Below, piece after piece: positions 1-64,000 of a DNA stretch of 64,000 bases. The DNA is from a phage. The stretch lies in the sequence record OZ336096.1. One strand, 5' to 3'. How positions within the stretch are numbered: the stretch's first letter is position 1; the number at the start of each line of letters is the position of its first letter. The notes under the pieces were generated by a model, which had not been told where the DNA came from, made no database searches, and saw only the letters and a list, made by a program, of their open reading frames with translations. The position numbers and the translations under genes are program-made.

Positions 1-812
1 TTTAAGTCACTTAAAGTGTTAAGTGGGATACCAATCTCAAAAGTTGGTGCATGGAACTCTTCATTGTTCATCAGTTCATAAACCTGCTTCATATGATTAT
101 GATAAATCTGAGTATCTCCAAAGACACCTATCAAGTACCGTGGAGTGTATCCAGTCATCTTACAAAGAACTTCCAGAATAAAACCATAAGATGCAATATT
201 AAACGGAAGTCCTAAAAAGGTGTCTACTGAACGCTGATACCATTGTAAGTCAACTTCACCCTCGTTAGTAATATAAATCTGAAACAGAACATGACAAGGT
301 GCTAGAGCCATTGAGTTTGCTGCAATATCTGCTGCATTCCAAGCATTAACAAGCATGTAACGGTCTGTGATATCACCCTTCATCTTCGTTACTAAGGTTT
401 CTAACTGGTCTACAACACAACCATTATGACCTTCAAAGTTTCTCCACTGAACTCCGTAGATTCTTCCACCTGCATCCTCTAACCAATCTTGTTCAGAAGA
501 ATAATTAGAGCTTAACCAGCGTTTAAAATCATCTGACCAGATAGTCCAGCGGTCTCCGTCATTTTCACCCCAAGTACGGTAACGAAGTTCACCCAGTTTA
601 TTCTCACCATTCAGGAACCATAAAGCTTCCCCGATAACTTGCCGTGTAAACACCTGTTTAGATGTTAAGAGTGGGAAACCAGTTCTCATATCAAAACGAA
701 ACTGTGGTGGAGCAAATGCAGAGATAACATCTCCAGTTCGTGTAGTACGCAGTTCACCAACGGATAAAACATGGTTCAGGATATTTTTGTAACTTGAATC
801 TGCTTGTGACAT
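1..812 (-). CDS. td: thymidylate synthase (partial; C-terminal part runs off the window start)
   Basis: Minus-strand ORF starting at ATG ~810-812; reverse-complement translation of ~230-290 gives ...QIYITNEGEVDLQWYQRS..., a thymidylate synthase signature. Confidence 0.8.
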   Translation of the reverse strand, partial: MSQADSSYKNILNHVLSVGELRTTRTGDVISAFAPPQFRFDMRTGFPLLTSKQVFTRQVIGEALWFLNGENKLGELRYRTWGENDGDRWTIWSDDFKRWLSSNYSSEQDWLEDAGGRIYGVQWRNFEGHNGCVVDQLETLVTKMKGDITDRYMLVNAWNAADIAANSMALAPCHVLFQIYITNEGEVDLQWYQRSVDTFLGLPFNIASYGFILEVLCKMTGYTPRYLIGVFGDTQIYHNHMKQVYELMNNEEFHAPTFEIGIPLNTLSDL

Positions 813-813
813 A

Positions 814-1359
814 TCAAAAGTGTCCTTTTACTTGTGGAACATAAATTTCAAAGGTTGCTTTACCATCATCTGAGGGTCTTGACTGCACCTTTGCAAATAC
901 ACGGCTATCATACAACTTATCGAAGAAGTTTTCAAAAGGTAAATGCACAGTGGCCTCTTCAGTTACTTTATGGAAGACTGTGTGGAACACTACATCAGCA
1001 TACGGTAAAGCATTTACAAGGACACCTACACCACCAATTACAAAGACATCTTCATCAATAGAGCTATCAAGATACTTCAAAAATGCTCCAAAGGATTCTT
1101 TACTGGCCTTAGCATACATTACATCATCTTTGTCAAAGTCTATACCTAAATATGGTACAGAGTTTGTTAAGACGAGGTTTGTACGTTCTGGTAAAGGTTT
1201 ACTACCCAGAGTCTTAAAAGTTTCATTACCCATGACTACTAAGTTGTCTTTAGTGAGTCTCTTAAACTCTTGCATATCCTGTTTATGTCGAGGCCACGGC
1301 ATACCAGTTGGAGTACCAAACTCCCCATTTTCACCACTTGCAAAGATTAATTTAATCAT
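814..1359 (-). CDS. frd: dihydrofolate reductase
   Basis: 181 aa; N-terminus MIKLIFASGENGEFGTPTGMPW...LVVMGNETFKTLG is typical DHFR; sits directly upstream of td. Confidence 0.85.
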   Translation of the reverse strand: MIKLIFASGENGEFGTPTGMPWPRHKQDMQEFKRLTKDNLVVMGNETFKTLGSKPLPERTNLVLTNSVPYLGIDFDKDDVMYAKASKESFGAFLKYLDSSIDEDVFVIGGVGVLVNALPYADVVFHTVFHKVTEEATVHLPFENFFDKLYDSRVFAKVQSRPSDDGKATFEIYVPQVKGHF

Positions 1360-1616
1360 TTTGTAAATCCTTTCTTAATGAACCAGTTGATAACATTCTT
1401 CACAGCTTTATTGCTATGGTAGATTAAGTGTGGTGTAGGTTGGTATGCACCATAAGCCCAGAAAGCAATGATTTCATTACACCCTGTACACCTTGTGCTC
1501 TCTTCAGCGATATGACCGTTGACTATTTCACTTACCTCACCTTGTAAGTCTGTACACCCACAATGTGGACATCGGATAGGTGTTCCATCAGACTCATAGC
1601 AGTGTTCAATTTTCAT
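1356..1616 (-). CDS. small zinc-ribbon protein (hypothetical)
   Basis: 86 aa with CPHCGC...CTGC cysteine pairs; start overlaps frd stop. Confidence 0.5.
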   Translation of the reverse strand: MKIEHCYESDGTPIRCPHCGCTDLQGEVSEIVNGHIAEESTRCTGCNEIIAFWAYGAYQPTPHLIYHSNKAVKNVINWFIKKGFTK

Positions 1617-2138
1617 TTATTTAACCTCAAAAACTGGCTCAAGAACCAATATAAAGTCTACACAGTCATCTTCTTCATCCAGAATACCATCAAAGTTCTT
1701 AGGAACGAAGTCGAAGAGGCTCATAACAAAACAGTCAGAAGTGACCCTGATAGTCCCTCCAATATTCTCTACAGTTAACACTGTACGACTTTCTTTTACC
1801 TCCCTCAGAAGATTATCCACAAAGTCATCTAAGAAGTACTTCATCAGTGACTTAAAACCTTTAGGGTAATCTGTACCAGAGTATGTTTCAATCTGAGGCA
1901 CAAGCTTAACATTTATACTAGTCTTTGTTAAGAACGTGTTAGAGAACATACTATCAGGTAACTTACAAACAGTCTTTCCAGTACCTTCATGTTCAATCTC
2001 AACAAAACCAGCTTCGTCACCACATGTAGCTATTTTAAAAGATGCCTCATTCTCATACTGTGAAGCCATAAACTTTTTAAGCATTTCTTTAAGGAAATCT
2101 GCATGAGCATCTTGTAAGTAGATATCAATCATAATCAA
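1617..2138 (-). CDS. hypothetical protein
   Basis: 173 aa ORF, same strand and tightly packed with neighbours. Confidence 0.5.
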   Translation of the reverse strand: MIMIDIYLQDAHADFLKEMLKKFMASQYENEASFKIATCGDEAGFVEIEHEGTGKTVCKLPDSMFSNTFLTKTSINVKLVPQIETYSGTDYPKGFKSLMKYFLDDFVDNLLREVKESRTVLTVENIGGTIRVTSDCFVMSLFDFVPKNFDGILDEEDDCVDFILVLEPVFEVK

Positions 2139-2145
2139 TCACCTA

Positions 2146-2505
2146 TTATGGGAACAAGCACTTAATGTCATCGTTTTTGAAAACGAAGCTTGTGTAGTTA
2201 TGACCGTCAACATCCAGCCAAACAGCCTGAACATCTACACCATCAAGGTTGTGGTAAAGCTCTTTGATGAAGTGGTCTTTCACAATCTGACTGCTAGTAG
2301 TTTCCAGCTTAATGTTCGAGATTGCTGAACCTACAGCCATGTAGCCCATGACACGTTTCTTCTCAGTATGCTTAATCTTTCCATCTTTGTAAGCCATAAT
2401 GAGATTGGAAAGAATTTTTACACCATAATACTTTTCAAGGTGAGTAGGTACACCATAAAAGCCTAATGCGAAGTTTTCAGAGTGGATAATGTTTTCACGT
2501 TTCAT
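2146..2505 (-). CDS. hypothetical protein
   Basis: 119 aa ORF in the operon-like minus-strand block. Confidence 0.45.
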   Translation of the reverse strand: MKRENIIHSENFALGFYGVPTHLEKYYGVKILSNLIMAYKDGKIKHTEKKRVMGYMAVGSAISNIKLETTSSQIVKDHFIKELYHNLDGVDVQAVWLDVDGHNYTSFVFKNDDIKCLFP

Positions 2506-2506
2506 G

Positions 2507-2836
2507 TTAATCTGCCAACCTTAAATTGAAATTAACACCAAATTTTTCACATACTTCCAACATATACTCAAGGGAGACGTTACCAGTGAGATGGATTATG
2601 TTGGATACACGAGCCTGAGAGATACCACAAATTTTAGCGACTTGCTCTTGAGAAAGACCTCTGGATTTAATCTCTCTCTTAAAACGATGTGCAACGAAAT
2701 CTCTCATTTCGTCTACATCCATTGGACAGATGTAATTTTCCATTTCAGCCTCTCTATCAGCCTCCCAATCATCTTGTGGAGCATAAGGGTCAAAAACCTC
2801 ATTCATCTTTCTTCTTCCGTTTGCGTGAAGCATCAA
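2507..2836 (-). CDS. XRE-family helix-turn-helix DNA-binding protein
   Basis: 109 aa; LSQEQVAKICGISQARVSNI resembles an XRE HTH. Confidence 0.6.
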   Translation of the reverse strand: MMLHANGRRKMNEVFDPYAPQDDWEADREAEMENYICPMDVDEMRDFVAHRFKREIKSRGLSQEQVAKICGISQARVSNIIHLTGNVSLEYMLEVCEKFGVNFNLRLAD

Positions 2837-3011
2837 TCAATGAATCTATGTTTGTAGCTCTAACCTTTTCACGTTCATCGTTAAGATAATCATCAAGAGC
2901 CTTTTCAATCTGTGAATCATCTTGACAGATAACTGTAAAGACTGTAAAGCCGTCTGTATCGTCAATTATCTTACCATAACCGCTTCTGGGATGTAACTTT
3001 TTAAGAGCCAT
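2799..3011 (-). CDS. hypothetical protein
   Basis: 70 aa ORF; overlaps the upstream end of the HTH gene by ~38 nt. Confidence 0.3.
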   Translation of the reverse strand: MALKKLHPRSGYGKIIDDTDGFTVFTVICQDDSQIEKALDDYLNDEREKVRATNIDSLIDASRKRKKKDE

Positions 3012-3012
3012 A

Positions 3013-3396
3013 TTAGATACCTGTACAGCTTCTGTTTTCTAAGAAATACTCAACACCATACATAGCTTTTTGCATCAAATCTTCTTTAAACTGGATACGA
3101 TGATTGAGCATAGCCTGTACATCAATATCATCATGGTGTTTCTCTTTAATATTTGCAGATTGCAGGAAATACTCTGCAAGAACACGATATTGATAGTCAG
3201 TAACCTTATCAGTCATCTCTGTTAAAGACTCTTCAGAGATTGGTTTAAGTAACTCACCATTAGCCAGAGCAACACCTTTTACAATCTGGCAAGTGTCTTC
3301 TGGAACACCTGATAAGTCCACATTTGGAAGTTCTGTTGCATTGACTGGTAAATTCATTGCCATAACCATTGCAGCAGCTAATAAAATCTTTTTCAT
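3013..3396 (-). CDS. secreted/periplasmic protein (hypothetical)
   Basis: 127 aa; N-terminal signal-peptide-like MKKILLAAAMVMAMNLPVNA. Confidence 0.5.
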   Translation of the reverse strand: MKKILLAAAMVMAMNLPVNATELPNVDLSGVPEDTCQIVKGVALANGELLKPISEESLTEMTDKVTDYQYRVLAEYFLQSANIKEKHHDDIDVQAMLNHRIQFKEDLMQKAMYGVEYFLENRSCTGI

Positions 3397-3829
3397 AATG
3401 ACCTCAAAGTTATATTAAATTTTGTATTACATTGAGTATAAAAATAAGCTATAACACCTGACTTGTCAACAGATTTTATAGCTTATTTGGCAGATTTTTT
3501 ATAAGGCTACTGCCATCCTTCCATACCAGACTACACCATGCCAGACCAGACTTCACATCACCCTACCGTGCAATACATTACTTAAAAAACCTCTTAGAAA
3601 GACTCTTAAGTGATGCTGGTGAGTACCCGTTGGTTTATGCTGCTCAGTATACTCACCAAATTTTCTATGTCAACAACTTTTATATAAAAGTCCTGATAGC
3701 TATATGTGTTACAAAACAGAAGATTGTGAACAAAACACCCATTGCAAAAGATGTGTCCAAAAGCTTACTTGCAATGTATGACAATACAAAGACAACCAGT
3801 ATAAACAGAATGACTGTACTGAACATAGT

Positions 3830-4930
3830 TTACTCATAATCCCTAATAACTAGCCCTACAGGAAACTGTAAAGAACCCTTACGAGTCATCTTCTGGAACT
3901 GAACAGTTAAAGGTTTCCCGATAAACTCTTCAGGATGCTCAGCAAGATACTGTTTCTTCTCATGAGTAGTCTTCCATGATACATCTACAAAGACGTTAGG
4001 AAGAGTCTCTACAACGAACTTGCCATGACCACGCTTATCAGTCTTTACACCAGTCACTTTAAACTCTTCAGTGTGCATCTTCTTGTGCTTAATCAAGAAG
4101 TATGAACGGTGACAGCACTCATAGAAGGAGTCTTCAGAGATTGAACGGTACATTGCACCTTCAAACTGAGCTTCAACCCACTTATCATGGGCTTCATCAA
4201 ACTCTTCCCAAGAATTTACACGGATAGTCTGTACAGGAACCACTCTACAGGTATCCCCAAGCTCAACAATAGGTGAACTATCAATAACTTCACGACGCTC
4301 AGGCCAAGATTTTGAATTGTCACAGATATCATACCAGTAGAATTTAAGAAGGTGACGGTCTGGATTGTCAGCATTCTTAATCATAGACACAATATCTTCT
4401 AAGTCCTGCCCATGAGCATAAATCTCACCATCAAAGTCTTCAACTTGTGGATGTAATTTAAGCAACAAAAGCAAATCTGGAATTAGTTCTGCTGGAACGT
4501 TGTAAACAGTATTCTCACGAGAATAAGCTGTGAAACTAACTGTATCAGCATCTCTTGAAATTCTACAACGTACACCATCAAGTTTTGGTTGAGCATCAGC
4601 AGGGAACTTCAAATACTTTGCATGGCTAACCTTTGCAGCATCATGAGCAAGCTGTACACCTACCTTCTCAGTATTCTGTGCAGACTCTTTTGTATAAGCA
4701 TAACCTTTACGGTCAACTTGCTTTTTATACTTAGCAGCAACTTCAAAGAGAGCTTGCTGTTCAGCGTTACGCTCATTCTTTTTACCGATGTTTTTAGGTT
4801 CTGCTGTATACTCTTCAAACATCATCTTGCCATTTTCTTTACCGTAGGTTGTAATAACTTTGTCACCTACAGCAACACATGACCAAACGTTAAAAGAGCC
4901 ATCTTTATTTTGTTTGTACAGTATTGTCAT
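3830..4930 (-). CDS. ATP-dependent DNA ligase
   Basis: 366 aa; nucleotidyltransferase motif I KLDGVR, motif III FDGEIY, motif IV EGAMYR, motif V LIKHKK; T7-ligase-like size. Confidence 0.75.
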   Translation of the reverse strand: MTILYKQNKDGSFNVWSCVAVGDKVITTYGKENGKMMFEEYTAEPKNIGKKNERNAEQQALFEVAAKYKKQVDRKGYAYTKESAQNTEKVGVQLAHDAAKVSHAKYLKFPADAQPKLDGVRCRISRDADTVSFTAYSRENTVYNVPAELIPDLLLLLKLHPQVEDFDGEIYAHGQDLEDIVSMIKNADNPDRHLLKFYWYDICDNSKSWPERREVIDSSPIVELGDTCRVVPVQTIRVNSWEEFDEAHDKWVEAQFEGAMYRSISEDSFYECCHRSYFLIKHKKMHTEEFKVTGVKTDKRGHGKFVVETLPNVFVDVSWKTTHEKKQYLAEHPEEFIGKPLTVQFQKMTRKGSLQFPVGLVIRDYE

Positions 4931-5133
4931 TTTCTCTTACCACCAATTTCTACGTCAATAACTTGAACATCACCAGCAACATCAAACTTATGAATGATGC
5001 TTTCCACAGTGTAAGTCCAACCATCAATGCGAACAAGCTCACCTTCTCGTGGGACTATTGGATTACGTTGAGCTACCGTTGTAGTAGAGTGAACAACATC
5101 ATAACGGTAGATATAGTTTACTAGGACTTCCAT
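4927..5133 (-). CDS. hypothetical protein
   Basis: ORF 4927-5232 trimmed to internal ATG at 5131-5133 (MEVLVNY...) so it does not overlap the lipoprotein gene; RBS-like GAGTGAGG upstream. Confidence 0.35.
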   Translation of the reverse strand: MEVLVNYIYRYDVVHSTTTVAQRNPIVPREGELVRIDGWTYTVESIIHKFDVAGDVQVIDVEIGGKRK

Positions 5134-5143
5134 CGTGAAAACC

Positions 5144-5401
5144 TCACTCAATAACCGTAGTATGTGATTGACCATTTTTGCCGTAGCTATAAGATGTTGT
5201 TGTTTGAGAGTTTGGACATCTGACAACAACAATATCCCTACTTATAGCGTCACCATTGAGTTTGTAGATTTTGCAGTCTTGCATCTCTGGAGGGAGGCTA
5301 TAAGAGGTATCTTTGTTTTCATAAGATGGGTTACAGCCAGCCAGAAAAATTACTCCAAGTGCAACCATTGCTTTCACACAACTCTTAACCTTATTGTTCA
5401 C
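5144..5401 (-). CDS. small lipoprotein
   Basis: 85 aa; signal peptide with lipobox LAGC (MNNKVKSCVKAMVALGVIFLAGCN...). Confidence 0.55.
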   Translation of the reverse strand: MNNKVKSCVKAMVALGVIFLAGCNPSYENKDTSYSLPPEMQDCKIYKLNGDAISRDIVVVRCPNSQTTTSYSYGKNGQSHTTVIE

Positions 5402-5533
5402 GATAGTCTACCTCTCTGTATGTTTTTAAATAGTGAGTGATGAGTTCTGGTAATTCACTACGTTTAACGTTTGAACGAAGAAGTGTCCAGTCAAAACCTT
5501 TACCAACCCTTCCCCAGAGACTGTACATTTTCT

Positions 5534-5752
5534 TCATAGCAACTCCAGAATATCAATACGTTCACCCTTAAGGACTCCGGTGCGGTCTCTTGCAATCTTA
5601 CCGTCAACGATAAGGATATGCGCGACCTTTAAAGCCTCACGATTAAAACCTTTTAAGAACTTACTAGGCATCACCACAATAAGCATCTCTTGAATCAACT
5701 CTGGAGTATAGCAGTTGTCGTGAAGTTGCTGAATAACGTCTGCAAGTGTCAT
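5534..5752 (-). CDS. hypothetical protein
   Basis: 72 aa ORF. Confidence 0.35.
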   Translation of the reverse strand: MTLADVIQQLHDNCYTPELIQEMLIVVMPSKFLKGFNREALKVAHILIVDGKIARDRTGVLKGERIDILELL

Positions 5753-5803
5753 ATAACCTCCTATATAAGATACAGTATAAGGTACTCTTCCCTGAGCACC
5801 TTG

Positions 5804-6337
5804 TCAACTTAGTTTTGCAAACTCTCCGTGGAGTTTAATAGCAGCTTCACAGTAAGCTTTATGGGCTTCTTCAGGGGTGTCATGGTGACCTAAAAACATC
5901 TTCTTACCTTTATAACTTATCTGTGCGACCCACTTACCAGACTTCTTCTTAAGACTTACACCCTTGTACCCAGATTTATTGGTGACTGGTTTACCTTTAT
6001 TCCAAGCACTTTGAAAATCATCTGCTTCCCTTAAGTTTACAATCCTGTTGTCAAGCGAGTCTCCGTTGATATGGTCAATGATACCTTTTGGCATCTTGCC
6101 ATACACGTAAAGCCATGCGAGTCTGTGTGCTTTATGTGCTTTCTTGTCAAAATAGATACTAATCTGTTTATGACCACTTGAATCAGTCTGGATATTACCT
6201 GCCACCTTTCCTGCATAATTACTGTTAAAAACACTAACAGCTCTTGATTTACCTTCTCTACGAAGCCAAGTAAAGACCCCTGTTTCGGGGTCATAGTGCA
6301 GCAGCTCCTTTAAACGTTTTTGTAAAATTAAGTCCAT
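5804..6337 (-). CDS. HNH homing endonuclease with AP2-like DNA-binding domain
   Basis: 177 aa; HNH motif IIDHINGDSLDNRIVNLR; C-terminal AP2-like SGYKGVSL..GKWVAQISYKGKK..LGHHDTPEEAHKAY; lies immediately downstream of the split polymerase gene. Confidence 0.75.
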   Translation of the reverse strand: MDLILQKRLKELLHYDPETGVFTWLRREGKSRAVSVFNSNYAGKVAGNIQTDSSGHKQISIYFDKKAHKAHRLAWLYVYGKMPKGIIDHINGDSLDNRIVNLREADDFQSAWNKGKPVTNKSGYKGVSLKKKSGKWVAQISYKGKKMFLGHHDTPEEAHKAYCEAAIKLHGEFAKLS

Positions 6338-6340
6338 TAA

Positions 6341-6895
6341 TCAATGTACCTCATACCAGCTCTTACCAACCTTTGCTGTACCAGTTACAAGTGTTTCTTT
6401 CCTCAAACCTAAGTTTTTTGAAGCTTGTCCATACATCCAGTCAGCAATTGCTTTCATATCCTGTGTCATACCCTCTGGACATTCCCAACTATTTTCATCG
6501 TGATATGCCAGAAGTAACCTTGCTCCGATAGCTGGTTTTCGAGCATTCAGTTTTGTCAGGCCATCTTCACAGGCTTTTCTTGCTGCTAGGTTGATGGCCT
6601 CATTCTGAATCTGTGCTTCCGAACTCATCAGGAGGTAGTTCAGTAGTTTATGTGGAGATTTGCACCATATCCATGCTCCAGCGACCCTGATATAACCACC
6701 TTTAGCAATTGAAGAATTCTTCCCAAAAACCTCTTCCAGAGCCTTTTTAGACGCCTTAAAATCGGCTTCTAAGCTATCAAGTAACTTCTTAATCTTTGGC
6801 AGACGCATATAGTAAGTTTGTTTAGTCAATGCACCTTCTTCCGTAGATGATGCTTTGATAGTTTTTGCAAACTTCTCGTCACCTGCACCGAACAA
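6341..6895 (-). CDS. DNA polymerase (family A), C-terminal exon/fragment
   Basis: Frame opens after a TGA as ..PDVLFGAGDEKFAKTIK (second half of motif B) and contains LLLAYHDENSWECPEG (motif C HDE). Confidence 0.7.
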   Translation of the reverse strand: MFGAGDEKFAKTIKASSTEEGALTKQTYYMRLPKIKKLLDSLEADFKASKKALEEVFGKNSSIAKGGYIRVAGAWIWCKSPHKLLNYLLMSSEAQIQNEAINLAARKACEDGLTKLNARKPAIGARLLLAYHDENSWECPEGMTQDMKAIADWMYGQASKNLGLRKETLVTGTAKVGKSWYEVH

Positions 6896-7160
6896 TACAT
6901 CTGGTCAATACACTCGCAAGGTGTACCAGTTCTCTTATGAACTTCTCCGCATTTCTACGGAGTGTCGGACTATATCACGTAGTAGTAATACTACCGTTGC
7001 ACTTGGGAATGGTCATTAGCTTACCACCCTACTCTACTCAGTTCATACATTAAGTATGCTTTTCGATAGTCTCTGAACGTTCCTCTTAAGAGGCTTCGCT
7101 GCTGATTACCATATCTTTTAAGACTTAGGCTTCCAGCAATTCACAACGTTTTACATGCGC
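6896..7160 (-). other. intervening sequence in DNA polymerase gene, putative small ORF-less group I intron (boundaries approximate)
   Basis: Upstream ORF stops at 7125 just after ..RKKSKNGIYAS (start of motif B); motif resumes at ~6898; RNA-sense sequence has GATATAGTCCGACACTCCGTAGAAATGCGGAG resembling the P9 region of the nrdD intron. Confidence 0.5.
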
Positions 7161-9308
7161 CACTGACGCATAGATGCCATTTTTGCTCTTCTTACGACCT
7201 TTTGTAATCTCGTGAAGAAGTTCCTCATCCTGTGTCTCCCTACAACGAACAATATCTTCTTCCTTGTTCAGACCAAAGTAAATACTGTTCAGTGTATGCG
7301 CATCAGTCCCTGTGTAGACTTCATAGAGGTCGTTCTCAGCATCATAACGAAGATACTTGTCAGTTTCTGGATTAAGATACTTATCGAGATGCTTGCAATA
7401 GTATCTTCCATCCTCTTGCTTAGTGAACTCTACTGACTCTTTACCCTCAGTTACTGCTTTAGTGAAGTCTTCATCACCCATAAAGTTACAAAGAAGAACT
7501 AGCTGGGCTGAGTTCTGGTCAACGGAAACGATGTTAGTCCCCTCCTCACAAATCCACACCTCCCTCATAGGTGCTCCATAGACAGCAGCACCAGACGGTA
7601 CGTTTACAATACCATATTGCGTCATACGTCCAGTTGAAGTACCAAACACCATTGCACCAGCACTAAGGCGACCATCTGGACGAATCTGGTTCAACCAACC
7701 TTTTTCATCATCCTTTGAGTTCTCAATAGTCCTGCGTCGGTGCATCAAAGTATAGTACTTAGCAATCTTCTGTCCAAGCTCACCTTCAATCGTATCATAA
7801 GATGATTCAGTAAGTTTTGGTGAAGTACGGATTAAGCAAGGCTCAAGCAAATCTGTGTACTTCTTCACAGACCAGTTATGTTCAATGTACTGGACACCTT
7901 CATGTTCAACATAACTCAAGCCGCACCGTTCAACCATCTCCTGCCACTTAGGATGCTTTGTAATCATCTTTTTGTTGTCTTTGAAACGACAAACTTTGAC
8001 AGGGCGACCATCTGAATCTTTCTTGTAGTTCCAGTCATCTGGAATCCAGCCAACTGATTTCAAGTAGTCTTTAACAACTGCTACTTGAGTCATACGAGAA
8101 ACTTCAAACTCAATTGGTGTATATGGTGCATCAATCAATCCTGTGTAGCGACTTGACTCCAGTCCAAAGTGGTTAACAACATGACTGTTATAGTACTTCA
8201 CAGTTTTAACTGTTTTTACTGGCTTCCAGTCTTTGCATTTCTTACCAATCTTTGCGTTCAACTCATTGCAAATTGCACGAGCATCCTTCATTGCTACAAA
8301 ACCCTCCTTGTACTCTTCACCAGTTACAGAGTTGGTTGGCGTATAGCAATTTCTCTTTTCAATGTTAAAAATCTTTGTAGTTGGCTTACCAAATGGTTTG
8401 ATTTCGTATGTCTGCATCTCACCGTTACGTACCTGCTGACGATACTTTGTCTTAGGGTACTTGGTAATCCTCTTCAGTCCATCTGCATGACCAAATGTTT
8501 CAACATACTCATTCCAAGCTTTTGCAAACTCTTCTCCAGTGACTTTACCTTTGGTCTTAATAGTTGGAGGAAGATGTGGTTCAACCTCTGAAGCAAGCTC
8601 ATTAGTCAACTTGTCAAGTTCCTTTACATGGAACTCCATAAGTTCTTTATCAGCTTTCCAACCATTGATAGCTTGTTGACTCATCCAGAAAGATGTTTCT
8701 TTAGCTCGCATGTAGGTTTCATAAGTGTCTATGCCACACTTCTTAAGCTTGAGATACTCATTATCAAGTGCCCGTTTAGTTTTGGCGTTAATACGGATAT
8801 CTTCTACAACACGAGTGAAGATTTCTGCATTCCACACACCCCAATGTTCAATCTCTGGTTTACGAACACCAACACGAGCACCCCATGCAGCCAAACCATG
8901 AGCACCTTTATAACCCTTTGGAGTTGGTCTATCCATCCACTGAACACGAGACTGGATAAGAGAATCCTGAAAGAAGTTACTCCACGGTTTACACTTTGGA
9001 TTATCAAAGTTCCATAAATCAGGTGCAATGTGGTTGAAAACCCACCAGTCATAACCGAGACCATTATGGATGCAAAGACGTTTTGCCTTTAACGCAAACT
9101 CAACACCTTCACGCAAACCACCCTTAATGTACTTGGTATACTTGTGACCGAGGATAGGCTCGTCTGTAAAGACCCATACAGGTGGCTCTTCATCGTCAGA
9201 TTTATAGTCTGCAAAGGCCATTACGTGAACTTTAGTGAACTCAAGGAGTAAACCATCAGTTTCTGTATCACCAACCAAATGTAAGTTTTTAAAATCTACG
9301 TTTTCCAT
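7125..9308 (-). CDS. DNA polymerase (family A) with 3'-5' exonuclease, N-terminal exon/fragment
   Basis: Exo I motif LVGDTETDGLL; motif A VSVDQNSAQLVLL; GTDAHTLNSIYFG; start chosen at MENVDF (9308) with GAGGGA RBS; ORF track gives 7125-9338. Confidence 0.8.
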   Translation of the reverse strand: MENVDFKNLHLVGDTETDGLLLEFTKVHVMAFADYKSDDEEPPVWVFTDEPILGHKYTKYIKGGLREGVEFALKAKRLCIHNGLGYDWWVFNHIAPDLWNFDNPKCKPWSNFFQDSLIQSRVQWMDRPTPKGYKGAHGLAAWGARVGVRKPEIEHWGVWNAEIFTRVVEDIRINAKTKRALDNEYLKLKKCGIDTYETYMRAKETSFWMSQQAINGWKADKELMEFHVKELDKLTNELASEVEPHLPPTIKTKGKVTGEEFAKAWNEYVETFGHADGLKRITKYPKTKYRQQVRNGEMQTYEIKPFGKPTTKIFNIEKRNCYTPTNSVTGEEYKEGFVAMKDARAICNELNAKIGKKCKDWKPVKTVKTVKYYNSHVVNHFGLESSRYTGLIDAPYTPIEFEVSRMTQVAVVKDYLKSVGWIPDDWNYKKDSDGRPVKVCRFKDNKKMITKHPKWQEMVERCGLSYVEHEGVQYIEHNWSVKKYTDLLEPCLIRTSPKLTESSYDTIEGELGQKIAKYYTLMHRRRTIENSKDDEKGWLNQIRPDGRLSAGAMVFGTSTGRMTQYGIVNVPSGAAVYGAPMREVWICEEGTNIVSVDQNSAQLVLLCNFMGDEDFTKAVTEGKESVEFTKQEDGRYYCKHLDKYLNPETDKYLRYDAENDLYEVYTGTDAHTLNSIYFGLNKEEDIVRCRETQDEELLHEITKGRKKSKNGIYASVAHVKRCELLEA

Positions 9309-9565
9309 TTTTACTCCCTCTAAAATCATTAACCACATACATTACTGCAAAAAATTATAAAAAGCAAGTTGACAATACACTTGACAAGGTGTTAATCTTT
9401 GCGAAGTGGGTTTTTACTTAAAAGGTTACTTAACAGTTTAACTATACAGATACTTTAAAACTCTTAAAAGATTATTTAATAGCTTTTAAAAAGCTTTAAA
9501 GTATAACGTATAGAATACGTTAAGATAAAAGATTAAAACTTAATAGTTACTTAAAAGAGGCTTAC

Positions 9566-9988
9566 ATGCAGAAAATGTTTGTTCACCCAGACATAGCTGA
9601 CTTTGTTAGAGCTTTGCAGAAGTTGGAAGAACTTGACATTGCTGCTCAACGGGAATATGCTCACCATCACAGGAGAATGGTTGATATACAACATGAAATA
9701 GAGTTGTCTGAAAACTATGAAGATGACTTAAAATGCTCTGTATTTGAGCATATGAAAGATGTTGCTACAGCAAGACGTAAAGCTAAAGACACAGTTGCTT
9801 TACTAGATTCTCTTAAAAAGAGGTTGCAAAGTGGTACAGACCTGTGTAACCTAGCGTCACTGATTAACGATGTTGAAACTTCTTGGGATAGGCACTATTA
9901 TCCACGTTCTGAAAAGACACTTGACTTTTCTTCATCCGAAAACTTAAAATGTTCTAGAAAGAAACTTAACCAACTGAGAGAGAAATAG
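9566..9988 (+). CDS. hypothetical protein
   Basis: 140 aa ORF, first gene of the plus-strand block after the divergent intergenic region. Confidence 0.45.
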   Translation: MQKMFVHPDIADFVRALQKLEELDIAAQREYAHHHRRMVDIQHEIELSENYEDDLKCSVFEHMKDVATARRKAKDTVALLDSLKKRLQSGTDLCNLASLINDVETSWDRHYYPRSEKTLDFSSSENLKCSRKKLNQLREK

Positions 9989-9989
9989 T

Positions 9990-10790
9990 ATGAATATCGA
10001 TGTAGAAAAGATGCTTGAAGAAAAAGGTGTTGACGAAGCGTTCTTAATCAATGCCGTAGAAAGCATGGCTATGATTCTTCGTGGCAACAACTACACAGAA
10101 CAGTTTATGCCTGCAAGCTATAACTTGCCTGAAGACAAGTCTGATAACGGTGCTTTTGCAGAACAGGTTAACATAATGCTTTGCGACAAAACGCTTGCTT
10201 TAGCATCTATCGTTGTAGGTGTTGATGCTCTTGCAGAGTTCATTTTTCATAAGATGCAGAAAAATGACTATATTGCCATGACCACTGAAGAAAAAGACTT
10301 GCTACTACTCGCAGGTAATGATGAACTAATTGACCTGTTAATTTCATCAACAAGTGCTGTTATGGCTGTTCTTGAGAAGCGAATGGAAGAGAAGTTGTCA
10401 CGATATGAAAAACTTGATTGGGGCGTAGAAGAATTAAACCCACGAATCAAAGAGATTATCCAGCAAACTAAAGAGTCTTTGGAAGAAGCTGTCGAAAATG
10501 ACTCTGTAGCTGATATAGAACCACTTCAGGTGAAAGTTGCACTGATGATTCCAGCTATCTCTACGATGATGAATATCGTTGCACTAATCCAACTGTCACA
10601 GATGATGGGTGTGAGTATGGAGTTCATTGAGGAGATGACTGGTGGTGTCAGTATGCAAGCAATCAATGATGTTTTGGTGAACATTGGTGCTTCAATCATT
10701 GAAGAGAAACTACGCATTAATTTCGGTGATGATTTTGTGAAGCAAATCTCAGCTATGGCTGAAAAAGAGTATGCTGACAAACTGCACTAA
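9990..10790 (+). CDS. hypothetical protein
   Basis: 266 aa ORF, adjacent to previous gene, terminator-like hairpin after stop. Confidence 0.5.
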   Translation: MNIDVEKMLEEKGVDEAFLINAVESMAMILRGNNYTEQFMPASYNLPEDKSDNGAFAEQVNIMLCDKTLALASIVVGVDALAEFIFHKMQKNDYIAMTTEEKDLLLLAGNDELIDLLISSTSAVMAVLEKRMEEKLSRYEKLDWGVEELNPRIKEIIQQTKESLEEAVENDSVADIEPLQVKVALMIPAISTMMNIVALIQLSQMMGVSMEFIEEMTGGVSMQAINDVLVNIGASIIEEKLRINFGDDFVKQISAMAEKEYADKLH

Positions 10791-10808
10791 GTCTTTATAA
10801 ATCTTACA

Positions 10809-10834
10809 AGCCTCCTTAGTTGGGGGCTTTTTAG
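10809..10834 (+). terminator. putative intrinsic terminator
   Basis: AGCCTCC..GGGGGCT hairpin followed by TTTTT. Confidence 0.4.
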
Positions 10835-10851
10835 TAATGAAGGGAGATAAA

Positions 10852-11595
10852 ATGAGTAATATTATTGCATTTACTGGAAAGGCACGTTCTGGAAAAGACA
10901 CCTCATGTTCTATTGTGAAGAACATCTTAGAGGATGAGTACGGCTACAATGTTGCAGTAATGGCCTATGCAGACAACCTTAAACTATCTGCATCAAAGAT
11001 ATTTGACCTGACTTGGAATGACCTGTATGGTGAAACTAAAGAGACTCCACAGGTTTTTGATTTATCATATCCTGAACTGTTGTTCAAAGTTACAGAAGCT
11101 ATGGAGTTTACCTTCAAAGATGAACGTTACCATATGGATTTTAAGCTTATGTCAGAACTAACCGGACGATTAATCATGGAGCTTAAGAAGATTGCTAAAC
11201 CGACCTTGTTAACACGTCTGGGATTTAGTAACAAGTATAAATTCTCATCAAGACAAATTCAACAGATTTGGGGCACTGAAGTTGTCCGTAAAGTTCTGGG
11301 TGACAAGTTCTGGGCTAAAGACCTCGAAAAACGAATGGTAAATTTCTTTGATGTTTGCTCGCTTAGAAATCAAGAAGGCGTTGTTTTAATCAGTGATTTA
11401 AGATTTGACTCTGAAGCTGAGTGGCTGAGTAGATTTGCACACCAAACTATTGAAGTAAAAAGAGACAATGTGGACAAAGTTTCATCACATGTTTCAGAAA
11501 ATGGCATTTCTACAAAATATGAGCGTGACATTATTCATAATAATGGTACTCTTGCAGACCTTGAGAGCAAGCTAAGAGCTATCCTGAAGATTTAA
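10852..11595 (+). CDS. deoxynucleoside monophosphate kinase
   Basis: P-loop AFTGKARSGKDT at N-terminus, ~250 aa, layout like T4 gp1 dNMP kinase; start set at ATG 10852 after GGGAGA RBS. Confidence 0.7.
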   Translation: MSNIIAFTGKARSGKDTSCSIVKNILEDEYGYNVAVMAYADNLKLSASKIFDLTWNDLYGETKETPQVFDLSYPELLFKVTEAMEFTFKDERYHMDFKLMSELTGRLIMELKKIAKPTLLTRLGFSNKYKFSSRQIQQIWGTEVVRKVLGDKFWAKDLEKRMVNFFDVCSLRNQEGVVLISDLRFDSEAEWLSRFAHQTIEVKRDNVDKVSSHVSENGISTKYERDIIHNNGTLADLESKLRAILKI

Positions 11596-11603
11596 AAGAG
11601 AGA

Positions 11604-11804
11604 ATGAAGATGAGAGTAAAAGACAATTTTAAAGTTATTGACCACCGTTTAGTGGAACTCTCATCTCTTTCCAATGATGTAATGATTGAACGTCTTAAGA
11701 GAGTTGAATCACGAAGGAAAGAGATTGCAGATGAAATTCATGAACTGGACAAGATTGAGAATGGATTGAAGGCAGAACTACAACGAAGAGGTGCTAATGT
11801 CTAA
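11604..11804 (+). CDS. hypothetical coiled-coil protein
   Basis: 66 aa ORF. Confidence 0.35.
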   Translation: MKMRVKDNFKVIDHRLVELSSLSNDVMIERLKRVESRRKEIADEIHELDKIENGLKAELQRRGANV

Positions 11805-13782
11805 AGGTCGTAAATTGAAAGAGGCTGGGCAGTTTATTGGTCATTGTGCATGTCCACGTTGTGGTTCATCAGATGCTGGTTCAATCTATCATCATGACGA
11901 TGATTCTTATTCGATGACTTGCTTTAGTTGTAACAAAGGTTTCCCAGAGTGGGATTTTGATAAAGGACAAATCGTGAGCACTTATTCTACTGGTTCAGAC
12001 AATAAAAACCGTACTTTCCGTGGAATGGATTTAGACGATGTAAAAGAAAACCTTGAAGCAATGGACTTAAAGGACAGGAAGATTCCTGCAAAAGTTCTTG
12101 AGCGTTTGGGTATCAAGGTTGACATTGACAGTGACGGTGAAATTGATGCGCATTTCTATCCAACTTACAAACGTAATGAAGATGGTAAGCTAGAGCACGT
12201 TGGCTACCGTGTACGTCATCGCTATCCAGAAGACCACCCAAAAGAGCACCTACGTGGTAAGTTAAAAGACTTCTCAGGTGGTGTTGGAGACATTAAAGGC
12301 GAACTGGCAATGTTCGGTTCATGGATTGCTCCAGAAGGTGGTAACCGTCTATTCATCTGGGAAGGTGAGATGGAATGTGCGACAGCAATCTATATGACTT
12401 CTCTTGCGATTAAGGATAAATCTCGTCGTAAGAATTACTGTCACGTATCTGTTCCATCGGGTGCAAACATTAAGTCTATCAAAGACAACTATCAGTACAT
12501 CACATCATTTGACGAGATTTACTTGTGCTTTGATAACGATGAAGCAGGTGCTAAAGCTACCAAAGAGGCTGCTGGTATCCTCCCTATTGAGAAGGTTCGT
12601 TTATTCCAGTATCCAGAGGGTGTAAAAGACCTTAATGAATGGTGGACAAAGTTCTATAAAGAGAAAGACACAGTTCTGGAAGGATTTAAACAGCGTATCT
12701 ACAACGCACCTCGTTACTGCCCTGCTGGTATCAAGAACTTCGCAGATGGTTTTGAGGCAATGAAGAATCGTGGTCAGATTCCATTGATTCCTTTCCCAGA
12801 ATCTTTCGGAGATTTGAACAGGCTTACTTATGGCGGCTATGGTTTAGGTGAGATTACAACTCTGGCAGCACCATCTTCAGTGGGTAAATCAGCATATACT
12901 CGTGAGATGATTTACTCAGCTTGGAAAGAAACTGATTATAATATCGGTGTAATTCCTGTAGAAGATACCTATGAAGAGTTGATGGAGATGCTCTGTGCAA
13001 TCCACCTGAGCAAGCAGATTTCTGAGATTCCTTATGATGAACGGGATTGGGATGAATTAAAAGGAGCACACGCAGAACTATCTAAAGGCCGTCGTATCCA
13101 TATCGTTGACCATCAAGGGGCAATTGACCAAGATAACCTGCTAGAGTTTGTTGACTATCTTGTTAACAGTTTAGACTGTAAGATTATCATTCTTGACCCT
13201 ATCACGTTAGCCCTGTCACGTTCTGATACGGATGAAGAAGAAGTTTTGTCTGAGCTATTGCGTCGTTGCAAACGCTACCAGTATGCACAGGTAAACGTAT
13301 GTCACGTTCGTAAGAGTGCAGGTGGTCAGAAAGCTAACTCTGAAGGTGGGGATATCTCTGAAGAGGATATCAAGGGTTCTGGTGCGTATTTCCAGATTTC
13401 CATGAATAATATTTTGTTAATGCGTAACAAGGTTGACCCAGACCCTGTTAAGAAAAACTTGACAAAAATCAAGCTAACTAAATGTCGTCGTCACGGTAAG
13501 TCAACAGGTATTGCTGGTCATACTTGGTACAATCCAGATACAGGACGTCTCATTAAAGCCTCTGGTTGTGGAGTTGACATTGATGGTGCAGCAGAAAATA
13601 TTCGCCAACAGTTTGGTATTGGTGAAGCTGAAGACCATTACGATGACTCTTTGCCACATTATGAGGATGAAGTGTTTGACCGTAATACTGGTGAAGTCTA
13701 TACTGAAGAGCAGCGTCAAAGCTCAACGATTCCACCTGTATTAAGTGAGGATGCAGATGACTGCCCATTCGAAACTGAGTGA
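11797..13782 (+). CDS. bifunctional DNA primase/helicase (T7 gp4-like)
   Basis: Zn finger CPRCGSSD..CFSC; TOPRIM-like LCFDNDEAGAKA; Walker A GYGLGEITTLAAPSSVGKSAYT; helicase motifs downstream. Confidence 0.85.
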   Translation: MSKGRKLKEAGQFIGHCACPRCGSSDAGSIYHHDDDSYSMTCFSCNKGFPEWDFDKGQIVSTYSTGSDNKNRTFRGMDLDDVKENLEAMDLKDRKIPAKVLERLGIKVDIDSDGEIDAHFYPTYKRNEDGKLEHVGYRVRHRYPEDHPKEHLRGKLKDFSGGVGDIKGELAMFGSWIAPEGGNRLFIWEGEMECATAIYMTSLAIKDKSRRKNYCHVSVPSGANIKSIKDNYQYITSFDEIYLCFDNDEAGAKATKEAAGILPIEKVRLFQYPEGVKDLNEWWTKFYKEKDTVLEGFKQRIYNAPRYCPAGIKNFADGFEAMKNRGQIPLIPFPESFGDLNRLTYGGYGLGEITTLAAPSSVGKSAYTREMIYSAWKETDYNIGVIPVEDTYEELMEMLCAIHLSKQISEIPYDERDWDELKGAHAELSKGRRIHIVDHQGAIDQDNLLEFVDYLVNSLDCKIIILDPITLALSRSDTDEEEVLSELLRRCKRYQYAQVNVCHVRKSAGGQKANSEGGDISEEDIKGSGAYFQISMNNILLMRNKVDPDPVKKNLTKIKLTKCRRHGKSTGIAGHTWYNPDTGRLIKASGCGVDIDGAAENIRQQFGIGEAEDHYDDSLPHYEDEVFDRNTGEVYTEEQRQSSTIPPVLSEDADDCPFETE

Positions 13783-14034
13783 TAGTTATAAAAGAGAGGG
13801 GTTCACACCCTTCTTTGAAGAAAAAAGTTTAAATAAATTTCAGGATGAGTGTTTGACAAAGATTGATAGGTTCTATAGAATGCTCTACATGAAATGTGAT
13901 GGGGGCGTTGAGGTAGAAGAAAAGTTCCATCACAGTATTATTACAGTCACTATTACTATACCTCAGCATAATATTGGTTGGCTGTTTATAATGAAAGAGA
14001 ATGTGTTTGAATATCAAGTATATCGGAGAATAGC

Positions 14035-14184
14035 ATGAAACACTCTAAAGCATTTGAAAAAGTTTTTGGGGATTCCTTAAAATCCACTGCTGGAAAACCA
14101 GCAAAATACTATGAAGAAAAACGTGTAAGAACTGGAAAAACTGCACGTAAAGCAGCTTCTAAAGATAAGCACAACTTCCAGTAA
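14035..14184 (+). CDS. small basic protein (hypothetical)
   Basis: 49 aa ORF (MKHSKAFEKVFG...KDKHNFQ), below ORF-track cutoff; sits in otherwise empty 470 nt spacer. Confidence 0.3.
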   Translation: MKHSKAFEKVFGDSLKSTAGKPAKYYEEKRVRTGKTARKAASKDKHNFQ

Positions 14185-14192
14185 TTAGTATT

Positions 14193-14221
14193 TGACAATA
14201 GAGTATCAACAAATTAGAATT
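14193..14221 (+). promoter_or_regulatory. sigma70-like promoter
   Basis: TTGACA - 17 nt - TAGAAT upstream of the SSB-like gene. Confidence 0.5.
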
Positions 14222-14256
14222 GGTACTCTTCATAAATTGAGATAGAGGTTTAAATA

Positions 14257-15114
14257 ATGTCTAAAGTTGTTAAAATGAAAGCTCCGGTAGAGAAGTACAA
14301 CGGTACTGAACGTCAAACTCTGCGTTACCTGCTGAAAGATGTCTGGTTTTATTACCTGAACACTTCACCACGCCCGGGAAAAGGTAAGTCTATTGATAAG
14401 AAATTCCCAGGAAAAGATTGTAACTACAGCGTATCAATTCTGGCAGAAGACGGTAACAAGCTCTTTAAAGAGTTTACTAAGTCTAAGAAAAATCCAGAAG
14501 GCTGGGATAAAGTCACTACTGAAGCAGTTGATGCAGACGACTTCGAAGAGAAGTTTGGTTGTAAACCACCTTTTGAAGCAGACACTTACTACATCTTGAA
14601 AGTAAGTCGTGCAGCAGCTTATAAAGATGGTGCTGTATGGACAGCTAAACAGTCATTCCCTGTTATGCTTATTGAAGAAGTAAATGGTAAGCGTGTAGCT
14701 GTTAAACAGCCAATGAAGAAAATCAAAGCTCAAGCATCTGATAAACATGAAGATGACAAGAACTATGATGTAATTCACCCAGATATTGCAGTTGGTAACG
14801 GTTCTTTTGGTAGTGTGATTCTTTCTACTCACTTCTACACTTTTGAGAACAATGTTCTGACAAAACCTATTCAGGAACAGTTTATCATTGATACTCTTGT
14901 ACCTTACACTGGTGGTAACGGTGCTAATGGTGAACCTGAACTGGATGAAGATGAACTGGCTATGCTTGGTCTTGATGGTGTTGAAGATAATGGTGAAATC
15001 ACTGAAGAAGACGCAAAAGACCACAAACCTTCGAATGATTCTGATGATGGTGACGATGAAGACTTGCCAGACCCAGATGACGAAGAAGATGAAGACTTCG
15101 ATACAGAAGACTAA
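14257..15114 (+). CDS. putative ssDNA-binding protein with acidic C-terminal tail
   Basis: 285 aa; very acidic C-terminus DDGDDEDLPDPDDEEDEDFDTED; sits between primase-helicase and flap endonuclease as in T7-like replication modules. Confidence 0.4.
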   Translation: MSKVVKMKAPVEKYNGTERQTLRYLLKDVWFYYLNTSPRPGKGKSIDKKFPGKDCNYSVSILAEDGNKLFKEFTKSKKNPEGWDKVTTEAVDADDFEEKFGCKPPFEADTYYILKVSRAAAYKDGAVWTAKQSFPVMLIEEVNGKRVAVKQPMKKIKAQASDKHEDDKNYDVIHPDIAVGNGSFGSVILSTHFYTFENNVLTKPIQEQFIIDTLVPYTGGNGANGEPELDEDELAMLGLDGVEDNGEITEEDAKDHKPSNDSDDGDDEDLPDPDDEEDEDFDTED

Positions 15115-15176
15115 TCTCTAAAAGTTACTTTAAAGCCCTGTACTTAGTATGGGGCTTTTTCATATGGAGAGCCATA

Positions 15177-16217
15177 ATGGAGAAGTACACATTAACAAAA
15201 CTTCCCGATTCAGTTACACATGTTTTTATTGACTCTGACAGTATTGCCTATAAAGGTGCTTGTGTAGTTGAGAAAGCAAAATATAAATATGTCAATAAAC
15301 TCACAGCAGAAGAATCTGAACCATTTGATAATGCGAAAGATGCTGCAAGATGGTTAGCAGACCAGAGAATCCTTGTGGAAGAACTTGGCCTGACATTTGA
15401 TGAAGATGAATGGGAAAGACAGACTTGGAAAGAAGCTAAGAGTGAAAAAGAAGCTATCATGGCTACTCAACAGGTGCTTCAGGAATGGCTTAAGGTTGTT
15501 GGTAAAGAGAGAACTTGGGTAGGTTACTTAACAGAGAAAGGTGTGCATAAGCATAAAGACATTAAAGGTCTTGAGCACCAATATCAAGGTAACCGCAAAG
15601 ATGCTGTCACACCAACACACTTAGTTGCTTGTCGTGAGTATCTTCTGTCAAGACCAGAGTTCAAACTAATTCTTGATGGATTTGAAGCCGATTCAATCGT
15701 AATTGCTAAAGCTGAAAAGATGGGTAAGAAAGCTGCCTTAATGAGTATTGATAAAGACCTTCGCCAAGCTGAAGGAACTTATTGTATTGATATGACTTAT
15801 GAGAAGTCACCTTTGATTTTCATTGCTGACAACAACGTAGGTGAAATTTGGGATTGCCCAATAAAATCAACACCAAAAGCTAAGAAGACAGTTGGTGTAG
15901 GTTTTAAATTCCTTTGTTATCAAGCTGTGGCTGGTGACAATGCTGATAATTATTTTGGTTTAAAGGGCGTTGGTAAGGCTACTGTAATGAAAGCCCTTGA
16001 AGGTAAAAATACTTATAAAGAGTGTCTTGATGCAATTTATGAGCTTTATGCTAAGAAAGAGTCATACACTTATGTCTCGTGGGATGGTCAAACAATTACC
16101 AGAACACCTTTAGAGTTAATGCAGCAACACTTTTTCTTAGCTTATCAGGAAAGAAACAAGAAAGACGATTTCACTTTTAAGAAATATAATTGGGAGCCAT
16201 GTATGAATGAAGATTAA
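15177..16217 (+). CDS. 5'-3' exonuclease / flap endonuclease
   Basis: 346 aa; H3TH motif AVAGDNADNYFGLKGVGKATVMKAL; acidic catalytic residues in N-terminal VFIDSDSIAY. Confidence 0.8.
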   Translation: MEKYTLTKLPDSVTHVFIDSDSIAYKGACVVEKAKYKYVNKLTAEESEPFDNAKDAARWLADQRILVEELGLTFDEDEWERQTWKEAKSEKEAIMATQQVLQEWLKVVGKERTWVGYLTEKGVHKHKDIKGLEHQYQGNRKDAVTPTHLVACREYLLSRPEFKLILDGFEADSIVIAKAEKMGKKAALMSIDKDLRQAEGTYCIDMTYEKSPLIFIADNNVGEIWDCPIKSTPKAKKTVGVGFKFLCYQAVAGDNADNYFGLKGVGKATVMKALEGKNTYKECLDAIYELYAKKESYTYVSWDGQTITRTPLELMQQHFFLAYQERNKKDDFTFKKYNWEPCMNED

Positions 16218-16704
16218 AGGATTTGGCAATTGCCCTACCTATGGTCATTGGGTATCTTTATGTGGGGAAGTTGACCCCACTAAACATTTTGGCTTTGTCT
16301 ATTTAGTACACTGTAAGAAAACCGGACAATATTATATAGGAAAAAAACAGTTTAACAGTGTTACCAAAAGAAAAGTTGCTGGGAAGACTCGTAAGAAGAT
16401 AGTCACTAAGGAAAGTGATTGGATGACTTACGAGACTTCTTCTGAGTATATTAAAAAAGATATTGAGAGCTTTGGAAAGGAGTCTTTTGACTTTTACATT
16501 ATTCAAACCTACTACACAAAAGGTGGCCTAGTTTATGGTGAAGCAAACCTTCAACATAAATTCGATGTAATGACAAAAAGGATTGACTCGAAGCTCAGAC
16601 TCTTCTACAATGCCAATATTGCAGCAATTAAGTTTATTACTAAAGAAACTTATGAAGACGCTGAAAAAAGAATCCATAAAGTAATGAAAGCAAATTGTGC
16701 TTGA
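16207..16704 (+). CDS. GIY-YIG superfamily domain protein (putative endonuclease)
   Basis: 165 aa; FGFVYLVHCKKTGQYYIGKK fits the GIY-x10-YIG spacing. Confidence 0.4.
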   Translation: MKIKGFGNCPTYGHWVSLCGEVDPTKHFGFVYLVHCKKTGQYYIGKKQFNSVTKRKVAGKTRKKIVTKESDWMTYETSSEYIKKDIESFGKESFDFYIIQTYYTKGGLVYGEANLQHKFDVMTKRIDSKLRLFYNANIAAIKFITKETYEDAEKRIHKVMKANCA

Positions 16705-16725
16705 CAACTATTGAGAGAGAATAAA

Positions 16726-16974
16726 ATGTTTAACAAAAGCAAAGCTGTGAGTCATGTAGCAAAAGTTGACAGCAAGATTGAAGAACTTGGGCGCATCCTT
16801 GCAAATGCTAGAGAATCAATAATTAAAGAAGTCGAAGCTGTTGAATCACAAATGCAGCACCTAATGCTTAAACGTCAAGAGCTACGTGAGCATTTAGAAT
16901 ATATTGAAACACGAGAGCTAAAAGTTAACAGATATTTTAAGGAGTCCAAATGTTTAACTCAAGAGAATCAGTAA
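16726..16974 (+). CDS. hypothetical coiled-coil protein
   Basis: ORF 16711-16974 trimmed to ATG 16726. Confidence 0.35.
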   Translation: MFNKSKAVSHVAKVDSKIEELGRILANARESIIKEVEAVESQMQHLMLKRQELREHLEYIETRELKVNRYFKESKCLTQENQ

Positions 16975-17705
16975 AAAACTGGAACCTTCGTTGTGGAAAC
17001 ACTCAAAAGCAACCTTACAGTGATGAGTATTGGGAATCTTTAAAATCTCAATCTCTGTGTATGCTTGAAGAAGCAAAAGAGCTTGTAAAAGCAATTGAAG
17101 AGAAAGACCCCATTGAGACACTGGATGCTCAGGCGGATTTGCAATATGTTCTTGACGGGTTGATTTACCTGTCACAACATGACCATAACGGTGCTATGAA
17201 AGCCGTTTGCCATAATAATGACCTGAAGTACACAGATGACTATGAAGAAGCTTTAAAACGTCTTGCAGACATTGAAAAGCGTACTGGTCAAGAGTGTATT
17301 ATCAGAATGTCAGTAGTTGATGGTAAAGAATGGTATGCCATTGTTCGTGTAGCAGATGGGAAGATTATGAAACAATCGAATCTCCCTAAAGTACAGCTTG
17401 GTGAATACATTGTAGAACTTGAAAGCCAAGAACTTTTTGTGGTAGTATCTGAGACATGCGTTATCTGCAAAGGTATTGTAGGTAGCTTAAAGGATTTGGG
17501 TGTAGATGGTTTTGTAGAAGTTAATCCAATTACCTCTAAAGCAGATAAAGACTTCTGTAAAGAGAATGGACTATGGATTGCAGATATTGTCTACTATGAT
17601 GGTGAGCAGTTCCATGTAACCTCATACCCGAAACTGAATTATGATGCTAATAACCTGAAGTGCTGGTTAAAAGGGGTTGGTTATAATGGATTCACAGAAC
17701 ATTAA
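16950..17705 (+). CDS. MazG-like nucleoside triphosphate pyrophosphohydrolase domain protein
   Basis: 251 aa; LEEAKELVKAIEEKD...LDAQADLQYVLDGLIYL resembles the MazG EExxE/D helix pair. Confidence 0.45.
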   Translation: MFNSRESVKNWNLRCGNTQKQPYSDEYWESLKSQSLCMLEEAKELVKAIEEKDPIETLDAQADLQYVLDGLIYLSQHDHNGAMKAVCHNNDLKYTDDYEEALKRLADIEKRTGQECIIRMSVVDGKEWYAIVRVADGKIMKQSNLPKVQLGEYIVELESQELFVVVSETCVICKGIVGSLKDLGVDGFVEVNPITSKADKDFCKENGLWIADIVYYDGEQFHVTSYPKLNYDANNLKCWLKGVGYNGFTEH

Positions 17706-18009
17706 TAAAGAAGGTGTGGCTCAGAAGAGCCACTTCTCAAACTATAATATTTCTATGACGGTGTTTATGAATGACCCGTTACTTGAAAAGTATGGTGAGA
17801 CTCCAGATACACTTCTGGATAATGAACAAGTTTTAAAAGCAGTCCTGTACAAATACGGGATTGACATTGAGAAAGAGTATTCTTTTGAAATCTGCCAACA
17901 CAGGAATACTTTCGGTAAAGTTGTGATGGCTCCACTCTTTATGGGTGTAGAAAGGACTGACTATGGTTGGTTGTATCTAAAAAGAAACTTGGAGAAATAC
18001 CGTGTCTAA
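17686..18009 (+). CDS. hypothetical protein
   Basis: ORF trimmed to ATG 17686 after AAAGGGG RBS. Confidence 0.4.
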   Translation: MDSQNINKEGVAQKSHFSNYNISMTVFMNDPLLEKYGETPDTLLDNEQVLKAVLYKYGIDIEKEYSFEICQHRNTFGKVVMAPLFMGVERTDYGWLYLKRNLEKYRV

Positions 18010-18337
18010 AGCAAAAAAGCTATCTTATGATGACATTATCTCAGGTGCTAAATTAGGTGTTGATAGTATCGGACAAGATGTTAAGCACGGGGACACAGTT
18101 ATGTACTGTGATGACCGAAGAGGCAGAAGTGCAATATTGTTTGGAAGAATTGTTTGCAAGATGCGAGGCAATTATGTTGTTGCAGACATGGATGAGAGCA
18201 CTGCACAAGAGCTTGAAGCAATTATGAATGGTAATACACCATCGTGGTTCCTGAACTGTATGCACACTTCTTCAGTCACAAAGGTAAGTGATAAGTTTTA
18301 CGATATGTGGCAGAATGAGCAAATTTTCAAGATTTAA
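18002..18337 (+). CDS. hypothetical protein
   Basis: 111 aa ORF with GTG start; terminator hairpin follows. Confidence 0.4.
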   Translation: MSKAKKLSYDDIISGAKLGVDSIGQDVKHGDTVMYCDDRRGRSAILFGRIVCKMRGNYVVADMDESTAQELEAIMNGNTPSWFLNCMHTSSVTKVSDKFYDMWQNEQIFKI

Positions 18338-18342
18338 ACTAC

Positions 18343-18372
18343 GGAGCCTCTTCGGAGGCTCTTTTCACCTGT
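18343..18372 (+). terminator. intrinsic terminator
   Basis: GGAGCCTCTTCGGAGGCTC hairpin followed by TTTT. Confidence 0.55.
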
Positions 18373-18383
18373 AGGATTCAAAA

Positions 18384-20618
18384 ATGATTAAGACAATTAA
18401 AAAATCAAACGGTACAGTAGTAAGCTTTGACCCAGAAAGACTGAATAAGTGGGCATCATGGGCAGATAAACGTGGAATTATCTGGTCAGAAGTCACTATG
18501 GAAGCTATGAAACGTGTCTATGAGGGTTGCACTACAAAAGAGATGCACCAAGCCATGATTGATGTTTGTGTTGATAAGCAAACTCAAGAGTACTCAGATA
18601 TGGCTGGACGACTACTTCTGGGTATTATCTACAAAGAAGCCTTTGGAGGCTTTACTAAGGTTCCTACACTTATTACCTTCGTTAAAAATATGGAGAGAGC
18701 AGGACTTTGGGAGAAGATGGATTATTCACAGGAAGAGCTTGAATACCTGCAAGGTTACATCGTGCACTCAAAAGATATCTCTTACGGTTATGCAGTATTG
18801 AAACAGTTCAGAGACAAGTATGGTATCCGTGATATTAAAACAGGAAGACTTTTTGAGTCACCACAATTTATGTTTATGGGTATGGCTATGAAAGCCTTTG
18901 AGAAGCAACCAAAGCACCGTAGACTGCAAGATGTTATCAAGCTGTACACTTACCTATCTGACCTGAAGATTAACGCTCCTACGCCTTATTTAAATGGTTT
19001 AAGAGCCACCAAGTCAGGCTATGCGTCATGCTGTTTGATTAAGGCAAATGACACTGCCGAATCTCTCGGTATTGCTGCAAAGGTTGCTTATGATATGACT
19101 ACAAAGCAAGCCGGTATTGGTATGCTGATGGAGACACGTACTATTGGTGATGGTATCCGTCAAAACACGATTGAGCACATGGGTAAGCTACCTTATTACA
19201 AGCTTGTACGTTCATCTGTAGAGGCAAACAAACAGAAGAGTCGTGGTGGTTCAGCTAATAACTTCTACACTGCTCTAGACCCTCAGATTGAAGATTTACT
19301 GCGTTTGAAGCACCCTACAACGGTTCCTTCTAAACGTATTAACGAGATGGACTACTCATTCGGCACAAACGATTATTTCTGGCAGTGTGTTCAGTATGAT
19401 ACAGATTGGTTGCTGTTCTCTTACAAAGATGCACCAAAACTCTATGACATGTTCTACACAGCATCTGCTGATGAGTTTGCTATGGCAGTTGGTCACGCAG
19501 TACATTCAGGAGTTAAGCACAGACGAGTCAAGGCTCGTGAAATTGCTAAGCTGTTTATTCAACAGCGTTATGCTACAGGTCGTGTGTATCCATTCTTCAC
19601 TAACAATGCAAACACACATACACCATTTAAAGAACCATTGAAGATGTCAAACCTTTGCATGGAAATTGTATTACCAGTGTATGGGTTTGAGAAAGAGACA
19701 GACCTTTACAGAGACGATGCTGTGAAAGAGGATGGTGAGGTGGCTCTTTGCTTCCTAGCTAGTTTGGTTGCAGGGAGAATTTCAGAAGATGAATACGCTG
19801 ACGTTGCTTATTATGCTCTTGCAATGGTTGACTCCGTTATTGACCTTATGGATTATCCGTATCCGTCGATGCGTAACCATGTTCAGAAGCGTCGTTCTGT
19901 TGGGATTGGCCTTACAAATGTGGCTCATTACCTTGCGAAGAACTACGTGAACTACTCTTCACGAGCAGGTAAAACGAAACTTCATGAACTTGCAGAGATG
20001 CACTCTTACTATCTGCATGAAGCTTCTCTGAGACTTGCTAAAGAGCGTGGCGTTCCAGAGTACATGAAGTTCACTAAGTATCCTGAAGGCTGGGTTCCCC
20101 CAAAGACAGCTAACAAGAAGATTGATGAAAAGCATGATGCAAAACTACGATATGATTGGGATGACTTAGCACAACGTATCAAAGAAAATGGTGGAATCCG
20201 AAACTCTGTATTAGAAGCTTACATGCCTAATGAGAGTTCCTCACTAGCAACTAATACGACAAATGGCTTGTACCCAATTCGTGACTTTATTTTAACTAAA
20301 AAGTCTGCAACTGGTAACGTACTGTTTATTGTTCCAGATTACGAAGAGTTGAAGTATGTCTATGAGATTGCTTGGGATATTGACACCTTTGATATGATTG
20401 ATTGTTATGCAATTGTTCAAAAGTTCACTGGTCAAGCTATCTCTTCAGACTTCTATGTTGACTATGCAAAAGCTAAGAAGGTATCATTGGCTCAAGCTTT
20501 GAAGTACATGATTTATGCCAACTCAGTAGGTATGAAAACCATGTACTACCTTAACAGTCGCATCGGTGTAGGTAAATCTGCACTGCAAGATGCTTATTGC
20601 GAGGGTTGTGGTGTTTAG
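18384..20618 (+). CDS. nrdA: ribonucleoside-diphosphate reductase alpha subunit (class Ia)
   Basis: 744 aa; N-terminal ATP-cone, NLCMEI active-site region, C-terminal CEGCGV cysteine pair. Confidence 0.9.
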   Translation: MIKTIKKSNGTVVSFDPERLNKWASWADKRGIIWSEVTMEAMKRVYEGCTTKEMHQAMIDVCVDKQTQEYSDMAGRLLLGIIYKEAFGGFTKVPTLITFVKNMERAGLWEKMDYSQEELEYLQGYIVHSKDISYGYAVLKQFRDKYGIRDIKTGRLFESPQFMFMGMAMKAFEKQPKHRRLQDVIKLYTYLSDLKINAPTPYLNGLRATKSGYASCCLIKANDTAESLGIAAKVAYDMTTKQAGIGMLMETRTIGDGIRQNTIEHMGKLPYYKLVRSSVEANKQKSRGGSANNFYTALDPQIEDLLRLKHPTTVPSKRINEMDYSFGTNDYFWQCVQYDTDWLLFSYKDAPKLYDMFYTASADEFAMAVGHAVHSGVKHRRVKAREIAKLFIQQRYATGRVYPFFTNNANTHTPFKEPLKMSNLCMEIVLPVYGFEKETDLYRDDAVKEDGEVALCFLASLVAGRISEDEYADVAYYALAMVDSVIDLMDYPYPSMRNHVQKRRSVGIGLTNVAHYLAKNYVNYSSRAGKTKLHELAEMHSYYLHEASLRLAKERGVPEYMKFTKYPEGWVPPKTANKKIDEKHDAKLRYDWDDLAQRIKENGGIRNSVLEAYMPNESSSLATNTTNGLYPIRDFILTKKSATGNVLFIVPDYEELKYVYEIAWDIDTFDMIDCYAIVQKFTGQAISSDFYVDYAKAKKVSLAQALKYMIYANSVGMKTMYYLNSRIGVGKSALQDAYCEGCGV

Positions 20619-20673
20619 TTTTAATAACTATGAGGGTCGTAAAAGACCCTCTAAAATTAACTTTGGAGAAACT

Positions 20674-20931
20674 ATGAAAGACCTAATAGAAAAACATGAG
20701 AGACCAATATACTTGTTCTACAAACCCCGCAAAACATTATACTACGTGAGCAGCACAGGCATCATGATAAAGCAGAATGATGACTTATGGGTAACTGGAG
20801 CCTCTTACATCTCTACAGCAGATGGTAAAATCTACGCAAGACCTTACGAGATGTTCAATGAAGAAAATTGGGAAGTTTTAGACAGAAAACAAGCCTTAGA
20901 GATGATAAAGAAAGGAGAAATCACACTATGA
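20674..20931 (+). CDS. hypothetical protein
   Basis: ORF 20590-20931 trimmed to ATG 20674 with GGAGAAA RBS; stop overlaps nrdB start (ATGA). Confidence 0.4.
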   Translation: MKDLIEKHERPIYLFYKPRKTLYYVSSTGIMIKQNDDLWVTGASYISTADGKIYARPYEMFNEENWEVLDRKQALEMIKKGEITL

Positions 20932-22001
20932 TTAACCAACACCCAATCTTTTTAGGTGGTGAAAGAAAAACATTTGACTCCCTTAATAAACACTACCCAA
21001 AAATCTTTGAGCTATACAAACAACAAAAAGCGCAAGACTGGTCAGAAGATGAGTTCCCTTTTGAACAATCACGTCTTGATTTTGAGAGTGTGCCAGCATC
21101 AATGTCAGGTGTAATGCTTGAGATTCTTAAGTGGCAGTGGGAAGCAGATACCCAAGTTGCTAAGAGTTTAGCGTTTGCCTTTGCACCATTTATCTCTGAT
21201 GACATTTATGCAACTGCAATTATGAAGCAGTCTGAGATTGAAAACCTACATGCTCTCACTTACTCGGAGATTGTAAGGCAATGTATTAAAAACCCTGAAA
21301 CAATCTTAGATGAGATTAACCAGAATATTGCTGTGCAAGACCGATTAAAAACTGTGAATCGTGTTCTTGAAGAATTGCTGGACGAAGGTATAAACTATCG
21401 GCTGAGTTATGTCCGTGACTCACTTCTGGACAAAGACCCTTTACACTTCCATAAAGTGATTTTAAAAGGTCTATTTGCAGTGACTGCACTTGAAGGTATA
21501 TCTTTTATGGCATCCTTTGCGTGTACTTTTGCACTTGATGCTCAAGATAAATTTCAAGGTATTGCTCAAGCTGTCCAGAAGATTATGCTTGATGAAATCC
21601 TTCACACTAAAATTGATATTGAAGTTTTAAAAGAAACTTTAAGAGATGATGAGTGGCAGAAAGCTTTTCAACAAATTCTTCCAGAGATTAAAGTAATCTT
21701 AGATGAAGTAGTTGAAAGTGAAGAGAAATGGTCGTATTATATCTTCTCCGAAGGACGTGCTGTAGTTGGCTTAAATACAAAGCTTCTTCATGAGTGGGTT
21801 TACTATAATGCTGCCCCATTGTATGATATGTTTGGCATTCCCAGAGATTTTGTAGCTCCTAAAGAACCACCTTTAAAGTACATGATTAAGAAGATGGAAA
21901 TTGATAAAGAGCAGAATGCTAATCAGGAGCAACAGAACGGTGCGTACCTATTGAATACTGTTGTAGATGATTTGAATAGTGGATTTTTAGAGGTTCCTTA
22001 A
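20928..22001 (+). CDS. nrdB: ribonucleoside-diphosphate reductase beta subunit
   Basis: Follows nrdA; EGISFMASF and DEILHTKID iron-ligand-like motifs; start at ATG 20928 after AAAGGAG. Confidence 0.8.
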   Translation: MINQHPIFLGGERKTFDSLNKHYPKIFELYKQQKAQDWSEDEFPFEQSRLDFESVPASMSGVMLEILKWQWEADTQVAKSLAFAFAPFISDDIYATAIMKQSEIENLHALTYSEIVRQCIKNPETILDEINQNIAVQDRLKTVNRVLEELLDEGINYRLSYVRDSLLDKDPLHFHKVILKGLFAVTALEGISFMASFACTFALDAQDKFQGIAQAVQKIMLDEILHTKIDIEVLKETLRDDEWQKAFQQILPEIKVILDEVVESEEKWSYYIFSEGRAVVGLNTKLLHEWVYYNAAPLYDMFGIPRDFVAPKEPPLKYMIKKMEIDKEQNANQEQQNGAYLLNTVVDDLNSGFLEVP

Positions 22002-22243
22002 TGACTTATGTAATTTACTCCAAAACTGGATGCCCTCAGTGTGAGACTGCAAAGAATTTTGCAAAAGCTCGTGGTATTGACCATGTTGTGAGAATGTTAG
22101 GGCAGGACTATGAACTATCAGACCTGATGGATATTGCACAGATGCCAGTTCGTCAGATGCCGTTCATCATGAAAACTGATGGACAAAACCTAAAACCTGT
22201 TGGGACGCTACAGAATTTTATGGCAGAGGTGAATAATGCTTAA
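22001..22243 (+). CDS. nrdH: glutaredoxin-like protein
   Basis: 80 aa; CPQC redox motif near N-terminus (MTYVIYSKTGCPQCETAK). Confidence 0.75.
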   Translation: MTYVIYSKTGCPQCETAKNFAKARGIDHVVRMLGQDYELSDLMDIAQMPVRQMPFIMKTDGQNLKPVGTLQNFMAEVNNA

Positions 22244-22442
22244 ACGCATTTGGGAAGGTTTGGTTGTTGATGCACCAGCTATTGTGATTGGTATGCTTAT
22301 TGTTAACCTATTTACTGACTTTGAACAAGGTTTGTTGTTTGGAGTCATGTTACTATGGGTTATATTTGAAATCCTAGAGATACATCTGGGCATCACCGAA
22401 AAGTTAAGAAAACTCTTTGTGAAGTTTTCTAAAAAGATTTAA
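22236..22442 (+). CDS. small membrane protein (hypothetical)
   Basis: 68 aa, hydrophobic. Confidence 0.4.
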   Translation: MLKRIWEGLVVDAPAIVIGMLIVNLFTDFEQGLLFGVMLLWVIFEILEIHLGITEKLRKLFVKFSKKI

Positions 22443-22449
22443 AATGAAA

Positions 22450-22476
22450 GGGTCTCTTCGGAGACCTTTTTAGCAT
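22450..22476 (+). terminator. intrinsic terminator
   Basis: GGGTCTCTTCGGAGACC hairpin followed by TTTTT. Confidence 0.55.
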
Positions 22477-22490
22477 GTAAAGGGGCAATA

Positions 22491-23687
22491 ATGAACAAAG
22501 TACAAATTATTAAAAAGAATGGCTCACTTGAAGAACCGGATATCAAAAAAGTTTTAGTAGCAGTCACAAAGTCAGCTAACAGGGTTGGTTATAAAGAGCT
22601 TCCACCAGATGTTACTCAAGCCCTTGAGTCAGCATTTATGAGGATTCTGGTAAAATCTACTAAGCAGAATAATTTACTCGTTTCAGTAAATGATATTCAC
22701 AGTATTGTTGAAGGTGCTTTGGCAGAGGTCAATCACGAGATTTATGAGTCTTACTCAACATACAGAAATTACCGTAAAGAGGTTGCTCAAAATTGGGACG
22801 AACTCTACCAGAAGACTAAAGATACACTCTTCTTAGGTGACCGTGAAAATGCTAACTTTGACAGCAGTTTAATTTCTACGAAAGGTTCAATTATCCGTGG
22901 TTACCTGACTAAAGAAATCTTTAAACAGTATCATCTAACACCAGAGGAACTTGAAGCCATTGAGAAAGGCTTTATCTATATCCACGATTTGAGAGACCTG
23001 ATTTTTGGTGGTATTAACTGTTGCCTGTTTGACATTGGTAAAGTACTAAAAGGTGGCTTTGAAATGTCCGGCATTGAGTACTGTGAACCTAAATCTGTAC
23101 TGTCAGCGTTGCAGGTTATCGGTGACGTAGTACTTTCAGCAACTGCACAGCAATTTGGTGGATTTACTTTAGCAGAGATTGATAAGGTACTTGTACCGTA
23201 TGCTAAGAAGTCTCTACGCTATCATGCTGAGAAAGCAGCATCTTACGGTATTCCTAAAGAACATTACCATAATTATGTCATGGAGCAGCTACAGATTGAA
23301 TTAACTCAAGGTTTCCAGTCACTAGAGATGAAGCTAAATACTGTACCTTGTAGCCGTGGTGATTTCGCATTCACAACTTTAACATTTGGTTTACTTGACT
23401 CAGACATGTCTAATGAAGACAACCGACTACAATACATGATTGCAAACACCATTCTTGATGTTCGCATGAATGGACAAGGTAAGAGCAAGAAGCCTGTTGT
23501 ATTCCCTAAACTGGTTTATATTCATGACCAGAAGAGACACGATGAGAATATCTGTCAAGGTCAACTGTACAGTAAAGCTATTGAGTGTTGCTCTAAAGCT
23601 ATGTATCCAGATTTCTTAAGTGTATCTGGTCATGGTGCTGTAGCAGAGGCTTTTGAGCGTTCTGGCAAGGTAATTTCACCGATGGGT
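22491..23687 (+). CDS. nrdD: anaerobic ribonucleoside-triphosphate reductase, exon 1
   Basis: N-terminal ATP-cone; ORF ends ..VISPMG followed by in-frame TAA that I interpret as the first codon of the intron. Confidence 0.8.
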
Positions 23688-24003
23688 TAACAGGCTCTAT
23701 AGCTCATCTAAAACGTGCCTAAACAGGGAAACTCTACAGATGTAGACAATCCTGTGCTAAATGATGTACGATGTAAGAAACTATACAACATAGGAGTCTT
23801 ACATGCCAAATAACTTCGAATATGAGTTTGAATACATCTAAATGCCGAACGACTAACCGTGATGAATGTAGCGGTGTAGGGTCAAGCGACTCGAAATGGT
23901 ACGCTACTTAGAAATAAGTAGAAGATATAGTCTGGACTTACTGGCGACAGTAAGCAGCTTGAATAAAGCGGGGTAAGCTTAGCGAACTTACCTGAACAAC
24001 AAG
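23688..24003 (+). other. group I intron (ORF-less) interrupting nrdD
   Basis: 316 nt between exons; exon 1 ends in T, intron ends in G; contains GACAATCCTGTGCTAAAT, GGGTCAAGCGACTCGAAATGG, AGATATAGTCTGG, GGGGTAAG..CCTGAACAACAAG, which closely resemble core elements of the T4 td/nrdD introns as I remember them. Confidence 0.75.
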
Positions 24004-24951
24004 TGTAGAGCGTTTTTATCACCATACCATAACGAATATGGTGAAGAGTTTTATGTAGGTCGTGCTAATATTGGTGCTGTATCTTTGAACTTACCAATGA
24101 TTTACCAGTATTCTAAAGAGAATGGTTTAGATTTCTGGAAAGAGCTTGATAAGTACCTAGAGATGATTCGCAGCTTCCACAAGAAACGCTACGAAATGAT
24201 TGCTAATATGCCAGCAAGTTCTAACCCTCTTGCATTTACACAAGGTGGTCTGTACAAAGGGACTAAGAAACCTACTGATAAGGTTGGCTGGGATATTGTG
24301 AAGTCCTTCACAGCTTCTTTTGGGGTTACTGCACTAGACGAGCTATCTGTTCTTGCTGAAGGTAAGCGACTTCATGAAGTTGGAAGCTGTAGTTTTGCAT
24401 ATGATGTTCTGGAATATATCAACATAAAGACTGAAGAGTTTAAAAATGAAGATGGTTTCTTATATGCAGTCTATGGCACTCCAGCAGAATCACTTTGTGG
24501 AACTCAGCTAAAACAGTTCAGAGATATGTTTGGCGTTATCAAAGGTGTTTCTGATAAAGAATACTTTACAAATAGTTTCCATATGAATGTTGCAGCAGAC
24601 ATTACACCATTTGAGAAGCAGGACTTAGAAGAACCTTTCTTCCATATCTGTAGAGGTGGCAGAATCCAGTATGTAAGGGTAGCTAACCCAGAAAACTTAC
24701 CAGCACTTAAAAGTTGTATTACAAGAGGGATGTTGAAAGGTTTCTATCAGGGACTTAACTTTGACTTAGCAATCTGTGAACATTGTGGTAACAGACCAAA
24801 GGCTGATGTTGAAGAATGTGAGGTTTGCCATTCACACGATATCTCTGTGATTAACAGGGTGTGTGGGTACTTGTCATTCACAAAAATTAAAGGTCAGTCT
24901 CGAATGAATGACGCTAAGATGGCAGAAATTAAGGATAGGGTTTCTATGTAA
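24004..24951 (+). CDS. nrdD: anaerobic ribonucleoside-triphosphate reductase, exon 2
   Basis: Frame open from 23998; CRAFLSPY..FYVGRANIGAVSLNLP; C-terminal Zn site CEHCGN..CEVCHSHD and glycyl-radical motif RVCGYL. Confidence 0.8.
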   Translation, partial: CRAFLSPYHNEYGEEFYVGRANIGAVSLNLPMIYQYSKENGLDFWKELDKYLEMIRSFHKKRYEMIANMPASSNPLAFTQGGLYKGTKKPTDKVGWDIVKSFTASFGVTALDELSVLAEGKRLHEVGSCSFAYDVLEYINIKTEEFKNEDGFLYAVYGTPAESLCGTQLKQFRDMFGVIKGVSDKEYFTNSFHMNVAADITPFEKQDLEEPFFHICRGGRIQYVRVANPENLPALKSCITRGMLKGFYQGLNFDLAICEHCGNRPKADVEECEVCHSHDISVINRVCGYLSFTKIKGQSRMNDAKMAEIKDRVSM

Positions 24952-25013
24952 AACTTGACAAGGTGATGTGGGTCTTGATAGGCTTGCATCACCTTTTTAT
25001 TTGGAGTTACACT

Positions 25014-25349
25014 ATGGACTTGTGGCTTTATGTAGCAGTTTGTGGGATTGCATGTCTGATAATCTTATTTATTCTTGGAGTAATGCGATTTAGAGACATC
25101 ATACAGTCAGATTTTTTGCCTGAGTTTGCCATGATAGTTGGGGTTATTATACTTTGTGTCTTGGCGGTGTTCTATTCGTACAAAACTGTGATATGGATGG
25201 ATGCAAACAATTGTGTAAAAACTCATCAACATCGTGAGGTTACTTATTTTGTAAGTGTACTTAGTGGGAACACCACTATACTTGTCCCACAAACTTCTGT
25301 AGAGTATCTTTACACATGTGATAATGGTAAAACTATATGGTGGAATTAA
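25014..25349 (+). CDS. small membrane protein (hypothetical)
   Basis: ORF trimmed to ATG 25014; hydrophobic segments. Confidence 0.4.
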   Translation: MDLWLYVAVCGIACLIILFILGVMRFRDIIQSDFLPEFAMIVGVIILCVLAVFYSYKTVIWMDANNCVKTHQHREVTYFVSVLSGNTTILVPQTSVEYLYTCDNGKTIWWN

Positions 25350-25552
25350 CAATGACAACACTCTTGAAAGCATTGACACCCATACTACATATAGCAGTCT
25401 TCTTCTTTGGGGTTAGTGTTATGGTATGGGGTTTTTCAGACCCACAATGGAGTTTCTCATATCATGGTCAGATGGATTTATGGTCATGTTTCAAACCATT
25501 TTTAGGGTTAGCTATAGCATTCAGTGCATTACCAACTAAGGTGAAATTATGA
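25337..25552 (+). CDS. small membrane protein (hypothetical)
   Basis: 71 aa hydrophobic ORF. Confidence 0.4.
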   Translation: MVELTMTTLLKALTPILHIAVFFFGVSVMVWGFSDPQWSFSYHGQMDLWSCFKPFLGLAIAFSALPTKVKL

Positions 25553-25944
25553 TTAAGTTGAACCAAAAACAGTTAGAGTGGATTAAAGATTATGCCTCAG
25601 AGTGTGGCTCTTGCGAAAAGAGTCACGTAAGATACTCAACATTCCACACGGTATTCACACTGTATGTCAGCGACAACGTTCTAAGTGATTCTGTAGAAGA
25701 TGGTGTAGCATTGCCTAATGAATTGCTTGACAAATTAGCTGTAGTTACTGGAACGTGGAGTGAAGAAGATGGTCACGAGCTATCTGACGATGTTGTCTTC
25801 TACAGTCTTGAAAACATTATGAATCCAGAGTACATTATGCTAATGACTTGTGCACAAGATTTTGTACCATTACAAAACTTCATTAAAGAGCACTGTGAAG
25901 AGTTTATTACTAAACAGGTTCCTTGTCAGGTGGTGTTTGAATGA
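25549..25944 (+). CDS. hypothetical protein
   Basis: 131 aa ORF, overlapping start/stop with neighbours. Confidence 0.45.
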   Translation: MIKLNQKQLEWIKDYASECGSCEKSHVRYSTFHTVFTLYVSDNVLSDSVEDGVALPNELLDKLAVVTGTWSEEDGHELSDDVVFYSLENIMNPEYIMLMTCAQDFVPLQNFIKEHCEEFITKQVPCQVVFE

Positions 25945-26240
25945 GTAAAACAATTCGAAGAAAAGGTTTAAAGAACGTTCATGGACTCTATGAGTGGAGA
26001 AATAAGGTACGTAACAGAGAAAATGCTTCAGAGGTCTACTACCACTCTGATATGATGTCCAGAAAAGGTGGCTCTTACGACTTCACAAGTCAGCCTTGTA
26101 GAGAGATTAAGAAGGCTACTAAACGTCTTACAAGAACACAAATCAGGCAGCTTCCTAAGACATCCTTCTTAGATGAAGACTTTGACATTGATAGCAAGTC
26201 TCCAAAGAAAGCTGCTAAGAACACTTATATGTATTGGTGA
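25941..26240 (+). CDS. hypothetical basic protein
   Basis: 99 aa ORF. Confidence 0.4.
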   Translation: MSKTIRRKGLKNVHGLYEWRNKVRNRENASEVYYHSDMMSRKGGSYDFTSQPCREIKKATKRLTRTQIRQLPKTSFLDEDFDIDSKSPKKAAKNTYMYW

Positions 26241-26249
26241 GGTAACTAG

Positions 26250-26735
26250 ATGAATTACATGGAGATTAGACCATTTGACACAGCTAATGGTGAAGGGGTT
26301 CGTGTAAGCCTCTTCGTAGCTGGTTGTAAGCATCACTGTGAAGGCTGCTTTAACAGGGAGTCTTGGAAGTTTAATGCTGGTAAAGAGTTTACTTATGCAA
26401 ACCTCTACGGAATCATCCAACTAATGGGTGATAATGCTGTCAGTGGTTTGTCAATACTTGGTGGAGAACCTCTGGATGATAGAAATATTCAAGAGGTTAC
26501 CAATATATGTAAACGTATTAAAACTGTTTACCCAGAGAAGTCTATCTGGCTCTGGACAGGTTTTCAGTTACACGAAAAGATTCACTTAGATGTGATGAAA
26601 TATGTTGACGTGGTGATTGATGGTAAGTATGATTCATCTAAACCAACAGTTAAACCATATCGTGGTTCTAATAACCAAAACCTCTGGAGAAAAGAGTATG
26701 GGTGGCAAGGTGATTGTCAGTGGAGAGCCGAGTAA
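26250..26735 (+). CDS. nrdG: anaerobic ribonucleotide reductase activating protein (radical SAM)
   Basis: 161 aa; CKHHCEGC radical-SAM cluster motif. Confidence 0.8.
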   Translation: MNYMEIRPFDTANGEGVRVSLFVAGCKHHCEGCFNRESWKFNAGKEFTYANLYGIIQLMGDNAVSGLSILGGEPLDDRNIQEVTNICKRIKTVYPEKSIWLWTGFQLHEKIHLDVMKYVDVVIDGKYDSSKPTVKPYRGSNNQNLWRKEYGWQGDCQWRAE

Positions 26736-26772
26736 GTCTCGTCGTAAAGTAGGTTACGGAAAAGGTGAAATA

Positions 26773-27075
26773 ATGGTTCTTTCTTTTAACAGTGCTTTAT
26801 TAGGTACTTACAAAGTTAAGACCGAACTACTTGATGAATGGAGAAAGTATACAAACTCACTTTTCGGTAATGTTGGAATGGAAGCCTTAGCAGAGATTGA
26901 GAAGGCTGGAACCTTTGAAGTTGTTGGTAAAGGTCACTACACAATGTTCTACAAAACAAATTTAAACGTTGGTGACAGTATTGTTGGTGTCACTGAAGAA
27001 GAACTTAAAACATTTTGTGCAAAGATTGAGAGAGATATCAAATGGGAATCTGGAACAGTTTTAAATCAAAAGTAA
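26773..27075 (+). CDS. hypothetical protein
   Basis: ORF 26617-27075 trimmed to ATG 26773 after nrdG stop. Confidence 0.4.
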   Translation: MVLSFNSALLGTYKVKTELLDEWRKYTNSLFGNVGMEALAEIEKAGTFEVVGKGHYTMFYKTNLNVGDSIVGVTEEELKTFCAKIERDIKWESGTVLNQK

Positions 27076-27299
27076 AAGCAGCATTGGCATCACTAGGTAT
27101 GCTCACTGGTGTTGACGTTACTCATCTCATGCAGAACTTCAAGATGGATGAGAAACTAGCTAATGAGATTATGAAAAGCATCTATGTAGGTCGTGGAAAA
27201 GGTGGTAAAAAACAAGCACATCGACCAACTGGTGCAGCAGCAATTAAACGTGCAGCTAAAAAAGCTCGTAACCGTAAACGTAATAAGAAGGCTAAATAA
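27042..27299 (+). CDS. hypothetical basic protein
   Basis: 85 aa, Lys/Arg-rich C-terminus. Confidence 0.4.
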   Translation: MGIWNSFKSKVKAALASLGMLTGVDVTHLMQNFKMDEKLANEIMKSIYVGRGKGGKKQAHRPTGAAAIKRAAKKARNRKRNKKAK

Positions 27300-27301
27300 T
27301 C

Positions 27302-27622
27302 ATGAGCAAAGTTTATAACACTCGTAAATTACAGATTTTCGTACTGTGCCAGTTTATGGCTAAAGAGTATAACTGCTACTATTGCGGTACAGGGTTCATC
27401 AGTGATAATGACGGCTCATATCTACCATTCAAAGAAGCTGTAAAACTCTTTAATGAAGAGAAAAGCTCTAAGAAAGATATTGAAAAGGTTAAACTAACCT
27501 ACAGCAAGAAAGATAAGAAGATTATCTGCCTAGATAACTTTGTGAAAGTTACTGGAGAAGCAAAAGAGTTTATGGATGAGAGTGAGATTTCATTCACAAG
27601 CATCTTGAAAGTAGCTCAGTAA
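27302..27622 (+). CDS. hypothetical protein
   Basis: 106 aa ORF followed by terminator-like hairpin at ~27636-27660. Confidence 0.4.
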   Translation: MSKVYNTRKLQIFVLCQFMAKEYNCYYCGTGFISDNDGSYLPFKEAVKLFNEEKSSKKDIEKVKLTYSKKDKKIICLDNFVKVTGEAKEFMDESEISFTSILKVAQ

Positions 27623-27673
27623 ACAGATACTATAAGGGGACTGTAAAGGTTCCCTTTTTATTTTGGAGATAAT

Positions 27674-28189
27674 ATGTATCTGTCAAACCTAAAACGTTCT
27701 GCTGCAATGTCAGTGCTAAGACTCAGCTTTGAGGAACGTCAAGAGTTCATTGACTCCCACCAATACGACCCCTCAAACTCCAATCACATGATTCTCTGGA
27801 ATCGTGAAAGTACTCGTGAAAGAGCACTATTCCGTTATTACCCACACTACACTATAGATAACCTGTATGAATGTTTTGTTGTGAAGAACACCATTACAGT
27901 ACTCAATAAACTTTGCAGATACACAGGTAGTCAATCCTTCACATTAGGCCACCACAAACCTGTTACAAAGGGTGGTGAGCATCACTGTGCAAACTGGTTT
28001 ATCCAGACTAAACTTGATAACCAGAAGCAGGGAGATAACCTTCTAAGCACACCTAAGATGACCTACGAAGAACAAGAGAAATATATCAAAAATAATATGC
28101 CAGATGTGCTTGACAACAACTATACAGATTTGGCAATATCTCTCCTGTTGAAGTTCGAGACAGTTTATAGGGCAACTTACAATGGCTAA
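27674..28189 (+). CDS. HNH endonuclease
   Basis: 171 aa; LGHHKPVTKGGEHHCANWFIQTKLDNQKQGDN resembles an HNH/His-Me finger. Confidence 0.6.
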   Translation: MYLSNLKRSAAMSVLRLSFEERQEFIDSHQYDPSNSNHMILWNRESTRERALFRYYPHYTIDNLYECFVVKNTITVLNKLCRYTGSQSFTLGHHKPVTKGGEHHCANWFIQTKLDNQKQGDNLLSTPKMTYEEQEKYIKNNMPDVLDNNYTDLAISLLLKFETVYRATYNG

Positions 28190-28460
28190 AGAAAAGTGGG
28201 AGATTTTACCATTAGTCAGTGAAGGTGGTAATGGTTGTGAGATGTACATGATACGTGGTCATGTTCCAGAACCAATTGCACTTGAGATGGTAAACAACTT
28301 TACAGATGGTTCTTACAAAGACTTAGGAGAGCCAACTATAAAGCATCAATGGGTAAAACCTGTACCAGACAGCACAGGTAACTGTAGTGTACTTTACCAC
28401 GTTGTAGACCCTGTAAAATGCAAATCTGCAATGGCAGTAACAAACGTAACTTTTGATTGA
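28182..28460 (+). CDS. hypothetical protein
   Basis: 92 aa ORF. Confidence 0.4.
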   Translation: MAKEKWEILPLVSEGGNGCEMYMIRGHVPEPIALEMVNNFTDGSYKDLGEPTIKHQWVKPVPDSTGNCSVLYHVVDPVKCKSAMAVTNVTFD

Positions 28461-28469
28461 GAGAAAATT

Positions 28470-28925
28470 ATGATTTTTTGCAGCTTCCAAAAAAGAATTA
28501 TTGAGATTCTATACAATAAGTTTGGGACAGATAACACATTTGACTCAAATGAAGCTATTGAAGCCCTACAAGAAGGAAGTGATTACATCAAAAAACAGCC
28601 AATAGCAAACATCAGGTACTACTTGACTCAGATGAGAAAGTGGGGTGTGCTCATCGTGGTAGGACAGATTAAGCAACAAGGGAGGATGCTCATCAACCAA
28701 TTAAATAGAGGTTTTATTGAGAAGCACATTCAGCTAGACTATTTACTTAAAGAGCCACGAAACCAACGTGAAGAGCAGCAAAAAGACTTAAGTGGTGGTG
28801 TAGGTGTGTCTCCAGACATAAAATTCTTTATTGGTGAGTTGATGTTTGATACACTCCAAGATGCTGTTGAACACTGCAAAAAGTATGTTATCAAAGTAAA
28901 ACGTGCAAAAATTATTTGGGAGTAA
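28470..28925 (+). CDS. paralog family protein, member 1 (type A)
   Basis: 151 aa; shares C-terminal motif FFIGELMF..AVEHCKKYVIKVKRAKIIWE with three downstream genes. Confidence 0.55.
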   Translation: MIFCSFQKRIIEILYNKFGTDNTFDSNEAIEALQEGSDYIKKQPIANIRYYLTQMRKWGVLIVVGQIKQQGRMLINQLNRGFIEKHIQLDYLLKEPRNQREEQQKDLSGGVGVSPDIKFFIGELMFDTLQDAVEHCKKYVIKVKRAKIIWE

Positions 28926-28929
28926 TAAC

Positions 28930-29325
28930 ATGTTTGAGCTTCTGAAGGTTCTGTATATAAATTTTGGCTATGATAAAACATTTTCTGGCTCACAACTAAC
29001 TAAGGTTTTTAATAAGTATCTACCACATGCTTCAATCAGGGATAAAGCTAATTGGTCTCACAGATTACGTAAAAGTGGGTATATTAGCGTTGTTGGAGCG
29101 ACAGGCTTTAATAATGAGTATCTTATGAGAATCAATGAAGGCAAAGCTAAAAATGTGCTTTTAAATTGTAATGACCATCAACAAAAGGATGAAGAGGTTA
29201 GTGTAGGTGAAGTAGGGTACTTTATAGGTGACATGCACTTTACCAGTATGGAGGCAGCAGTTGAGCATTGTAAGAGAACGGTTATCCAAACAAAAAGAAA
29301 GCGTATTGTTTGGGAAGAAGTTTAA
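28930..29325 (+). CDS. paralog family protein, member 2 (type B)
   Basis: Start set at ATG 28930 (MFELLKVLY); C-terminal AVEHCKRTVIQTKRKRIVWE. Confidence 0.5.
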   Translation: MFELLKVLYINFGYDKTFSGSQLTKVFNKYLPHASIRDKANWSHRLRKSGYISVVGATGFNNEYLMRINEGKAKNVLLNCNDHQQKDEEVSVGEVGYFIGDMHFTSMEAAVEHCKRTVIQTKRKRIVWEEV

Positions 29326-29346
29326 ACATTTGATTAGGAATACACT

Positions 29347-29811
29347 ATGATTTTTTGCAATTTACAGAAGCACGTAATAGAGATTTTATACAAAACCTTC
29401 GGGACAGAAAACACTTTTGACTCTAACGAAGCAATTGACGCATTAAGAGAGAATAGCCTTTTTATACGAGGCCAGTCAATCAGTAATACCCGTGGGTATC
29501 TAACAATGTTAAGACAGTCTGGTGTACTGCTGACTGTAGGGCAGGTAAAAAGCAAAGGTAGACTAAGTATTAATCAATTAAATCGAGCCTTTATGGAGAA
29601 GCACATACAACTGTCAAGGATGCTAGATAATACGCGTGAAGAGTTGGGGAGTTCACAAAAAGCAAGTTCATCTGATGTTAAAGAGGTGGATGTACAACCT
29701 GACGTAAGATACTTTATTGCTGATGTTATGTTTAAAACACTCGATGAAGCTATTGAGCACTGCAAAAAGCATCTTATTAAAGTTAAATATGCAAAAGTTA
29801 TTTGGGAGTGA
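29347..29811 (+). CDS. paralog family protein, member 3 (type A)
   Basis: 154 aa; near-collinear with member 1 (MIFCNLQKHVIEILYKTFG... vs MIFCSFQKRIIEILYNKFG...). Confidence 0.55.
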   Translation: MIFCNLQKHVIEILYKTFGTENTFDSNEAIDALRENSLFIRGQSISNTRGYLTMLRQSGVLLTVGQVKSKGRLSINQLNRAFMEKHIQLSRMLDNTREELGSSQKASSSDVKEVDVQPDVRYFIADVMFKTLDEAIEHCKKHLIKVKYAKVIWE

Positions 29812-29815
29812 TGCT

Positions 29816-30196
29816 ATGATTGAACTGTTAAAAGTCCTGTATAATGAGTTTGGTTATGATAAAACTTTTACTTGTTCACAGATACGTAGTATCCATGATA
29901 AGGAATTTCCAAATGTATCCAAGACAAACAAGTCAACTCGGTTCAATCGTCTTCGCCAGAGGGGTTACATTAAAATAGTTGGATACAAGAATAACTCTTT
30001 CGAGTATGTAATGCAGATTAACAGAGAAGTATCAAGTAAAATACTTGAAGAGCCAACAGCCGAAGAACAAAAGATACAAGACGGTGAAGTTCGCTTCTTT
30101 GTGGAGAAGGAAAGTTTTGGGTCAATAGATGAAGCTGTCGAATATTGTAAAAAGAACATTATTCAGATAAAGCGTAGAAAGGTTATTTGGGAATAA
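29816..30196 (+). CDS. paralog family protein, member 4 (type B)
   Basis: Start set at ATG 29816 (MIELLKVLY); collinear with member 2. Confidence 0.5.
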   Translation: MIELLKVLYNEFGYDKTFTCSQIRSIHDKEFPNVSKTNKSTRFNRLRQRGYIKIVGYKNNSFEYVMQINREVSSKILEEPTAEEQKIQDGEVRFFVEKESFGSIDEAVEYCKKNIIQIKRRKVIWE

Positions 30197-30211
30197 AGAG
30201 AGAGAGAAGCT

Positions 30212-31093
30212 ATGAAAACATCTATCCGTGTTACAGTTCATTCACCGACTAAAGGGACTCACGAAGAAGAGTTTAACATTATCCAATTCCCTTCTGGTGA
30301 GATTGGTGGACACTTTTCACAAGAGCTTGTTGATTTCACTGCTTATGCAGCATCATCCATCAACAATGTGATTATGATTGTAAAGGGTTACGATAAGGAT
30401 ACCTTGTTTGCCCTAGCACTTGCTAAAGAGGTGGTGGATGACTTAGTACCTCATAAGTTTGCTATGAAGACTGTTATCTTTTACTATTTGCCAAATGCAC
30501 GTTACGACCGTCACATGTTTAAAGGTGATGCAGCAGCTTTGAAAGTGTTTGCACAACAGGTTAATGCAATGGGTTTTGATGCAGTCTGTGCAGTTGACCC
30601 TCACAGCTATGTACCAGATAACCTGTTTAACTGCTTCCAGAGTATTCCTCAAAAGGAAATTGCAGTTCACTATGCAAATGACCCTCTGATTGATTACTTA
30701 GTAGCCCCAGATGCAGGTGCTGCTAAGAAGATTGCAGAGACTGCTAAAGAGGTGGATAAACCATATATCACAATGTCTAAAGTACGCAACCTTAAGACTG
30801 GTGAAATTACTGGTATGCGAATCCTTGATGATGTTGATTTGACAGATAAAACCGTCATGATTCTGGATGATATCTGTGATGGTGGTCGAACCTTCATAGA
30901 AGCAGCGAAACATCTTCGTGAAGCAGGTGCAAAACGTGTGGAACTATATGTAACACATGGTATCTTCTCTAAAGATGTTGAAAACCTTCTTGACAACGGT
31001 ATCGACCATATTTACACTACAAACTCTTTAGGCGAAGCTAAAGACCGTGGCTTAACACATTATAGCCAAGTTACTGTAGCAAACCTTGATTGA
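30212..31093 (+). CDS. ribose-phosphate pyrophosphokinase-like protein (Prs-like; candidate ADP-ribose pyrophosphokinase)
   Basis: 293 aa; phosphoribosyltransferase-type PRPP-binding loop VMILDDICDGGRTF; Prs-like layout. Confidence 0.7.
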   Translation: MKTSIRVTVHSPTKGTHEEEFNIIQFPSGEIGGHFSQELVDFTAYAASSINNVIMIVKGYDKDTLFALALAKEVVDDLVPHKFAMKTVIFYYLPNARYDRHMFKGDAAALKVFAQQVNAMGFDAVCAVDPHSYVPDNLFNCFQSIPQKEIAVHYANDPLIDYLVAPDAGAAKKIAETAKEVDKPYITMSKVRNLKTGEITGMRILDDVDLTDKTVMILDDICDGGRTFIEAAKHLREAGAKRVELYVTHGIFSKDVENLLDNGIDHIYTTNSLGEAKDRGLTHYSQVTVANLD

Positions 31094-31099
31094 AAGTTT

Positions 31100-31125
31100 A
31101 TAGGGGCTTAAAAGCCCCATTTTGA
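31100..31125 (+). terminator. putative terminator/attenuator
   Basis: GGGGCTTAAAAGCCCC hairpin followed by ATTTT. Confidence 0.4.
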
Positions 31126-31138
31126 GAGAGATTAAAAG

Positions 31139-32419
31139 ATGACTAAATCACTTTATGCAGTACCAGCAGGTTTAAACGCAGATGCTTACAAGTCATCGCA
31201 TATATATCAGTATCCAGATGCTACACAGTATCTTATGCTGAACCTGACGCCACGTAGTGACAAATGGTTTAACAGCCCCTTAGCAATTGATGGTGTAGTA
31301 GCTTTTGGTATTCAACGTTTCGTTAAAGATTACTTGATAGACCACTGGAACGCCACTTTCTTTGAACGTGATAAAAAAGAAGCAATTGACGAAATCTTAG
31401 AAGTCATGAACGGTGTTCTGGGCAAAGATGCTATTGGTCGAGAGCATTGGGAAGCACTTCACGACTTAGGTTATCTGCCAGTCGAAGTATACGCTGTAGA
31501 AGAAGGCACAGTTGTTCCAATGCGTGTCCCAATGATTGTCTTCCAGAACACTGTTTCAGGCTTCCATTGGGTAGCAGGTTATCTGGAAGACGCTTTCTCT
31601 GCTGAGATTTGGAAGGCTTGTACCATTGCAACTATTGCATTGCACTACAAACGTATCTGTAAGAAGTGGGCTGACCTTACTTGTGACAACGACTTGCATT
31701 TACCTTATCAGTGCCATGACTTTGCTATGCGTGGTATGTCCGGCTTTACTGATGACGCATTTAACGCTGTAGGCCACTTAACCAGCTTTAAAGGAACTGA
31801 TAGCTTCCCTGCTGTATATACAGCTAAACGCATCTACGGGCAGTCTTACCCAATCTCTGATATTGGTGGTTCTGTACCAGCCACTGAACACTCTGTAATG
31901 TGTGCAAACATTGCTTGGGAAGGTGGTAATGAATTGATTGAAGAAGAAAGACGCTTCAAAGGTGAGTTGCAAACCTTCCGTCGCTTCTTAACAGAGACTT
32001 ACCCAACTGGTATTGCAAGTGTTGTTTCAGACACTTATAACTTCTGGAGAACTGTGTCAGAAATCTTACCAGCACTCCGTAAAGAGATTATGGAACGTGA
32101 TGGCAAACTGGTAATTCGTCCTGACTCTGGAGACCCTGTACATATTGTCACAGGTTATAAAGCAATCCACTTAGAGTGTGCTAAAAAGGCTTATTACGAG
32201 CACCTAAGCAAGCTAGAGGCAGGTGATACAATGCTGAGCACCGTCCTGAACATGAAGCTTGAAGATATTAACTATGTTATGGCTGGGTGGTTACGTGCAG
32301 AAGGCTATGAAATGGTGGTTGACAGAGAAGACTTTGAAGTAGCCGATACAGTGTTGCTGAAAGCTTCATGTTCAGGACGGTGCTCAGCATTGTATCACCT
32401 GTCGAAGTATACGCTGTAG
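31139..32419 (+). CDS. nicotinamide phosphoribosyltransferase-like protein, 5' part (disrupted by internal duplication)
   Basis: 426 aa ORF; NAMPT-like; terminates inside the duplication junction after ..TVLLKASCSGRCSALYHLSKYTL. Confidence 0.65.
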   Translation: MTKSLYAVPAGLNADAYKSSHIYQYPDATQYLMLNLTPRSDKWFNSPLAIDGVVAFGIQRFVKDYLIDHWNATFFERDKKEAIDEILEVMNGVLGKDAIGREHWEALHDLGYLPVEVYAVEEGTVVPMRVPMIVFQNTVSGFHWVAGYLEDAFSAEIWKACTIATIALHYKRICKKWADLTCDNDLHLPYQCHDFAMRGMSGFTDDAFNAVGHLTSFKGTDSFPAVYTAKRIYGQSYPISDIGGSVPATEHSVMCANIAWEGGNELIEEERRFKGELQTFRRFLTETYPTGIASVVSDTYNFWRTVSEILPALRKEIMERDGKLVIRPDSGDPVHIVTGYKAIHLECAKKAYYEHLSKLEAGDTMLSTVLNMKLEDINYVMAGWLRAEGYEMVVDREDFEVADTVLLKASCSGRCSALYHLSKYTL

Positions 32420-33283
32420 AAGAAGGCACAGTTGTTCCAATGCGTGTCCCAATGATTGTCTTCCAGAACACTGTTTCAGGCTTCCATTGGGTAGCAGGTT
32501 ATCTGGAAGACGCTTTCTCTGCTGAGATTTGGAAGGCTTGTACCATTGCAACTATTGCATTGCACTACAAACGTATCTGTAAGAAGTGGGCTGACCTTAC
32601 TTGTGACAACGACTTGCATTTACCTTATCAGTGCCATGACTTTGCTATGCGTGGTATGTCCGGCTTTACTGATGACGCATTTAACGCTGTAGGCCACTTA
32701 ACCAGCTTTAAAGGAACTGATAGCTTCCCTGCTGTATATACAGCTAAACGCATCTACGGGCAGTCTTACCCAATCTCTGATATTGGTGGTTCTGTACCAG
32801 CCACTGAACACTCTGTAATGTGTGCAAACATTGCTTGGGAAGGTGGTAATGAATTGATTGAAGAAGAAAGACGCTTCAAAGGTGAGTTGCAAACCTTCCG
32901 TCGCTTCTTAACAGAGACTTACCCAACTGGTATTGCAAGTGTTGTTTCAGACACTTATAACTTCTGGAGAACTGTGTCAGAAATCTTACCAGCACTCCGT
33001 AAAGAGATTATGGAACGTGATGGCAAACTGGTAATTCGTCCTGACTCTGGAGACCCTGTACATATTGTCACAGGTTATAAAGCAATCCACTTAGAGTGTG
33101 CTAAAAAGGCTTATTACGAGCACCTAAGCAAGCTAGAGGCAGGTGATACAATGCTGAGCACCGTCCTGAACATGAAGCTTGAAGATATTAACTATGTTAT
33201 GGCTGGGTGGTTACGTGCAGAAGGCTATGAAATGGTGGTTGACAGAGAAGACTTTGAAGTAGCCGATACAGTGTTGCTGAAAG
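31481..33283. repeat. perfect tandem direct duplication (2 x 883 bp) inside the NAMPT-like gene, joined by a 37 nt inverted segment
   Basis: 31481-32363 equals 32401-33283; junction 32364-32400 is the exact reverse complement of 32221-32257. Confidence 0.9.
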
Positions 33284-33840
33284 ATGCTTACATCAACGGC
33301 TCTGCAAACGTTGTAACACGTCCTGTAGCGGAGATTGATGGAGCTATCAAGACACTGTATAACATCTTTGGGGGAACTATTAACTCTAAAGGGTTTAAGG
33401 TACTGGATGAGCACATCGGCCTTATCTATGGTGACTCTATCACACTGGAACGTGCAAACGAAATCCTGAAGCGTCTGTATGAAATGGGTTTTGCAAGCTC
33501 TAACGTGGTGTTTGGTGTAGGTTCTTACACTTACCAGTACATGACTCGTGACACCTTTGCATTTGCTGTCAAAGCAACTCTTGCAAGCATTGGTGGTAAA
33601 GAGATTATGCTTGCAAAAGACCCTAAAACAGATAGTGGTGTTAAAAAATCTGCCTTTGGTGGTGTAGCACCTATGTGGGATGGTGATAAGCTGAAAGCTG
33701 TAGATGGCTATGGATTCCAGAGTTTTGCGGATGTACTTGACCACCCAGCTTGTGCTTTACGTTTAGTCTTTAGTGACTCTGAGCAGTTCGGTTACACAAC
33801 TCTTGGTGATATTCGAAATAATATTGACAAGCAGCTTTAA
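32368..33840 (+). CDS. nicotinamide phosphoribosyltransferase-like protein, 3' part
   Basis: 490 aa ORF starting in the junction; contains second repeat copy plus unique C-terminus. Confidence 0.65.
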   Translation: MFRTVLSIVSPVEVYAVEEGTVVPMRVPMIVFQNTVSGFHWVAGYLEDAFSAEIWKACTIATIALHYKRICKKWADLTCDNDLHLPYQCHDFAMRGMSGFTDDAFNAVGHLTSFKGTDSFPAVYTAKRIYGQSYPISDIGGSVPATEHSVMCANIAWEGGNELIEEERRFKGELQTFRRFLTETYPTGIASVVSDTYNFWRTVSEILPALRKEIMERDGKLVIRPDSGDPVHIVTGYKAIHLECAKKAYYEHLSKLEAGDTMLSTVLNMKLEDINYVMAGWLRAEGYEMVVDREDFEVADTVLLKDAYINGSANVVTRPVAEIDGAIKTLYNIFGGTINSKGFKVLDEHIGLIYGDSITLERANEILKRLYEMGFASSNVVFGVGSYTYQYMTRDTFAFAVKATLASIGGKEIMLAKDPKTDSGVKKSAFGGVAPMWDGDKLKAVDGYGFQSFADVLDHPACALRLVFSDSEQFGYTTLGDIRNNIDKQL

Positions 33841-33854
33841 AAGTATATGATAAG

Positions 33855-33878
33855 AGGCTCCTACGGGAGCCTTTTTAA
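33855..33878 (+). terminator. intrinsic terminator
   Basis: GGCTCCTACGGGAGCC hairpin followed by TTTTT. Confidence 0.55.
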
Positions 33879-33893
33879 TTTCTGGAGAAAACT

Positions 33894-34229
33894 ATGAAAA
33901 TCAAAGAGATGAACATCAACATTGTCTTAGAAGAACGTTGGGAGAACATTAAGAAACCTGAAGATGGTAAAAAGTTCCTTAACAAAATTTTAGTAGCAGC
34001 TAAAGAAGAACTGACTGGCAAGATTGCAGCAGCAATCACAATAAAAGTCTGTGTAAAAGGTCTTCCAGACAACCACCAATTTGCGCTTGACGAGTTTAAA
34101 GAAAGCTTCTACAATCCAAACAAACAGATGCTTGAAAGTAACTTTGCAGTATCTACAAGTATCGTCCATGACAGAAGCTTTATCCTTTACAAAAATATGA
34201 GAGGTGAGTCATGCAAGCATATTGGATAG
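33894..34229 (+). CDS. hypothetical protein
   Basis: 111 aa ORF. Confidence 0.45.
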   Translation: MKIKEMNINIVLEERWENIKKPEDGKKFLNKILVAAKEELTGKIAAAITIKVCVKGLPDNHQFALDEFKESFYNPNKQMLESNFAVSTSIVHDRSFILYKNMRGESCKHIG

Positions 34230-34387
34230 AAATTTTACTGTCACTTGGTAGCGTAGCAGTACTTGTTTACCTTCTTTGTAAGTACTTTGCAGAACACAAG
34301 AAGTGTGATTACTGCAACGGGGAAGGGTATACAAGAGCAGGTTGTTGCCCTATGTGTGGCGGTTCTGGTAAAATGTTTAATAAGTAA
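34211..34387 (+). CDS. small membrane-anchored zinc-finger protein (hypothetical)
   Basis: 58 aa, below ORF-track cutoff; N-terminal hydrophobic helix then CDYCNGEGYTRAGCCPMCGGSGK (DnaJ-like CxxCxGxG pair). Confidence 0.35.
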   Translation: MQAYWIEILLSLGSVAVLVYLLCKYFAEHKKCDYCNGEGYTRAGCCPMCGGSGKMFNK

Positions 34388-34415
34388 TTTAACAGTAAAC
34401 TAAGAGGAAAGTATT

Positions 34416-36782
34416 ATGCGCATGGTAAACGACCACGCAGAAGTGATTAAGAGTTCAACTTCTTTAGAGACGTCTCAAGCACAGATTACAATGACACCTG
34501 AAATGTTCAGCCTTTTGAGTTCTGGTGTATATACCTTTAAAGAAAGGGCAGTGATTCGTGAACTGTCATGTAACGCAGTAGATGCTCAGAAAGAAGCTGG
34601 AAAAGAGAATATTCCGTTCCATGTGCATTTACCTACTCGTTTTGAACCTTACTTTGAAGTCCGTGATTTTGGAACTGGATTGACTCATGATAAAGTTATG
34701 AGTTTGTACCTAAACTACGGGGCTTCTACGAAGAATGACTCTAATGACTACATTGGTGCAATGGGTATCGGCTCAAAATCTCCATTTGCAATTGCTCAGT
34801 CATTCACAGTGTCTAGCTATGTTGACGGTGTTGTTAATAAGTATTCTGTTTATCTTGAGAATGGTATCCCTCAAGTAACTAAGCTGACCACTAACCCAAC
34901 AAAAGAACCTAACGGTTTAGCTGTACGTGTGGCAGTTGCTGACCACCGTATTTCAAAGTTCTTTGAAGAGGCTGGTAATGTATACTCATACTTTGCTGTA
35001 AAACCAGAGAGTAATGTGGAGTATAATGATATATTAGCAGATATGGATGTGATTGCTCGTGAAGAAGGTGTCTATGATGCCATGACTCATAAGCATAGCT
35101 GGCGTTCAAGCAGCAATAGAACAGAGTTTAACGTGGTTATGGGTAATATTGCCTACCCAGTTAATATGGAGGCATTACTTGGTGATGATTTCTTCAAAGT
35201 CTTGCCAGAATTTTTCCGTAGGAGCGTAGACCTTGTAAACATCTACATGCCTATTGGCTCAGTTGCTATTGCAGCTTCTCGTGAAGCATTGCAGATGAAT
35301 GATACGACAAAAAATGTTATCATTGAGGCTACTAAAAAGATAACTGAAGCGATTACAAAGGATGTTATCAAGAAAGTTAATAGTCAACCTACACTCATGG
35401 ATGCTGCACAGGCTTATGCTGAGTTACGCTTGAACTCACGAGAGATGTTTAATGCTGTGTGTCCAAAGCTAGAGTGGGGAGGTGTTAAGCTTGATTCTCT
35501 GGAAGAAGAATTACTAAACATTCGTCGTGGAATTATCTACGCAGAAGACGGCTCAGTCATTTACGAACGTGACGGTAAAGGCAATATTAAGGTTGATAGG
35601 AACGGGAACAATATACCTAAAGTAGACTACCTTTATGACCCAGTTGCTTATGTCAAGTTCAACTCTTTAGAGAGTAAGATTCGTGCAACATCGCTTTCCT
35701 ACACTCAAGAGGCAAGTATGTTCAATATCTTTGGCGCAATGCGTAAAAGCCAAATTGAACAGTTTTTGTTTGTTATAAACGACCGTCGCAATAAAAATGG
35801 TACTGAGAAGACTGTAGGACGCAATCAGATTCTGCGTGGTGCATGTCGAGACTATGCCAGTGAGTCTAGTCTGTTTCACAGATACAACGGTATCGTCTTT
35901 GTATTCTCGACTGAAAAAGAGTTAGACAACCTAATCAATCTGCACAAACTTGATAAAAGCTTGTTAAAGATTGTGAAGATGTCTGATAAGGAACATCATT
36001 ATCAGCGTAAAGAAGCTGTAAGAGGTGTTGTAAAACTTTGGAAAGCTGTTCCAGCAGAAGGTGTAGCTTCATACAAAGAGGTGTCAGAAGACTTAGATAC
36101 GATTGAAGAGCCTCAGCTTTATATTAAGGCAGTAGGCGACACAGTTGATGGCGAATGTTTTTGCTCATCTCCAGAAGATGTAGCTAAGTCAGTTGCCAAT
36201 GTCATTGGAAAGACAGTATATGTTTTCCGAAAAGCAAATTGGAAAAAGATACCAGAAGACTGGATTGAAGTAGATGAGAAGCTCTTGAACGACAGCTTAA
36301 CTGATGTTCATTGGATTAATCATAACAGATATATGACACGTATCTATATGAATGGTGTCCTCGACCTTACAAGCAGTTGGATTATTGCCAGAAACTTTAC
36401 GTTCAATAACAGAAAGATTTCTCGTGGCTATTGCTATTCACGAGACACAAACAAAACCATCTTCTTAGAAGGTAATGAAGATGCTGTTGAGGCAATGTTT
36501 GGTAAAATCCAATACGTTGCTGCACCGTTTGCATACACTTATACTATTAGTAGATTGCAAACTTTGAAAGAATGTCTTGACAACGATACAAAGCTGTACA
36601 AGAAAATCAAGAAAGCTGGTGACCGTATGGTCATTAAGGTGACAAACTACCTTTCAAAAAGAAAACAAGAAAACTTCTTGCTTTCTCATTTAGATTGGAA
36701 TAAAGTGTCACCCATCGAAGTGAGTAAGTTCTTGGGCTTTGATGTGAAGTGTGTTCCAGAAGGGACTACAATTTACGATTAA
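34416..36782 (+). CDS. rIIA: rIIA-like protein
   Basis: 788 aa; N-terminal GHKL-like motifs RAVIRELSCNAVDA, EVRDFGTGL, SNDYIGAMGIGSKSPF match T4 rIIA as remembered. Confidence 0.85.
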   Translation: MRMVNDHAEVIKSSTSLETSQAQITMTPEMFSLLSSGVYTFKERAVIRELSCNAVDAQKEAGKENIPFHVHLPTRFEPYFEVRDFGTGLTHDKVMSLYLNYGASTKNDSNDYIGAMGIGSKSPFAIAQSFTVSSYVDGVVNKYSVYLENGIPQVTKLTTNPTKEPNGLAVRVAVADHRISKFFEEAGNVYSYFAVKPESNVEYNDILADMDVIAREEGVYDAMTHKHSWRSSSNRTEFNVVMGNIAYPVNMEALLGDDFFKVLPEFFRRSVDLVNIYMPIGSVAIAASREALQMNDTTKNVIIEATKKITEAITKDVIKKVNSQPTLMDAAQAYAELRLNSREMFNAVCPKLEWGGVKLDSLEEELLNIRRGIIYAEDGSVIYERDGKGNIKVDRNGNNIPKVDYLYDPVAYVKFNSLESKIRATSLSYTQEASMFNIFGAMRKSQIEQFLFVINDRRNKNGTEKTVGRNQILRGACRDYASESSLFHRYNGIVFVFSTEKELDNLINLHKLDKSLLKIVKMSDKEHHYQRKEAVRGVVKLWKAVPAEGVASYKEVSEDLDTIEEPQLYIKAVGDTVDGECFCSSPEDVAKSVANVIGKTVYVFRKANWKKIPEDWIEVDEKLLNDSLTDVHWINHNRYMTRIYMNGVLDLTSSWIIARNFTFNNRKISRGYCYSRDTNKTIFLEGNEDAVEAMFGKIQYVAAPFAYTYTISRLQTLKECLDNDTKLYKKIKKAGDRMVIKVTNYLSKRKQENFLLSHLDWNKVSPIEVSKFLGFDVKCVPEGTTIYD

Positions 36783-36861
36783 AGTATTTGACAAGGGGCT
36801 TTGAAGCCCCTTAGAATAACCTCACAAAATGATTTATTAACTAACAAGAGAGAGTAACAAG

Positions 36862-37971
36862 ATGACTACTAAAACTAAAGCACAGATTGACGCAGAAATT
36901 TACAAACTGGTTAAAGAAGGCAAGCTGACTAAAACAGCTATTGCACAGAAGTTCAATACTTCAACCCGTTCAGTTGGTCGTGCTGTAGAGCGCCATGAAG
37001 CAACCTTAAAGGGTAAGAAAAAGATAGCTTCTAAACCAGCTACGAAGACTTTGAAGCAAGTTGCTAAATCAGTTAAAAAGAAAACTGGAAAACCAGTTGA
37101 AAAGGCCGTTAAAGACACTGTACAAAAGGCTCCGGTAAATAAACTGCATGAAGCTATGCAGAAAGATAACAAGATTGAGTACATGATTACTGGTGACTCT
37201 GTAATTATGACTTACGGTTCAGAATCTGAAATTGTTGAGTCTACTCATCCGAACTATCAAGAGATTGTAGTTCATGTTGTGAAAGGTGAGTTCAAGAAAG
37301 CTTTCGAACTGATGAACATTCGTAAATCTATCGAAAACTTCACTCAGGGTACTATCACAATCAAAGGTGACAAGTTATTCTACGGTGCTGTTGAGATGCG
37401 TTCTACTCTGGTTGACCGTATTCTTCACATGATGAAGACTGGTGATAAAGGTTTTGAACGACTTGTAATGTTCTTCGAAAAACTGATGGAAAACCCATCT
37501 AAAGACTCTGTAGAACAACTTTGGGGATTTGTATCTCACCTTGATGTTGAAATTGATGAAGAAGGCTACATCATTGGTTGGAAGAAAGTCTCTACTCGTG
37601 AAGGCAAGCTGGTTGACTCTCACACCTACAAAGTACCTAATGATTTGGGTAACATTGTAGAAATGCCACGTTGGATGGTTGATAACAACCGTAACGTGAC
37701 TTGCTCTCAGGGTCTTCATGTTGGTGCTTGGGACTATGTCCGTTGCTTCTCAGGTGATACAATCCTGAAGGTTCGTGTCAATCCACGAGATGTTGTATCT
37801 GTTCCGACTGATTACAACGATATGAAGATGCGTTCATCCCGTTATGAAGTTGCAGCAATCGTTGATAATCAACGTAAAGTGCTGAAAGCATGGGATGGTA
37901 AGACTGAGGCTTTGCATGTCATCGTTGGCACTGATGGCGAACTCATCTCTCAACGTAAGCGTGAAATCTAA
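36862..37971 (+). CDS. rIIB: rIIB-like protein
   Basis: 369 aa; LFYGAVEMRSTLVDRIL..CSQGLHVGAWDYV..VNPRDVVSVPTDYNDMKMRSSRYEV matches T4 rIIB as remembered. Confidence 0.85.
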   Translation: MTTKTKAQIDAEIYKLVKEGKLTKTAIAQKFNTSTRSVGRAVERHEATLKGKKKIASKPATKTLKQVAKSVKKKTGKPVEKAVKDTVQKAPVNKLHEAMQKDNKIEYMITGDSVIMTYGSESEIVESTHPNYQEIVVHVVKGEFKKAFELMNIRKSIENFTQGTITIKGDKLFYGAVEMRSTLVDRILHMMKTGDKGFERLVMFFEKLMENPSKDSVEQLWGFVSHLDVEIDEEGYIIGWKKVSTREGKLVDSHTYKVPNDLGNIVEMPRWMVDNNRNVTCSQGLHVGAWDYVRCFSGDTILKVRVNPRDVVSVPTDYNDMKMRSSRYEVAAIVDNQRKVLKAWDGKTEALHVIVGTDGELISQRKREI

Positions 37972-37980
37972 TAAGTAATT

Positions 37981-38010
37981 TCTTAAAAGGCTGCTTCGGC
38001 GGCCTTTTTT
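37981..38010 (+). terminator. intrinsic terminator
   Basis: GGCTGCTTCGGCGGCC hairpin followed by TTTTTT. Confidence 0.5.
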
Positions 38011-38071
38011 ATTTGTATTTTGTGCAGAGTGCTGTATAATTGTTGTCACGATAAACTAAACAGGAGAACCA

Positions 38072-46924: not shown

Positions 46925-47094
46925 TTGATAATGTTGTTCGAGGGGGTTTATCTAAAAGGGATTAACTTAAAAGATTCTTTATAGATAAGCTCAAAAAAAT
47001 TGCTTGCAATCCGCTATCAAAACAAGTAAATTACTAATCAACGGGAGGTAATGACCTCCCCACTAAGTAAAATCCTTAAACTAGGAGACTCAAA

Positions 47095-47625
47095 GTGAAC
47101 AAGTTCAAAGCTATCAATTACATTCGTTCAAATGCTGTAATGTCAAAGCCTGTCAAAGATACCTACGAATTTCGCTGTAATGGTGTACACTTTGCAACCA
47201 TCACCAAATCAGGAAACGGGGCTTATTACGTTCATCGTCGTAATGTCGCAACCGTTGTAGTCTCTCATTTTATGCAAGCTGTCGCAGAATTATTACCGTT
47301 ATTCTTAGAGATTTACTTAGATGAGTGTAAAAACGTTCGCAATCACGTTAAAAACCTTTTAAATAGTTATAAAATGGCTTATGAACGTTCTATTAAGTCA
47401 TTGAACAAGTTTTATAAAGCCCCTGTAAATACTGTTTCAATGGCCTATGCTGCAAATGGTGAGGTGGTGAGTCTCTTTGAAGTGGAAGAAATCAAGCTGC
47501 ATGATTTACGCACTAGCGGTTACTCTAAGACTCTCGGTGAAGGTTTAACGTTCAATATCAAGAACTTAGAAAAAACTTTAAAAGATATTGAAAAAGATAT
47601 TGACGAGACAATCAAAAATCTGTAA
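47095..47625 (+). CDS. hypothetical protein (cassette gene)
   Basis: 176 aa ORF with GTG start after conserved leader (..CTAGGAGACTCAAAGTG). Confidence 0.45.
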   Translation: MNKFKAINYIRSNAVMSKPVKDTYEFRCNGVHFATITKSGNGAYYVHRRNVATVVVSHFMQAVAELLPLFLEIYLDECKNVRNHVKNLLNSYKMAYERSIKSLNKFYKAPVNTVSMAYAANGEVVSLFEVEEIKLHDLRTSGYSKTLGEGLTFNIKNLEKTLKDIEKDIDETIKNL

Positions 47626-47705
47626 ATTGTCAATCAACGGGGAGGGAATGACCTTCCCCACTAAATAAAGTCCTTAAACTACTTCCTAAACTGGAGAATC
47701 TAAAA
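47626..47705 (+). promoter_or_regulatory. cassette unit type 2
   Basis: Copy of CTGTAAATTGTCAATCAACGGGGAGGGAATGACCTTCCCC leader. Confidence 0.55.
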
Positions 47706-47954
47706 ATGGCAACTATCCGCGCTACTGTTAACGAGTTCGGTTTTTCCTCTCTGGATGTTAAATTTGACATTGCAGGCACTGATAACGCCTTTGAAATGGT
47801 GAAAGGTCTTATCAGTCAGACCATCAAAGATTATAATCCTTCGGATGAGTTCTGGGAGGAAACAAAACAAGAAGTTCTCAAGGATGGTTATACTTATCAC
47901 TATTGGGGAGAAAAAATCGTCTCCCTGTACTACAACAAACAAGGTTATAACTAA
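47706..47954 (+). CDS. hypothetical protein (last cassette gene)
   Basis: 82 aa ORF; terminator follows. Confidence 0.5.
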   Translation: MATIRATVNEFGFSSLDVKFDIAGTDNAFEMVKGLISQTIKDYNPSDEFWEETKQEVLKDGYTYHYWGEKIVSLYYNKQGYN

Positions 47955-47988
47955 TCGACGCAGCGGGGCTAAATAGCCCCAGATACCT

Positions 47989-48015
47989 GAACAGCCCCTC
48001 ATAGGGGCTTTTTTA
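47989..48015 (+). terminator. intrinsic terminator
   Basis: AGCCCCTCATAGGGGCT hairpin followed by TTTTTT. Confidence 0.55.
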
Positions 48016-49618
48016 CGTCTATCCAATCCTTATACAATCCCTTTCCCTCACCTTTCCAGAATCTTCCCACTGATTCAATAGAATCTATCTCATACCTTAA
48101 AAAGTAATAACTCTATAGCTTACTCTATAGCCCCTTATCAAATCAACTTAAATATAAGCCCATAACCCGAAAGGGAAGGGCAACCATTTAAACGCTCTAT
48201 AAAGCCCTATAACAACCTTATCAATCTAACTTAAGGGATTGCATTAACCCACCCTTAAAAGCCCTTTATAAAGCTTTCTAGAGCCTTAAAAGAACCTTAT
48301 AAGGTTATAAGCTTTATTATCTCGTTAGCTATCTTGTGAACTACTAAAAAGGGCTTGTTAGTGTTTTAAAAGTATGTTATAGGGGCTATAAAGTTACTTC
48401 AAAGTTGCTTAAAAGGGGCTTAAAAGTTACGTAAATGCTAGCCACCTTAACATTTTCTTAACAATTTCTTAACAAACCCTACATAGTTATGCTTTTAAGG
48501 CACTTGTTAGCAACTTGTTAGCCCCTTGTTAAATCTCTGTTAAGACCATGTAAAAGCCTTGTAAGAGTCTTTGACATAGCCTTTAAAGCTCCTGCAAAGC
48601 CCTATAAAGAGCTATCCATACAATTGATGGGTAAATACTAGGGGGAGACTGAAAAGAGCCTATAAAGAGCTTTTAAGAGCTTTTAAAAGTATGTTTAAGG
48701 AATCACTAAGAAAGGAAAGGGAACGATAAGAAAGAGATAGTGACCATGTTAATAGCTTGTTAAAAAGATTAAACACTTGTTAGGAACTTGTTAATTATCT
48801 TAACAAAATAACTCTTAAAAATTAACTTGTTAGCTCTTGTTAGTCATCTGTTAAGACTCTGTAAAGACCATGTAGCAACTGTTAAGAAACTGTTAAGCCC
48901 TTGTTAGTTTTGTTAAGAATCTGTTAAGACCTCTGAAGAGATGTTAAGAGAATGTAATAGCTGTTAAGAGATTGTTAATGATATTTTAAAATTCTGCAAA
49001 GGGGATGTTACAGGGATGTTAAGGGCTACCAAGCAGATATACACCTTTTACAGATATTTTTCAGTTCCTTCAAAGACCCTAAAAAATGACTTGACAACTC
49101 TATTTTATAAAAATTTTAAAATTCTGAATAATTACCTATACAGTCTTTTAAAAATACAGGCATAAACAGGCTTATAAGATACCTTGTTAGTACCGTGTTA
49201 GACCTTGTGAGATAAGGTCTGTAAAGATATTCCTGTTAAGTTTATTAAAACAGTCTATATAGAGGCTTAGTAATACCTAGTGAACATCTATAGAGAGTCA
49301 CATAGCTGACATAGAGATTAAGAGGTGTATAGGAGCTTCTAAGAGGGTATAGAGAGATGGTTAAGGTGATTGTATAGGTTGTTAAGAAGGCTTGTTAGAA
49401 GACTAGTTAGAAGGGTTATACAGAGGGGCTATTAAGACCACTAGATAGTTACTAAGATACTATATAGTACTATATAACTATATAGAGAGTAAGATTAAGA
49501 AGGTTGTTAAGAAGGGTAGATATTTTGTTCACATATGATGGTGACCCAGAGGTTGGGACAACCAATAAAATTTTATAAAAATTAAAAAGCCCCCAATTAA
49601 GGAGGCTCTTAAGATATT
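48016..49618. repeat. 1.6 kb ORF-free region dense in short degenerate repeats (TATAAAG, [C/T]TGTTA[A/G]G, TATAGAG families)
   Basis: No ORF >= 60 aa in any frame; dozens of copies of TTGTTAG / CTGTTAAG / ATGTTAAG, TATAAAG-type motifs upstream and TATAGAG / CTATATAG motifs downstream. Confidence 0.8.
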
Positions 49619-50212
49619 TTAAATCAGTGTTTCCAGAACTGTCTTCAGTGATGACTTGGTTGTCTGATAAAAATGAGTGAATCCATTGTTGTTATCGAAT
49701 ACCTGCATCATGATATCATCTCCCTTGATTGGGTACACTCGGATATCATAGTGAAACCCATTAAAGACAGCAGAACCATTGCAGAATACACTAAAATCAT
49801 CCACTGAGATATACTCTTCATGTCCTGTGATTTTTATACAGATACCTTTGCTCGGTCTCTTAGGGTTGATATCTTCCATCACAGACATATTCTGCCCTCC
49901 AAGAGATACCATAGTGACCACTTTACGGTTCTTCTGTTTAAAGTACATTTTAACTTTCTGCAAAGTGTCTTCATAGAACGGATAAGACTTCTCTACAAAG
50001 ATTCCTTCTAATGGCTCTTTACCATTTTCAACTTCTCTGTTATGCCGTACTGCAAAGATAATTTGTTGGAACCAGTCAAAATTTTCTTCGGAGAGTCCTT
50101 CCCGAATATCATTCCAGTCAAGGACTAGATAGTTACCTTCAACTTCTTTTAAGTTATCTTTTTTCATATCTATCACACCGTTATCGTAAAACTTGGTAAG
50201 CTGGTACTGCAA
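49619..50212 (-). CDS. hypothetical protein
   Basis: 197 aa ORF, last gene of the minus-strand block. Confidence 0.45.
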   Translation of the reverse strand: MQYQLTKFYDNGVIDMKKDNLKEVEGNYLVLDWNDIREGLSEENFDWFQQIIFAVRHNREVENGKEPLEGIFVEKSYPFYEDTLQKVKMYFKQKNRKVVTMVSLGGQNMSVMEDINPKRPSKGICIKITGHEEYISVDDFSVFCNGSAVFNGFHYDIRVYPIKGDDIMMQVFDNNNGFTHFYQTTKSSLKTVLETLI

Positions 50213-50645
50213 ACTTGTTGCTGTTGTTCTTAATAAGGTCTTCTTCTGTTACTAAGAATGTAATCTCACATAAGTGCGTATAGTGGCTGTCATACTCAAA
50301 TATTTTAAGTAGGTATTTACCATCATGATAGACAGATTCTACTACACCTTTTGCAACAATCTTTCCAGTCTTGAAGTCTTTAAGATGGTATACATTACCA
50401 ACTTTAGGGACTGTTTTCACTTCAGGTTCTTTTAGCTTCTCACCAACTTCTACATCACCTAGTAAGTGAGAACTTTCAAACGCTACATATTGCATATAAG
50501 CTTCTGAACATTCCCAGATAAAACAATGTACAAGAACCTTAGCAGCATGTCTTGAGCAATTCAACTTATCACAAATCTCTTTGTACATCTCATCTTTAGT
50601 TGAGTTGTTAAGCATTGCTTTTTGGACTACTTCTTTAATTTTCAT
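50181..50645 (-). CDS. hypothetical protein
   Basis: 154 aa ORF. Confidence 0.45.
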   Translation of the reverse strand: MKIKEVVQKAMLNNSTKDEMYKEICDKLNCSRHAAKVLVHCFIWECSEAYMQYVAFESSHLLGDVEVGEKLKEPEVKTVPKVGNVYHLKDFKTGKIVAKGVVESVYHDGKYLLKIFEYDSHYTHLCEITFLVTEEDLIKNNSNKFAVPAYQVLR

Positions 50646-50697
50646 TTCGCTACCTTCTAAGTTTCTACAAAGGGGCTATCAAGTAACCCCTAAGCTA

Positions 50698-50922
50698 TTA
50701 CTCAGACTTTTCAGTCTTCTTGTCGGATTTCTTACTAGTCTTCTTCTCAGCTTTCTGCTCAGGTTCCTTCTCAGAAGTTGCCTTGATAACCATATCAAGA
50801 AGTTCTGATAAGTCACTCTTCAGAAGAGTTACAGGCTGCTCGTTGTAGAAGTTTTTGTCAAGATAAACTTTAAACTCTTCTATAGAAGGAAATCCAAAAA
50901 TTGGTACAGGTGTCTTAATCAT
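50698..50922 (-). CDS. hypothetical protein
   Basis: 74 aa, Lys-rich C-terminus. Confidence 0.35.
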   Translation of the reverse strand: MIKTPVPIFGFPSIEEFKVYLDKNFYNEQPVTLLKSDLSELLDMVIKATSEKEPEQKAEKKTSKKSDKKTEKSE

Positions 50923-50998
50923 TACTTAGTCTCTCCATAGGCATCTTTTAAGATTGCCTTGTTAATCATTTCAGCGATTGCAAAACGAACACATACAG

Positions 50999-51532
50999 CT
51001 ATAATTGTAGGTTGCATTCTTTACTTACCTCTTCAAGTTTAACCTCAGAATCCTTAAGTCGTTTCTTATGAACTCTGAACATCATTAGTGAGATGATGAT
51101 ACCAGCTAAAGGAACAGCATACAAGTACCAGATATCGTGTATCTTTGTAGTAATCTGTGTAATGGTTAAATCTTGAGCTATGCAGCTAATTGCTGATACT
51201 GCCAGTAACATTGCTAAGAAGAACGCCAGTACCATAATAATACTCAGGCATCCTCTGGCATGGTGTTCGTTCTTAATACACTTATTCTTTTCGTCAACAA
51301 CTCTGTTGTAGTCATTTGCAAAGTCTCTGTAGAAAGCTTTCAGGTATTCTTGAGTGTAGCCTTCAAAGCAACCTGTGCCATACCAATAATCACCACCAAA
51401 ATGTGCTATGATACCAGTATCTCCATTTGGTTTGGTCACTCTTAAAGAAGTGTGATGGCAAGTATCCTGAAAATCTATCTTGTATCTTTCTTCGTAAATC
51501 ATTTTCCAACCCCTCTCAATCGTTTGTTCCAC
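50999..51532 (-). CDS. membrane protein (hypothetical)
   Basis: 177 aa; two predicted TM segments near the C-terminus. Confidence 0.45.
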   Translation of the reverse strand: MEQTIERGWKMIYEERYKIDFQDTCHHTSLRVTKPNGDTGIIAHFGGDYWYGTGCFEGYTQEYLKAFYRDFANDYNRVVDEKNKCIKNEHHARGCLSIIMVLAFFLAMLLAVSAISCIAQDLTITQITTKIHDIWYLYAVPLAGIIISLMMFRVHKKRLKDSEVKLEEVSKECNLQL

Positions 51533-51717
51533 TCAAGGTCAACAAGTCTTTGCAGGACTTTCCCTCTAGGTGTTACACCTTTTAAATCTGCATCATAGCA
51601 ACGGTAAAAGTCACCTTCAGCGTGTTTACCATAGCATTTTCTGATATTCTGGCTTCTGCGATACTGTTCTAACAGGGATAGCTTGTAGTAATCTTCAACT
51701 GTAGTTAGTTTTTTCAT
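51499..51717 (-). CDS. hypothetical protein
   Basis: 72 aa ORF. Confidence 0.35.
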   Translation of the reverse strand: MKKLTTVEDYYKLSLLEQYRRSQNIRKCYGKHAEGDFYRCYDADLKGVTPRGKVLQRLVDLEWNKRLRGVGK

Positions 51718-51800
51718 TCTTTTACCATATCTCTTATCTATAAACTAAAAAGGGAACTACCTCTCGATAGCTCCCATCGTAATCAATATTGTATACTCGG

Positions 51801-52382
51801 TCAAGAGTATTTTTTAGGCAGTAATGCACTGCGCTTGTTGCTCTCTTCACTCAATAGTGCAATGAAATCATCACTTTTACCTTTCCACGGGCTGAATGAA
51901 GGGATATGTTCACGGATAGCCTCAATCACTGTTTTAAGTGCTGTGTTCTTCATCCACCAATCAGAGTCTGCTGATGCTACCACGTAGTATCCACCATCAT
52001 CAGTTAAAATTGGCTCTGAAATACATGGTGAAATCAAAGTGGTGATAATTGAACCGTTGTTCATGTAGTATGTGCGCTTCATAACTTTTTCAAGAAGCTT
52101 GTGAAGGTCACCAAACAGTGTTACAAGTTCTTTGTGGTCGATGTCTTTTTCGAGACTTGCTCGATACTTCAATAGTGCAGCATCAACCTCTCTGTCATTA
52201 AACTTGAAATATTGAACTTCATCAACAAGGCAAACACTGATATTGTTAACATTCATAGTCAACTTGCAAACTTTTGCAGGAGAGTTGATACTTGGTTGAA
52301 AAAGTGCAATACACCCTTCAATATTTCCAAAATGTTGTACTAGTGTTACTTGTGGAGTGATATTCTGTTGCTCTTCGGACAT
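51801..52382 (-). CDS. hypothetical protein
   Basis: 193 aa ORF. Confidence 0.45.
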   Translation of the reverse strand: MSEEQQNITPQVTLVQHFGNIEGCIALFQPSINSPAKVCKLTMNVNNISVCLVDEVQYFKFNDREVDAALLKYRASLEKDIDHKELVTLFGDLHKLLEKVMKRTYYMNNGSIITTLISPCISEPILTDDGGYYVVASADSDWWMKNTALKTVIEAIREHIPSFSPWKGKSDDFIALLSEESNKRSALLPKKYS

Positions 52383-52726
52383 TACAGTTTCCTCATTAAA
52401 TACTTTTTAAGTTGTGTGTTAGGTTTCTCAAAAACTTCTATAGAAGATATCTTAACAGATTCACCACGCATACCAGTATGTTTGAATATGTAATACTCCA
52501 ACATCCCTATGTACTTTGCTGGTAAGTCATACTTGACATATACCGTCACAGAATCTTCAAACTCAACAACCTTCGTACCATCTTTGTAGTTAAACTCTTT
52601 AGGATGGTTGTAGTTATCTATGTCATACATTAAAAAGAGCCTTTTACGTTGTAAGTCAAGCTTATTTGTTAAAGACTCTTTGATATCTGAGAAGTTCTTG
52701 TACACTGTGACATGAAGCTTACTCAT
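52382..52726 (-). CDS. hypothetical protein
   Basis: 114 aa ORF, stop/start overlap with neighbours. Confidence 0.45.
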   Translation of the reverse strand: MSKLHVTVYKNFSDIKESLTNKLDLQRKRLFLMYDIDNYNHPKEFNYKDGTKVVEFEDSVTVYVKYDLPAKYIGMLEYYIFKHTGMRGESVKISSIEVFEKPNTQLKKYLMRKL

Positions 52727-53012
52727 CGTTAAACTCTCTGACGAAGAAATAGTTGACTTTGTTATTACCTACCATAAGGTCAAAGCAGGTATTTTCAAAA
52801 GGTTTGTTGTAGGCATCATATGAAACATATGGGTCAGCTACTTGCTTAGTGCTTAACTTCTTACTTGATGGTTTTAAGAGGCCACCATACAGCTTCTTGA
52901 TAGCCTCTTCTACAACAGACCAGATAATTTCGTCAGTAATTTCTTCGTACAGGTCAAGTTCACGCTCTAGTGAGAAGTCACAAATAGGGAAAACAACCTG
53001 TACTTTACTCAT
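52719..53012 (-). CDS. hypothetical protein
   Basis: 97 aa ORF. Confidence 0.4.
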   Translation of the reverse strand: MSKVQVVFPICDFSLERELDLYEEITDEIIWSVVEEAIKKLYGGLLKPSSKKLSTKQVADPYVSYDAYNKPFENTCFDLMVGNNKVNYFFVREFNDE

Positions 53013-53407
53013 TAACGAATAACCTGTGTGACTTGAATTGCTTCAGTTACAGACAAATCACCAACCGTTTCTTCTTTGACGAAGGTGAAGGTAAGTTCAA
53101 CAGGCTCTTGCTCTTCTTGCTCAACTGGAACACCATTAAGCTCATCAAAGATTGATTGAGTTGTCCAGTCTTCTCCACCATCTGGATAGTGGATTGCATA
53201 AAGAGGAAACTCTAAATTATACCAAGCAAAAACAGGGCAACCATCTGCATCATCTCGACATCTGTGGAGATATGTGTTTGTACCTTCAAAATGTAAATGA
53301 AGATTACCATTCTTCTCAAATAGAAGAGCATCTTGCAGGTCTAGCTCCTCATTTTCGCTGTAACGACTAACATCAACTTTAACGTGGATATGACTGTTAT
53401 TATTCAT
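53012..53407 (-). CDS. hypothetical protein
   Basis: 131 aa ORF. Confidence 0.45.
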   Translation of the reverse strand: MNNNSHIHVKVDVSRYSENEELDLQDALLFEKNGNLHLHFEGTNTYLHRCRDDADGCPVFAWYNLEFPLYAIHYPDGGEDWTTQSIFDELNGVPVEQEEQEPVELTFTFVKEETVGDLSVTEAIQVTQVIR

Positions 53408-53798
53408 AAAAACCTCTCTCTGCTTGTTCGATTTTTGCTCTTAAAGCTTCACAGCGTTCTATGTGGTATCTGGCCTCATGCTCATGTGTTGCCAAAGTCC
53501 TTTCAAGAACTGTTTTATAGTAACTTGCAAGCTGCTCTCTTGTCAAGGGGTGTTCTGAAATAATATCAAGGCCACTTTCCCCTAAAGTATTAAACTGCCC
53601 GTGTTCATTTACATGGTAAGTCTCAAACTTGAACAGGCCGTTGTTAGCAGATTCAATAGGCGATAGCTCAGCTAACTCAACAGTGAACATTGTGTGCACC
53701 CTATCACCAACTGTAACAATGTTACTCCCAATAATTCGCACCATAGAGCCATTACGAGTGTACTTAAAAGTCCCAACATCATCAGCCCAAAGTTTCAT
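53400..53798 (-). CDS. hypothetical protein
   Basis: 132 aa ORF. Confidence 0.45.
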   Translation of the reverse strand: MKLWADDVGTFKYTRNGSMVRIIGSNIVTVGDRVHTMFTVELAELSPIESANNGLFKFETYHVNEHGQFNTLGESGLDIISEHPLTREQLASYYKTVLERTLATHEHEARYHIERCEALRAKIEQAERGFYE

Positions 53799-53812
53799 AG
53801 TTTTCTCCTTAG

Positions 53813-53840
53813 AAAATAAAAAAGGCTCCCGAAGGAGCCT
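53813..53840 (-). terminator. intrinsic terminator (minus strand)
   Basis: On the minus strand GGCTCCTTCGGGAGCC is followed by TTTTTTATTTT, downstream of the lysozyme gene. Confidence 0.5.
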
Positions 53841-53849
53841 ATGAAGATA

Positions 53850-54314
53850 TTACTTTGGATATACACTGTCAAGATAAATGTCAGCTTCCATTCTACGTCT
53901 GTTTTTCAGGCCGTTTGAAGTGACCTTCTTACCTTTGACTGTAACCTTGTTCCACCATTGCATAGCATCTGCACAACCGACCTTATTACCATCGTTGTGG
54001 CGCTTGATAAATGTGGAATCCTGCATAGCTGTGATGCCAATGTTGTATGTTTCACTTACCAGTGCATCAAACTCATTCTGAGAAGTTGGAACCTTGACGG
54101 CTTTGTTCACTGCTGCAACGAACTTTTCAACATCTGCGAGAAGGTACTGTTCAGCTTGTTCAGCGGTAATCTTCATACCCATCTTAACAGGTTTACCAGC
54201 AATACGGATAGTCCCATACCCAATTGTGGGGATTCCAGCAGAATCTTCGTAAGCCTCCAGCTTAAGACCTTCAAAGAACTTAATAGCTTCTAAACCTTTT
54301 CTTGAGAGTTGCAT
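53850..54314 (-). CDS. lysozyme (GH24, T4-lysozyme-like)
   Basis: 154 aa; LEAIKFFEGLKLEAYEDSAGIPTIGYGT matches the T4-lysozyme catalytic region pattern. Confidence 0.8.
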   Translation of the reverse strand: MQLSRKGLEAIKFFEGLKLEAYEDSAGIPTIGYGTIRIAGKPVKMGMKITAEQAEQYLLADVEKFVAAVNKAVKVPTSQNEFDALVSETYNIGITAMQDSTFIKRHNDGNKVGCADAMQWWNKVTVKGKKVTSNGLKNRRRMEADIYLDSVYPK

Positions 54315-54946
54315 TATGCCTCCCCTGATGGGTTAACTGTAACTGTTGCTGCATTAGATGTTACAGAACCACCTGCACCAGTAACTACACAAGTGTAGCT
54401 TCCTGCATCTGCTTGTAGAGCACCAGACTTGCTATAGGTAGCATTTGTAGCTGAAGGGATGTCAGAGCCATCTTTCTTCCACTGATATCCAGTGGCATTG
54501 GTTGCAATAACGCTTAGGGTAAGTGTGCCACCTTCATTTACTGTTTGATTGGTTGGTTGCTGAGTGATTGATAGTGGCTTGATAGCATCCTTCAACTTAG
54601 CATTCAACATTGAGAATGGTTTAACTCTTGCCAGCCATTCACAATAAACTGTATCAACGTCTTTACCATTGATAATTGCATATTGTAAGTCCATGAAGAA
54701 GTCAGACGTTCTCATTTGAGCACCAACGCTGTAAAGCAACTCATCACTAAATGGAACTTTGTAGTCTGGTTTGTAGTCAAACTTCTTAACTTCTGCAATA
54801 TCAGCTTCAGGCCAATACGAACTATAGGTAAGTGGTAAAATAGCCTCTTGATATGTTCTAAAATCATATCTCTTACCAGCCTTTACGTTCGCAACGAAGC
54901 CCTTCACAAACTCTTTGAAGTCTGGGTAAGTCTTTGCTTTAATCAT
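54314..54946 (-). CDS. protein with C-terminal Ig-like domain
   Basis: 210 aa; C-terminus TLTLSVIATNATGYQWKKDG..AGSYTCVVTGAGGSVTSNAATVTV is Ig-like; N-terminal domain paralogous to next gene. Confidence 0.5.
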   Translation of the reverse strand: MIKAKTYPDFKEFVKGFVANVKAGKRYDFRTYQEAILPLTYSSYWPEADIAEVKKFDYKPDYKVPFSDELLYSVGAQMRTSDFFMDLQYAIINGKDVDTVYCEWLARVKPFSMLNAKLKDAIKPLSITQQPTNQTVNEGGTLTLSVIATNATGYQWKKDGSDIPSATNATYSKSGALQADAGSYTCVVTGAGGSVTSNAATVTVNPSGEA

Positions 54947-55314
54947 TTCTTTTTAGCCTCTAAATGTGCGTTTAGTCTAAAATAACCTTTGTGATGCGGA
55001 GATACATCACCAACAACAATACCTTTGACCTTATAGCCTTTACCAATTACATACTGGATATCCATAAGGAATCTTCCAAGTCCAACAATATGGAACATTG
55101 GATATAATAGACTCTCAGAATCTGGAATATTGATTTCAGGTTTGTAGGTACGCTGTTCGCTTGTTGGTGTAATATCTTCTTCAGGCCATTTGCTGAGTCT
55201 CCATGTCAAAGGTGTTGGGATAACATCATTAAGGTTGTACCTTTCACCATTTTGCACGGAATTGATATAGGATTGTAGGAAGCAATAAAAGTCTTTTGCA
55301 CTCTTAGCTTTCAT
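54943..55314 (-). CDS. hypothetical protein, paralog of N-terminal domain of 54314-54946
   Basis: 123 aa; MKAKSAKDFYCFLQSYINSVQNGERYNLNDVIPTPLTWRLSKWPEEDI parallels MIKAKTYPDFKEFVKGFVANVKAGKRYDF.. Confidence 0.45.
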   Translation of the reverse strand: MKAKSAKDFYCFLQSYINSVQNGERYNLNDVIPTPLTWRLSKWPEEDITPTSEQRTYKPEINIPDSESLLYPMFHIVGLGRFLMDIQYVIGKGYKVKGIVVGDVSPHHKGYFRLNAHLEAKKK

Positions 55315-55361
55315 TAAATATCCTTATAAATAGTTAAAGGGGCATCAGCCCCTATTCACAC

Positions 55362-55952
55362 TTAAGCTTTGGTCTTAAGTAGGTTCTTAAGTTTTTTAAG
55401 ATTCATACTCTCATCAAACTTAAAACCAAATCCATTGACATAATCAATGAACTCGGATTTCTTACTGAGTGACAATGCGTAACTCATATCAAAGTTCTTA
55501 CTTGTTTCTGCGTCTGGACTAGAGTTCACATCAAATGAAATTTCCGTAGGCTCTTGCTTACTTTTTCTCATATTATCAACCAACAAACATGTATAGTTTG
55601 CTGGATAGAAATTTACACTACCATCAACGTAGCTGTACTTATTATTATGGATAAGGTTGGAAAATACCTTAAGGAATGTTTCTGAGTCGTGGCAAACAAG
55701 TTTGAATTGGCTGCTCTCTCCAAGCGCAACTAATGAGTACGGACTTTCACTATCAAAGTCATAATTTGGATTTGATGTTGTAACCGTCACACGCATCAGG
55801 TTATTGGCAATAGTCTTCTGCTTGAAAGAATTTGGAACATAGTGAAGACCTCTATCGCACTGATTAACTAATTCTTTTAATAGGTCATTTGCATACGGTG
55901 AATTAATTGATACAGAGCCATCACTATTGTAATTAAAACTTACTGTTAACAT
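55362..55952 (-). CDS. hypothetical protein
   Basis: 196 aa ORF. Confidence 0.45.
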   Translation of the reverse strand: MLTVSFNYNSDGSVSINSPYANDLLKELVNQCDRGLHYVPNSFKQKTIANNLMRVTVTTSNPNYDFDSESPYSLVALGESSQFKLVCHDSETFLKVFSNLIHNNKYSYVDGSVNFYPANYTCLLVDNMRKSKQEPTEISFDVNSSPDAETSKNFDMSYALSLSKKSEFIDYVNGFGFKFDESMNLKKLKNLLKTKA

Positions 55953-56179
55953 TTTTCAGTTCTCCTGCGGTTTATAATTTTGCTGCAATAGAGAAACGAA
56001 GTAAACTCACTGGAAGAAACCATTAAGTGTTGTTCACTAGATTGAGCCATTGCCCTGAAATACATTCCAGTCAAAGCATCATAGTGACTATTCTTTCCAA
56101 TTGAGGTTATATAGCCATGACTCTTTGCAGTTTGATATAAATCTATAATATCTGCGATTTCTAATTGGGAACTACACAT
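55946..56179 (-). CDS. hypothetical protein
   Basis: 77 aa ORF. Confidence 0.35.
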   Translation of the reverse strand: MCSSQLEIADIIDLYQTAKSHGYITSIGKNSHYDALTGMYFRAMAQSSEQHLMVSSSEFTSFLYCSKIINRRRTEKC

Positions 56180-56343
56180 AGATAATCCTCTTGTCTTCTG
56201 TAATTTTGAAAGAACAGGTACAGACCAATTTCAGAGGATGAATAGTAGATTAATTCTACCCTTTTTGATTCCTTACAGTGATTGGTATTCTTACCTTTCT
56301 TCGGTTTATTTGATTTTCTCATTAAGTCTCCTTTGTAGAACAA
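56161..56343 (-). CDS. hypothetical basic protein
   Basis: 60 aa ORF, first gene of the minus-strand block. Confidence 0.3.
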   Translation of the reverse strand: MFYKGDLMRKSNKPKKGKNTNHCKESKRVELIYYSSSEIGLYLFFQNYRRQEDYLCVVPN

Positions 56344-56571
56344 GGCAGACCTACAGCTTTAAGTAAGATGGTACAGTAATCCATACAACAAGTCAAGAAC
56401 TATTGCAAGTTAAAAAAGTTGTTGACAAAGTACTTGACAAGGTATAGACTTATAAATACTTAGAAGATAACTTAAAAGGTTCCTCTAAAAAGGCTATTTA
56501 AACAGATATCTTTCTGGATATCTATCTTTTATCTTAAAAGCCTTTTAAGAGGTCTTATAAGAGGCATACCA

Positions 56572-56943
56572 ATGAAAAACAGAACAAACAAAGGCCAGTT
56601 TAAAAAAGGCCAGTCTGGGAACCCATCTGGAAGACCAAAAGGCTCTCGTAACAAAAGCTCACTCGTAAAAGCTCAACTGACCATTGATAATTCTGCTGAG
56701 TTTGCTGCAAAGTTGTTTGAGGCGATTGTTACAAGGGACGCTGCTAAGCTTGCAGAGTTCGGTTTGACGACTGACGATGTAAACCTGAAGTCGATGATGG
56801 AAGCTGGTAAAACTATCATGACCCACTCAGCAGGTGAGATGAAAGCGATTGCAGCAGACACTAAGAAGACCCCTGATAATGGTGGTCAGTCTCAGACAGA
56901 TAACAAACCAACGTTCTCTGCTGTAGCGACTCTCAAAAAATAA
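56572..56943 (+). CDS. hypothetical protein
   Basis: 123 aa; N-terminal basic motif FKKGQSGNPSGRPKGSRN. Confidence 0.45.
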   Translation: MKNRTNKGQFKKGQSGNPSGRPKGSRNKSSLVKAQLTIDNSAEFAAKLFEAIVTRDAAKLAEFGLTTDDVNLKSMMEAGKTIMTHSAGEMKAIAADTKKTPDNGGQSQTDNKPTFSAVATLKK

Positions 56944-57024
56944 TTTTAAAAGGTGTTGACAGACTCTACAAAGTTGCTCTAAAGTCTGTCACATCAAACA
57001 ACAAATGAGAGAAGAGAGTAAAAT

Positions 57025-58440
57025 ATGAGCGAATTATTTAAACATGCGCACCTTCATGCAGGTCGAACTGAAAATGGTGCTGTAAACCATACTTCATCAA
57101 TGTCTGCTCTTGTAGACTTTTACAAAGCTGCTGGTTCAAGCCGTAGCAACGTAGAAATCTTACCAGACCTGTTCTACAAAGCTTTGCGTGAAGATGTTGA
57201 TGTTGCAGTTCGTATTTTGCTTCACATGCGAGATGTACGAGAAGGTATGGGTGAGCGTAAAGCCTTCAGAACTGTTTTACTTCAAGCAATCGAAGATAAA
57301 GTTTTAGAGCCTACACAGGTTCTTCGTATTATGGATAAGATTGCAGAACTCGGTCGTTTTGATGACTTCAAAATCTTCGTGGGTACTCGTTTCGAGACAG
57401 ATGCCTTCAAGCATTTAGAAGCAGCATTACTAGACCCTGCAACAGCAGGTTTGGCAGCTAAGTGGTTACCACGAGTCAAACCACGTCATAAGCAGTTTGT
57501 AAAACGTTTCTGTAAGTTTGCCAACTTGAGTGAGAAAGAGTACCGCACACTGTTGTCTGCACTATCTGATACAGTTGAGCAAAAAATCTCTGCTAATGAT
57601 TTTGGTAAGATTGACTACAGCAAGATTCCTTCACTTGCTGCTGCACGTTACCAGAAGCTGTTTAACCGCAAGGATGGAGAACGCTACAAAGCTTACATTG
57701 AGTCCTTATCAAAGGGTGAGACTAAGATTAATGCTGGTGCTGTTTACCCATACGATGTGATTAAATCTGTTAAGCATGGTAATGCAGATGTTGCTAATGA
57801 GCAGTGGAAAGCACTACCAAACTGGATGGCAGAGGGTGAAAACATCTTGTGTATGACTGATGTTTCAGGCTCAATGTCTTGGGTGAATCTTGGTTCAATC
57901 ACCGCCCTTGATATTGGTGTATCACTTGCCTTGTATGTAGCAGAACGTAATACAGGTTGCTTTAAGGATGAGTTAATGGTTTATTCAACAAACCCTTACT
58001 TCATCGAACTGAGTGGTGATTTACGAAACCGTCATCGTCAGGTGATGCGACATGTTGAATATGGCTCAACTAACTTACAAGCAGCTTTTGACCGCATTCT
58101 TGAGACAGGTAAAAGAAATAACTTGACTCAGAAAGATATGCCAAGTAAGCTTATCATCTTCTCCGATATGGAGTTCAATCAGGTTGATGGAGCTAACGGT
58201 CGTACAAACTTTGAAGCAATTCAGAGTAAGTACAAAAAAGCTGGATATGAGATGCCACAACTGGTATTCTGGTACTTAGCAAACCGTAATGGTACTTGCG
58301 AAGTGTCTGTTAAGGATAACGGTGTAGCAATGGTATCTGGTTTCTCTCCAGCCACTTTAAAAGCTCTGCTTGGTGGTGAGAAGTTTGACCCAATCAGCGT
58401 AATGCTCAAAGCAGTAATGATTGACCGTTATATCTGGTAA
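57025..58440 (+). CDS. von Willebrand factor A domain protein with N-terminal helical domain (possibly Ro60/TROVE-like)
   Basis: 471 aa; MIDAS-like DVSGSM in ILCMTDVSGSMSW and downstream vWA-like pattern; helical N-terminal ~270 aa. Confidence 0.5.
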   Translation: MSELFKHAHLHAGRTENGAVNHTSSMSALVDFYKAAGSSRSNVEILPDLFYKALREDVDVAVRILLHMRDVREGMGERKAFRTVLLQAIEDKVLEPTQVLRIMDKIAELGRFDDFKIFVGTRFETDAFKHLEAALLDPATAGLAAKWLPRVKPRHKQFVKRFCKFANLSEKEYRTLLSALSDTVEQKISANDFGKIDYSKIPSLAAARYQKLFNRKDGERYKAYIESLSKGETKINAGAVYPYDVIKSVKHGNADVANEQWKALPNWMAEGENILCMTDVSGSMSWVNLGSITALDIGVSLALYVAERNTGCFKDELMVYSTNPYFIELSGDLRNRHRQVMRHVEYGSTNLQAAFDRILETGKRNNLTQKDMPSKLIIFSDMEFNQVDGANGRTNFEAIQSKYKKAGYEMPQLVFWYLANRNGTCEVSVKDNGVAMVSGFSPATLKALLGGEKFDPISVMLKAVMIDRYIW

Positions 58441-58458
58441 AAAGTTTTAAAAAGGGTA

Positions 58459-58487
58459 TTGACAATGTGTTTGATACCCTTTAATAT
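58459..58487 (+). promoter_or_regulatory. sigma70-like promoter upstream of tRNA cluster
   Basis: TTGACA - 17 nt - TAATAT; weaker second candidate at 58550-58578. Confidence 0.45.
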
Positions 58488-58605
58488 GTTCTACATAGAA
58501 ACGAAACGAGAGCTTTTCTAAGATACTGAAAAATATTTTAAAAAAGTTCTTGACAATCACTAAAAAATAATGTTAAAGTGGTTACATAGAGTTTGAAAAG
58601 TTTAT

Positions 58606-58682
58606 CTCTGTTTAGCTCAGCTTGGTAGAGCGTTCCGTTTGGGGCGGTAAGGCCGGAGGTTCAAGTCCTCCAACAGAGACCA
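58606..58682 (+). tRNA. tRNA-Pro (anticodon UGG)
   Basis: 7 bp acceptor CTCTGTT/AACAGAG, D-arm TAGCTCAGCTTGGTAGAGC, T-loop GGTTCAAGTCC, CCA encoded; hand-folded. Confidence 0.6.
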
Positions 58683-58689
58683 AATTAAT

Positions 58690-58767
58690 GTTCCAGTAGA
58701 CAAAACGGTAAAGTCACCACTCTTTCAAAGTGGATATTTGAGGGTTCAAATCCCTTCTGGAACGCCA
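58690..58767 (+). tRNA. tRNA-Glu (UUC)
   Basis: Acceptor GTTCCAG/CTGGAAC, anticodon loop CTTTCAA, T-loop GGTTCAAATCC. Confidence 0.7.
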
Positions 58768-58858
58768 GTTTTGACAGAAGACCAATTGCAGCAAACTTAA
58801 TCTTATTCATCTGACACGAAATCGGACAAAGAAGAGATTTGGTCTGGTCATTAAGAAT

Positions 58859-58935
58859 TGCGGGTATAGAGAAAGGGCGTCTCACATGTCTCATTAGCAT
58901 GGTATCGGCAGGTTCGACTCCTGCACCCGCCTCCA
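58859..58935 (+). tRNA. tRNA-Met (CAU)
   Basis: Anticodon stem CATGT/GCATG, loop CTCATTA, T-loop GGTTCGACTCC; 1-72 mismatch. Confidence 0.55.
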
Positions 58936-59012
58936 ATTTTGCAGAAGACCGTATTCAGCAACAAAATACTTTTTGCGGATAAAAGAAAAAACACGGTCTG
59001 GCAATGTATTAA

Positions 59013-59089
59013 GGTTAGGAAGCACATAAGGTATGTGCGGTCGCCTGTTAAGCGAATGGCACAGGGTTCGAATCCCTGACTAACCGCCA
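59013..59089 (+). tRNA. tRNA-Asn (GUU)
   Basis: Acceptor GGTTAGG, loop CTGTTAA, T-loop GGTTCGAATCC. Confidence 0.65.
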
Positions 59090-59098
59090 AATTTAAAT

Positions 59099-59186
59099 GT
59101 GTCGTTATCCCGTAGATGGTAGCGGTGGGGACTGTAAATCCCTTGTCATTGAGACTCGGTAGGTTCGACTCCTACACGGCACACCA
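59099..59186 (+). tRNA. tRNA-Tyr (GUA), long variable arm
   Basis: Acceptor GTGTCGT/ACGGCAC, loop CTGTAAA, long variable arm, T-loop GGTTCGACTCC. Confidence 0.65.
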
Positions 59187-59192
59187 AATAAA

Positions 59193-59270
59193 GGTTATGT
59201 AGTTTAATCTGGTTAAAATACTCCCCTGTCACGGGAGATGATGAGGGTTCAAATCCCTTCGTAACCGCCA
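59193..59270 (+). tRNA. tRNA-Asp (GUC)
   Basis: Acceptor GGTTATG/CGTAACC, AC stem CTCCC/GGGAG, loop CTGTCAC. Confidence 0.7.
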
Positions 59271-59493
59271 AATTATAATAAGTATTTCAAGATGATGTTT
59301 TGAGAGGGCTATTTAGCCCCTCCCTTAAAGAGTTCTTACGAGTATTCTTTAAAGGAGCAGAAGACCAAATTCAGCAAGTACGTATGATATTTTCAAGCCA
59401 ATTTAATTTTGAAAAATTTAAAACTTGGTCTGGCTCAACAGATTTACAGAAGACCGTTTACAGCAAAACTTAAACAATCTATTTCTCCGGTAA

Positions 59494-59556
59494 AGAAAAG
59501 GCGAAGGTTCGATTCCTTCACTCGGCAGATGTCGAGTTGGTGTAATGGTAGCACTT
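59494..59556 (+). pseudogene. tRNA-like halves in permuted order (3' half then 5' half)
   Basis: GGCGAAGGTTCGATTCCTTCACTCGGCAG (T-arm + 3' acceptor) immediately followed by GTCGAGTTGGTGTAATGGTAGCAC (5' acceptor + D-arm); the two acceptor strands are complementary to each other. Confidence 0.35.
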
Positions 59557-59727
59557 AAGATGATAAACAACGGTCTGGTAATTATCTTTGTAGATAAGTT
59601 ATTAAGCTTACCTGTGAGTATGCGACCACAAAGGGTGAAAGGGTAAATTCTAGATTTAAACCCAACAAGGCACATCGCTACAGACCTTAAGCAAGTCTGG
59701 GTAGCTTATCTACAAAGATAATTTAAT

Positions 59728-59803
59728 GGAAGTGTAGCAGAATGGTGATGCGGCAGACTTTTAATCTGACAGGCGATGGGTTCGAATCCCTCCACTTCTA
59801 CCA
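59728..59803 (+). tRNA. tRNA-Lys (UUU)
   Basis: Acceptor GGAAGTG/CACTTCT, loop CTTTTAA, T-loop GGTTCGAATCC. Confidence 0.6.
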
Positions 59804-59807
59804 ATAT

Positions 59808-59884
59808 GGTTCAGTCGCAGATAAGGTAATGCAGGGGTCTCATAAGCCCTATGAATGTGGGTTCGATTCCCATCTGAACCTCCA
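59808..59884 (+). tRNA. tRNA with CAU anticodon (Met or lysidine-Ile)
   Basis: Acceptor GGTTCAG/CTGAACC, loop CTCATAA, T-loop GGTTCGATTCC. Confidence 0.6.
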
Positions 59885-59885
59885 A

Positions 59886-59961
59886 GCTGGTATAGTTAAG
59901 AAGGTTATAACACTCCCCTGATAAGGGAACATCGGTGGTTCGATTCCACCTACCAGTACCA
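59886..59961 (+). tRNA. tRNA-Ile (GAU)
   Basis: Acceptor GCTGGTA/TACCAGT, loop CTGATAA, T-loop GGTTCGATTCC. Confidence 0.65.
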
Positions 59962-60298
59962 ATTTCAATAAAGTTGTTGACATTGAGATGTGACCACTTT
60001 TTAGTAACTAAAATACTTCATAATATGTATAATTCAAACACCAATACATGAGCGTTAGACGTAACACAATGTGGGGAAATTTGTTGTACATATTCTGAAT
60101 AGTTTTCGTTGCGTAGCGTCTATTTTGCAAATTTAAAATAAATGCAAACGACAATGTTTTTCTGGCAGTAGCTTGATAGGCTAAACACCAGTGAGGTCTT
60201 CCAATCCCTCATCAAAGAATTTGGCGTACTAGCCCACGGTATGATTAATAAAGTGGGCATCTTTAAGGGCTTTCTAAGAGAGTCTTTAAAGATAATTA

Positions 60299-60380
60299 CG
60301 GGGCGTATCTCAGCTGTCTTCTAAACAGCCGTTAACCGAGTAAGTGGAGTATGCGGGTTCGAGTCCTGCCGCCTCGACCA
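60299..60380 (+). tRNA. atypical tRNA-like gene, possibly tRNA-Arg (UCU)
   Basis: Acceptor CGGGGCG/CGCCTCG + ACCA, T-loop GGTTCGAGTCC, perfect anticodon hairpin GCTGT-CTTCTAA-ACAGC, but no recognisable D-arm and a long segment after the anticodon arm. Confidence 0.35.
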
Positions 60381-60523
60381 ATTTAGTTAGCAGATTACTT
60401 AGACGACCTAAGCGGGTCTTCCTGTAGGGAGGTGGTCTGTATCTCATGTTTTCCAGAACATGTAAATAATCTGAGAAGAAGCTTGACAGTGTTGAGATAA
60501 TACGGTAAGCTTCGAATTATAGT

Positions 60524-60606
60524 ATGGGACGATGTTAAGACTCTAAGGCATGAGCAACGGCTTCCAACACCGTTTCAAAGGGGTTCAACTCCTCCGTCCC
60601 ATGCCA
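60524..60606 (+). tRNA. atypical tRNA-like gene, possibly tRNA-Trp (CCA)
   Basis: Acceptor ATGGGAC/GTCCCAT + GCCA, T-loop GGTTCAACTCC; anticodon region AACGG-CTTCCAACA-CCGTT allows a 7 nt loop (CCA) or a 9 nt loop; extra nucleotides in the D region. Confidence 0.4.
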
Positions 60607-60619
60607 AAGTCTTATTAGG

Positions 60620-60709
60620 GGTAGGTAGCGGCTAATGGTAGCCAAACTGTCTTGAAAACAGTTGCCACTGTAGAGATACGGTGAGGGTTCGACTCCTTTA
60701 CTTACCGCC
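60620..60709 (+). tRNA. tRNA-Ser (UGA), long variable arm
   Basis: AC stem ACTGT/ACAGT, loop CTTGAAA, long variable arm, T-loop GGTTCGACTCC; 3' end GCC (CCA not fully encoded). Confidence 0.65.
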
Positions 60710-60862
60710 TAATAAGATTTAAAGCCAAGCTTCATTCGGATGTTGCTTTGGTATCCCTCGTGTTGTCGAACACACTAATAAAGCACCTAGTAGGTGTCAC
60801 GGAGAAGAGATAATATCAAGCTCTCCAAAGGTCCTAGTCACCGGATTAAACAAGACTATGCA

Positions 60863-60884
60863 AAGACCTTTTTAGGTCTTTTTA
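60863..60884 (+). terminator. intrinsic terminator
   Basis: AAGACCTTTTTAGGTCTT hairpin followed by TTT. Confidence 0.5.
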
Positions 60885-60962
60885 GAGGGCTTCTAAGGTT
60901 ATTGCAGCTTGTTGTGGAACCTTGTTGCTTAGGTTCTTAGAAGTTCTCTAAAAAGATTTAAT

Positions 60963-61040
60963 GGGAGATTGACGGTAATTGGTAAACCTACCATCCTTAG
61001 AAGTTGGTGTTTGAGGGTTCGAATCCCTTGTCTCCTACCA
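60963..61040 (+). tRNA. tRNA with UAG anticodon (Leu-type), short variable arm
   Basis: Acceptor GGGAGAT/GTCTCCT, loop CTTAGAA, T-loop GGTTCGAATCC, discriminator A. Confidence 0.5.
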
Positions 61041-61047
61041 AATTAAT

Positions 61048-61123
61048 GCAGGTGTAGCAAAATGGTTATGCGGCTGACTCTTAATCAGTAAGACGATGGG
61101 TTCAATTCCCTCCACCTGTACCA
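61048..61123 (+). tRNA. tRNA-Lys (CUU)
   Basis: Acceptor GCAGGTG/CACCTGT, loop CTCTTAA, T-loop GGTTCAATTCC. Confidence 0.6.
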
Positions 61124-61129
61124 AACATT

Positions 61130-61205
61130 GGGGATGTAGTTTACATGGTTAAAACATAAGTTTTGCAAACTTAAGTACAGGGTTCAATTCCCTGCTTCTC
61201 CACCA
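61130..61205 (+). tRNA. tRNA-Ala (UGC)
   Basis: AC stem TAAGT/ACTTA, loop TTTGCAA, T-loop GGTTCAATTCC. Confidence 0.65.
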
Positions 61206-61211
61206 ATTAGT

Positions 61212-61286
61212 GCATCCATAGTTTAAACGGGAAAATTACAGTCTTCCAAACTGAGGTTGAGGGTTCGATTCCCTCTGGATGCTCCA
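61212..61286 (+). tRNA. tRNA-Gly (UCC)
   Basis: Perfect acceptor GCATCCA/TGGATGC, loop CTTCCAA, T-loop GGTTCGATTCC. Confidence 0.7.
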
Positions 61287-61293
61287 AATTAAT

Positions 61294-61370
61294 GCTGCTT
61301 TCGTATAATTGGCTATTACACATCCCTTGTAAGGATGGAAATGCAGGTTCGAGTCCTGTGAGCAGCACCA
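61294..61370 (+). tRNA. tRNA-Thr (UGU)
   Basis: Acceptor GCTGCTT/GAGCAGC, AC stem CATCC/GGATG, loop CTTGTAA, T-loop GGTTCGAGTCC. Confidence 0.75.
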
Positions 61371-61465
61371 ATTCAGAGGTCAAGTGAAAGACCGCTGGTG
61401 TCAACTGAAGACCGTAACAAATTCCACGGAGTTGAGTTAGCGGCACAACTTCAGACCTCTTCCAT

Positions 61466-61540
61466 ACTCGCTTAGTTTATATGGTAAAACATCACCCTTA
61501 CAAGATGAAGAAAAAGGTTCAAGTCCTTTAGTGAGTACCA
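61466..61540 (+). tRNA. tRNA-Val (UAC)
   Basis: Acceptor ACTCGCT/AGTGAGT, loop CTTACAA, T-loop GGTTCAAGTCC. Confidence 0.65.
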
Positions 61541-61541
61541 T

Positions 61542-61619
61542 GTTCCAGTATCCCAATTGGCAGAGGATGCAAGCTCAAACCTTGTACTAGTGACGGTTCG
61601 AATCCGTCTTGGAACACCA
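61542..61619 (+). tRNA. tRNA with CAA anticodon (Leu-type), short variable arm
   Basis: Acceptor GTTCCAG/TTGGAAC, AC stem GCAAG/CTTGT, loop CTCAAAC, T-loop GGTTCGAATCC, discriminator A. Confidence 0.5.
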
Positions 61620-61638
61620 ATTTTAAGAGGCTATTTAG

Positions 61639-62196
61639 ATGAGATATTTGAAGTATGCTTCATGGATTTTCCTAGCTTTACTAGAACCATTTGCAGCAAC
61701 CCTAGCAGTCATCTTAGCACCTTTCGTAGTTCCATTCTACAGTGAGAAGAAAGGACATCTACCTTTTGGATTCAGATGGATGGAGACCTATGACAACCCG
61801 ATTGATGGTGATGAAGGCCACGTTAAAAGATGGGCTAAGGTTAGAAAGATTGGTAAGCTGGGTGTCTACATGCAGAGAGTTGGATGGCTCTGGAGAAACA
61901 AAGCTTATAACTTCTCTTACCATGTATTAGGAAGAGATGTAAAAGATGTTACTAAGTGGAAAGGTAATATCAACGTAAGTTCTGACCCTGAAGATAATCA
62001 GACTGGTTATCTCCTAATGTGGAACAGTAATGCTTGGGGATTATTCGCTTTTATCCCATCAATTAAAGTCTTTGGTAAACAGTTTTACTGGAGAATTTAT
62101 ATTGGATGGAAACTAAAAAGTGTTGTCCCAGAAGAAAGAGCATTCTCAAGGGGAAGAGTTATGTTGGCATTCTTTATTCATCCACTGAGAAAGTAA
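61639..62196 (+). CDS. hypothetical membrane-anchored protein embedded in the tRNA cluster
   Basis: 185 aa ORF with AAGAGG RBS; N-terminal hydrophobic helix. Confidence 0.5.
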   Translation: MRYLKYASWIFLALLEPFAATLAVILAPFVVPFYSEKKGHLPFGFRWMETYDNPIDGDEGHVKRWAKVRKIGKLGVYMQRVGWLWRNKAYNFSYHVLGRDVKDVTKWKGNINVSSDPEDNQTGYLLMWNSNAWGLFAFIPSIKVFGKQFYWRIYIGWKLKSVVPEERAFSRGRVMLAFFIHPLRK

Positions 62197-62204
62197 AGAT
62201 TTAA

Positions 62205-62280
62205 AGGGGATTAGTTTACAAGGTTAAAACCTCGGTCTTTGAAATCGAAGAAGTTGGTTCAATTCCAACATCCCCCGCCA
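62205..62280 (+). tRNA. tRNA-Gln (UUG)
   Basis: D-stem GTTT/AAAC, AC stem TCGGT/ATCGA, loop CTTTGAA, T-loop GGTTCAATTCC. Confidence 0.6.
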
Positions 62281-62282
62281 AT

Positions 62283-62361
62283 GCTCCATTACTCCAATTG
62301 GCAGAGAGGCCAGACTTAAAATCTGTGTTATGTATCGGTTCGAATCCGATATGGAGTACCA
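62283..62361 (+). tRNA. tRNA with UAA anticodon (Leu-type), short variable arm
   Basis: Acceptor GCTCCAT/ATGGAGT, loop CTTAAAA, T-loop GGTTCGAATCC, discriminator A. Confidence 0.5.
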
Positions 62362-62366
62362 AATTT

Positions 62367-62442
62367 AGCGGTATAGCATAACTGGCAATGCAGCAGTCTC
62401 TGAAGCTGTCCTATTAAGGTTCAAATCCTTATGCCGCTGCCA
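62367..62442 (+). tRNA. tRNA-Gln (CUG)
   Basis: Acceptor AGCGGTA/TGCCGCT, loop CTCTGAA, T-loop GGTTCAAATCC. Confidence 0.6.
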
Positions 62443-62473
62443 CTTCTAAGGTTTCTTACGAGAGTCCTTAAAT

Positions 62474-62549
62474 GTGGCCTTATCATAAATGGTAATGACC
62501 CATGCTGTGAACATGGTCTATACGGGTTCAAATCCCGTAGGTCACCCCA
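62474..62549 (+). tRNA. tRNA-His (GUG)
   Basis: D-stem TCAT/ATGA, AC stem CCATG/CATGG, loop CTGTGAA, T-loop GGTTCAAATCC. Confidence 0.75.
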
Positions 62550-62555
62550 ATTTAT

Positions 62556-62631
62556 AGTCCAAGTGGCTTATATGGTTAAAGCGCGTGTCTGAAAAACATG
62601 AGAAGAGGGTTCAAATCCCACTGGACTACCA
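62556..62631 (+). tRNA. tRNA-Phe (GAA)
   Basis: Acceptor TAGTCCA/TGGACTA, loop CTGAAAA, T-loop GGTTCAAATCC. Confidence 0.6.
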
Positions 62632-62647
62632 ATTTCAAAGGTGCTTA

Positions 62648-63382
62648 ATGAAAGAGATGACAGAACAAGGTAAGGAGATTTTTAATCTCTTAAAAACCGG
62701 TAAAGGGTTTTCTAATCCCCTTATTACTGGTGCAGCAGTTCTAGGTGGAACCGTGGCTGCCTCTACATCACTTGTAAGCTCTATTAGCTCTGTAACAGAC
62801 CCTACAATGAAGGATAAACTTGTTGCTGCTGGACTTACAACAGTCCTTCTAAACAGCTTTACAACAAGCCTGACAAGCACTACAGCAACTACTAAGACCC
62901 TAACAGACTATGGTCAAAAATCTATTGATGAGTTTTCATCACGTATGCAGGTAGCAAAGGGATACTCCAATGTTATGGGTGCAGCAGGAGAACAAGTTGG
63001 TTGTACACCATTCAGTGGTATTATGGGTGTTGCTACAGAGTATGGTCAAAAAGCTATTGACATGATGAACAGTACACTAGATAGTGTTAATGGTGTGTTA
63101 AGTGACTTACAGGACGCTATTGACAAGGGTCTTGATACTGTTTCTGATTTAGCTAACCAAGCTGTCAGTAAGATTAATGAAGGTATCTCAAAGATTACAG
63201 CTTATGCAGATGAAGTTGTGCAGATGATTGAAGAAGAGGCTGCCCTTATTGCAGAGTACCTTAAAACGAATATCAATGGGTTCTTAGCAGGTATCTTACC
63301 AGACTGGTTTGATGATGCTTGTAAAACTGGTGTAATTGACACTATTGCAACACCAGAAATGAAGAACGCATTACAGAAATAA
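62648..63382 (+). CDS. hypothetical Ser/Thr-rich protein embedded in the tRNA cluster
   Basis: ORF 62585-63382 trimmed to ATG 62648 so it no longer overlaps tRNA-Phe; hydrophobic segment ITGAAVLGGTVAAS; stop abuts tRNA-Ser. Confidence 0.45.
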   Translation: MKEMTEQGKEIFNLLKTGKGFSNPLITGAAVLGGTVAASTSLVSSISSVTDPTMKDKLVAAGLTTVLLNSFTTSLTSTTATTKTLTDYGQKSIDEFSSRMQVAKGYSNVMGAAGEQVGCTPFSGIMGVATEYGQKAIDMMNSTLDSVNGVLSDLQDAIDKGLDTVSDLANQAVSKINEGISKITAYADEVVQMIEEEAALIAEYLKTNINGFLAGILPDWFDDACKTGVIDTIATPEMKNALQK

Positions 63383-63383
63383 T

Positions 63384-63476
63384 GGAAGATTAACCCTAAA
63401 AGGTAAGGGAGCAGTTTGCTAAACTGCCAGTAGCTGAGAAATCGGTGTACCAGTTCAAGTCTGGTATCTTCCTCCA
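63384..63476 (+). tRNA. tRNA-Ser (GCU), long variable arm
   Basis: Perfect acceptor GGAAGAT/ATCTTCC, AC stem GCAGT/ACTGC, loop TTGCTAA, long variable arm, T-loop AGTTCAAGTCT. Confidence 0.8.
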
Positions 63477-63480
63477 ATTT

Positions 63481-63555
63481 GAATCCGTGACAGAAATGGA
63501 TATGTGCCTGTCTGCAAAACAGGTTTATAAGGGTTCGAGTCCCTTCGGATTCTCC
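63481..63555 (+). tRNA. tRNA-Cys (GCA)
   Basis: Perfect acceptor GAATCCG/CGGATTC, AC stem CCTGT/ACAGG, loop CTGCAAA, T-loop GGTTCGAGTCC. Confidence 0.8.
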
Positions 63556-63593
63556 AAGTTATTTTACTCTCTCTCAATTAAAATAATAATAAT

Positions 63594-63654
63594 GCCCTGC
63601 TATAAGTATTCTTCCTTTCGCTACCGAAGAGTATTTTTAGACAGGGCTTTTTTA
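63594..63654 (+). terminator. intrinsic terminator at end of tRNA cluster
   Basis: Long hairpin GCCCTG...CAGGGC followed by TTTTTT; second terminator GACGGTCTCTGTGCCGTC + TTTTTT at 63720-63743. Confidence 0.55.
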
Positions 63655-63778
63655 CAGAGTTATACTTTATAGGAAGACTTATACAGTATGTCTCTGACGT
63701 ACATTGTGGTTTCTCCTTGACGGTCTCTGTGCCGTCTTTTTTAAGGGGAAACAATATTAATTATTTGGAGAAAACATA

Positions 63779-64000: not shown

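Follow-up and report, generated by a model that had tools for sequence, protein, structure and literature searches.

A 268-nt group I intron without an ORF in motif B of a Felix O1-like phage DNA polymerase gene, next to a predicted HNH-AP2 endonuclease gene

The window analysed here, a stretch of 64,000 nt from record OZ336096.1, is a Felixounavirus (Felix O1-like) genome. On its minus strand, which carries every feature described below, a family A DNA polymerase gene lies in two parts, exon 1 at 7166..9338 and exon 2 at 6341..6897. Exon 1 was taken from the list of open reading frames, with its boundary set by aligning it with the alleles of phages Z31 and CRP22, which have no intron; exon 2 was placed from the same list, the sequence and alignment to intronless alleles. 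Between the exons is a 268-nt sequence (6898..7165), and behind the polymerase gene is a gene with HNH_3 and AP2 domains (5804..6337). We conclude that the polymerase gene is very probably split by a group I intron that lacks an ORF and is an optional mobile element, with the HNH-AP2 gene as a separate cassette. A polymerase-gene group I intron with a neighbouring nuclease is a well-known type of selfish element.

Joining position 7166 to 6897 produces a 2730-nt coding sequence for a 909-aa protein, which aligns colinearly with the polymerases of Z31 and CRP22, both of them uninterrupted. Exon 1 ends in AAT GGC ATC TAT GCG T, encoding N G I Y A and supplying the first base of a leucine codon. 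Exon 2 opens with TA TTG TTC GGT GCA GGT GAC GAG AAG (..L L F G A G D E K), contains motif C (YHDE) and terminates at the polymerase stop codon, 6343..6341. The predicted junction in the spliced mRNA is ...ATCTATGCGT|TATTGTTCGG. At the protein level, NGIYA|LLFGAGDEK is identical in the uninterrupted polymerases of both phages, and the junction peptide of the joined protein, NGIYALLFGAGDEK, is identical in that of Z31. Within motif B (..K N G I Y A | L L F G A G D E K), the intron follows the first base of this leucine codon, at the equivalent of G527|F528 in T7 gp5 (motif B aligned from residue 518) and, by motif register, at about 763/764 of E. coli Pol I. A first-pass annotation of this DNA, made from the letters and their ORFs, had proposed that the polymerase is broken within a region resembling motif B of T7 gp5. 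That likeness holds, with the R of RKKSK aligned with T7 gp5 residue 518, and the two ORF ends that it quoted are present: the minus-strand ORF 9338..7125 terminates ...RKKSKNGIYASVAHVKRCELLEA*, and the frame that runs into the start at 6895 from upstream gives ..PDVLFGAGDEKFAKTIK. Motifs A, B and C are all covered in alignments of the joined protein to Taq polymerase and T7 gp5.

It could be argued that the insert is never removed, so that two polypeptides are made or another polymerase is used. Many GenBank records indeed annotate two “DNA polymerase” CDSs, one of them naming the second “DNA polymerase subunit”, and a TTG at 6895 could serve as a start for exon 2. Such a split polymerase or pseudogene is nevertheless highly improbable. 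The residues of the O-helix motif B, within which the gene is broken, act together, and the Pfam threshold for DNA_pol_A (PF00476) is passed by the joined protein alone (50.4 bits against a cut-off of 34.3), exon 1 and exon 2 each remaining under it at 17.3 and 25.8 bits. Excision gives exact colinearity with uninterrupted homologues, both exons are intact across relatives, and the interruption occurs in dozens of plaque-isolated, viable phages. The insert, moreover, scores highly as a group I intron, and its splice-site signals are where they should be. An intein, a frameshift and a translational bypass were also considered and rejected, given an insert of 268 nt (not a multiple of three), stops in the polymerase frame and the high-scoring ribozyme.

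The split reading of this gene is widespread: about 100 deposited Felix O1-like genomes list it as two “DNA polymerase” CDSs or as a “subunit”. The Felix O1 genome paper reported no introns (PMC3185647), a paper on phage SPJ41 has a one-line mention of “two introns” (PMC9951933), and our literature searches found no published description of the Felixounavirus polymerase intron. The exact splice coordinates permit annotation of a single joined 909-aa CDS. A correct polymerase annotation is of practical value, since biocontrol and typing of Salmonella and E. coli make wide use of Felix O1-like phages.

The identity and exact boundaries of the intron (6898..7165) are established by its match to Rfam RF00028, by a manual structure and by the exact excision that restores the polymerase. 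The RF00028 (Intron_gpI) score is 64.5 bits against a gathering score of 50, with an E-value of 4.6e-14 over the whole 64-kb stretch and model positions 1-253 matched. The first-pass annotation had suggested a compact, ORF-less group I intron and had named a covariance scan as a check; the match above gathering score, the canonical helices that can be drawn and the recreation of the relatives’ uninterrupted polymerases on excision all bear the suggestion out. Its interval of 6896..7160 (~265 nt) missed the exact boundaries, 7165..6898, by 2 and 5 nt. The first intron base is C7165, and the 3' end, ...CCAGAUG, finishes at the terminal G (omega-G), 6898. A string that it had likened to the P9-like region of the nrdD intron, GATATAGTCCGACACTCCGTAGAAATGCGGAG, is present at 6976..6945 as a single copy in the 64-kb stretch (0 expected by chance). 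The proposed kinship with nrdD does not stand: what the string matches is the P7-3' consensus common to group I introns in general (GAUAUAGUC), with a hairpin behind it, and the nrdD intron has no copy of the string at three or fewer mismatches.

All canonical helices of a group I intron can be drawn, namely P3-P9 with P7.1 and P7.2, together with the U.G pair at the 5' splice site and the terminal G. In P1 (7155..7171; Rfam alignment and pair listing), exon bases 7171..7166 (AUGCGU) and C7165 are paired with the internal guide sequence GGCGCAU (7161..7155), an arrangement that is invariant in 6 variants; the splice-site wobble is formed by U7166 and G7160. A P10 pairing of CAGU (7165..7162) with AUUG of exon 2 (6896..6893) is possible, as read from the sequence. 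The P6a hairpin, CCUC-UUAA-GAGG, occupies 7082..7093, as located by aligning the intron forms of 268, 311 and 802/805 nt. In the P7 region of the manual structure (6968..7071), GACUAU (7071..7066) pairs with AUAGUC (6973..6968) and encloses P7.1 (7058..7044), P7.2 (7029..7005), the 3' strand of P3 (7001..6995) and P8 (6994..6979). P9.1 and P9.2 are further helices of the intron. The P7.1 and P7.2 hairpins were drawn by hand and were also recovered by minimum-free-energy folding; from these extra helices, the intron is assigned by hand, not by a curated subgroup model, as IA2-like.

The manual structure comprises 74 base pairs, and 100% of 444 cells are paired across the 6 variants, whose substitutions either lie in loops or preserve pairing in P8 by compensation. 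The single compensatory change seen is from U-A to C-G via U-G in that helix. We dropped within-genus covariation as independent support for the structure: the variants are 99% identical with one compensatory pair, the structure was drawn from the same sequence, and shuffles reached the observed score in 105 of 500 cases. Thermodynamic folding was likewise dropped as structural evidence, the minimum-free-energy z-score being an unremarkable -1.36.

We infer that the intron is spliced, and the mechanism is that of standard group I chemistry. In the folded pre-mRNA, exon AUGCGU would pair with the intron guide GGCGCAU to form P1; an exogenous guanosine would attack after U7166, and the freed exon 1 would then attack after the terminal G6898. 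The ligated mRNA would encode the single 909-aa polymerase. Unspliced RNA would give a truncated product only, because a TAA codon stands 40 nt into the intron. With this in-frame stop (7125..7127; ORF list and sequence), translation running on from an unspliced exon 1 would add 13 residues of intron sequence (SVAHVKRCELLEA) and then terminate.

Group I introns of subgroup IA2 are known from phage PolA genes at site 674 (SPO1, SP82, Bastille and Pf-WMP3), site 676 (phiL7) and site 881 (the T7-like PhiI and W31) (Kong et al. 2012, PMC3428280). Like them, the Felixounavirus intron interrupts a conserved motif of PolA in association with an HNH-type endonuclease, and occurs in related phages in ORF-less and ORF-containing versions. 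Unlike them, it resides in a Felixounavirus myovirus, its motif B site is none of the three listed, and the intron ORF of its relatives is of the Endonuclease VII type rather than an I-HmuI-like HNH. A closer counterpart exists in Escherichia phage LAMP (Kuravirus), whose PolA CDS is annotated as a join in MG673519 and whose intron scores 100.8 bits with Rfam. The LAMP intron also interrupts motif B (RDNAKTFIYAFN|Y GAGDAK) and shares ~85% identity with the Felixounavirus intron over 53 nt of the P3-P5 core. By splice-site reading, however, its insertion is 6 nt (two codons) further downstream; there is also a P2 hairpin, LAMP is a member of another phage family, and no HNH-AP2 gene adjoins in the annotated region. 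The Felixounavirus motif B position adds to the intron insertion sites recorded for family A polymerases and is next to that of LAMP. A polymerase interruption in the crAss-like phage cr3_1 was also inspected, and its core scored below the Rfam gathering score.

Among the relatives, the intron is a mobile, optional element at the DNA level. It is found in ~97 records of the phage collection and is absent from Felix O1, Z31, UAB_Phi87 and others. The locus occurs without an intron, with the ORF-less intron, with an intron that carries an Endonuclease VII-type ORF in the P6a loop (802-805 nt), or with an ORF-deleted remnant (311 nt, phage Mushroom). The ORF encodes 161 aa, matches Endonuclease_7 (Pfam PF02945, E 8e-20), occupies the loop of P6a, whose stem is longer in these relatives, and has a dN/dS of 0.03. 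It is unrelated to the HNH-AP2 gene and was not visible to the first-pass annotation. Since it comes from another nuclease family, it was not captured from the neighbouring gene. The P6a stem of the 268-nt form differs from that of the ORF form by a compensatory C-G versus U-A pair; the shorter form is therefore not a simple recent deletion of the longer one. Introns with internal ORFs as divergent as a dS of ~0.6 still have ribozyme cores that are 98-99% identical. This comparison rules out high intron conservation as proof of recent horizontal spread, and the conservation of the core must therefore reflect constraint.

The natural series found in this genus is unusually complete: the site may be empty or recoded, or may hold an intron without an ORF, with one or with its remnant, and four swappable nuclease genes occur next door. 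The origin and maintenance of mobile introns by collaborative or trans homing have long been discussed, and because the full series is present in easily grown phages, they are directly testable here by simple crosses.

The HNH-AP2 gene (5804..6337, 177 aa, “lineage A”), which the first-pass annotation identified correctly, carries HNH_3 (54.5 bits, E 9e-15) and AP2 (48.1 bits, E 1e-12) domains, both above the Pfam cut-offs, and matches PHROG 99, an HNH endonuclease family, with an E-value of 5e-72. Its AP2 domain can be aligned to plant AP2/ERF structures. The start codon lies 3 nt past the polymerase stop codon. The gene is intact in 10 of 10 loci with a dN/dS of 0.13-0.25, values that indicate purifying selection. 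Four lineages of the gene are found as alternatives in a single slot behind the polymerase gene; they share 43-55% amino-acid identity, yet their last 25 residues are identical. The gene is missing from UAB_Phi87, JLBYU32 and 5 IMG/VR loci, and elsewhere it always follows the polymerase gene directly. These sequence features characterise it as a separate, free-standing cassette of the homing-endonuclease type, encoding a predicted nuclease whose activity we infer from its domains.

The exon flanks of the insertion site (7170..7166 and 6897..6880, from alignment to intronless alleles) are themselves variable. A 23-nt patch from -5 to +18 shows 9 synonymous differences from intronless alleles of the same haplotype, within surrounding exon sequence that is ~97-100% identical. 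These substitutions lie exactly at the insertion site, between intron-plus and intron-minus alleles that are otherwise near-identical, and synonymous positions +9 to +18 are hypervariable among intron-plus alleles. A different uninterrupted sequence, the “type B” site, departs from the exon flanks of the intron by just 3-4 bases. More broadly, the 3' ~850 nt of the polymerase gene form a mosaic of haplotypes that are 65-100% identical. Such mosaics are typical of nuclease-rich regions. We tried to locate the cut site of the HNH enzyme from recombination breakpoints in this 3' end, but these fell at several places, about +270 nt, the stop codon of the polymerase gene and the surroundings of the insertion site, and gave no single answer.

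In a systematic sample, an HNH-AP2 gene adjoins 18 of 18 ORF-less introns but only 4 of 14 ORF-containing ones (Fisher p = 1.6e-5); these counts include near-identical isolates, are not phylogenetically independent and amount to about five independent associations. The co-occurrence gives real, if non-independent, support to the idea that the neighbouring nuclease may mobilise the intron in trans. A competing reading treats intron and HNH-AP2 gene as two selfish elements with no connection, neighbours by chance at a distance of 557 nt within a recombination hotspot. The intron without an ORF would then have arisen from ORF-containing ones by loss of the ORF and be passed on by vertical inheritance or ordinary recombination. 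Each element does occur without the other (the intron in JLBYU32; the HNH gene in Z31, Felix O1 and many others), the intron-encoded Endonuclease_7 ORF has no relationship to HNH_3-AP2, Mushroom retains an ORF-deleted remnant, and the 3' end of the polymerase gene is a mosaic. Were the two unrelated, however, neither the contrast in co-occurrence nor the presence of ORF-less introns with all four HNH lineages would be expected, and the compensatory P6a pair speaks against derivation of the 268-nt form by simple recent ORF deletion. Independence is quite plausible, though we lean slightly against it.

A stricter connection would be one in which HNH-AP2 cuts uninterrupted motif B DNA exactly at the insertion site, the cut driving the intron into sensitive alleles while carriers of the enzyme are protected by the site-splitting intron or by a recoded site. 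Reviews describe such collaborative homing, in which a free-standing endonuclease and an ORF-less intron converge on one site (PMC3984707, PMC2988022), and the first-pass annotation had seen a resemblance to it. The resemblance is partly sustained. As in the reviewed systems, an ORF-less intron in a conserved gene has a free-standing endonuclease gene close by, and in the systematic sample the ORF-less introns always do. Intronless carriers of lineages A and D also have a variant insertion site: the recoded “type A” patch at -5 to +18 is present in 11 of 11, and genomes without an HNH gene have type B in 7 of 7. The hypervariable synonymous positions of intron-plus alleles fit this scheme as well. 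The resemblance fails for other lineages, which tolerate the unvaried site. B, C and A2 coexist with the uninterrupted, near-identical type B site at 10 loci, where a strict site-cutting enzyme would cut its own genome; those enzymes therefore probably do not cut there. The rule that an HNH gene is always accompanied by a type A site held in the first 17 loci and failed when IMG/VR and further GenBank loci were added, the association surviving solely for lineages A and D. Even this may be simple linkage, with the type A patch hitch-hiking in one haplotype block that includes the HNH gene, and the patch could instead represent resistance to the intron-encoded Endonuclease VII-type enzyme. We regard cleavage exactly at the insertion site as unlikely.

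A looser form of mobilisation in trans has better prospects. The ORF-less intron may owe its spread and persistence to the neighbouring nuclease through gene conversion from a nearby cut; this is the link that we favour, at about even odds. A cut by HNH-AP2 near the intron would initiate gene conversion, and the intron would be carried along in trans homing, as with mobE of T4. A fuller scenario of active trans or collaborative homing can be assembled, in which the ORF-less intron survives only beside HNH-AP2, four nuclease lineages compete for the slot, self-cutting is escaped by the intron or by a recoded motif B, and the Endonuclease VII-type ORF colonised the intron independently. Taken as a whole it is tentative and rather doubtful; if true, all intermediate stages would be available in cultivable coliphages and Salmonella phages.

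The mobE/nrdB pair of T4 is the nearest model for homing of the ORF-less intron in trans from a nearby cut, and crosses showed that inheritance of that intron depends on mobE (Wilson & Edgell 2009, PMC2790892). The Felixounavirus evidence differs in being co-occurrence alone, not crosses, and the T4 intron retains a defunct ORF, whereas the Felixounavirus intron has none. To our knowledge, no AP2 domain has been reported in MobE. The arrangement of the genes is nonetheless alike in both phages: a free-standing HNH gene adjoins a gene whose intron lacks a working endonuclease, and the promoterless HNH gene of T4 sits tightly behind its upstream gene, just as the start of HNH-AP2 follows the polymerase stop by 3 nt.

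The DNA polymerase gene of this phage is interrupted by what is very probably a group I intron of the self-splicing type, the removal of which would restore a single polymerase. The 5' ORF (9338..7125, minus strand) terminates ...GRKKSKNGIYASVAHVKRCELLEA, followed by the stop, and the 3' ORF (6895..6341, minus strand) reads ..PDVLFGAGDEKFAKTIK... when the upstream frame is included. The first-pass annotation had proposed an intron here, to be checked by a group I intron scan; such a scan of the whole window with Rfam matched the full Intron_gpI model (RF00028) at 7177..6945 (minus strand) with 64.5 bits against a gathering score of 50 (E = 4.6e-14). Felixounavirus relatives match the studied region at up to 98% identity (top match, Escherichia phage L27), and the gene is uninterrupted in the related phages Z31 and CRP22. 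Alignment of the window to these two sets the boundaries, all on the minus strand: exon 1 ends at 7166 (...ATC TAT GCG T), the intron occupies 7165..6898 (268 nt, CAGUGG...CCAGAUG), and exon 2 starts at 6897 (TA TTG TTC GGT...). Thus, the intervening sequence formerly placed at 6896..7160 is real, but its ends were 2 and 5 nt off; the sequence features quoted for it were all found where that annotation had put them.

The joined exons form a CDS of 2730 nt, encoding 909 amino acids colinear with the Z31 protein and sharing with it the junction NGIYA/LLFGAGDEK. Because the R of the polymerase's RKKSK aligns to residue 518 of T7 gp5, the intron interrupts motif B (the O-helix) in codon phase 1, at a point that corresponds to the junction of T7 G527 and F528. 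A truly split polymerase, in which the intervening sequence is kept, appears highly improbable. The Pfam DNA_pol_A threshold (34.3 bits) is exceeded by the spliced protein (50.4 bits) but not by either half (17.3 and 25.8 bits). Translation of unspliced RNA ends at a TAA (7127..7125), 40 nt inside the intron. Independent evidence for the identity of the intron comes from the Rfam model and from the exact restoration of the gene, and we judge the earlier reading of this locus to have been correct.

The canonical group I elements can all be drawn from the window sequence with standard pairs. They comprise P1 (exon AUGCGU plus C7165 with GGCGCAU, placing U7166.G7160 at the splice site), a possible P10 of 4 bp (CAGU with exon-2 AUUG), P3, P4, P5/P5a, P6/P6a, P7 (GACUAU/AUAGUC), the additional hairpins P7.1 and P7.2, P8, P9, P9.1, P9.2 and the terminal G. 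Additional P7.1 and P7.2 hairpins typify subgroup IA2. All 74 pairs are kept in each of six ORF-less variants from related phages, and the few base changes among them lie in loops or, in P8, compensate each other (U-A to C-G via U-G). Such covariation is weak, because the variants share 99% identity and the window sequence itself served to draw the structure. The folding-energy z-score (-1.36) is unremarkable. The P5a tetraloop (7118..7121, minus strand) varies among otherwise identical introns, being UAAA in the window and BPS17L1, GUAA in L27 and 35FD, GAGA in fBSPA4, and GGAA in BPS17W1; three of the four loops are of the GNRA type, and that of the window is not.

About 97 records in the phage collection carry most of the intron. 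It is absent from Felix O1, Z31, UAB_Phi87, wV8-like genomes and many others, a distribution that shows gain and loss at the DNA level. The intron is known in three forms among these relatives: the ORF-less form of 268 nt (the window, L27, 35FD, BPS17L1, BPS17W1 and fBSPA4), a form of 802-805 nt whose longer P6a stem has a 161-aa ORF in its loop (JLBYU32, DE7 and VSe102), and a 311-nt remnant in Mushroom that has kept the flanks of the ORF but lost the ORF itself. A simple, recent deletion from the long form does not account for the short one, given the compensatory C-G vs. U-A difference at the base of the P6a stem. Pfam assigns the intron ORF to Endonuclease_7 (E = 8e-20), and its dN/dS of 0.03 indicates strong purifying selection; the ORF is unrelated to the adjoining HNH_3-AP2 gene. 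The ribozyme cores are 98-99% identical though the internal ORFs (compared in loci L004, 3613..4098; L007, 1760..2242; and L009, 1761..2246) differ by a dS of about 0.6. The conservation of the core therefore reflects constraint, and we rejected it as proof of recent spread. Such a contrast of rates within one element could result from ORF exchange or from very strong constraint on the RNA.

The adjacent gene (6337..5804, minus strand) starts 3 nt past the polymerase stop codon and has HNH_3 and AP2 domains, in line with the HNH-AP2 endonuclease named by the first-pass annotation. In different phages, this slot is filled by four HNH-AP2 lineages: A (177 aa; 175 aa in its variant A2), B (178 or 174 aa), C (170 aa) and D (167 aa); in some phages it is empty of such a gene. 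For lineage A, to which the window gene belongs, 10 of 10 loci have an intact copy (dN/dS 0.13-0.25). When the window gene was compared with those of loci L005, L008, L011, L010, L020 and L021, HNH_3 plus AP2 was found in all lineages, pairwise protein identity was only 43-55%, and the last 25 residues were identical in all four (DTPEEAHKAYCEAAIKLHGEFAKLS). This common C-terminus suggests that cassettes may have been swapped via a shared 3' recombination flank, and the pattern as a whole is one that a free-standing homing-endonuclease cassette, replaced repeatedly, would leave in these sequences. Farther along, between the HNH gene and an ATP-dependent DNA ligase gene (Pfam DNA_ligase_A_M; 3830..4930, minus strand), lie small ORFs whose number and order vary among relatives.

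A further question is whether this nuclease and the intron are linked. The intron, its ORF and all four HNH lineages were combined into one query against the phage collection; sampling every third record of the ranking gave 57 informative ones. An HNH-AP2 gene adjoins all 18 ORF-less or remnant introns (lineage A, 10; B, 3; C, 4; D, 1) but only 4 of 14 ORF-containing ones, all lineage C; the other 25 records are intronless and all have the gene. From the difference of search totals, roughly 80-90 more genus members have neither element. The contrast of 18/18 with 4/14 gives a Fisher p of 1.6e-5, but near-identical isolates are among those counted and the samples lack phylogenetic independence; taken as separate associations, they amount to about five. 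Each sampled intron has an endonuclease gene inside it or directly adjacent. We propose that the HNH-AP2 nuclease would start gene conversion and that the ORF-less intron would ride along in it, as has been demonstrated for T4 mobE and the nrdB intron (PMC2790892); we regard the chances of this proposal as evenly balanced.

A stricter version, collaborative homing (reviewed in PMC3984707 and PMC2988022), takes the insertion site itself to be the target of the nuclease. After splicing, intron-plus sites read TAT GCG T/TA TTG TTC GGT GCA GGT GAY, and intronless sites are of type A (TAC GCC CTG TTA TTT GGA GCC GGA GAC) or type B (TAT GCA CTG CTG TTC GGT GCA GGT GAT). Among intronless carriers, site type follows HNH lineage. 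Lineages A (7 of 7) and D (4 of 4) accompany type A only, consistent with cutting of an unvaried insertion site, but haplotype-block linkage could also yield this pattern. Lineages B and A2 (each 3 of 3 type B or B-like) and C (1 type A, 4 type B or B-like) contradict such cutting; all seven intronless records lacking an HNH gene are also type B or B-like. We consider collaborative homing unlikely.

Exon identity of the window to Z31 is about 97-100% on either side of the site, with nine synonymous differences in a patch from -5 to +18 relative to it. Intron-plus alleles show mosaic variation at +9 to +18 and in an upstream stretch, such as variable co-conversion tracts in repeated DNA-level transfers would produce. 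The final ~850 nt of the gene is a mosaic of haplotypes with 65-100% identity, and the sequence upstream of it is about 95-100% identical. In the comparison of the window (about 6341..7500, minus strand) with loci L012, L020, L021 and L004, the mosaic haplotypes share only 65-85% identity, falling to ~50% near +300 nt from the insertion site. Breakpoints recur near -450..-300, +270 and the polymerase stop codon. The main alternative to nuclease-driven transfer, that intron and HNH-AP2 gene are unconnected selfish elements sharing a recombination hotspot, is a serious contender, albeit with somewhat less than an even chance.

Phage family A polymerase genes are well-known hosts of group I introns, and the present intron is a further case of an established kind. 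A paper of 2012 lists three PolA sites: 674 (SPO1, SP82, Bastille and Pf-WMP3), 676 (phiL7) and 881 (PhiI and W31) (PMC3428280). By motif register, the window intron lies at about E. coli Pol I 763/764 and occupies none of these. The PolA gene of the Kuravirus Escherichia phage LAMP (MG673519; locus L042, 2448..2711) likewise has a group I intron in motif B (Rfam, 100.8 bits), in a CDS annotated as a join; as we read it, that intron follows RDNAKTFIYAFN and one further base, which puts it 6 nt (two codons) downstream of the Felixounavirus site. We found no description of the Felixounavirus polymerase intron in the literature searched. The Felix O1 genome paper reports no introns (PMC3185647), correctly for that isolate, and the phage SPJ41 paper mentions "two introns" without detail (PMC9951933). 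The inspected Felixounavirus records annotate the polymerase as two CDSs. The main value of the finding is the right polymerase annotation for a widely used phage group; the locus also holds promise as a natural setting in which to test how ORF-less introns persist beside free-standing nucleases.

Several other loci deserve mention. A second group I intron at 23604..23954 (plus strand; RF00028, 52.7 bits against 50) splits nrdD, the anaerobic ribonucleotide reductase gene; it lies between ORFs 22491..23690 and 24085..24951, in a gap of ~394 nt with no ORF. The nrdD gene is reported as split in the genus, and the interruption in UAB_Phi87 contains a 154-aa homing endonuclease gene (PMC4837284). 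In the uncultured crAss-like phage cr3_1 (MT774381), the annotated DNA polymerase consists of two CDSs about 1 kb apart. The gap (locus L041, 2501..3568) contains a 237-aa ORF, the N-terminus of which is GIY-YIG-like, as well as a stretch that shares 75% identity with the P3-P6 core of the window intron and scores under the Rfam gathering value. "Campylobacter phage A132/A126" (MG065664, MG065668) and one Staphylococcus-labelled record match the studied Felixounavirus region along 100% of the query at about 95% identity and are probably mislabelled or contaminated deposits. Finally, Rfam matches place 22 tRNA genes in a cluster at 58606..63553 (plus strand), as expected in Felix O1-like phages.

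Follow-up and report, generated by a model that had tools for sequence, protein, structure and literature searches.

The closest described systems are the proven self-splicing introns of phage T4, in nrdD (sunY, I-TevII) and in the thymidylate synthase gene td (I-TevI), and the nrdE introns of phage Twort. As described in a survey of split phage ribonucleotide reductase genes (Landthaler et al. 2002, via PMC3653736), the Twort introns are likewise group I introns of a ribonucleotide reductase gene lying beside catalytically important conserved residues, and one of them encodes an HNH endonuclease; likened by this description, they differ from the locus analysed here in host gene (class Ib, nrdE) and in the Gram-positive host. 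A Felixounavirus nrdD intron is not among the cases listed in that survey. For Felix O1-like phages, the genome paper on Felix O1, the type phage of the group, reported introns to be absent (PMC3185647), homing endonucleases between or inserted into genes are the subject of general statements (PMC3728262), and a 'split nrdD interrupted by a homing endonuclease' has been mentioned without being termed an intron (PMC4837284). Our literature search found no paper describing a Felixounavirus nrdD intron, its splicing or its structure. Here we analyse an interrupted nrdD gene of this kind, for which the best and very probable explanation, as judged from sequence analysis, is a group I intron that has lost its HNH endonuclease gene by deletion and that lies between the Gly and catalytic Cys codons of a Felixounavirus nrdD.

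Interruption of the nrdD reading frame

The window (the whole 64,000-nt stretch of record OZ336096.1 that was analysed) comes from a Felix O1-like myovirus of the genus Felixounavirus, with an nrdD region 94-96% identical to those of many Escherichia and Salmonella Felixounaviruses and REP5 as the best match (96.1% identity). The first-pass annotation had placed nrdD in two ORFs 316 nt apart, the first ending in ...VISPMG with a final T before an in-frame TAA and the second resuming in frame at TGT AGA GCG, and the ORF coordinates, gap length and codon positions bear this out:

22491..23687, + strand: nrdD exon 1, 399 codons, with the ATP-cone and the N-terminal half of the NRDD domain, ending in ...VISPMG
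23688..24003, + strand: group I intron of subgroup IA2 (T4 sunY/td-like, without P2), supported by Rfam, covariation, the minimum free energy (MFE) fold and intron-less alleles
24004..24951, + strand: nrdD exon 2, 315 codons plus stop, with the glycyl-radical domain

The exon 1 ORF itself runs from 22491 to 23690, its last sense codon being GGT (Gly, 23685-23687) and its stop TAA (23688-23690), and exon 2 opens in frame at 24004 (CRAFLSPY...FYVGRANIGAVSLNLP). The Pfam profiles are divided accordingly, with the ATP-cone and NRDD positions 1-250 in exon 1 and NRDD positions 264-560 and Gly_radical in exon 2. When 23687 is joined to 24004 in silico, the junction reads ...ATGGGT/TGTAGAGC... (protein ...VISPMG/CRAFLSPY...) and the result is a 2145-nt CDS for a 714-aa NrdD with one stop, at its end. 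The uninterrupted nrdD of ZX4221 is also 2145 nt long, the intron-less Felixounavirus alleles (ZX4221, VpaE1, NBSal004, SeKF_63 and others) match the ligated exons without a gap, and a 224-nt segment spanning the in silico junction gives one ungapped alignment to many Felixounaviruses with uninterrupted nrdD. Such intron-less alleles in many members of the genus would fit the statement made for Felix O1, a statement that is not generalisable to the genus. Alignment of the joined NrdD with solved class III reductases is also gap-free over the junction (PDB 9d3x: ...APMGCRSFLQGW...).

The insertion point falls between the Gly and catalytic Cys codons, the equivalent of Gly289/Cys290 in T4. The first codon of exon 2, TGT, thus specifies the catalytic Cys (SPMG-C290-RSFL in T4 NrdD), and Cys290 is reported to bear the thiyl radical in T4 NrdD (Logan et al. 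1999; Andersson et al. 2001). In exon 2 the earliest in-frame start, the TTG at 24085, lies 27 codons beyond this Cys codon, with none at the Cys codon itself or before it, so that the catalytic Cys would be translatable only after splicing. Both exons are under strong purifying selection among intron-bearing alleles, as synonymous codon differences between the window and REP5 far outnumber non-synonymous ones in exon 1 (49 versus 7) and in exon 2 (31 versus 5); this mainly synonymous change argues that nrdD is expressed and hence spliced.

The two separate CDSs annotated in most GenBank records, and the precedent of the mobE-split NrdA of Aeromonas phage Aeh1 (as cited in PMC3653736), would agree with a truly split gene whose two ORFs are translated separately and whose fragments assemble without RNA splicing. 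We consider this highly improbable, since translation of exon 2 from the TTG would yield a product without the Cys and the tip of the finger loop, since what separates the two ORFs is a ribozyme with conservation and covariation and not a spacer (see below), and since the annotation of Meda, Bas63 and phi92 has a joined CDS. Translational bypassing was dismissed as well, given the 316-nt gap, the stops in all frames and the conserved ribozyme. Reading the interruption as an intron has a consequence for annotation: the records of Meda and BASEL Bas63 have a joined CDS that skips an HNH gene (the 742-nt form, see below), whereas the records with the 316-nt form give two separate proteins, and the 399-aa and ~284-aa 'NrdD' entries listed in most Felixounavirus records would become one spliced 714-aa enzyme. 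The 284-aa or similar fragment in these records is without the catalytic Cys.

Ribozyme core, splice sites and covariation

The 316-nt intron opens with the in-frame UAA, contains stop codons in all three frames and ends in the terminal G (omega-G), G24003, directly before exon 2, within a motif (GAACAnnnnG, at the intron end) that is kept in relatives. The first-pass annotation had called a group I intron from four blocks resembling the core of the T4 td and nrdD introns (GACAATCCTGTGCTAAAT, GGGTCAAGCGACTCGAAATGG, AGATATAGTCTGG and GGGGTAAG); all four are present in the intron, and the resemblance extends well past them. BLAST aligned the 3' half with the T4 td intron at 71% identity over 160 nt (E=1e-11), and identity to T4 td and T4 nrdD (sunY) is 66-70% over ~250 aligned positions, the whole core being homologous. 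At P7, J8/7 and the other invariant core positions, the sequence is that of the proven self-splicing T4 introns, and the core helices are all intact in the window copy, with zero mismatches.

A covariance-model scan, which the first-pass annotation had suggested as a check, gave a match to Rfam RF00028 at 52.7 bits (E=1.6e-10) when run on all 64 kb and at 54.5 bits (E=4.8e-13) when run locally, against a gathering threshold of 50 bits. The score lies only slightly above the threshold because the generic model does not accommodate well an intron with a 76-nt insert in P6 and without P2, and consequently puts its own P1/P2 into exon sequence; the relatives score higher (60.4 bits for a 292-nt sister allele, 70.6 bits for the intron at the same site in phi92). 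This marginal score is the one point that would speak for a chance resemblance of a spacer to group I core motifs, or for a sequencing or assembly artefact. Set against it are the E value over the whole window, the occurrence of the same sequence at an identity of at least 95% in 94 independent phage records, the covariation described below and the exact restoration of the exons, and we regard this explanation as already refuted and as having next to no probability. The homologies to the T4 introns were used to draw a secondary structure, with the following elements (all on the + strand):

23681..23687, + strand: P1 5' strand, the last seven exon nucleotides GAUGGGU, pairing with GCUCAUC at 23702-23708
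23694..23708, + strand: internal guide sequence, GCUCUAUA at 23694-23701 (P10 partner) followed by GCUCAUC at 23702-23708 (P1 partner)
23714-23719, + strand: P3 5' strand, drawn by homology, with covariation
23723-23728 with 23750-23755, + strand: P4, drawn by homology, with covariation
23733-23737 with 23742-23746, + strand: P5, drawn by homology
23756-23757 (5' strand) with 23844-23845 (3' strand), + strand: P6, drawn by homology
23763..23838, + strand: P6a stem and distal loop, GAUGUA at 23763-23768 with UACAUC at 23833-23838
23851-23855 with 23928-23932, + strand: P7, GACUA with UAGUC, invariant and the same as in the T4 introns
23856-23859 with 23872-23875, + strand: P7.1, supported by covariation
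23879-23883 with 23888-23892, + strand: P7.2, recovered in the MFE fold
23898-23903, + strand: P3 3' strand, GGUACG, supported by covariation
23904-23910 with 23915-23921, + strand: P8, with a GAAA loop and with J8/7 on its 3' side
23937-23943 with 23948-23954, + strand: P9, with a GCGA loop
23957-23960 with 23966-23969, + strand: P9.1, recovered in the MFE fold
23972-23977 with 23987-23992, + strand: P9.2, supported by covariation

At the 5' splice site, U23687 forms a wobble pair with G23702 within the 7-bp P1, and P10 consists of 8 bp between UGUAGAGC (24004-24011, exon 2) and GCUCUAUA (23694-23701), with no gap to P1 on the guide. The extra hairpins P7.1 (ACCG/CGGU) and P7.2 (GGGUC/GACUC), located between P7 and the P3 3' strand, assign the intron to subgroup IA2, and a spacer of only five bases (UAAAA) between P1 and P3 leaves no room for a P2, an absence shared with T4 sunY but not with td. 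The P6a stem is different in every related intron, yet perfectly paired, and its distal loop is the location of the HNH ORF in sister phages. Two other placements of P1 were rejected: the P1/P2 that Rfam aligned at 23573-23650, inside exon 1, gave way to 23681-23687 with 23702-23708, as the latter uses the true exon end, adjoins P10 and matches T4 sunY, and a td-like register of 4 bp, which pairs GGGU with the earlier GCUC (23694-23697), uses a segment that forms the 8-bp P10. Unconstrained folding of 23681-24013 yielded an MFE structure of -89.8 kcal/mol (z=-3.0) that recovers P10, P3, P4, P5, P6, P6a, P7.1, P7.2, P8, P9, P9.1 and P9.2; folding of this kind excludes the pseudoknotted P7, and also P1 because of its competition with P10.

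To assess covariation, we projected the window structure onto a MAFFT alignment of 13 introns and counted pairs. The set comprised the window intron and 12 relatives: seven from the same nrdD site (the Felixounavirus 292-nt allele, Vibrio phages 184E37.3a and 1.084.O, Vequintaviruses EPFV3 and A140, Phapecoctavirus nieznany, and phi92) together with those of T4 nrdD, T4 td, Mosigvirus TH58 nrdD and two Aeromonas phages, with ORF-bearing inserts trimmed by hand before alignment (distal to P6 or, for T4 nrdD and TH58, distal to P9.1). Standard pairs occupied 91.5% of 890 cells, compared to 35-42% when partners were slid by 1 to 3 columns, a comparison biased towards the projected structure, which was derived from this one member of the set, the window intron. 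Double-sided changes occurred in 43 of 71 pairs, and none of 500 shuffles reached any observed measure. P3 (double changes in 5 of 6 pairs), P4 (double changes seen) and P8 (6 of 7) were paired in 100% of cells, P7.1 (4 of 4) and P9 (double changes seen) in 98%, and P9.2 (6 of 6) and P1 (with G-C/C-G and G.U/G-C/A-U changes) in 91%, while P7 is invariant over the 13 introns and identical to that of the T4 introns, and thus carries no covariation information. The splice-site helices change in concert as well: in Vibrio phage 184E37.3a, P10 (UGCCGAUC/GAUUGGCA) is different at all positions and fully compensated, again with 8 bp contiguous with P1, and a P1 change in Aeromonas phage phiA047 is compensated as judged by eye (exon GGCU, guide GGUC). 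The group I call is therefore upheld by several lines that agree with one another, namely the RF00028 score, T4 homology, a P3-P9 core with covariation, the splice-site U.G pair and P10, the omega-G, and frame restoration as seen in the intron-less alleles.

With the steps taken from established group I chemistry, splicing would begin with pairing of the guide GCUCAUC to the last seven bases of exon 1 (GAUGGGU), presenting U23687 in the U.G wobble, and an exogenous guanosine bound in P7 would then attack the bond after U23687. The guide segment GCUCUAUA would next pair with the first eight bases of exon 2 to form P10 while G24003 enters the G site, and exon ligation would yield the mRNA for the 714-aa NrdD. 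The in-frame UAA, as first codon of the intron, would halt ribosomes at the splice site.

The window contains other features of note. A second RF00028 match (6945..7177, - strand, 64.5 bits, E=4.6e-14) lies between the ORFs 7125..9338 and 6341..6895 (both - strand), the latter matching Pfam DNA_pol_A weakly, in its C-terminal part (E=6.5e-6, under the gathering score), and the DNA polymerase gene thus also appears to be split by an ORF-less group I intron. Just downstream of the second polymerase exon, a 177-aa ORF (5804..6337, - strand) with HNH_3 (E=9e-15) and AP2 (E=1.4e-12) domains is likely a free-standing homing endonuclease beside the intron-containing polymerase gene. On the + strand, ~58600..63560 is densely packed with 22 tRNA genes, each scoring above the Rfam gathering threshold, as is typical of Felix O1-like phages.

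Allele states and the homing-endonuclease gene

The nrdD site occurs in four states among Felixounaviruses: without intron, with a 742-nt intron containing an HNH ORF, with the 316-nt intron of the window and with a 292-nt intron (RPN213). From BLAST summaries we estimate that ~94 of ~230 matching records are intron-bearing. The 742-nt allele (Meda, Bas63 and others) encodes a 154-aa HNH_3 ORF in the P6 loop (Pfam E=2.5e-10), and its difference in length from the window allele, 426 nt, equals 142 codons, so that an in-frame deletion gives the window allele. What is left of the gene in the window is short:

23792..23841, + strand: homing-endonuclease gene relic, Shine-Dalgarno AGGAG at 23792-23796 and an ATG with 12 codons (MPNNFEYEFEYI, then stop) at 23803-23841

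The deletion turns MPN/YHV...KEHN/NFEYEFEYI (Meda, followed by a stop) into MPNNFEYEFEYI and a stop, with the junction MPN/NFEYEFEYI; this junction was read from the ORF translations, as the MAFFT alignment of the 316-nt and 742-nt forms misplaced the large gap. The first-pass description of the intron as ORF-less holds in that 23688..24003 contains no + strand ORF of at least 40 aa and no intact homing-endonuclease gene, but has to be qualified by the relic and by the gene that sister phages keep. A 47-aa minus-strand ORF (23882..24025) overlaps P7.2 to P9.2 and was dismissed as spurious. In RPN213 the breakpoints are different, the ribosome-binding site and ATG having been removed, and the endonuclease was therefore lost at least twice.

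The flanking exons differ in how they are linked to the intron. All five intron-bearing alleles compared have a common 3'-exon haplotype, in which 9-11 of the first 55 nt of exon 2 differ from the four intron-less Felixounavirus alleles, whereas no intron-linked haplotype was found in the 5' flank of the same five and four alleles. The window and ZX4221, for example, are identical over 480 nt upstream of the junction and show 11 differences in the 60 nt that follow it. Linkage on one side only is the trace that co-conversion in endonuclease-driven homing would leave, and it predicts a nick site of the HNH enzyme in exon 2; the linked T at position +3 of exon 2 (TGT versus TGC) also completes P10. 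The population thus displays both presence/absence polymorphism and a linked flanking-exon haplotype, the signature of homing.

Loss of the homing-endonuclease gene is, in the established model of the homing-element life cycle, the stage that precedes intron decay, and phages cultured aerobically in the laboratory can do without nrdD, so that a copy unable to splice could survive for a while. Together with the Rfam score barely above threshold, the deleted endonuclease gene and the aerobically non-essential host gene could thus be read as a decaying, splicing-incompetent relic in which the ribozyme is also dead and nrdD is effectively a pseudogene. This is improbable in our judgement: the core helices of the window copy show no mismatches, its P7, J8/7 and invariant core bases are those of introns proven to self-splice, the 316-nt allele with an identical deletion junction is present in at least 25 deposited phages, and the selection on both exons described above speaks against a pseudogene. 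We infer self-splicing of the nrdD intron, as well as its past mobility, from sequence, structure, covariation and population patterns.

The history that best accommodates these data starts from a mobile 742-nt intron with an HNH_3 homing endonuclease in its P6 loop, from which the 426-nt in-frame deletion would have removed the enzyme. With the enzyme deleted, the window intron is unable to initiate homing by itself, yet it should have retained splicing and could be mobilised in trans upon co-infection with an endonuclease-bearing relative. The window element thus joins the phage IA2 group I introns as a new and well-supported member, and probably derives from a mobile HNH intron whose endonuclease gene was deleted. 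No new mechanism is revealed, and the element, found in dozens of deposited Felixounavirus genomes, will not surprise the specialist. Its interest lies in near-isogenic, easily grown phages among which every stage of the homing-element life cycle is represented, that is the empty site, the intron with HNH gene, two independent endonuclease deletions and the intron-linked haplotype attributable to co-conversion, making Felixounavirus nrdD a convenient natural system to measure homing, trans-homing and intron loss.

Relatives at the same site and in T4

The Gly/Cys site also houses homologous introns outside the genus, in no fewer than four further groups of phages; with two kinds of Vibrio phage counted apart, there are five such phages or groups (phi92, Vequintavirus, Phapecoctavirus and the two kinds of Vibrio phage). 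Those of phi92, EPFV3, nieznany and the Vibrio phages 184E37.3a, F97 and 1.084.O share the identical insertion point (..MG/CR[SA][FL]L), a homologous ribozyme (66-71% identical) and, where an ORF is present, a homologous HNH_3 ORF in P6. The phi92 intron is also ORF-less (279 nt), its gene product being annotated in GenBank as 'spliced variant' gp192A. These introns reside in other phage genera and differ from the window intron in that guide and P10 are fitted to the exons of each phage, and in that their ORF reads through P6/P7 (...EMPND and a stop) whereas the Felixounavirus ORF stops earlier.

Several records touching on these relatives deserve comment. In Vibrio phage F97 (OZ195764.1, 1..3700), the annotation divides nrdD into at least four pieces: a second insertion, containing a 309-aa 'HNH endonuclease', precedes the Cys-site intron, and exon 2 has another break (CDS 2644..3303 and 3304..3684). 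Multiple mobile elements may reside in this one gene. Records MG065664, MG065668 and MG065674 ('Campylobacter phage' A132, A126 and A140) and GU169904 ('Staphylococcus phage SA1') contain Felixounavirus- or Vequintavirus-type nrdD (identity 93-98% for A132, A126 and SA1; A140 is itself classified as Vequintavirus), and their host labels look wrong or the records contaminated. Related ORF-less IA2 introns also split the terminase large-subunit gene of Aeromonas phage 2L372D (2385..2627, Rfam 85 bits) and the phiKZ-like RNA polymerase beta-subunit gene of Pseudomonas phage HUST_1 (2363..2591, 84 bits); the same ribozyme lineage is spread over very different phages and genes.

Compared to the T4 td intron, the window intron has 66% core identity (with the 3' half detected by BLAST, see above), an identical exon end (...GGGU/UAA) and homology from P3 to P9.2 with many compensatory changes, and the td ORF also lies in the P6 loop. 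The td intron differs in having a P2 hairpin, thymidylate synthase as host gene, a GIY-YIG endonuclease and a P7.1 without the conserved 12-nt loop.

The T4 nrdD intron shares the host gene, an IA2 core with P7.1/P7.2 and no P2, ~70% core identity, the P7.1 loop UGAUGAAUGUA, the in-frame UAA at the intron start and the guide hexamer GCUCAU, which pairs there with a 5' exon hexamer (AUGAGU) one base apart from that of the window (AUGGGU). However, the T4 intron is inserted at codon ~180 (QAYE/YEVNT) and not at Gly/Cys, and has its GIY-YIG endonuclease in the P9.1 region (GenBank annotation), whereas the Cys-site family has HNH_3 in P6. The shared guide hexamer, P7.1 loop and lack of P2, along with the one-base difference between exon hexamers, suggest a possible ancient site switch. 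In a tentative and rather unlikely scenario, the Cys290-site intron and its HNH gene would form one lineage across at least five phage groups, sister to T4 sunY, which sits ~110 codons upstream in nrdD, and reverse splicing into a look-alike hexamer would have switched the site within the gene, with the two endonucleases (GIY-YIG in P9.1, HNH in P6) gained independently by the T4 and Cys-site introns.

Follow-up and report, generated by a model that had tools for sequence, protein, structure and literature searches.

Here we show that four consecutive genes lying upstream of the NARP1 operon in a Felixounavirus genome represent an optional two-gene cassette present twice, as A1–B1 and A2–B2, the copies being stacked at one recombination site. 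The genes lie in a 64,000-nucleotide stretch of sequence record OZ336096.1 (the window), and their products form an orphan family confined to Ounavirinae (Felix-O1-like) phages. The predicted architecture—high confidence for the N-terminal domain and moderate confidence for the C-terminal module—combines a winged-helix head with a module common to all members. On the basis of this fold prediction and the gene arrangement, we tentatively propose, with a confidence somewhat short of even, that the paralogs may be trans-acting nucleic-acid binders paired through the common C-terminal module.

The A-B-A-B pattern of paralogy that a sequence-only reading had described for these four plus-strand open reading frames (28470–30196; Table 1) is confirmed by pairwise alignment: identity within types is 58% (A1 and A2) and 43% (B1 and B2; BLASTP E=9e-37), compared with 26–35% between A and B types (A1 versus B1, E=4e-20), a similarity far above chance. 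All four proteins match PHROG 29478 (function unknown), either end to end or, for the B types, over residues 3–129, and the dN/dS between orthologs (0.05–0.2 at dS near 1) is the same as that of neighbouring genes; these matches and ratios identify genuine protein-coding genes rather than chance open reading frames. For B1, the mechanical list of open reading frames gives a longer version from a GTG at 28903, whereas GenBank relatives annotate the ATG at 28930. Those relatives are recorded as ‘hypothetical proteins’ (for example, finno_52-55 and cecavS41_124-127), with orthologs 97–99% identical. The idea that the array consists of non-functional duplicated open reading frames or of chance similarity could appeal to the many relatives that lack it with no obvious consequence; its probability is next to nil, as it is refuted by the pairwise E values (4e-20 to 9e-37), by frames that are intact in all 16 of the 16 GenBank records and in several metagenomic contigs, by the low dN/dS and by the confident folding of both modelled proteins (A1 and B2).

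Table 1 Features of the array and its surroundings (positions in the window)
Feature	Position	Strand	Details
Terminator-like hairpin	27634..27656	+	Consensus scan; Mordin has equivalent annotated terminators
92-aa gene, PHROG 4726	28182..28460	+	Conserved; left border of insertion site; abuts adps in array-less phages
Left junction repeat	28448..28469	+	Last codons of 92-aa gene plus ribosome-binding site, AACTTTTGATTGAGAGAAAATT; directly 5′ of A1 ATG
A1, 151 aa	28470..28925	+	Predicted winged helix ~aa 1–90 (28470–28739); acidic linker aa 96–116; C-terminal module aa 116–151 (28815–28922); PHROG 29478 E=1.3e-62
Shine-Dalgarno GGGAG in A1 Trp-Glu codons	28917..28922	+	7 nt 5′ of B1 ATG; A1 stop to B1 start 4 nt
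B1, 131 aa from ATG	28930..29325	+	PHROG 29478 E=4.7e-14; BLASTP versus A1 E=4e-20
Second junction repeat copy, degenerate	29325..29346	+	AAACATTTGATTAGGAATACAC; 5′ of A2 ATG; seam between A1–B1 and A2–B2 cassettes
A2, 154 aa	29347..29811	+	58% identity to A1; PHROG 29478 E=1.6e-67
Shine-Dalgarno GGGAG in A2 Trp-Glu codons	29803..29808	+	7 nt 5′ of B2 ATG
B2, 126 aa from ATG	29816..30196	+	Predicted winged helix aa 1–77 (29816–30046); C-terminal module aa 92–126 (30089–30193); PHROG 29478 E=1.3e-15
adps (annotated prs)	30212..31093	+	Pfam Pribosyltran, Pribosyl_synth; first NARP1 gene; right border of site; outside family
Terminator-like site	33852-33875		Downstream bracket, paired with 27634..27656

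The history of the array can be read from its junctions. The two junction repeat copies open a direct repeat (D3) in which 28448–28573 and 29325–29450 are 74% identical, and in the phage Mordin a 37-nt exact copy of the 92-aa gene tail and its ribosome-binding site stands on both sides of a two-gene cassette. In radambza and Bas63 the site is empty and the 92-aa gene directly abuts adps. The cassette is accessory, being gained, lost and stacked by recombination at these repeated copies of the spacer (gene tail plus ribosome-binding site). Rather than the diversified array of the earlier description, the paralogs are better seen as two alternative two-gene cassettes that have been stacked; no trace of rapid diversifying selection appears in dN/dS taken over whole genes. 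The motif TGAGAGAR, considered as a dedicated recombination signal, was rejected: it occurs 8 times in the window against 7.1 expected and reflects the ordinary stop-plus-ribosome-binding-site context of the phage. Repeat and consensus scans together with junction comparison revealed no promoter, operator or candidate operator in or beside the cassette, the gain of which brings no new non-coding DNA, and an Rfam search of 27.5–31.2 kb returned nothing near threshold.

Within the cassette, the Shine-Dalgarno sequence inside the Trp-Glu codons of A1, together with the 4-nt gap that follows, suggests that A1 is translationally coupled to B1; this layout recurs from A2 to B2 and in the A1–B1 pair of L007. 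A2 is the ortholog of the first gene in a different pairing, A2–A3, found in Pr103Blw (81% identical) and Mordin (74%). The A2–A3 pairs are only loosely coupled, with a 33-nt spacer carrying its own ribosome-binding site; this spacing, and the existence of one singleton (P0015, below), mean that obligate heterodimerisation is no family-wide rule.

The full array is present in 11 of the 216 matching phage records, and any family member at all in 16 of 50,697. Most Felixounavirus records lack the cassette (0.9–1.7 kb) and some have a single pair, A1–B1 or A2–A3, with the intergenic site constant throughout; family genes at this site occur as pairs or as the quadruple, the sole singleton seen being the distant P0015 at another locus. 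Searches of whole genomes found no family copy elsewhere in array-less phages and, in the window and the array-plus genomes, none beyond the array. Between phages the cassette is 96–100% identical (dS 0–0.09), compared with 85–96% for its flanks (dS 0.2–0.4), indicating recent horizontal spread between diverged Felixounavirus backbones. A search for a co-varying second locus, which set tiles of the window against four genomes (two array-plus, two array-minus), yielded three candidates, of which two were rejected: at 26.8–27.2 kb other array-plus phages diverge, and the 44.8–46.2 kb segment is found in 131 records, array-minus ones included. The third was a single tile at 53.2 kb.

The family is small as well as patchy. 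It comprises 14 clusters among 5.8 billion proteins, and an exhaustive HMMER search of 1.84 billion representatives gave 5 matches, adding only P0015, which retains the C-terminal module beneath an unrelated-looking head, and P0016, a 1,424-aa protein with repeated winged-helix units (E=3e-5). Word-indexed searches with the C-terminal module profile and with P0015 brought no additional members, and pattern scans of IMG/VR and 185,579 species genomes found no relative, arguing that there is no bacterial or prophage source. At E<=10, Pfam gave only sub-threshold noise (XopL_C, RBFA, NDUS4 and Tap-RNA_bind), both for the full proteins and for the C-terminal module alone; PDB and BFVD searches found no relative outside the family, and no annotated relative emerged from PDB, BFVD, Pfam or PHROG. 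The family is therefore as unrecognised as had been claimed, and homology to a well-characterised housekeeping family was likewise not found in these four resources. Literature searches on Felixounavirus comparative genomics and on winged-helix proteins did not turn up the locus, nor a described function or structure for the family.

AlphaFold2 monomer models of one member of each type, A1 and B2, computed from shallow alignments (17–18 sequences), predict in both a confident basic winged-helix N-terminal domain, an acidic and poorly predicted linker, and a 35-aa C-terminal module. The N-terminal domain is assigned to the winged-helix class by its H1-S1-H2-H3-S2-W1-S3 topology and by structural similarity to solved winged helix-turn-helix domains. 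In the B2 model, pLDDT is 87–92 over residues 1–70, and a hairpin and helix occupy residues 94–115. The C-terminal module is predicted as a β-hairpin and helix, with a basic K.KR.K stretch and then an invariant Trp-Glu at its end; its pLDDT is 60–75, falling below 50 in the invariant last 8–10 residues of both models. B1 has the same parts as A1, with a shorter winged-helix domain and a short linker, and ends in ..IVWEEV. All four proteins have a pI of about 9, with N-terminal domains at pI 9.1–9.9 and linkers of net charge −1 to −4. The shared C-terminal motif noted from the sequence is real, with nine residues invariant in 17 family members (F120, F126, A132, E134, C136, I141, K144, W150 and E151 in A1 numbering), but its consensus had been slightly idealised, as YF, AIEHC, AVEYC and KYAK variants occur.

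No homolog of the C-terminal module was detected. A likeness to SH2 domains (NCK1/2, GRB2) and NDUFS4, through a common 24-aa stretch in which a strand-turn-strand leads into an F-x-T-x-E-E-x-V-E-H-x-K-K helix cap, was judged to be chance: 24–36 residues align at E 0.02–0.1, in a module of only 35 aa. The SH2 domain, moreover, is an alpha-beta-alpha sandwich of ~100 aa, whereas the phage module is a third of that size and lacks phosphotyrosine-binding residues.

How might such proteins act? The suggestion that they are ‘specificity-swapped regulators’ agrees with their anatomy, since the heads of A and B types are only ~23% identical and the C-terminal modules 42–58%; less in keeping with a regulator is a cassette with neither promoter nor operator of its own. 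We suggest that the winged-helix heads bind nucleic acid and may have diverged into separate specificities in A1, A2, A3, B1 and B2, and that the C-terminal module would serve every member in the same way, most likely by pairing the co-translated proteins or by docking onto a single partner that all of them share. This last role is a guess, given the moderate confidence of the model and the very low confidence of its final residues. Because the cassette carries no non-coding DNA and has no confirmed co-varying second locus, the proteins probably act in trans on targets already present in every recipient, for example the DNA or proteins of the host, or conserved DNA of the phage. The paralogs would then modulate infection without being essential to it, and would be expressed together with NARP1 and the genes of nucleotide metabolism.

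The sequence-only reading was right to place the array directly upstream of an NAD+ module: the gap between the B2 stop and the start of adps is 15 nt. NARP1, consisting of Adps and Namat, reconstitutes NAD+; it occurs in Bas63 and other phages and is an experimentally validated counter-defence operon in Felixounavirus Bas63 (Osterman et al., bioRxiv 10.1101/2024.02.11.579819); Adps in the window is 80% identical to Bas63 gene 79. The putative transcription unit between the terminator-like sites runs from a 171-aa gene and the 92-aa gene through the paralogs to adps and namat; a candidate duplication of namat, which may be an assembly artefact, lies at 31.4–33.3 kb. The cassette is neither part of NARP1 nor required for it, and the link is positional: NARP1 is functional in Bas63, where the site is empty, it occurs in ~200 records that lack the array, and one contig (L009) keeps a pair with NARP1 deleted. 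NARP1 adjoins the array on the same strand, but it is a two-gene enzyme system, whereas the paralogs have no enzymatic domains and do not consistently co-occur with it.

This position nevertheless invites the reading that the cassette is itself anti-defence, its products binding a host immunity protein, or repressing or occupying the corresponding DNA, and forming with NARP1 a small anti-defence island that has spread through selection by hosts carrying the targeted system. We regard this as unlikely. Consistent with it are the apparently shared transcription unit with a validated counter-defence operon, the patchy, accessory distribution, a cassette far more alike between phages than its flanks, as after a recent selective sweep, and the lack of any cis element, which would place the target already in host or phage. 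The proteins, however, have no annotated relative in PDB, BFVD, Pfam or PHROG, and PADLOC, which models defence systems, gave no match (PADLOC-DB at E<=1, for the four proteins and three neighbours). Their whole-gene dN/dS carries no arms-race signature, and selection that is purifying and not diversifying speaks against an arms-race effector of the classical kind; as basic winged-helix proteins they are closer in appearance to nucleic-acid binders than to sponges or mimics, the usual forms of known inhibitors. The anti-defence role raised by the sequence-only reading thus gained no direct support, its sole argument being a position beside NARP1 from which Bas63 and L009 detach it. A more elaborate version, speculative and to our mind just as doubtful, would make the cassette a new module for counter-defence or host takeover that is sweeping horizontally: winged-helix proteins translated in pairs, joined by or docking through the ..K.KR.K..WE module, would target host immunity by silencing or occupying one of its loci or proteins, with head types matched to different host targets and the site by NARP1 serving as an Ounavirinae anti-defence island. 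Anti-defence and nucleic-acid binding overlap in that a DNA-binding anti-defence protein would satisfy both.

Two further explanations concern the site itself. A winged-helix fold encoded just ahead of adps, in the same orientation, could point to dedicated transcription regulators of adps-namat or of the whole nucleotide-metabolism unit, but this is improbable: NARP1 is expressed or retained in Bas63 and the ~200 other records despite an empty site, the L009 pair outlives it, the 15-nt spacer before adps has no promoter-like gap or inverted-repeat operator, and cassette gain adds no non-coding DNA. Highly improbable, in our view, is a selfish mobile cassette comparable to the free-standing homing endonuclease genes of T4-like phages, with the paralogs as DNA-targeting subunits for a nuclease (for example, the HNH-like 171-aa neighbour) or with the C-terminal module itself a cryptic beta-beta-alpha-metal nuclease. 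Precise presence or absence at an intergenic site, the duplication of flanking sequence at the ends, a near-identity that reaches into the diverged flanks like a co-conversion tract, the hairpin-plus-helix topology of the module and the many homing endonucleases of Felixounaviruses would all fit, as would the weak HNH match (PHROG 2214, E=2.4e-4) of the 171-aa gene 280 bp upstream. That gene, however, is a core gene with or without the cassette, and recombination at the repeated spacer containing the ribosome-binding site explains the junctions without a dedicated nuclease. Nor does the module look like a His-Me finger (HNH-type) nuclease: Pfam, PHROG and PDB gave no nuclease similarity, and no histidine in the module is invariant, the only one (H135) being tyrosine in B2, A3 and several B1 orthologs.

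The preferred reading, that of paired nucleic-acid binders acting in trans, also sets the paralogs apart from known small winged-helix regulators of the MarR, PadR, Fur/PerR and SarA/SarX types. No MarR, PadR or Fur family was matched in Pfam at E<=10 by any of the four, and Foldseek gave an E no better than 0.03; the N- and C-terminal dimerisation helices of MarR and the metal sites of Fur are absent, replaced by a linker and a family-specific β-hairpin/helix module ending in Trp-Glu. The paralogs further differ in lacking their own promoter or operator and in coming as exchangeable pairs. An Aca-type autoregulator is a helix-turn-helix protein encoded 3′-most in an anti-defence operon, which it represses through inverted repeats in the operon promoter; here the paralogs lie upstream rather than downstream of adps, with no promoter-sized intergenic region or inverted repeats.

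If nucleic-acid binding by paired modules is borne out, the proteins would offer a compact natural example of a common interaction module with swappable recognition heads, and one whose evolution by cassette stacking is directly legible in its junctions; otherwise they are one more orphan family in a plastic region of phage genomes. Tiny and optional, next to an operon with proven anti-defence activity and carried by phages able to grow on E. coli K-12 (finno, for example), the cassette is an easy candidate for a phenotype in host range or counter-defence, a test that matters because Felixounaviruses are widely proposed for biocontrol of Salmonella and E. coli.

In its mode of exchange, the cassette recalls the hyperplastic regions of T4-like phages, in which gene cassettes are shuffled through repeated regulatory or intergenic sequences. 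Shared with these are small ORFans placed precisely between conserved genes, short repeated flanks, a copy number that varies among close relatives and discordant phylogeny. Here, by contrast, what is repeated is the end of the 92-aa gene together with a ribosome-binding site rather than a promoter-stem-loop, and the cargo is always one paralogous family, in pairs.

Four consecutive plus-strand genes in the ORF list (28470-30196), A1, B1, A2 and B2, fall into two alternating types, A and B. Longer GTG/TTG starts are also offered for B1 and B2 by the mechanical ORF list; the ATG starts, which have GGGAG at proper spacing and are those annotated in relatives, were adopted. The A-B-A-B pattern proposed in the sequence-only reading is borne out by pairwise alignment, with identities of 58% for A1/A2, 43% for B1/B2 (BLASTP E=9e-37) and 26-35% between types (A1 versus B1, E=4e-20). 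The common C-terminal motif it described is genuine, nine positions (F120, F126, A132, E134, C136, I141, K144, W150 and E151 in A1 numbering) being invariant across 17 family sequences.

Features of the paralog array and of other regions of the window
Feature	Coordinates	Strand	Size
Allele shared with Pr103Blw and JN01	26700-27300		
Terminator-like hairpin (consensus scan)	27634-27656		
Upstream gene, PHROG 3500	27674-28189		171 aa
A1	28470-28925	+	151 aa
B1	28930-29325	+	131 aa
Degenerate junction-repeat copy	29325-29346		
A2	29347-29811	+	154 aa
B2	29816-30196	+	126 aa
namat/nadV, interrupted	31139-33840		
Duplication, first copy	31481-32363		883 nt
Source of inverted copy	32220-32260		41 nt
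Filler	32364-32400		
Duplication, second copy	32401-33283		883 nt
Terminator-like hairpin (consensus scan)	33852-33875		
tRNA cluster	58606-63556	+	24 genes

All four proteins belong to PHROG 29478, a group without function, and, at a threshold as loose as E<=10, have no Pfam match; no PADLOC model matches them either. The family comprises 14 clusters among 5.8 billion proteins, 5 matches among 1.84 billion representatives (exhaustive HMMER reading) and members in 16 of 50,697 phage records (tblastn), all Ounavirinae (Felixounavirus, Mooglevirus); no relative was found in IMG/VR or in 185,579 bacterial and archaeal species, one genome each. A1 and B2 give concordant AlphaFold2 models with a predicted two-domain architecture: an N-terminal winged-helix head (pLDDT about 90), an acidic linker that is poorly predicted, and a β-hairpin plus helix (the C-module; pLDDT 60-75) whose last 8-10 residues, holding the invariant Trp-Glu, form a low-confidence tail. 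Linkers are acidic in all four proteins, which have a pI of about 9 overall and 9.1-9.9 in the N-domain. A and B types share about 23% identity in the N-domain and 42-58% in the C-module, the pattern expected of a common C-terminal function on diverged recognition heads. The family's sole distant relative, P0015 (125 aa), which occurs singly and at a different locus, on a more remote Ounavirinae-like contig, has a nearly intact C-module behind a very different head. Searched alone against PDB and Pfam, the C-module has no significant relative; the best matches, to a 24-residue SH2-like or NDUFS4-like strand-plus-helix-cap motif (E 0.02-0.1), are regarded as chance, and a His-Me nuclease reading of the hairpin and helix is contradicted, as no His is invariant. 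A metagenomic protein of 1424 aa (P0016) contains at least six tandem winged-helix units weakly resembling the family N-domain (three stretches matched, E=3e-5).

Felixounavirus genomes, among them Salmonella phage vB_CECAV_041 and Escherichia phages JN01 and finno, match the region at 97-98% identity, and the whole array is present in 11 of the 216 phage records matching the region. Among the matches listed, array-less records have the flanks about 660 bp apart, and the flanks are therefore adjacent; in radambza and Bas63 the site is empty, adps beginning 11 nt past the 92-aa gene. Elsewhere it holds an A1-B1 pair (contigs L007, L008 and L012-L017), A2 with a partner gene, A3 (Pr103Blw, Mordin, L009 and L010), or the quadruple (the window, L001, L004 and L011). 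Whole array-minus genomes have no family copy at any other locus, and whole array-plus genomes have these four only. The genes are organized in pairs, in part translationally coupled: in A-B pairs, 4 nt from stop to start and a Shine-Dalgarno sequence formed by the invariant Trp-Glu codons suggest coupling; in A2-A3 pairs, by contrast, the spacer is 33 nt long. In L004 (Salmonella phage fBSPA4; 2708-3224) the usual left-border 92-aa gene is missing, and a 166-aa form of the upstream gene stands immediately before A1.

Copies of the 92-aa gene tail with its ribosome-binding site (..ACTTTTGATTGAGAGA..ATG) border every cassette; the Mordin pair has a 37-nt exact repeat on either side, and the window has a degenerate copy at the seam before A2. 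Given these repeated copies, the quadruple is an A2-type cassette onto which an A1-B1 cassette was stacked through spacer recombination, and the repeats explain changes in cassette copy number. The motif is not enriched in the window; it is the usual sequence context of a stop codon plus RBS in this phage. Orthologs are under purifying selection (dN/dS 0.05-0.2, similar to nrdG, adps and the two upstream genes). Among quadruple-bearing phages, which include isolates from Spain, Denmark and India, dS is 0-0.09 in the cassette and 0.2-0.4 in the flanks, with nucleotide identities of 96-100% and 85-96%; in the comparison with Pr103Blw the flanks differ little (dS 0.2-0.3), but the A2 allele is old (dS 2.3). 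Cassette history is thus discordant with the backbone, which indicates that cassettes move between backbones and that the quadruple spread recently. The array genes are real, conserved and accessory, are exchanged as cassettes and are independent of NARP1.

Downstream lie the two genes of NARP1, Adps and Namat, which carry the annotations prs and nadV; window Adps is 80% identical to gene 79 of Felixounavirus Bas63, whose genes 79-80 rebuild NAD+ from ADPR and nicotinamide and counter SIR2-HerA (Osterman et al., bioRxiv 10.1101/2024.02.11.579819). As the Bas63 site is empty, NARP1 works without the array; L009, in turn, keeps its A2-A3 pair although a deletion has joined adps codon 24 to the following gene. 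Array and NARP1 are associated by position only. No convincing signal was found by consensus scan between the two terminator-like hairpins, so the paralogs are probably co-transcribed with the 171-aa gene, the 92-aa gene and NARP1. A role as dedicated regulators of the adjacent operon we consider improbable, given the separability of the two.

We tentatively favour, at a little under even confidence, a composite reading in which the heads would bind nucleic acid, each type with targets of its own, the conserved C-module would pair partners or dock to one common partner, and the proteins would act in trans on host or conserved phage targets already present. Action in trans is suggested because essentially no non-coding DNA comes with the cassette (intergenic gaps of 4-21 nt) and no second locus co-varying with it was found. 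An anti-defence role overlaps this composite reading and would suit an accessory cassette next to NARP1, but is on the unlikely side; a selfish or homing cassette is very improbable. The fold class is already familiar, as are ORFan cassettes in plastic regions of phage genomes; undescribed so far are the family itself, its C-terminal module and the pair-wise stackable organization adjoining NARP1. The array is valuable chiefly as a candidate host-directed function that would be easy to test, in phages of a group used for biocontrol.

Several other features were also observed. The L009 event (3527-3901, in a metagenomic Ounavirinae contig) is a natural NARP1 deletion retaining the upstream A2-A3 pair, with the first 24 adps codons joined in frame to a 111-aa gene usually found after namat. 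In the window, namat is interrupted by an exact tandem duplication (offset 920) with intervening filler that is part of an inverted copy of nearby sequence, splitting the gene into two overlapping ORFs of 426 and 490 aa. Relatives have a single intact 1782-nt gene, and the duplication is absent from all 258 matching phage records; it reflects either an artefact (of assembly or a chimera) or a rearrangement that inactivates NARP1. The conserved 171-aa gene, found in relatives with and without the array, has an HNH-like motif (HHKPVTKGGEHH..N) and a weak match to an HNH endonuclease PHROG (E=2.4e-4), with no Pfam HNH match. Upstream of it, an alternative allele points to local, array-independent mosaicism: its identity is only about 60-75% with most close relatives, other array-bearing phages included, and 90-98% with Pr103Blw and JN01. 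In four stretches (about 5800-7200, 23600-24000, 25000-25400 and 26000-26200), tiles 6001, 7001, 23801 and 26001 are unmatched in all four compared Felixounavirus genomes, nearby tiles match weakly or in some genomes only, and tiles 25001 and 25201 are matched by the two array-minus genomes only; these stretches are probably additional insertions or variant alleles, perhaps homing endonuclease genes. The clustered tRNA genes are typical of Felix-O1-like phages.

Follow-up and report, generated by a model that had tools for sequence, protein, structure and literature searches.

A predicted NARP1 operon of a Felixounavirus phage, written with a 920-bp duplication-insertion in its namat gene

NARP1 allows phages to escape a large class of defences that deplete NAD+ (SIR2-HerA, DSR1/2, type I Thoeris and SEFIR). 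The system was first defined by deletion of the gp79-80 operon of phage Bas63, and 859 phage genomes were found to carry it in the discovery study (bioRxiv 10.1101/2024.02.11.579819). Bas63 deleted of genes 79-80 lost its resistance to SIR2-HerA, and ADPR-PP was seen with the wild-type phage only; the Bas63 operon makes ADPR-PP in vivo only upon NAD+ cleavage by a defence system. The Bas63 protein failed to purify, and the enzymology of NARP1 is that of the SpβL1 homologues in vitro. The mechanism is established for the family and is applied to the present locus by orthology. Adps would use ATP to pyrophosphorylate the ADP-ribose produced by SIR2-, TIR- and SEFIR-type NAD+ cleavage, giving ADPR-PP, and Namat would then swap the pyrophosphate for nicotinamide, yielding NAD+ directly, with neither an NMN intermediate nor an adenylyltransferase.

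Here we report the analysis of a 64-kb stretch of Felixounavirus (Felix O1-like) phage DNA, hereafter the window. The original prediction had placed a Prs-like gene directly upstream of a NAMPT-like gene and had called the pair NARP1. A megablast of the region retrieved 256 Felixounavirus-type records, in which the two genes are annotated as ribose-phosphate pyrophosphokinase and nicotinamide phosphoribosyltransferase. In the window, the coding sequences are as follows:

30212..31093, + strand: adps, predicted ADP-ribose pyrophosphokinase of the Prs family, 293 aa, intact, with Pfam domains Pribosyltran and Pribosyl_synth; phrog_619
31139..32419, + strand: namat ORF-A, 426 aa, Namat residues 1-408 followed by an 18-aa out-of-frame tail (ASCSGRCSALYHLSKYTL)
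32368..33840, + strand: namat ORF-B, 490 aa, ten novel residues (MFRTVLSIVS) and a P, then Namat residues 115-593

The Prs-like gene was found as described. Its product contains VMILDDICDGGRTF and is 80% identical to Bas63 gp79 over the full length with zero gaps, both proteins having 293 aa, the N-terminal ~60 residues being divergent. It failed every NCBIfam Prs equivalog, with 45-107 bits against cut-offs of 296-536 (e.g. 107 vs 296), and passed only the broad subfamily model TIGR01251 (126.8 bits). These scores, together with the identity to Bas63 gp79, a clade-defining query, place the predicted protein in the phage Adps clade rather than among ordinary PRPP synthetases, the placement being made by identity and profile thresholds. 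In Adps, K190 (SKVR) is matched by the EKER lysine in the alignment to the Sulfolobus Prs 4twb and may correspond to the catalytic lysine, K162 in SpβL1 and K197 in B. subtilis Prs. Neither the exact Adps protein nor the exact ORF-A has a record among 153 billion gene positions.

The NAMPT-family coding sequence begins 45 nt past adps, on the same strand, and stops at 33840, so that Namat lies well within the ten genes from Adps used to define NARP1. That this region is of the NAMPT family was confirmed, but it could not be kept as the single gene originally described: it is made of two ORFs, and the two-gene span is 3629 bp here versus 2709 bp in 211 related phage records. Once 920 bp are removed, namat is exactly the 1782-bp ORF of its relatives, and the reconstructed Namat is 96% identical to Bas63 gp80, with 593 aa each. 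The SCH selectivity clamp that is specific to Namat, GSXΦXΦXΦTRD (aromatic X), reads GSYTYQYMTRD here, at residues 488-498. Among PDB entries, the best matches were the SpβL1 Namat structures 9w5w/9w5x (E 4e-128), in which the catalytic R306/D308 line up with R327/D329 of the present protein. Residues 343-426 (~85 aa) are unaligned to the ~490-aa SpβL1 protein.

The classical NAD+ salvage route was also considered, in which an ordinary PRPP synthetase and an NMN-forming NadV/Nampt would feed the host NMN adenylyltransferase (NadD/NadR) and boost salvage. This reading fits the generic names given by TIGR01251, by NF006629 (470 bits for the NAMPT-like protein) and by PHROG and GenBank annotation, and SpβL1 Namat does make NMN from PRPP in vitro without ADPR-PP. 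However, the orthologous Bas63 operon yields ADPR-PP in vivo only under a NAD+-cleaving defence, in its authors' assay SpβL1 Adps formed no product from the Prs-type substrate, the aromatic clamp motif that separates Namat from Nampt is present, and the Prs-like protein falls below all Prs equivalog thresholds. In addition, no match to PF01467 (CTP_transf_like) or PF00293 (NUDIX) at E<=0.001 was found among the matches listed for 102 other window ORFs of at least 60 aa, in agreement with the earlier claim that the window holds no NMN adenylyltransferase; these ORFs were chosen across the window, 25 of the 27 families were listed in batch 1, and ~22 kb of the phage genome lie outside the window. 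The annotation of the complete Bas63 genome lists neither an Nmnat nor a Nudix domain. We consider classical salvage highly improbable here, and the original judgement that it fits less well is upheld.

Altogether, orthology to Bas63 gp79/gp80, the SCH motif, the failure of the Prs equivalogs and the lack of an NMNAT among the other window ORFs searched support NARP1 (Adps + Namat) over the Prs/NadV/NatV route, and on this sequence evidence we assign the locus as the Felixounavirus NARP1 operon, the predicted direct orthologue of Bas63 genes 79-80. The original identification thus withstood the sequence tests. The high interest attached to it did not: NARP1 was first found in this very genus and has been described from those 859 genomes, and its presence here adds nothing new.

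Downstream of the operon, we noted one candidate transcription signal:

33852..33875, + strand: terminator-like hairpin, 10-bp stem and T run, starting 12 nt past the namat stop; consensus match only

This hairpin probably closes the transcription unit; terminator-like sequences are no more numerous in the region than in shuffled controls. Scanning the surroundings of the operon for sigma-70 promoters likewise gave counts not above those of shuffled sequence, and we claim no promoter.

The locus differs from that of Bas63 in the structure of namat. The insertion of 920 bp consists of an 883-bp duplication of namat codons 115-408 and a 37-nt inverted filler:

31481..32363, + strand: first copy (copy 1) of the tandem duplication, 883 bp, with 100% identity to the second, the exact extension of the offset-920 identity
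32220..32260, + strand: segment from which the inverted filler derives, within copy 1 and 100 nt before the breakpoint, ending in the palindrome AAGCTT
32361..32401, + strand: junction, a 41-nt inverted copy of 32220-32260, 100% complementary
32401..33283, + strand: tandem duplication copy 2, 883 bp, offset 920

At the junction, AAG (32361-32363) also forms the last three letters of copy 1 and G (32401) the first letter of copy 2, leaving a net filler of 37 nt (32364-32400). The filler includes CTTCATGTTCAGGACGGTGCTCAGCATTGTATCACCT and supplies the ORF-B start ATG at 32368; the sequence diagnostic of the junction is GCTGAAAGCTTCATGTTCAGG. Apart from the 883-bp repeat, which greatly exceeds chance expectation, the 64-kb window contains no long perfect repeat. 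Since 920 mod 3 is 2, the namat frame is broken, and the sequence as written encodes an intact Adps and no full-length Namat, the gene being split into ORFs of 426 and 490 aa. ORF-A contains the NAMPT_N domain, the SCL loop region, H251 and R327/D329, and is without the C-terminal 185 residues that include the SCH clamp motif. ORF-B contains H251, R327/D329 and the SCH motif, and is without the N-terminal 114 residues, that is the NAMPT_N domain and the SCL loop. Because of the perfect tandem duplication, the two ORFs have an identical stretch of 294 residues in common.

Could the two fragments restore activity together? If the duplication is real, ORF-A might contribute its N-terminal domain and SCL and act in trans with ORF-B, which has the barrel and SCH, the pair assembling into an active Namat-like dimer. 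Every Namat residue is indeed present across the two ORFs, the right breakpoint (408/409) falls within residues 343-426, which are absent from SpβL1 Namat and may be a tolerant surface insertion, and in PHROGs the N and C halves of NAMPT form separate families. But both fragments miss part of their own fold, the 294 residues present twice would interfere with productive assembly by competition, the ORF-B ATG lies inside the filler with no convincing Shine-Dalgarno, and the arrangement occurs in no other genome and hence is not a conserved design. We regard such complementation as extremely unlikely.

The junction itself bears on the origin of the rearrangement. Its two breakpoints are at most 41 nt apart and enclose a short templated inverted insertion, with 3-nt microhomology at the first; the microhomology at the second junction is 1 nt, which is chance level. 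Such a breakpoint pattern is a signature of polymerase template switching. Elsewhere, the window runs collinear to Bas63 and very few indels separate the two (e.g. 3 gap openings in 16.6 kb), which also speaks for real DNA. In the proposed course of events, a recent double template switch would lie behind the rearrangement: a nascent 3′ end ...GAAAG would have snapped back and paired, 100 nt upstream, with CTT in the palindrome AAGCTT; after 38 nt had been copied from the opposite strand, it would have primed anew 883 bp upstream. The phage as written would make ADPR-PP but not full-length Namat, and recombination between the identical 883-bp copies would give back exactly the wild-type namat.

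Against a real duplication stands the uniqueness of the junction. When 32290-32470 was compared by megablast with 50,697 phage records, none of the 151 that matched spans the junction, and exact 30-mer scans gave 0 matches in IMG/VR and 0 in JGI metagenome contigs. The same NARP1 operon may thus belong to a phage with an intact 593-aa Namat and functional NARP1, the 920-bp insertion being an amplification or assembly artefact, for example a contig-end snap-back chimera followed by joining or rotation of the overlapping ends of a circularly permuted genome. Besides the unique junction, this would account for copies that are 100% identical over 883 bp and for the fact that deleting the insertion gives exactly the wild-type gene. 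Furthermore, the window crosses the origin of the Bas63 record (63779-64000 = Bas63 1-222), which means that the start of the source record was chosen differently and that a rotation may have taken place. Strand-displacing polymerases offer a further route, as they produce inverted chimeras at short microhomology. On the other hand, overlaps of this kind are normally collapsed or trimmed by assemblers, the overlap length is not k-mer sized, in a plain duplex fold-back read the inversion would start right at the breakpoint and not 100 nt upstream, the remaining assembly appears clean, and the junction lies mid-window, away from the sequence ends. We hold an artefact to be a serious possibility, though one that falls clearly short of even. 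The 100% identity of the copies fits a very recent event, and equally contig ends whose overlap was left untrimmed, or a chimera that arose in amplification and was fixed by an assembler.

Three specific technical origins were rejected. For HindIII ligation, suggested by a filler that begins with AAGCTT, the native left side CTGAAAGATGC has no HindIII site, which leaves one HindIII end at most. A simple nanopore or PacBio duplex fold-back does not agree with the position at which the inverted segment begins, and an indel-rich poor assembly does not agree with the few gaps in the alignment to Bas63.

On balance, we lean slightly towards a Felixounavirus NARP1 operon whose rearrangement is present in the sequenced DNA, in a phage without full-length Namat and deficient in NARP1. 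More narrowly, that the duplication is a genuine and very recent template-switch mutation, real and inactivating, which gives a NARP1-null (Adps-only) allele, is a reading to which we give a little less than even weight. That it represents a selected on/off switch of the anti-defence pathway seems to us very unlikely.

If the duplication is true, the locus would be in an unstable on/off state, its NARP1-null allele being precisely revertible via recombination of the 883-bp copies. The phage would then be a natural control, predicted to build up ADPR-PP or ADPR-cP with no restoration of NAD+ on SIR2-, DSR- and Thoeris-bearing hosts. An annotation pipeline would report two 'nicotinamide phosphoribosyltransferase' genes at the broken namat, and a NARP1-positive prediction might be wrong here.

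Among the described systems, NARP2, i.e. NadV + NatV of KVP40 (Nampt and a bifunctional Nmnat), resembles NARP1 in having a NAMPT-family enzyme and in restoring NAD+ in infection. While NARP2 starts from PRPP, follows the NMN route and requires Nmnat, the present locus has Adps instead, and no Nmnat or Nudix was found among the 102 other window ORFs.

In NARP1-AP of Vibrio phage Gary (bioRxiv 10.64898/2026.01.28.702374), the genes are ordered Adps-Adpp-Namat, Adpp being a Poa1p-like Macro-domain ADPR-1''-phosphate phosphatase, whereas here no Macro gene stands in or beside the operon. A Macro-domain ORF does occur ~7.5 kb, or ~13 genes, downstream:

41328-42113: Macro-domain protein ORF, aligning across the entire Gary Adpp with 27% identity, E 1e-13

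Its H25 aligns with Adpp H24, the histidine mutated in the Gary study (bioRxiv 10.64898/2026.01.28.702374), and it has an additional C-terminal extension of ~100 aa. However, this Macro family is found in 2,814 phage records, including T4 Tk.4, and is widespread in phages without NARP1; the link is therefore not specific, and a dispersed NARP1-AP was rejected.

SpβL1 NARP1 (PDB 9w5w/9w5x, PMC12774641) has in common with the present Namat the NAMPT-like fold and the catalytic residues, R306/D308 there being R327/D329 here. The SCH clamp motif reads GSFTYQYNTRD in SpβL1 and GSYTYQYMTRD here, the Felixounavirus Namat is ~100 aa longer, and the SCL loop sequence is different.

Bas63 (Escherichia phage JohannRWettstein, MZ501086; bas63_0079/0080) is, like the present phage, a Felixounavirus, and the two are closely related. 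Gene order, strand and the 45-nt spacer are the same in both, the SCH motif region is identical, and the operon is preceded by nrdD/nrdG and followed by rIIA/rIIB. The two differ in four paralogous small ORFs (28470-30196), which lie between the gp78 homologue and adps here and are absent in Bas63, and in the frame-breaking 920-bp duplication-insertion that namat carries in the present sequence.

The original prediction placed a Prs-like gene, with its VMILDDICDGGRTF loop, before a NAMPT-like gene. ORF and Pfam analyses bear out the pair, but not a single NAMPT-like gene, as that coding region is divided between two ORFs. The ORF listing, completed by a consensus match for the hairpin, gives the following arrangement:

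30212-31093, forward strand, adps, the Prs-like ORF (293 aa)
31139-32419, forward strand, namat ORF-A (426 aa)
32368-33840, forward strand, namat ORF-B (490 aa)
33852-33875, forward strand, terminator-like hairpin 3′ of the namat stop codon

The loop lies within the 293-aa ORF, and a 45-nt spacer separates adps from the NAMPT-like coding sequence, which ends at 33840. Pfam domains are Pribosyltran and Pribosyl_synth in Adps, and NAMPT_N and NAPRTase in the NAMPT-like region. ORF-A and ORF-B share a long identical peptide stretch. Promoter-like matches around the operon were no more than expected by chance.

Generic profiles have no power to separate Namat from Nampt or Adps from Prs, and NF006629 and PHROGs label the NAMPT-like protein merely as a nicotinate or nicotinamide phosphoribosyltransferase. 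Nonetheless, the proposed identity as NARP1, the NAD+ rebuilding pathway formed by Adps and Namat, is supported by several lines of evidence. First, NARP1 was initially found in the BASEL phage Bas63, where genes 79-80 encode it (bioRxiv 10.1101/2024.02.11.579819). Bas63 is a Felixounavirus (MZ501086); its gene 79 (882 bp), its gene 80 (1782 bp) and the spacer between them match the pair studied here in length once namat is reconstructed, and gap-free alignments show 234/293 identical residues (80%) for Adps against gp79 and 571/593 (96%) for reconstructed Namat against gp80. Second, the Namat-specific clamp-helix motif GSXΦXΦXΦTRD, whose aromatic X residues stack on the adenine of the intermediate ADPR-PP (2026 structural paper, PMC12774641), is present as GSYTYQYMTRD at residues 488-498 of reconstructed Namat; it is the same in Bas63 and reads GSFTYQYNTRD in SpβL1 Namat. 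Third, the top PDB matches of the NAMPT-like protein are 9w5w/9w5x (chains of ~490 aa, E 4e-128), far ahead of the remaining Nampt-annotated chains (E 1e-41 to 1e-51), and this comparison aligns R327/D329 with catalytic R306/D308. Finally, Adps passes only the broad subfamily model TIGR01251 (126.8 bits, cut-off 113) and stays far below the cut-off of every Prs equivalog model, the nearest solved Prs structure reaching E 3e-18 at best; the profile and structure comparison proposed at the outset thus sets it apart from ordinary PRPP synthetases. On sequence grounds, the predicted assignment of the operon to NARP1 is correct.

The claim that the window holds no NatV-type gene is also supported. 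Of 105 selected non-overlapping ORFs of at least 60 aa, the 102 that do not belong to the Adps/Namat locus went through a Pfam scan in three batches, and neither CTP_transf_like nor NUDIX was among the matches listed for them, which comprised all but two weak families of the first batch (64-kb window, with ~22 kb of genome beyond). As the complete Bas63 annotation also contains no adenylyltransferase, a NARP2 (NadV/NatV-type) reading, which needs an NMN adenylyltransferase, is not supported.

The split of namat stems from a perfect tandem duplication of 883 bp at an offset of 920, defined by repeat analysis and exact extension, which is the sole long perfect repeat of the 64-kb window:

31481-32363, forward strand, duplication copy 1
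32401-33283, forward strand, duplication copy 2
32361-32401, between the copies, 41-nt exact inverted copy of 32220-32260, part of which forms the filler

The source segment, with a terminal palindrome AAGCTT, is contained in copy 1 at a distance of 100 nt upstream from the breakpoint. As the inverted piece overlaps the end of copy 1 by AAG and the start of copy 2 by a single G, the net insertion is 883 + 37 = 920 bp, and because 920 mod 3 = 2 the frame is broken. ORF-A encodes Namat residues 1-408 and an 18-aa tail; ORF-B encodes 10 novel residues and a Pro, then residues 115-593. In silico removal of the 920 bp restores a 1782-bp ORF of 593 aa.

By megablast, 256 phage records match 30212-33840, mostly at 90-95% identity, from phages of Escherichia, Salmonella, Shigella and Citrobacter and from the genus Felixounavirus. 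The adps and namat span is 2709 bp (3629 minus 920) in all matching relatives. In phage heid, annotation places the pair between nrdD/nrdG and rIIA/rIIB. The closest deposited phage is ~93% identical over 25 kb and none is identical; exact-sequence look-up returned no record for the Adps and ORF-A proteins. The junction is spanned by 0/151 matching phage records and has no match in IMG/VR or JGI metagenome contigs.

This uniqueness among the collections searched, together with the perfect identity of the copies, the chance-level microhomology at the second junction and a record origin that differs from that of Bas63 (which leaves room for joining or rotation of contig ends), makes it quite conceivable that the insertion is an artefact. 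However, two breakpoints at most 41 nt apart, a short templated inverted insertion and 3-nt microhomology look more like polymerase snap-back or template switching than assembler behaviour, which favours a real molecule, as does the near absence of indels against Bas63 in the remaining window. On balance, we lean towards a real duplication.

ORF-A retains NAMPT_N, the region of the selectivity-clamp loop (SCL), H251 and R327/D329, but is missing the last 185 residues and with them the clamp helix (SCH); ORF-B retains H251, R327/D329 and SCH and lacks the N-terminal 114 residues. In SpβL1 Namat, anti-defence activity was shown to depend on the catalytic core and on each of the two clamp elements (PMC12774641). 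No convincing ribosome-binding site precedes the start ATG of ORF-B, which sits in the filler. As written, the sequence would code for no functional Namat, and recombination between the copies would exactly regenerate the wild-type gene. PHROGs holds separate families for the halves of phage NAMPT/Namat, N-terminal phrog_16547 (315 positions) and C-terminal phrog_15800 (322 positions), both among the matches of 31139-32419 and 32368-33840, a hint that annotations of other phage genomes also include namat genes that are split or have a broken frame.

Elsewhere, Rfam identified two group I introns (RF00028) and a tRNA cluster:

6945-7177, reverse strand, group I intron (64.5 bits)
23604-23954, forward strand, second group I intron (52.7 bits)
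58606-63553, forward strand, 22 tRNA genes in one cluster, corresponding to the Bas63 tRNA region

The first intron divides the DNA polymerase gene into ORFs of 737 aa (7125-9338) and 184 aa (6341-6895), and the Bas63 gene lacks a ~270-bp segment of this region. The second lies between the halves of nrdD (anaerobic ribonucleotide reductase; 22491-23690 and 24085-24951), also annotated in Bas63 as two joined pieces with a homing endonuclease within. Repeat analysis of 42820-48430 revealed intergenic cassettes of ~35-96 nt in 5-7 copies ahead of consecutive small ORFs. Every cassette has a GC-rich hairpin (GGGGCTTAA...TTAAGCCCC) and, after it, a ribosome-binding site and ATG. A second family, with TTGACA...TAAATTAC, has 3 copies. 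These repeats have the look of terminator/promoter modules reiterated in an early-gene region. Relative to Bas63 the source record is permuted, as positions 63779-64000 match Bas63 1-222.

Two further features were also seen:

28470-30196, forward strand, four tandem paralogous small ORFs (151, 140, 154 and 159 aa) between the gp78 homologue and adps
41328-42113, forward strand, Macro-domain protein of 261 aa (Pfam Macro, E 1.2e-7; phrog_335 "phosphatase"; bas63_0095 orthologue)

The four-ORF stretch, of which two scanned ORFs match phrog_29478 (function unknown), is absent from Bas63 and heid; as it is covered in only 11/219 matching Felixounavirus records, it is a variable accessory cassette directly upstream of NARP1. 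The Macro protein covers the whole of Adpp, the NARP1-associated ADPR-1″-phosphate phosphatase of Vibrio phage Gary (27% identity, E 1e-13), with H25 corresponding to Gary H24, and differs by a C-terminal extension of ~100 aa. It might widen NARP1 against aRES defence, or behave like DarG. Since 2,814 phage records, among them T4 (Tk.4), contain a member of its family, the tie to NARP1 is not specific.

In Bas63, loss of genes 79-80 confers sensitivity to SIR2-HerA, and ADPR-PP is seen only when the wild-type phage infects defence-carrying cells; as the Bas63 protein failed to purify, SpβL1 homologues were used for the enzymology (bioRxiv 10.1101/2024.02.11.579819). The sole new element here is the broken namat, which is a minor allele of natural origin that has lost its function, or else an assembly error. 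NARP1 itself is not novel: it is the already-known system, in the very genus of its discovery.

Follow-up and report, generated by a model that had tools for sequence, protein, structure and literature searches.

An exact 883-nt duplication with a short inverted joint divides the Namat gene of a Felixounavirus genome: recent template switching or artefact?

Introduction

What is to be made of a phage gene that carries, inside its own coding sequence, a perfect tandem copy of 883 nt of itself, joined to the original by a short piece of the same sequence in inverted orientation? Such a structure lies in the window analysed here, a 64,000-nt stretch of phage DNA (sequence record OZ336096.1), and we ask which gene is interrupted, what the interruption would do to that gene, and whether the rearrangement arose in the phage or on the way from DNA to database. 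An initial annotation had posed the last of these questions as a choice between an assembly or chimeric-read artefact and a very recent template switch, and this has proved to be the right pair of alternatives to weigh: the architecture fits a double template switch, and the two copies are undiverged.

Results

Geometry of the duplication

Comparison of the window with itself confirms the exact 883-bp repeat reported at the outset (883/883 nt identical, 0 mismatches; Table 1), and the repeat cannot be extended by even 1 base at either end. The 37-nt junction between the copies, CTTCATGTTCAGGACGGTGCTCAGCATTGTATCACCT, was likewise said to be the exact reverse complement of a segment within the repeat, and direct comparison bears this out; the chance expectation of a 37-nt exact inverted match is about 1e-13 in 64 kb. 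A separate window-wide repeat scan finds the same event as a direct repeat with 920-nt spacing, together with an inverted repeat of 41 nt, also perfect, in which 32361-32401 matches 32220-32260 and, in copy 2, 33140-33180. The inverted match thus runs on into both flanks of the junction, taking in AAG (3 nt) to its left and G (1 nt) to its right. Across the 64 kb of that scan the duplication is the sole long perfect repeat, the other matches being three short and hairpin-like. The insert as a whole, an 883-nt copy plus the 37-nt inverted piece, is 920 nt long, which is not a multiple of 3.

The template of the junction sits 104-143 nt upstream of the first breakpoint, and every piece is drawn from within the same 883 nt, on which ground random ligation of three fragments was rejected. 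At the first switch point there is a 3-nt microhomology, and 5 of the first 7 positions pair; at the second the overlap is 1 nt, which is chance level, and a search for longer concealed homology at both switch points found none. Cloning at a restriction site was also considered and rejected: the junction makes AAGCTT, a HindIII site, but the native breakpoint reads AAGATG and has no HindIII site.

Table 1. Positions of the duplicated block, its joint, the two reading frames and the neighbouring features in the window
Feature	Position	Strand	Remarks
Predicted Adps, Prs-like ADP-ribose pyrophosphokinase	30212-31093	+	NARP1 first gene, intact; Pfam PF14572/PF00156; phrog_619
ORF1, 426 aa	31139-32419	+	Namat residues 1-408 plus 18 junction-encoded residues (ASCSGRCSALYHLSKYTL), then stop; Pfam NAMPT_N and partial NAPRTase
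Copy 1 of 883-nt block	31481-32363	+	Namat codon 115 position 1 to codon 409 position 1
Template of inverted junction	32221-32257	+	Namat codons ~362-374; second instance at 33141-33177 in copy 2
3-nt microhomology AAG, first switch	32361-32363	+	Pairs with CTT at 32258-32260
37-nt inverted templated insertion between copies	32364-32400	-	Holds the fortuitous ATG (32368) of ORF2
ORF2, 490 aa	32368-33840	+	11 junction-encoded residues plus Namat residues 115-593; Pfam NAPRTase only
Copy 2 of 883-nt block	32401-33283	+	First base G is the 1-nt microhomology of the second switch
Terminator-like stem-loop, end of Adps-Namat operon	33852-33875	+	

Identity of the interrupted gene

NARP1, an NAD+ reconstitution pathway that comprises Adps and Namat, counters NAD+-depleting defence, and its second enzyme, Namat, a nicotinamide ADP-ribose transferase, converts ADPR-PP and nicotinamide directly to NAD+ (Osterman et al., bioRxiv 10.1101/2024.02.11.579819; Lan et al., NAR 2026, PMC12774641). 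Namat is a head-to-tail dimer in which the nicotinamide pocket borrows D13' and Y15' from the partner protomer (residues of SpbetaL1) and in which domain A is built from N- and C-terminal segments together; it carries the motif GSX-Phi1-X-Phi2-X-Phi3-TRD, with aromatic X, which is absent in NAMPT (PMC12774641).

When one copy and the junction are removed in silico, the locus here collapses to a 1782-nt ORF of 593 aa that aligns without gaps with the Namat of Sl26 (572/593 aa, 94.8% nt). The reconstructed protein contains PF18127 (NAMPT_N) and PF04095 (NAPRTase), and its best PDB chains are 9w5w/9w5x (E=4e-128), which we take to be the crystallised SpbetaL1 Namat, with human NAMPT at about 1e-41. 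The catalytic residues D15, Y17, F195, R198, D221, H251, and R327 all align, and the selectivity-helix motif is present at residues 488-498 as GSYTYQYMTRD, in which Phi3 is Met, not Asn or Val. Lying 45 nt upstream on the same strand is an intact Prs-like gene whose product matches Prs structures with up to E=3e-18 and which agrees with Bas63 gene 79 in both its Pfam domains and its place in the gene order; we assign it to Adps, as a Prs-family (PF14572) protein encoded in a phage operon with Namat. Because Adps adjoins the disrupted gene, and because the adenine-clamp motif that NAMPT lacks is present, we assign the disrupted gene to Namat, the second NARP1 enzyme. The label first given to it, NAMPT-like, does not hold in the sense of a true NAMPT: the gene is on this evidence the Namat of NARP1, paired with an intact Adps.

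Predicted consequences for the protein

As the initial annotation had it, the gene is split into two overlapping ORFs, neither of them complete. Only ORF1 carries the beta1-beta2 selectivity loop and the residues D15 and Y17, which correspond to SpbetaL1 D13'/Y15', the pair with which the partner protomer stacks against nicotinamide. Only ORF2 carries the GSYTYQYMTRD helix, the GD motif at 458-459, and the portion of domain A that the C-terminus contributes, and it would start at a fortuitous ATG that no good Shine-Dalgarno sequence precedes. An intact Namat polypeptide, in which the N-terminal D/Y pair and the catalytic core are combined with both clamp elements, has no counterpart here and exists only after the in silico collapse. 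Because essential active-site and selectivity-clamp elements are divided between ORF1 and ORF2, loss of function is predicted. Two further expectations need revision: the single-copy gene is 593 aa long, not about 490 aa, and it does not appear to be "being remodelled", since the 920-nt insert disrupts the reading frame and essential Namat elements are missing from each ORF.

Relatives and database searches

By its sequence the window is assigned to Felixounavirus (Felix-O1-like), about 95% identical to its nearest relatives. The 883-nt block is single-copy in 231/231 related phage records, which contain 231 block places in all, and a duplication common to the relatives is thereby rejected; the suggestion that related genomes would hold a single-copy gene of about 490 aa was thus right as to copy number and wrong as to length. 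Among the relatives listed, the region spans 3282 bp, against 4201 bp here. We were unable to find the junction among 50,697 phage records searched; the left and right breakpoint sequences had 0 matches in IMG/VR, the left breakpoint had 0 matches in JGI metagenomes and GTDB genomes, and exact look-ups of the ORF1, ORF2, and Adps products returned no match. The event is private to this sequence, and it is judged young from the absence of divergence between the copies and from the single block in all 231 relatives. An ancient, or a functional in-frame, domain duplication was rejected, there being 0 mismatches and an insert of 920 nt that is not a multiple of 3.

Over 16.7 kb compared with Sl26 the window shows four gap events and is free of homopolymer noise, and with indels so rare a noisy long-read assembly was rejected as the source of the structure. 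Directly upstream of the Namat duplication lies an older, diverged tandem duplication with an 877-nt period, so that duplications of this size do get fixed in the lineage. JLBYU32 and LF82P2 have an extra ~350 bp, which is a small gene downstream of Namat and not within it. A homing-endonuclease or intron site in Namat was considered as a trigger and found no support, this extra DNA lying downstream of the gene.

Discussion

A possible route to the duplication

We infer that the architecture was left by a polymerase that switched template twice, both times locally, and because both templated pieces originate inside the same 883 nt, the event was probably an intramolecular one. A + strand 3' end at 32363 would have snapped back about 100 nt onto the + strand, AAG pairing with CTT at 32258-32260; the polymerase would then have copied 37 nt backwards, to 32221, before it re-primed on the normal template at 31481, another 740 nt upstream, and continued synthesis from there. 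The product of such steps would have the order direct-inverted-direct, as in a tandem inversion duplication or a FoSTeS/MMBIR templated insertion. We lean slightly toward phage replication or break repair as the venue, very recent and followed by a plaque bottleneck, although this is the weakest step of the scheme. The resulting knock-out would be tolerable, NARP1 being dispensable on hosts without NAD+-depleting defences.

Real event or artefact

That the duplication is a real, recent, and revertible Namat knock-out, made by a double template switch in the phage, has in our estimate a probability of about one half. Several observations argue for it. Under random three-fragment ligation the local origin of the pieces would be expected with a probability of about 1e-4 in an ~87-kb genome (an estimate); a snap-back model for direct-inverted-direct structures has been published (PMC4689423); the older 877-nt duplication next door shows that repeats of such a length can persist in the lineage; and the gene struck is non-essential, since Bas63 with genes 79-80 deleted is viable and forms ~20-fold fewer plaques on SIR2-HerA cells. 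A real insertion must strike a dispensable gene, which an artefact need not and would do at random only some of the time. The window is otherwise clean, with few gaps relative to Sl26 and no second anomaly in 64 kb, which disfavours a generally poor or chimera-ridden assembly. Finally, in a standard short-read assembly the path through the junction (37 nt plus two k-mers) would need overlapping reads from many fragments, so that the junction molecules would predate fragmentation. Against a real event stand the occurrence of the junction in one record only, with no second; the zero divergence between copies, which an artefact predicts equally well; the expectation that perfect 883-bp tandem repeats should collapse fast in a recombination-proficient phage; and the fact that a selective reason for the disruption is not known.

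The main competitor, to which we would give somewhat less than an even chance, is that the phage really has a single-copy 593-aa Namat and that the duplication comes from sequencing or assembly. It could have arisen by either of two routes: a) an in vitro double template-switch chimera made by a strand-displacing polymerase (e.g. in plaque MDA) and abundant enough to form a small R-J-R loop in the assembly graph, traversed once by the assembler; or b) an overlap-type contig of a circularly permuted or concatemeric genome, ending in an 883-nt overlap plus a 37-nt single-read chimeric tail, and rotated or re-originated untrimmed, so that the terminal overlap became an internal tandem duplication. 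Identical copies, a private structure, and the wrecking of a gene conserved in 231 relatives are all as an artefact would have them. MDA chimeras are intramolecular and in >85% of cases inverted; their priming relies on complementarity of 2-21 nt, and they combine two or more neighbouring parts, as a rule separated by hundreds of nt (PMC1855051; PMC4595205), a geometry that the distances here, ~100 and 740 nt, fit; and MDA-based phage pipelines that cover Felixounavirus isolates exist, one of which (plaque MDA, nanopore reads chopped to 300 nt, SPAdes) had 50-60% chimeric reads. Untrimmed assembler overlaps do reach public records, as in REP5, and the chance-level 1-nt overlap at the second joint is what plain concatenation would leave. 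However, individual in vitro chimeras are rare and are normally stripped by consensus or graph cleaning, so that route (a) requires an early amplification jackpot or extreme coverage, and route (b) presupposes both an assembler that does not remove overlaps of 883 nt and a rotation that went unchecked. A 3-nt microhomology is also short for unassisted annealing in vitro, the MDA overlap distribution peaking at ~6 nt. On the sequence alone, the switches may belong to the phage, to in vitro synthesis, or to assembly.

Two other readings carry far less weight. That the duplication is both real and functional or selected, the fragments 1-408 and 115-593 complementing one another as a head-to-tail heterodimer or duplication and collapse acting as a reversible OFF/ON switch of NARP1 that some hosts favour, we regard as very unlikely. 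ORF1 does keep the D13'/Y15' equivalents, the remainder of the barrel lies in ORF2 along with the selectivity helix, and PHROGs has separate families of N- and C-terminal NAMPT-like fragments, so that split genes recur in phage records; but the insert is out of frame, ORF2 has its fortuitous start without a good ribosome-binding site, correct folding is doubtful because part of domain A is missing from each fragment, and the structure has been seen once, without conservation. Perfect tandem repeats revert through homologous recombination, and a bolder form of the proposal would make the snap-back duplication a precisely revertible OFF switch, kept where Namat or NARP1 is costly or sensed on some hosts, or the fragments an active split Namat; this is a long shot. 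That the repeat is the terminal repeat of the genome, or a concatemer junction of a direct-terminal-repeat phage, is scarcely credible: Felixounavirus genomes are reported to be linear with direct terminal repeats, but the block lies mid-gene and is single-copy and uninterrupted in 231 relatives whatever the orientation of the record, the 37-nt inverted piece is left unexplained, and packaging ends inside coding sequence, private to one isolate, are implausible.

Significance

If the double template switch in the phage is real, Adps would still make ADPR-PP, with no intact Namat to convert it to NAD+, and the phage should therefore resemble Bas63 minus genes 79-80 on hosts with SIR2-HerA, Thoeris, DSR, or SEFIR. 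The knock-out would be revertible, because recombination between the two perfect copies would restore Namat precisely. We would then have a natural, freshly made, recombination-revertible loss-of-function allele of a known counter-defence pathway, NARP1, and the work of a textbook double template switch; a useful example of the decay or toggling, in culture, of anti-defence genes that can be dispensed with; and one of the rare cases in which errors of snap-back replication are recorded in the sequence of a lytic phage. Should it be an artefact, the record would mis-annotate Namat as two truncated genes, and the phage would be wrongly scored as NARP1-defective in surveys of defence and anti-defence. 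Either way, knowledge of NARP1 and of rearrangement mechanisms is unchanged.

Comparison with known systems

The locus agrees with the NARP1 of Bas63 (JohannRWettstein; genes 79-80) and of SpbetaL1 in the order of its two genes and in their Pfam domains (PF14572; PF18127 and PF04095), but here the Namat ORF is broken by the 920-nt insert and the pathway is predicted to halt at ADPR-PP. The reconstructed Namat differs from that of SpbetaL1 by an extra ~85-aa insert (residues ~343-427); with the Namat of Felixounavirus Sl26 its alignment is gapless. From NAMPT (human, Xanthomonas, and the phage NadV of NARP2), to which fold and catalytic core are homologous, it would differ in its predicted substrate, ADPR-PP.

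Among artificial structures, MDA chimeras (Lasken & Stockwell 2007, PMC1855051; Tu et al. 2015, PMC4595205) are inverted, intramolecular, and built of nearby parts, as here; they are, however, rare single-molecule products found in reads, whereas ours is a consensus sequence, and although the first switch (3 nt) and the geometry fit, the second joint of 1 nt falls under the usual 2-21 nt. The untrimmed end overlap of REP5 (OQ174504.1) is an exact duplicate made by assembly, but it is of k-mer size, 77 nt at both ends of the record, and has no inverted filler, whereas the repeat here is 883 nt long and internal, with a 37-nt inverted joint. The REP5 record ends, consisting only of that assembler overlap, are uninformative on true termini.

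Among biological structures, the nearest are the tandem inversion duplication (the snap-back of Kugelberg et al. 2010, as presented in PMC4689423), in which a 3' end folds onto nearby sequence, copies it, and returns to the original template, and the FoSTeS/MMBIR templated insertion; both have the direct-inverted-direct order and the short microhomology seen here. The locus differs from them in that i) the inverted copy here is 37 nt only, and the second switch lies 740 nt upstream of its end, so that the locus resembles a simple tandem duplication whose filler is short and inverted; ii) inverted-repeat pairing at the switches is minimal (3 nt and 1 nt); and iii) the target is a lytic phage gene, with no selection for amplification.

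Genomic context of the disrupted gene

From sequence matches, the window can be assigned to Felixounavirus (Felix O1-like myoviruses); three large pieces match hundreds of Escherichia, Salmonella, and Shigella phage records, and the nearest records (REP5-7, Sl26, and BPS17L1) are at most about 95% identical to it. Felixounavirus sequence about 94-95% identical to the window also occurs in Staphylococcus phage SA1 (GU169904.1) and Campylobacter phages A132 and A126, which are probably contamination or chimeric records.

Features of the window
Feature	Position	Strand	Families
Four tandem paralogous ORFs (about 131-159 aa), A-B-A'-B' pattern	28470-30196		PHROG 29478 (unknown function)
Adps, Prs-like gene upstream of Namat	30212-31093		PF14572/PF00156, phrog_619
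Disrupted gene, NAMPT-like	31139-33840		PF18127 + PF04095
Terminator-like hairpin 3' of Namat	33852-33875		
24 tRNA genes, 19 amino acids	58606-63556	+ (all)	

The initial annotation spoke of a NAMPT-like gene; the domains are indeed NAMPT-like, but the selectivity-helix motif and the pairing with Adps mark it as Namat, not a true NAMPT. Specifically, we base this identification on i) the neighboring Adps, as in phage Bas63; ii) the best PDB matches of the reconstructed protein, chains 9w5w/9w5x (E=4e-128, as against ~1e-41 for human NAMPT), which we take to be the crystallised SpbetaL1 Namat; and iii) the sequence GSYTYQYMTRD at residues 488-498, which is the Namat-specific selectivity-helix motif GSX-Phi-X-Phi-X-Phi-TRD (motif as defined in PMC12774641). 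The NAD+ reconstitution pathway NARP1 was defined in Bas63 genes 79-80, where Adps pyrophosphorylates ADP-ribose to ADPR-PP and Namat joins ADPR-PP to nicotinamide to yield NAD+, countering SIR2-HerA, Thoeris, DSR1/2, and SEFIR (Osterman et al., bioRxiv 10.1101/2024.02.11.579819); the Pfam annotations of that pair are identical to those of ours. PHROGs, matched with the two ORFs of the disrupted gene (31139-32419 and 32368-33840), lists a full-length NAMPT-like family (phrog_448) and separate families of N-terminal (phrog_16547, 315 positions) and C-terminal fragments (phrog_15800, 322 positions), so split or truncated NAMPT/Namat genes recur in phage records.

Directly upstream of Adps, the four tandem ORFs have a period of 877 nt, about 74% nucleotide identity between units, and a shared conserved ending (...EAVEHCKK.VI..KR.K.IWE); this 1.7-kb cassette is missing in Sl26, just 11 of ~260 Felixounavirus records have it (90-98% identity), and we read it as an old, diverged tandem duplication beside the perfect one. 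Elsewhere, intergenic modules recur in families of 5-7 copies (70-100% identity) across 42820-48430. In each, a promoter-like stretch (AAAGTACTTTACA...) is combined with a GC-rich stem-loop (GGGGCTTAA...TTAAGCCCC) and an RBS (CTAGGAGATTCAAAAATG), followed by small ORFs; the modules resemble a reiterated cassette for early-gene expression. No tRNA-Arg or tRNA-Trp was found in the tRNA cluster. Alignment to Sl26 breaks into fragments around the anaerobic ribonucleotide reductase genes (window 23810-26220, Sl26 27814-30708), where the Sl26 annotation includes HNH and homing endonucleases, suggesting that the two phages differ there in the presence of mobile endonuclease genes.

The duplication and its junction

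Direct comparison bears out the perfect repeat reported initially (31481-32363 and 32401-33283, 883/883 nt identical), as well as the 37-nt junction at 32364-32400, an exact reverse complement of 32221-32257, and the two overlapping ORFs, 31139-32419 (ORF1, 426 aa) and 32368-33840 (ORF2, 490 aa). The repeat ends are exact, not one further base matching on either side. A repeat finder independently returned the direct repeat with 920-nt spacing, and it paired 32361-32401 as a perfect 41-nt inverted repeat with 32220-32260 and, in copy 2, with 33140-33180; this pairing reaches 3 nt (AAG) into the flank on the left side of the junction and 1 nt (G) into the flank on its right. The finder located no comparable repeat elsewhere in the 64-kb window, three short hairpin-like matches excepted.

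Related phages carry a single copy, as the initial annotation expected: a search with the 883-nt block alone matched 231 records in 231 places, one in each. The gene, though, encodes 593 aa rather than the anticipated 490 or so. Among the matches listed for a 4.2-kb query, relatives span 3282 bp, 919-920 bp less than the window. Removing one copy and the junction restores a 1782-nt ORF of 593 aa, which aligns without gaps to the 1782-nt Namat CDS of Sl26 (572/593 residues, 94.8% nt). Felixounavirus Namat has an insert of ~85 aa (residues ~343-427; window ~32165-32363 and 33284-33341), absent from SpbetaL1 Namat and NAMPT. The 32363|32364 joint lies inside it, at codon 409, as does the source of the inverted piece (codons ~362-374). 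Most amino acid differences from Sl26 are concentrated in this insert.

Consequences for the protein

The reading frame is lost because the insertion is 920 nt long. ORF1 encodes residues 1-408, then 18 junction-encoded residues and a stop; ORF2 encodes residues 115-593 from a fortuitous ATG within the inverted piece, without a convincing Shine-Dalgarno sequence. When residues are transferred to the published Namat structure through alignment of the reconstructed protein, only ORF1 retains D15/Y17 (SpbetaL1 D13'/Y15', the partner-protomer residues sandwiching nicotinamide) and the beta1-beta2 selectivity loop; ORF2 alone has the selectivity helix and the GD motif (458-459), together with the C-terminal strands and helices of domain A; and the core residues F195, R198, D221, H251, and R327 fall in the duplicated part. 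Since catalytic centre and clamp are both reported to be essential, neither ORF should be active alone. Adps itself is undamaged, and we predict that the phage behaves like Bas63 lacking genes 79-80, which is viable and forms plaques about 20-fold less well on SIR2-HerA cells (10.1101/2024.02.11.579819).

Real event or artefact

We give a real, recent in vivo event a probability of about 0.5. The insertion hits a gene whose dispensability has been demonstrated in Bas63, as any viable insertion must; the rest of the sequence is clean relative to Sl26 (4 gap events in 16.7 kb, no homopolymer noise, no second anomaly); assembling the junction from ordinary short reads would take many overlapping fragments, implying molecules that predate library fragmentation; and the older 877-nt-period duplication directly upstream indicates that duplications of this size do occur and reach fixation in this lineage. 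A sequencing or assembly artefact is nonetheless a serious contender, to which we would grant a little under an even chance: it would give precisely this combination of perfect identity and uniqueness; a gene conserved in 231 relatives is destroyed; MDA plaque sequencing (50-60% chimeric reads, chopped to 300 nt, SPAdes) has already been used on Felixounavirus isolates; and untrimmed assembler overlaps do enter public records, as in Escherichia phage REP5 (OQ174504.1), whose first and last 77 nt, within a tail-fibre gene, are identical, an assembler k-mer overlap left in place, with no biological terminal repeat behind it. Exactly this structure would result from untrimmed rotation of a contig that ended in an 883-nt overlap and carried 37 nt of chimeric tail, the 1-nt overlap at the second joint then being at chance level. 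Exact look-up returned no record of the ORF1, ORF2, or Adps products, and matches were zero for both breakpoint sequences in IMG/VR and for the left breakpoint in JGI metagenomes and GTDB genomes.

Minor readings share the remainder. An ancient or functional in-frame domain duplication is excluded by 0 mismatches and a length (920 nt) not divisible by 3; a lineage feature, by the single-copy block in all 231 related records; a terminal repeat or concatemer junction, by the block's location within a conserved gene and by the inverted filler, which such a junction leaves unexplained; and a HindIII cloning joint, by the palindromic source site from which the junction AAGCTT comes (natively, the breakpoint reads AAGATG). 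Nor is there support for a homing-endonuclease site in Namat, the extra JLBYU32 DNA being a separate gene downstream. We regard it as very improbable that selection maintains the structure as a reversible OFF switch, or that the two fragments complement each other as a split enzyme. NARP1, Namat, and template-switch duplications have all been described before. The most that the structure can add is a new private allele, a natural and revertible knock-out of a counter-defence gene; at worst it is a mis-assembly that would cause two truncated 'NAMPT' annotations.

A proposed template-switch path and its parallels

Read 5' to 3', the sequence is normal as far as 32363, where it turns into the complement of 32257-32221 before starting again at 31481; a single 883-nt stretch supplies all three pieces. 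Random fragment ligation in a ~87-kb genome would, we estimate, yield such local origins about once in 10^4, which argues for an intramolecular, polymerase-driven event. On the simplest path, the + strand 3' end at 32363 would have folded back, AAG pairing with CTT at 32258-32260 across a 100-nt loop, been extended by 37 nt, and then rejoined the normal template at a point 740 nt further upstream, where the overlap is only 1 nt; a search for longer hidden homology at either switch point found none. The direct-inverted-direct order is common to snap-back tandem inversion duplications and to FoSTeS/MMBIR templated insertions (PMC4689423), although the inverted middle is unusually short here. The geometry fits equally well that of chimeras formed by strand displacement in vitro, of which >85% are inverted and intramolecular, primed on 2-21 nt, and which join two or more nearby parts over distances of hundreds of nucleotides (PMC1855051, PMC4595205).
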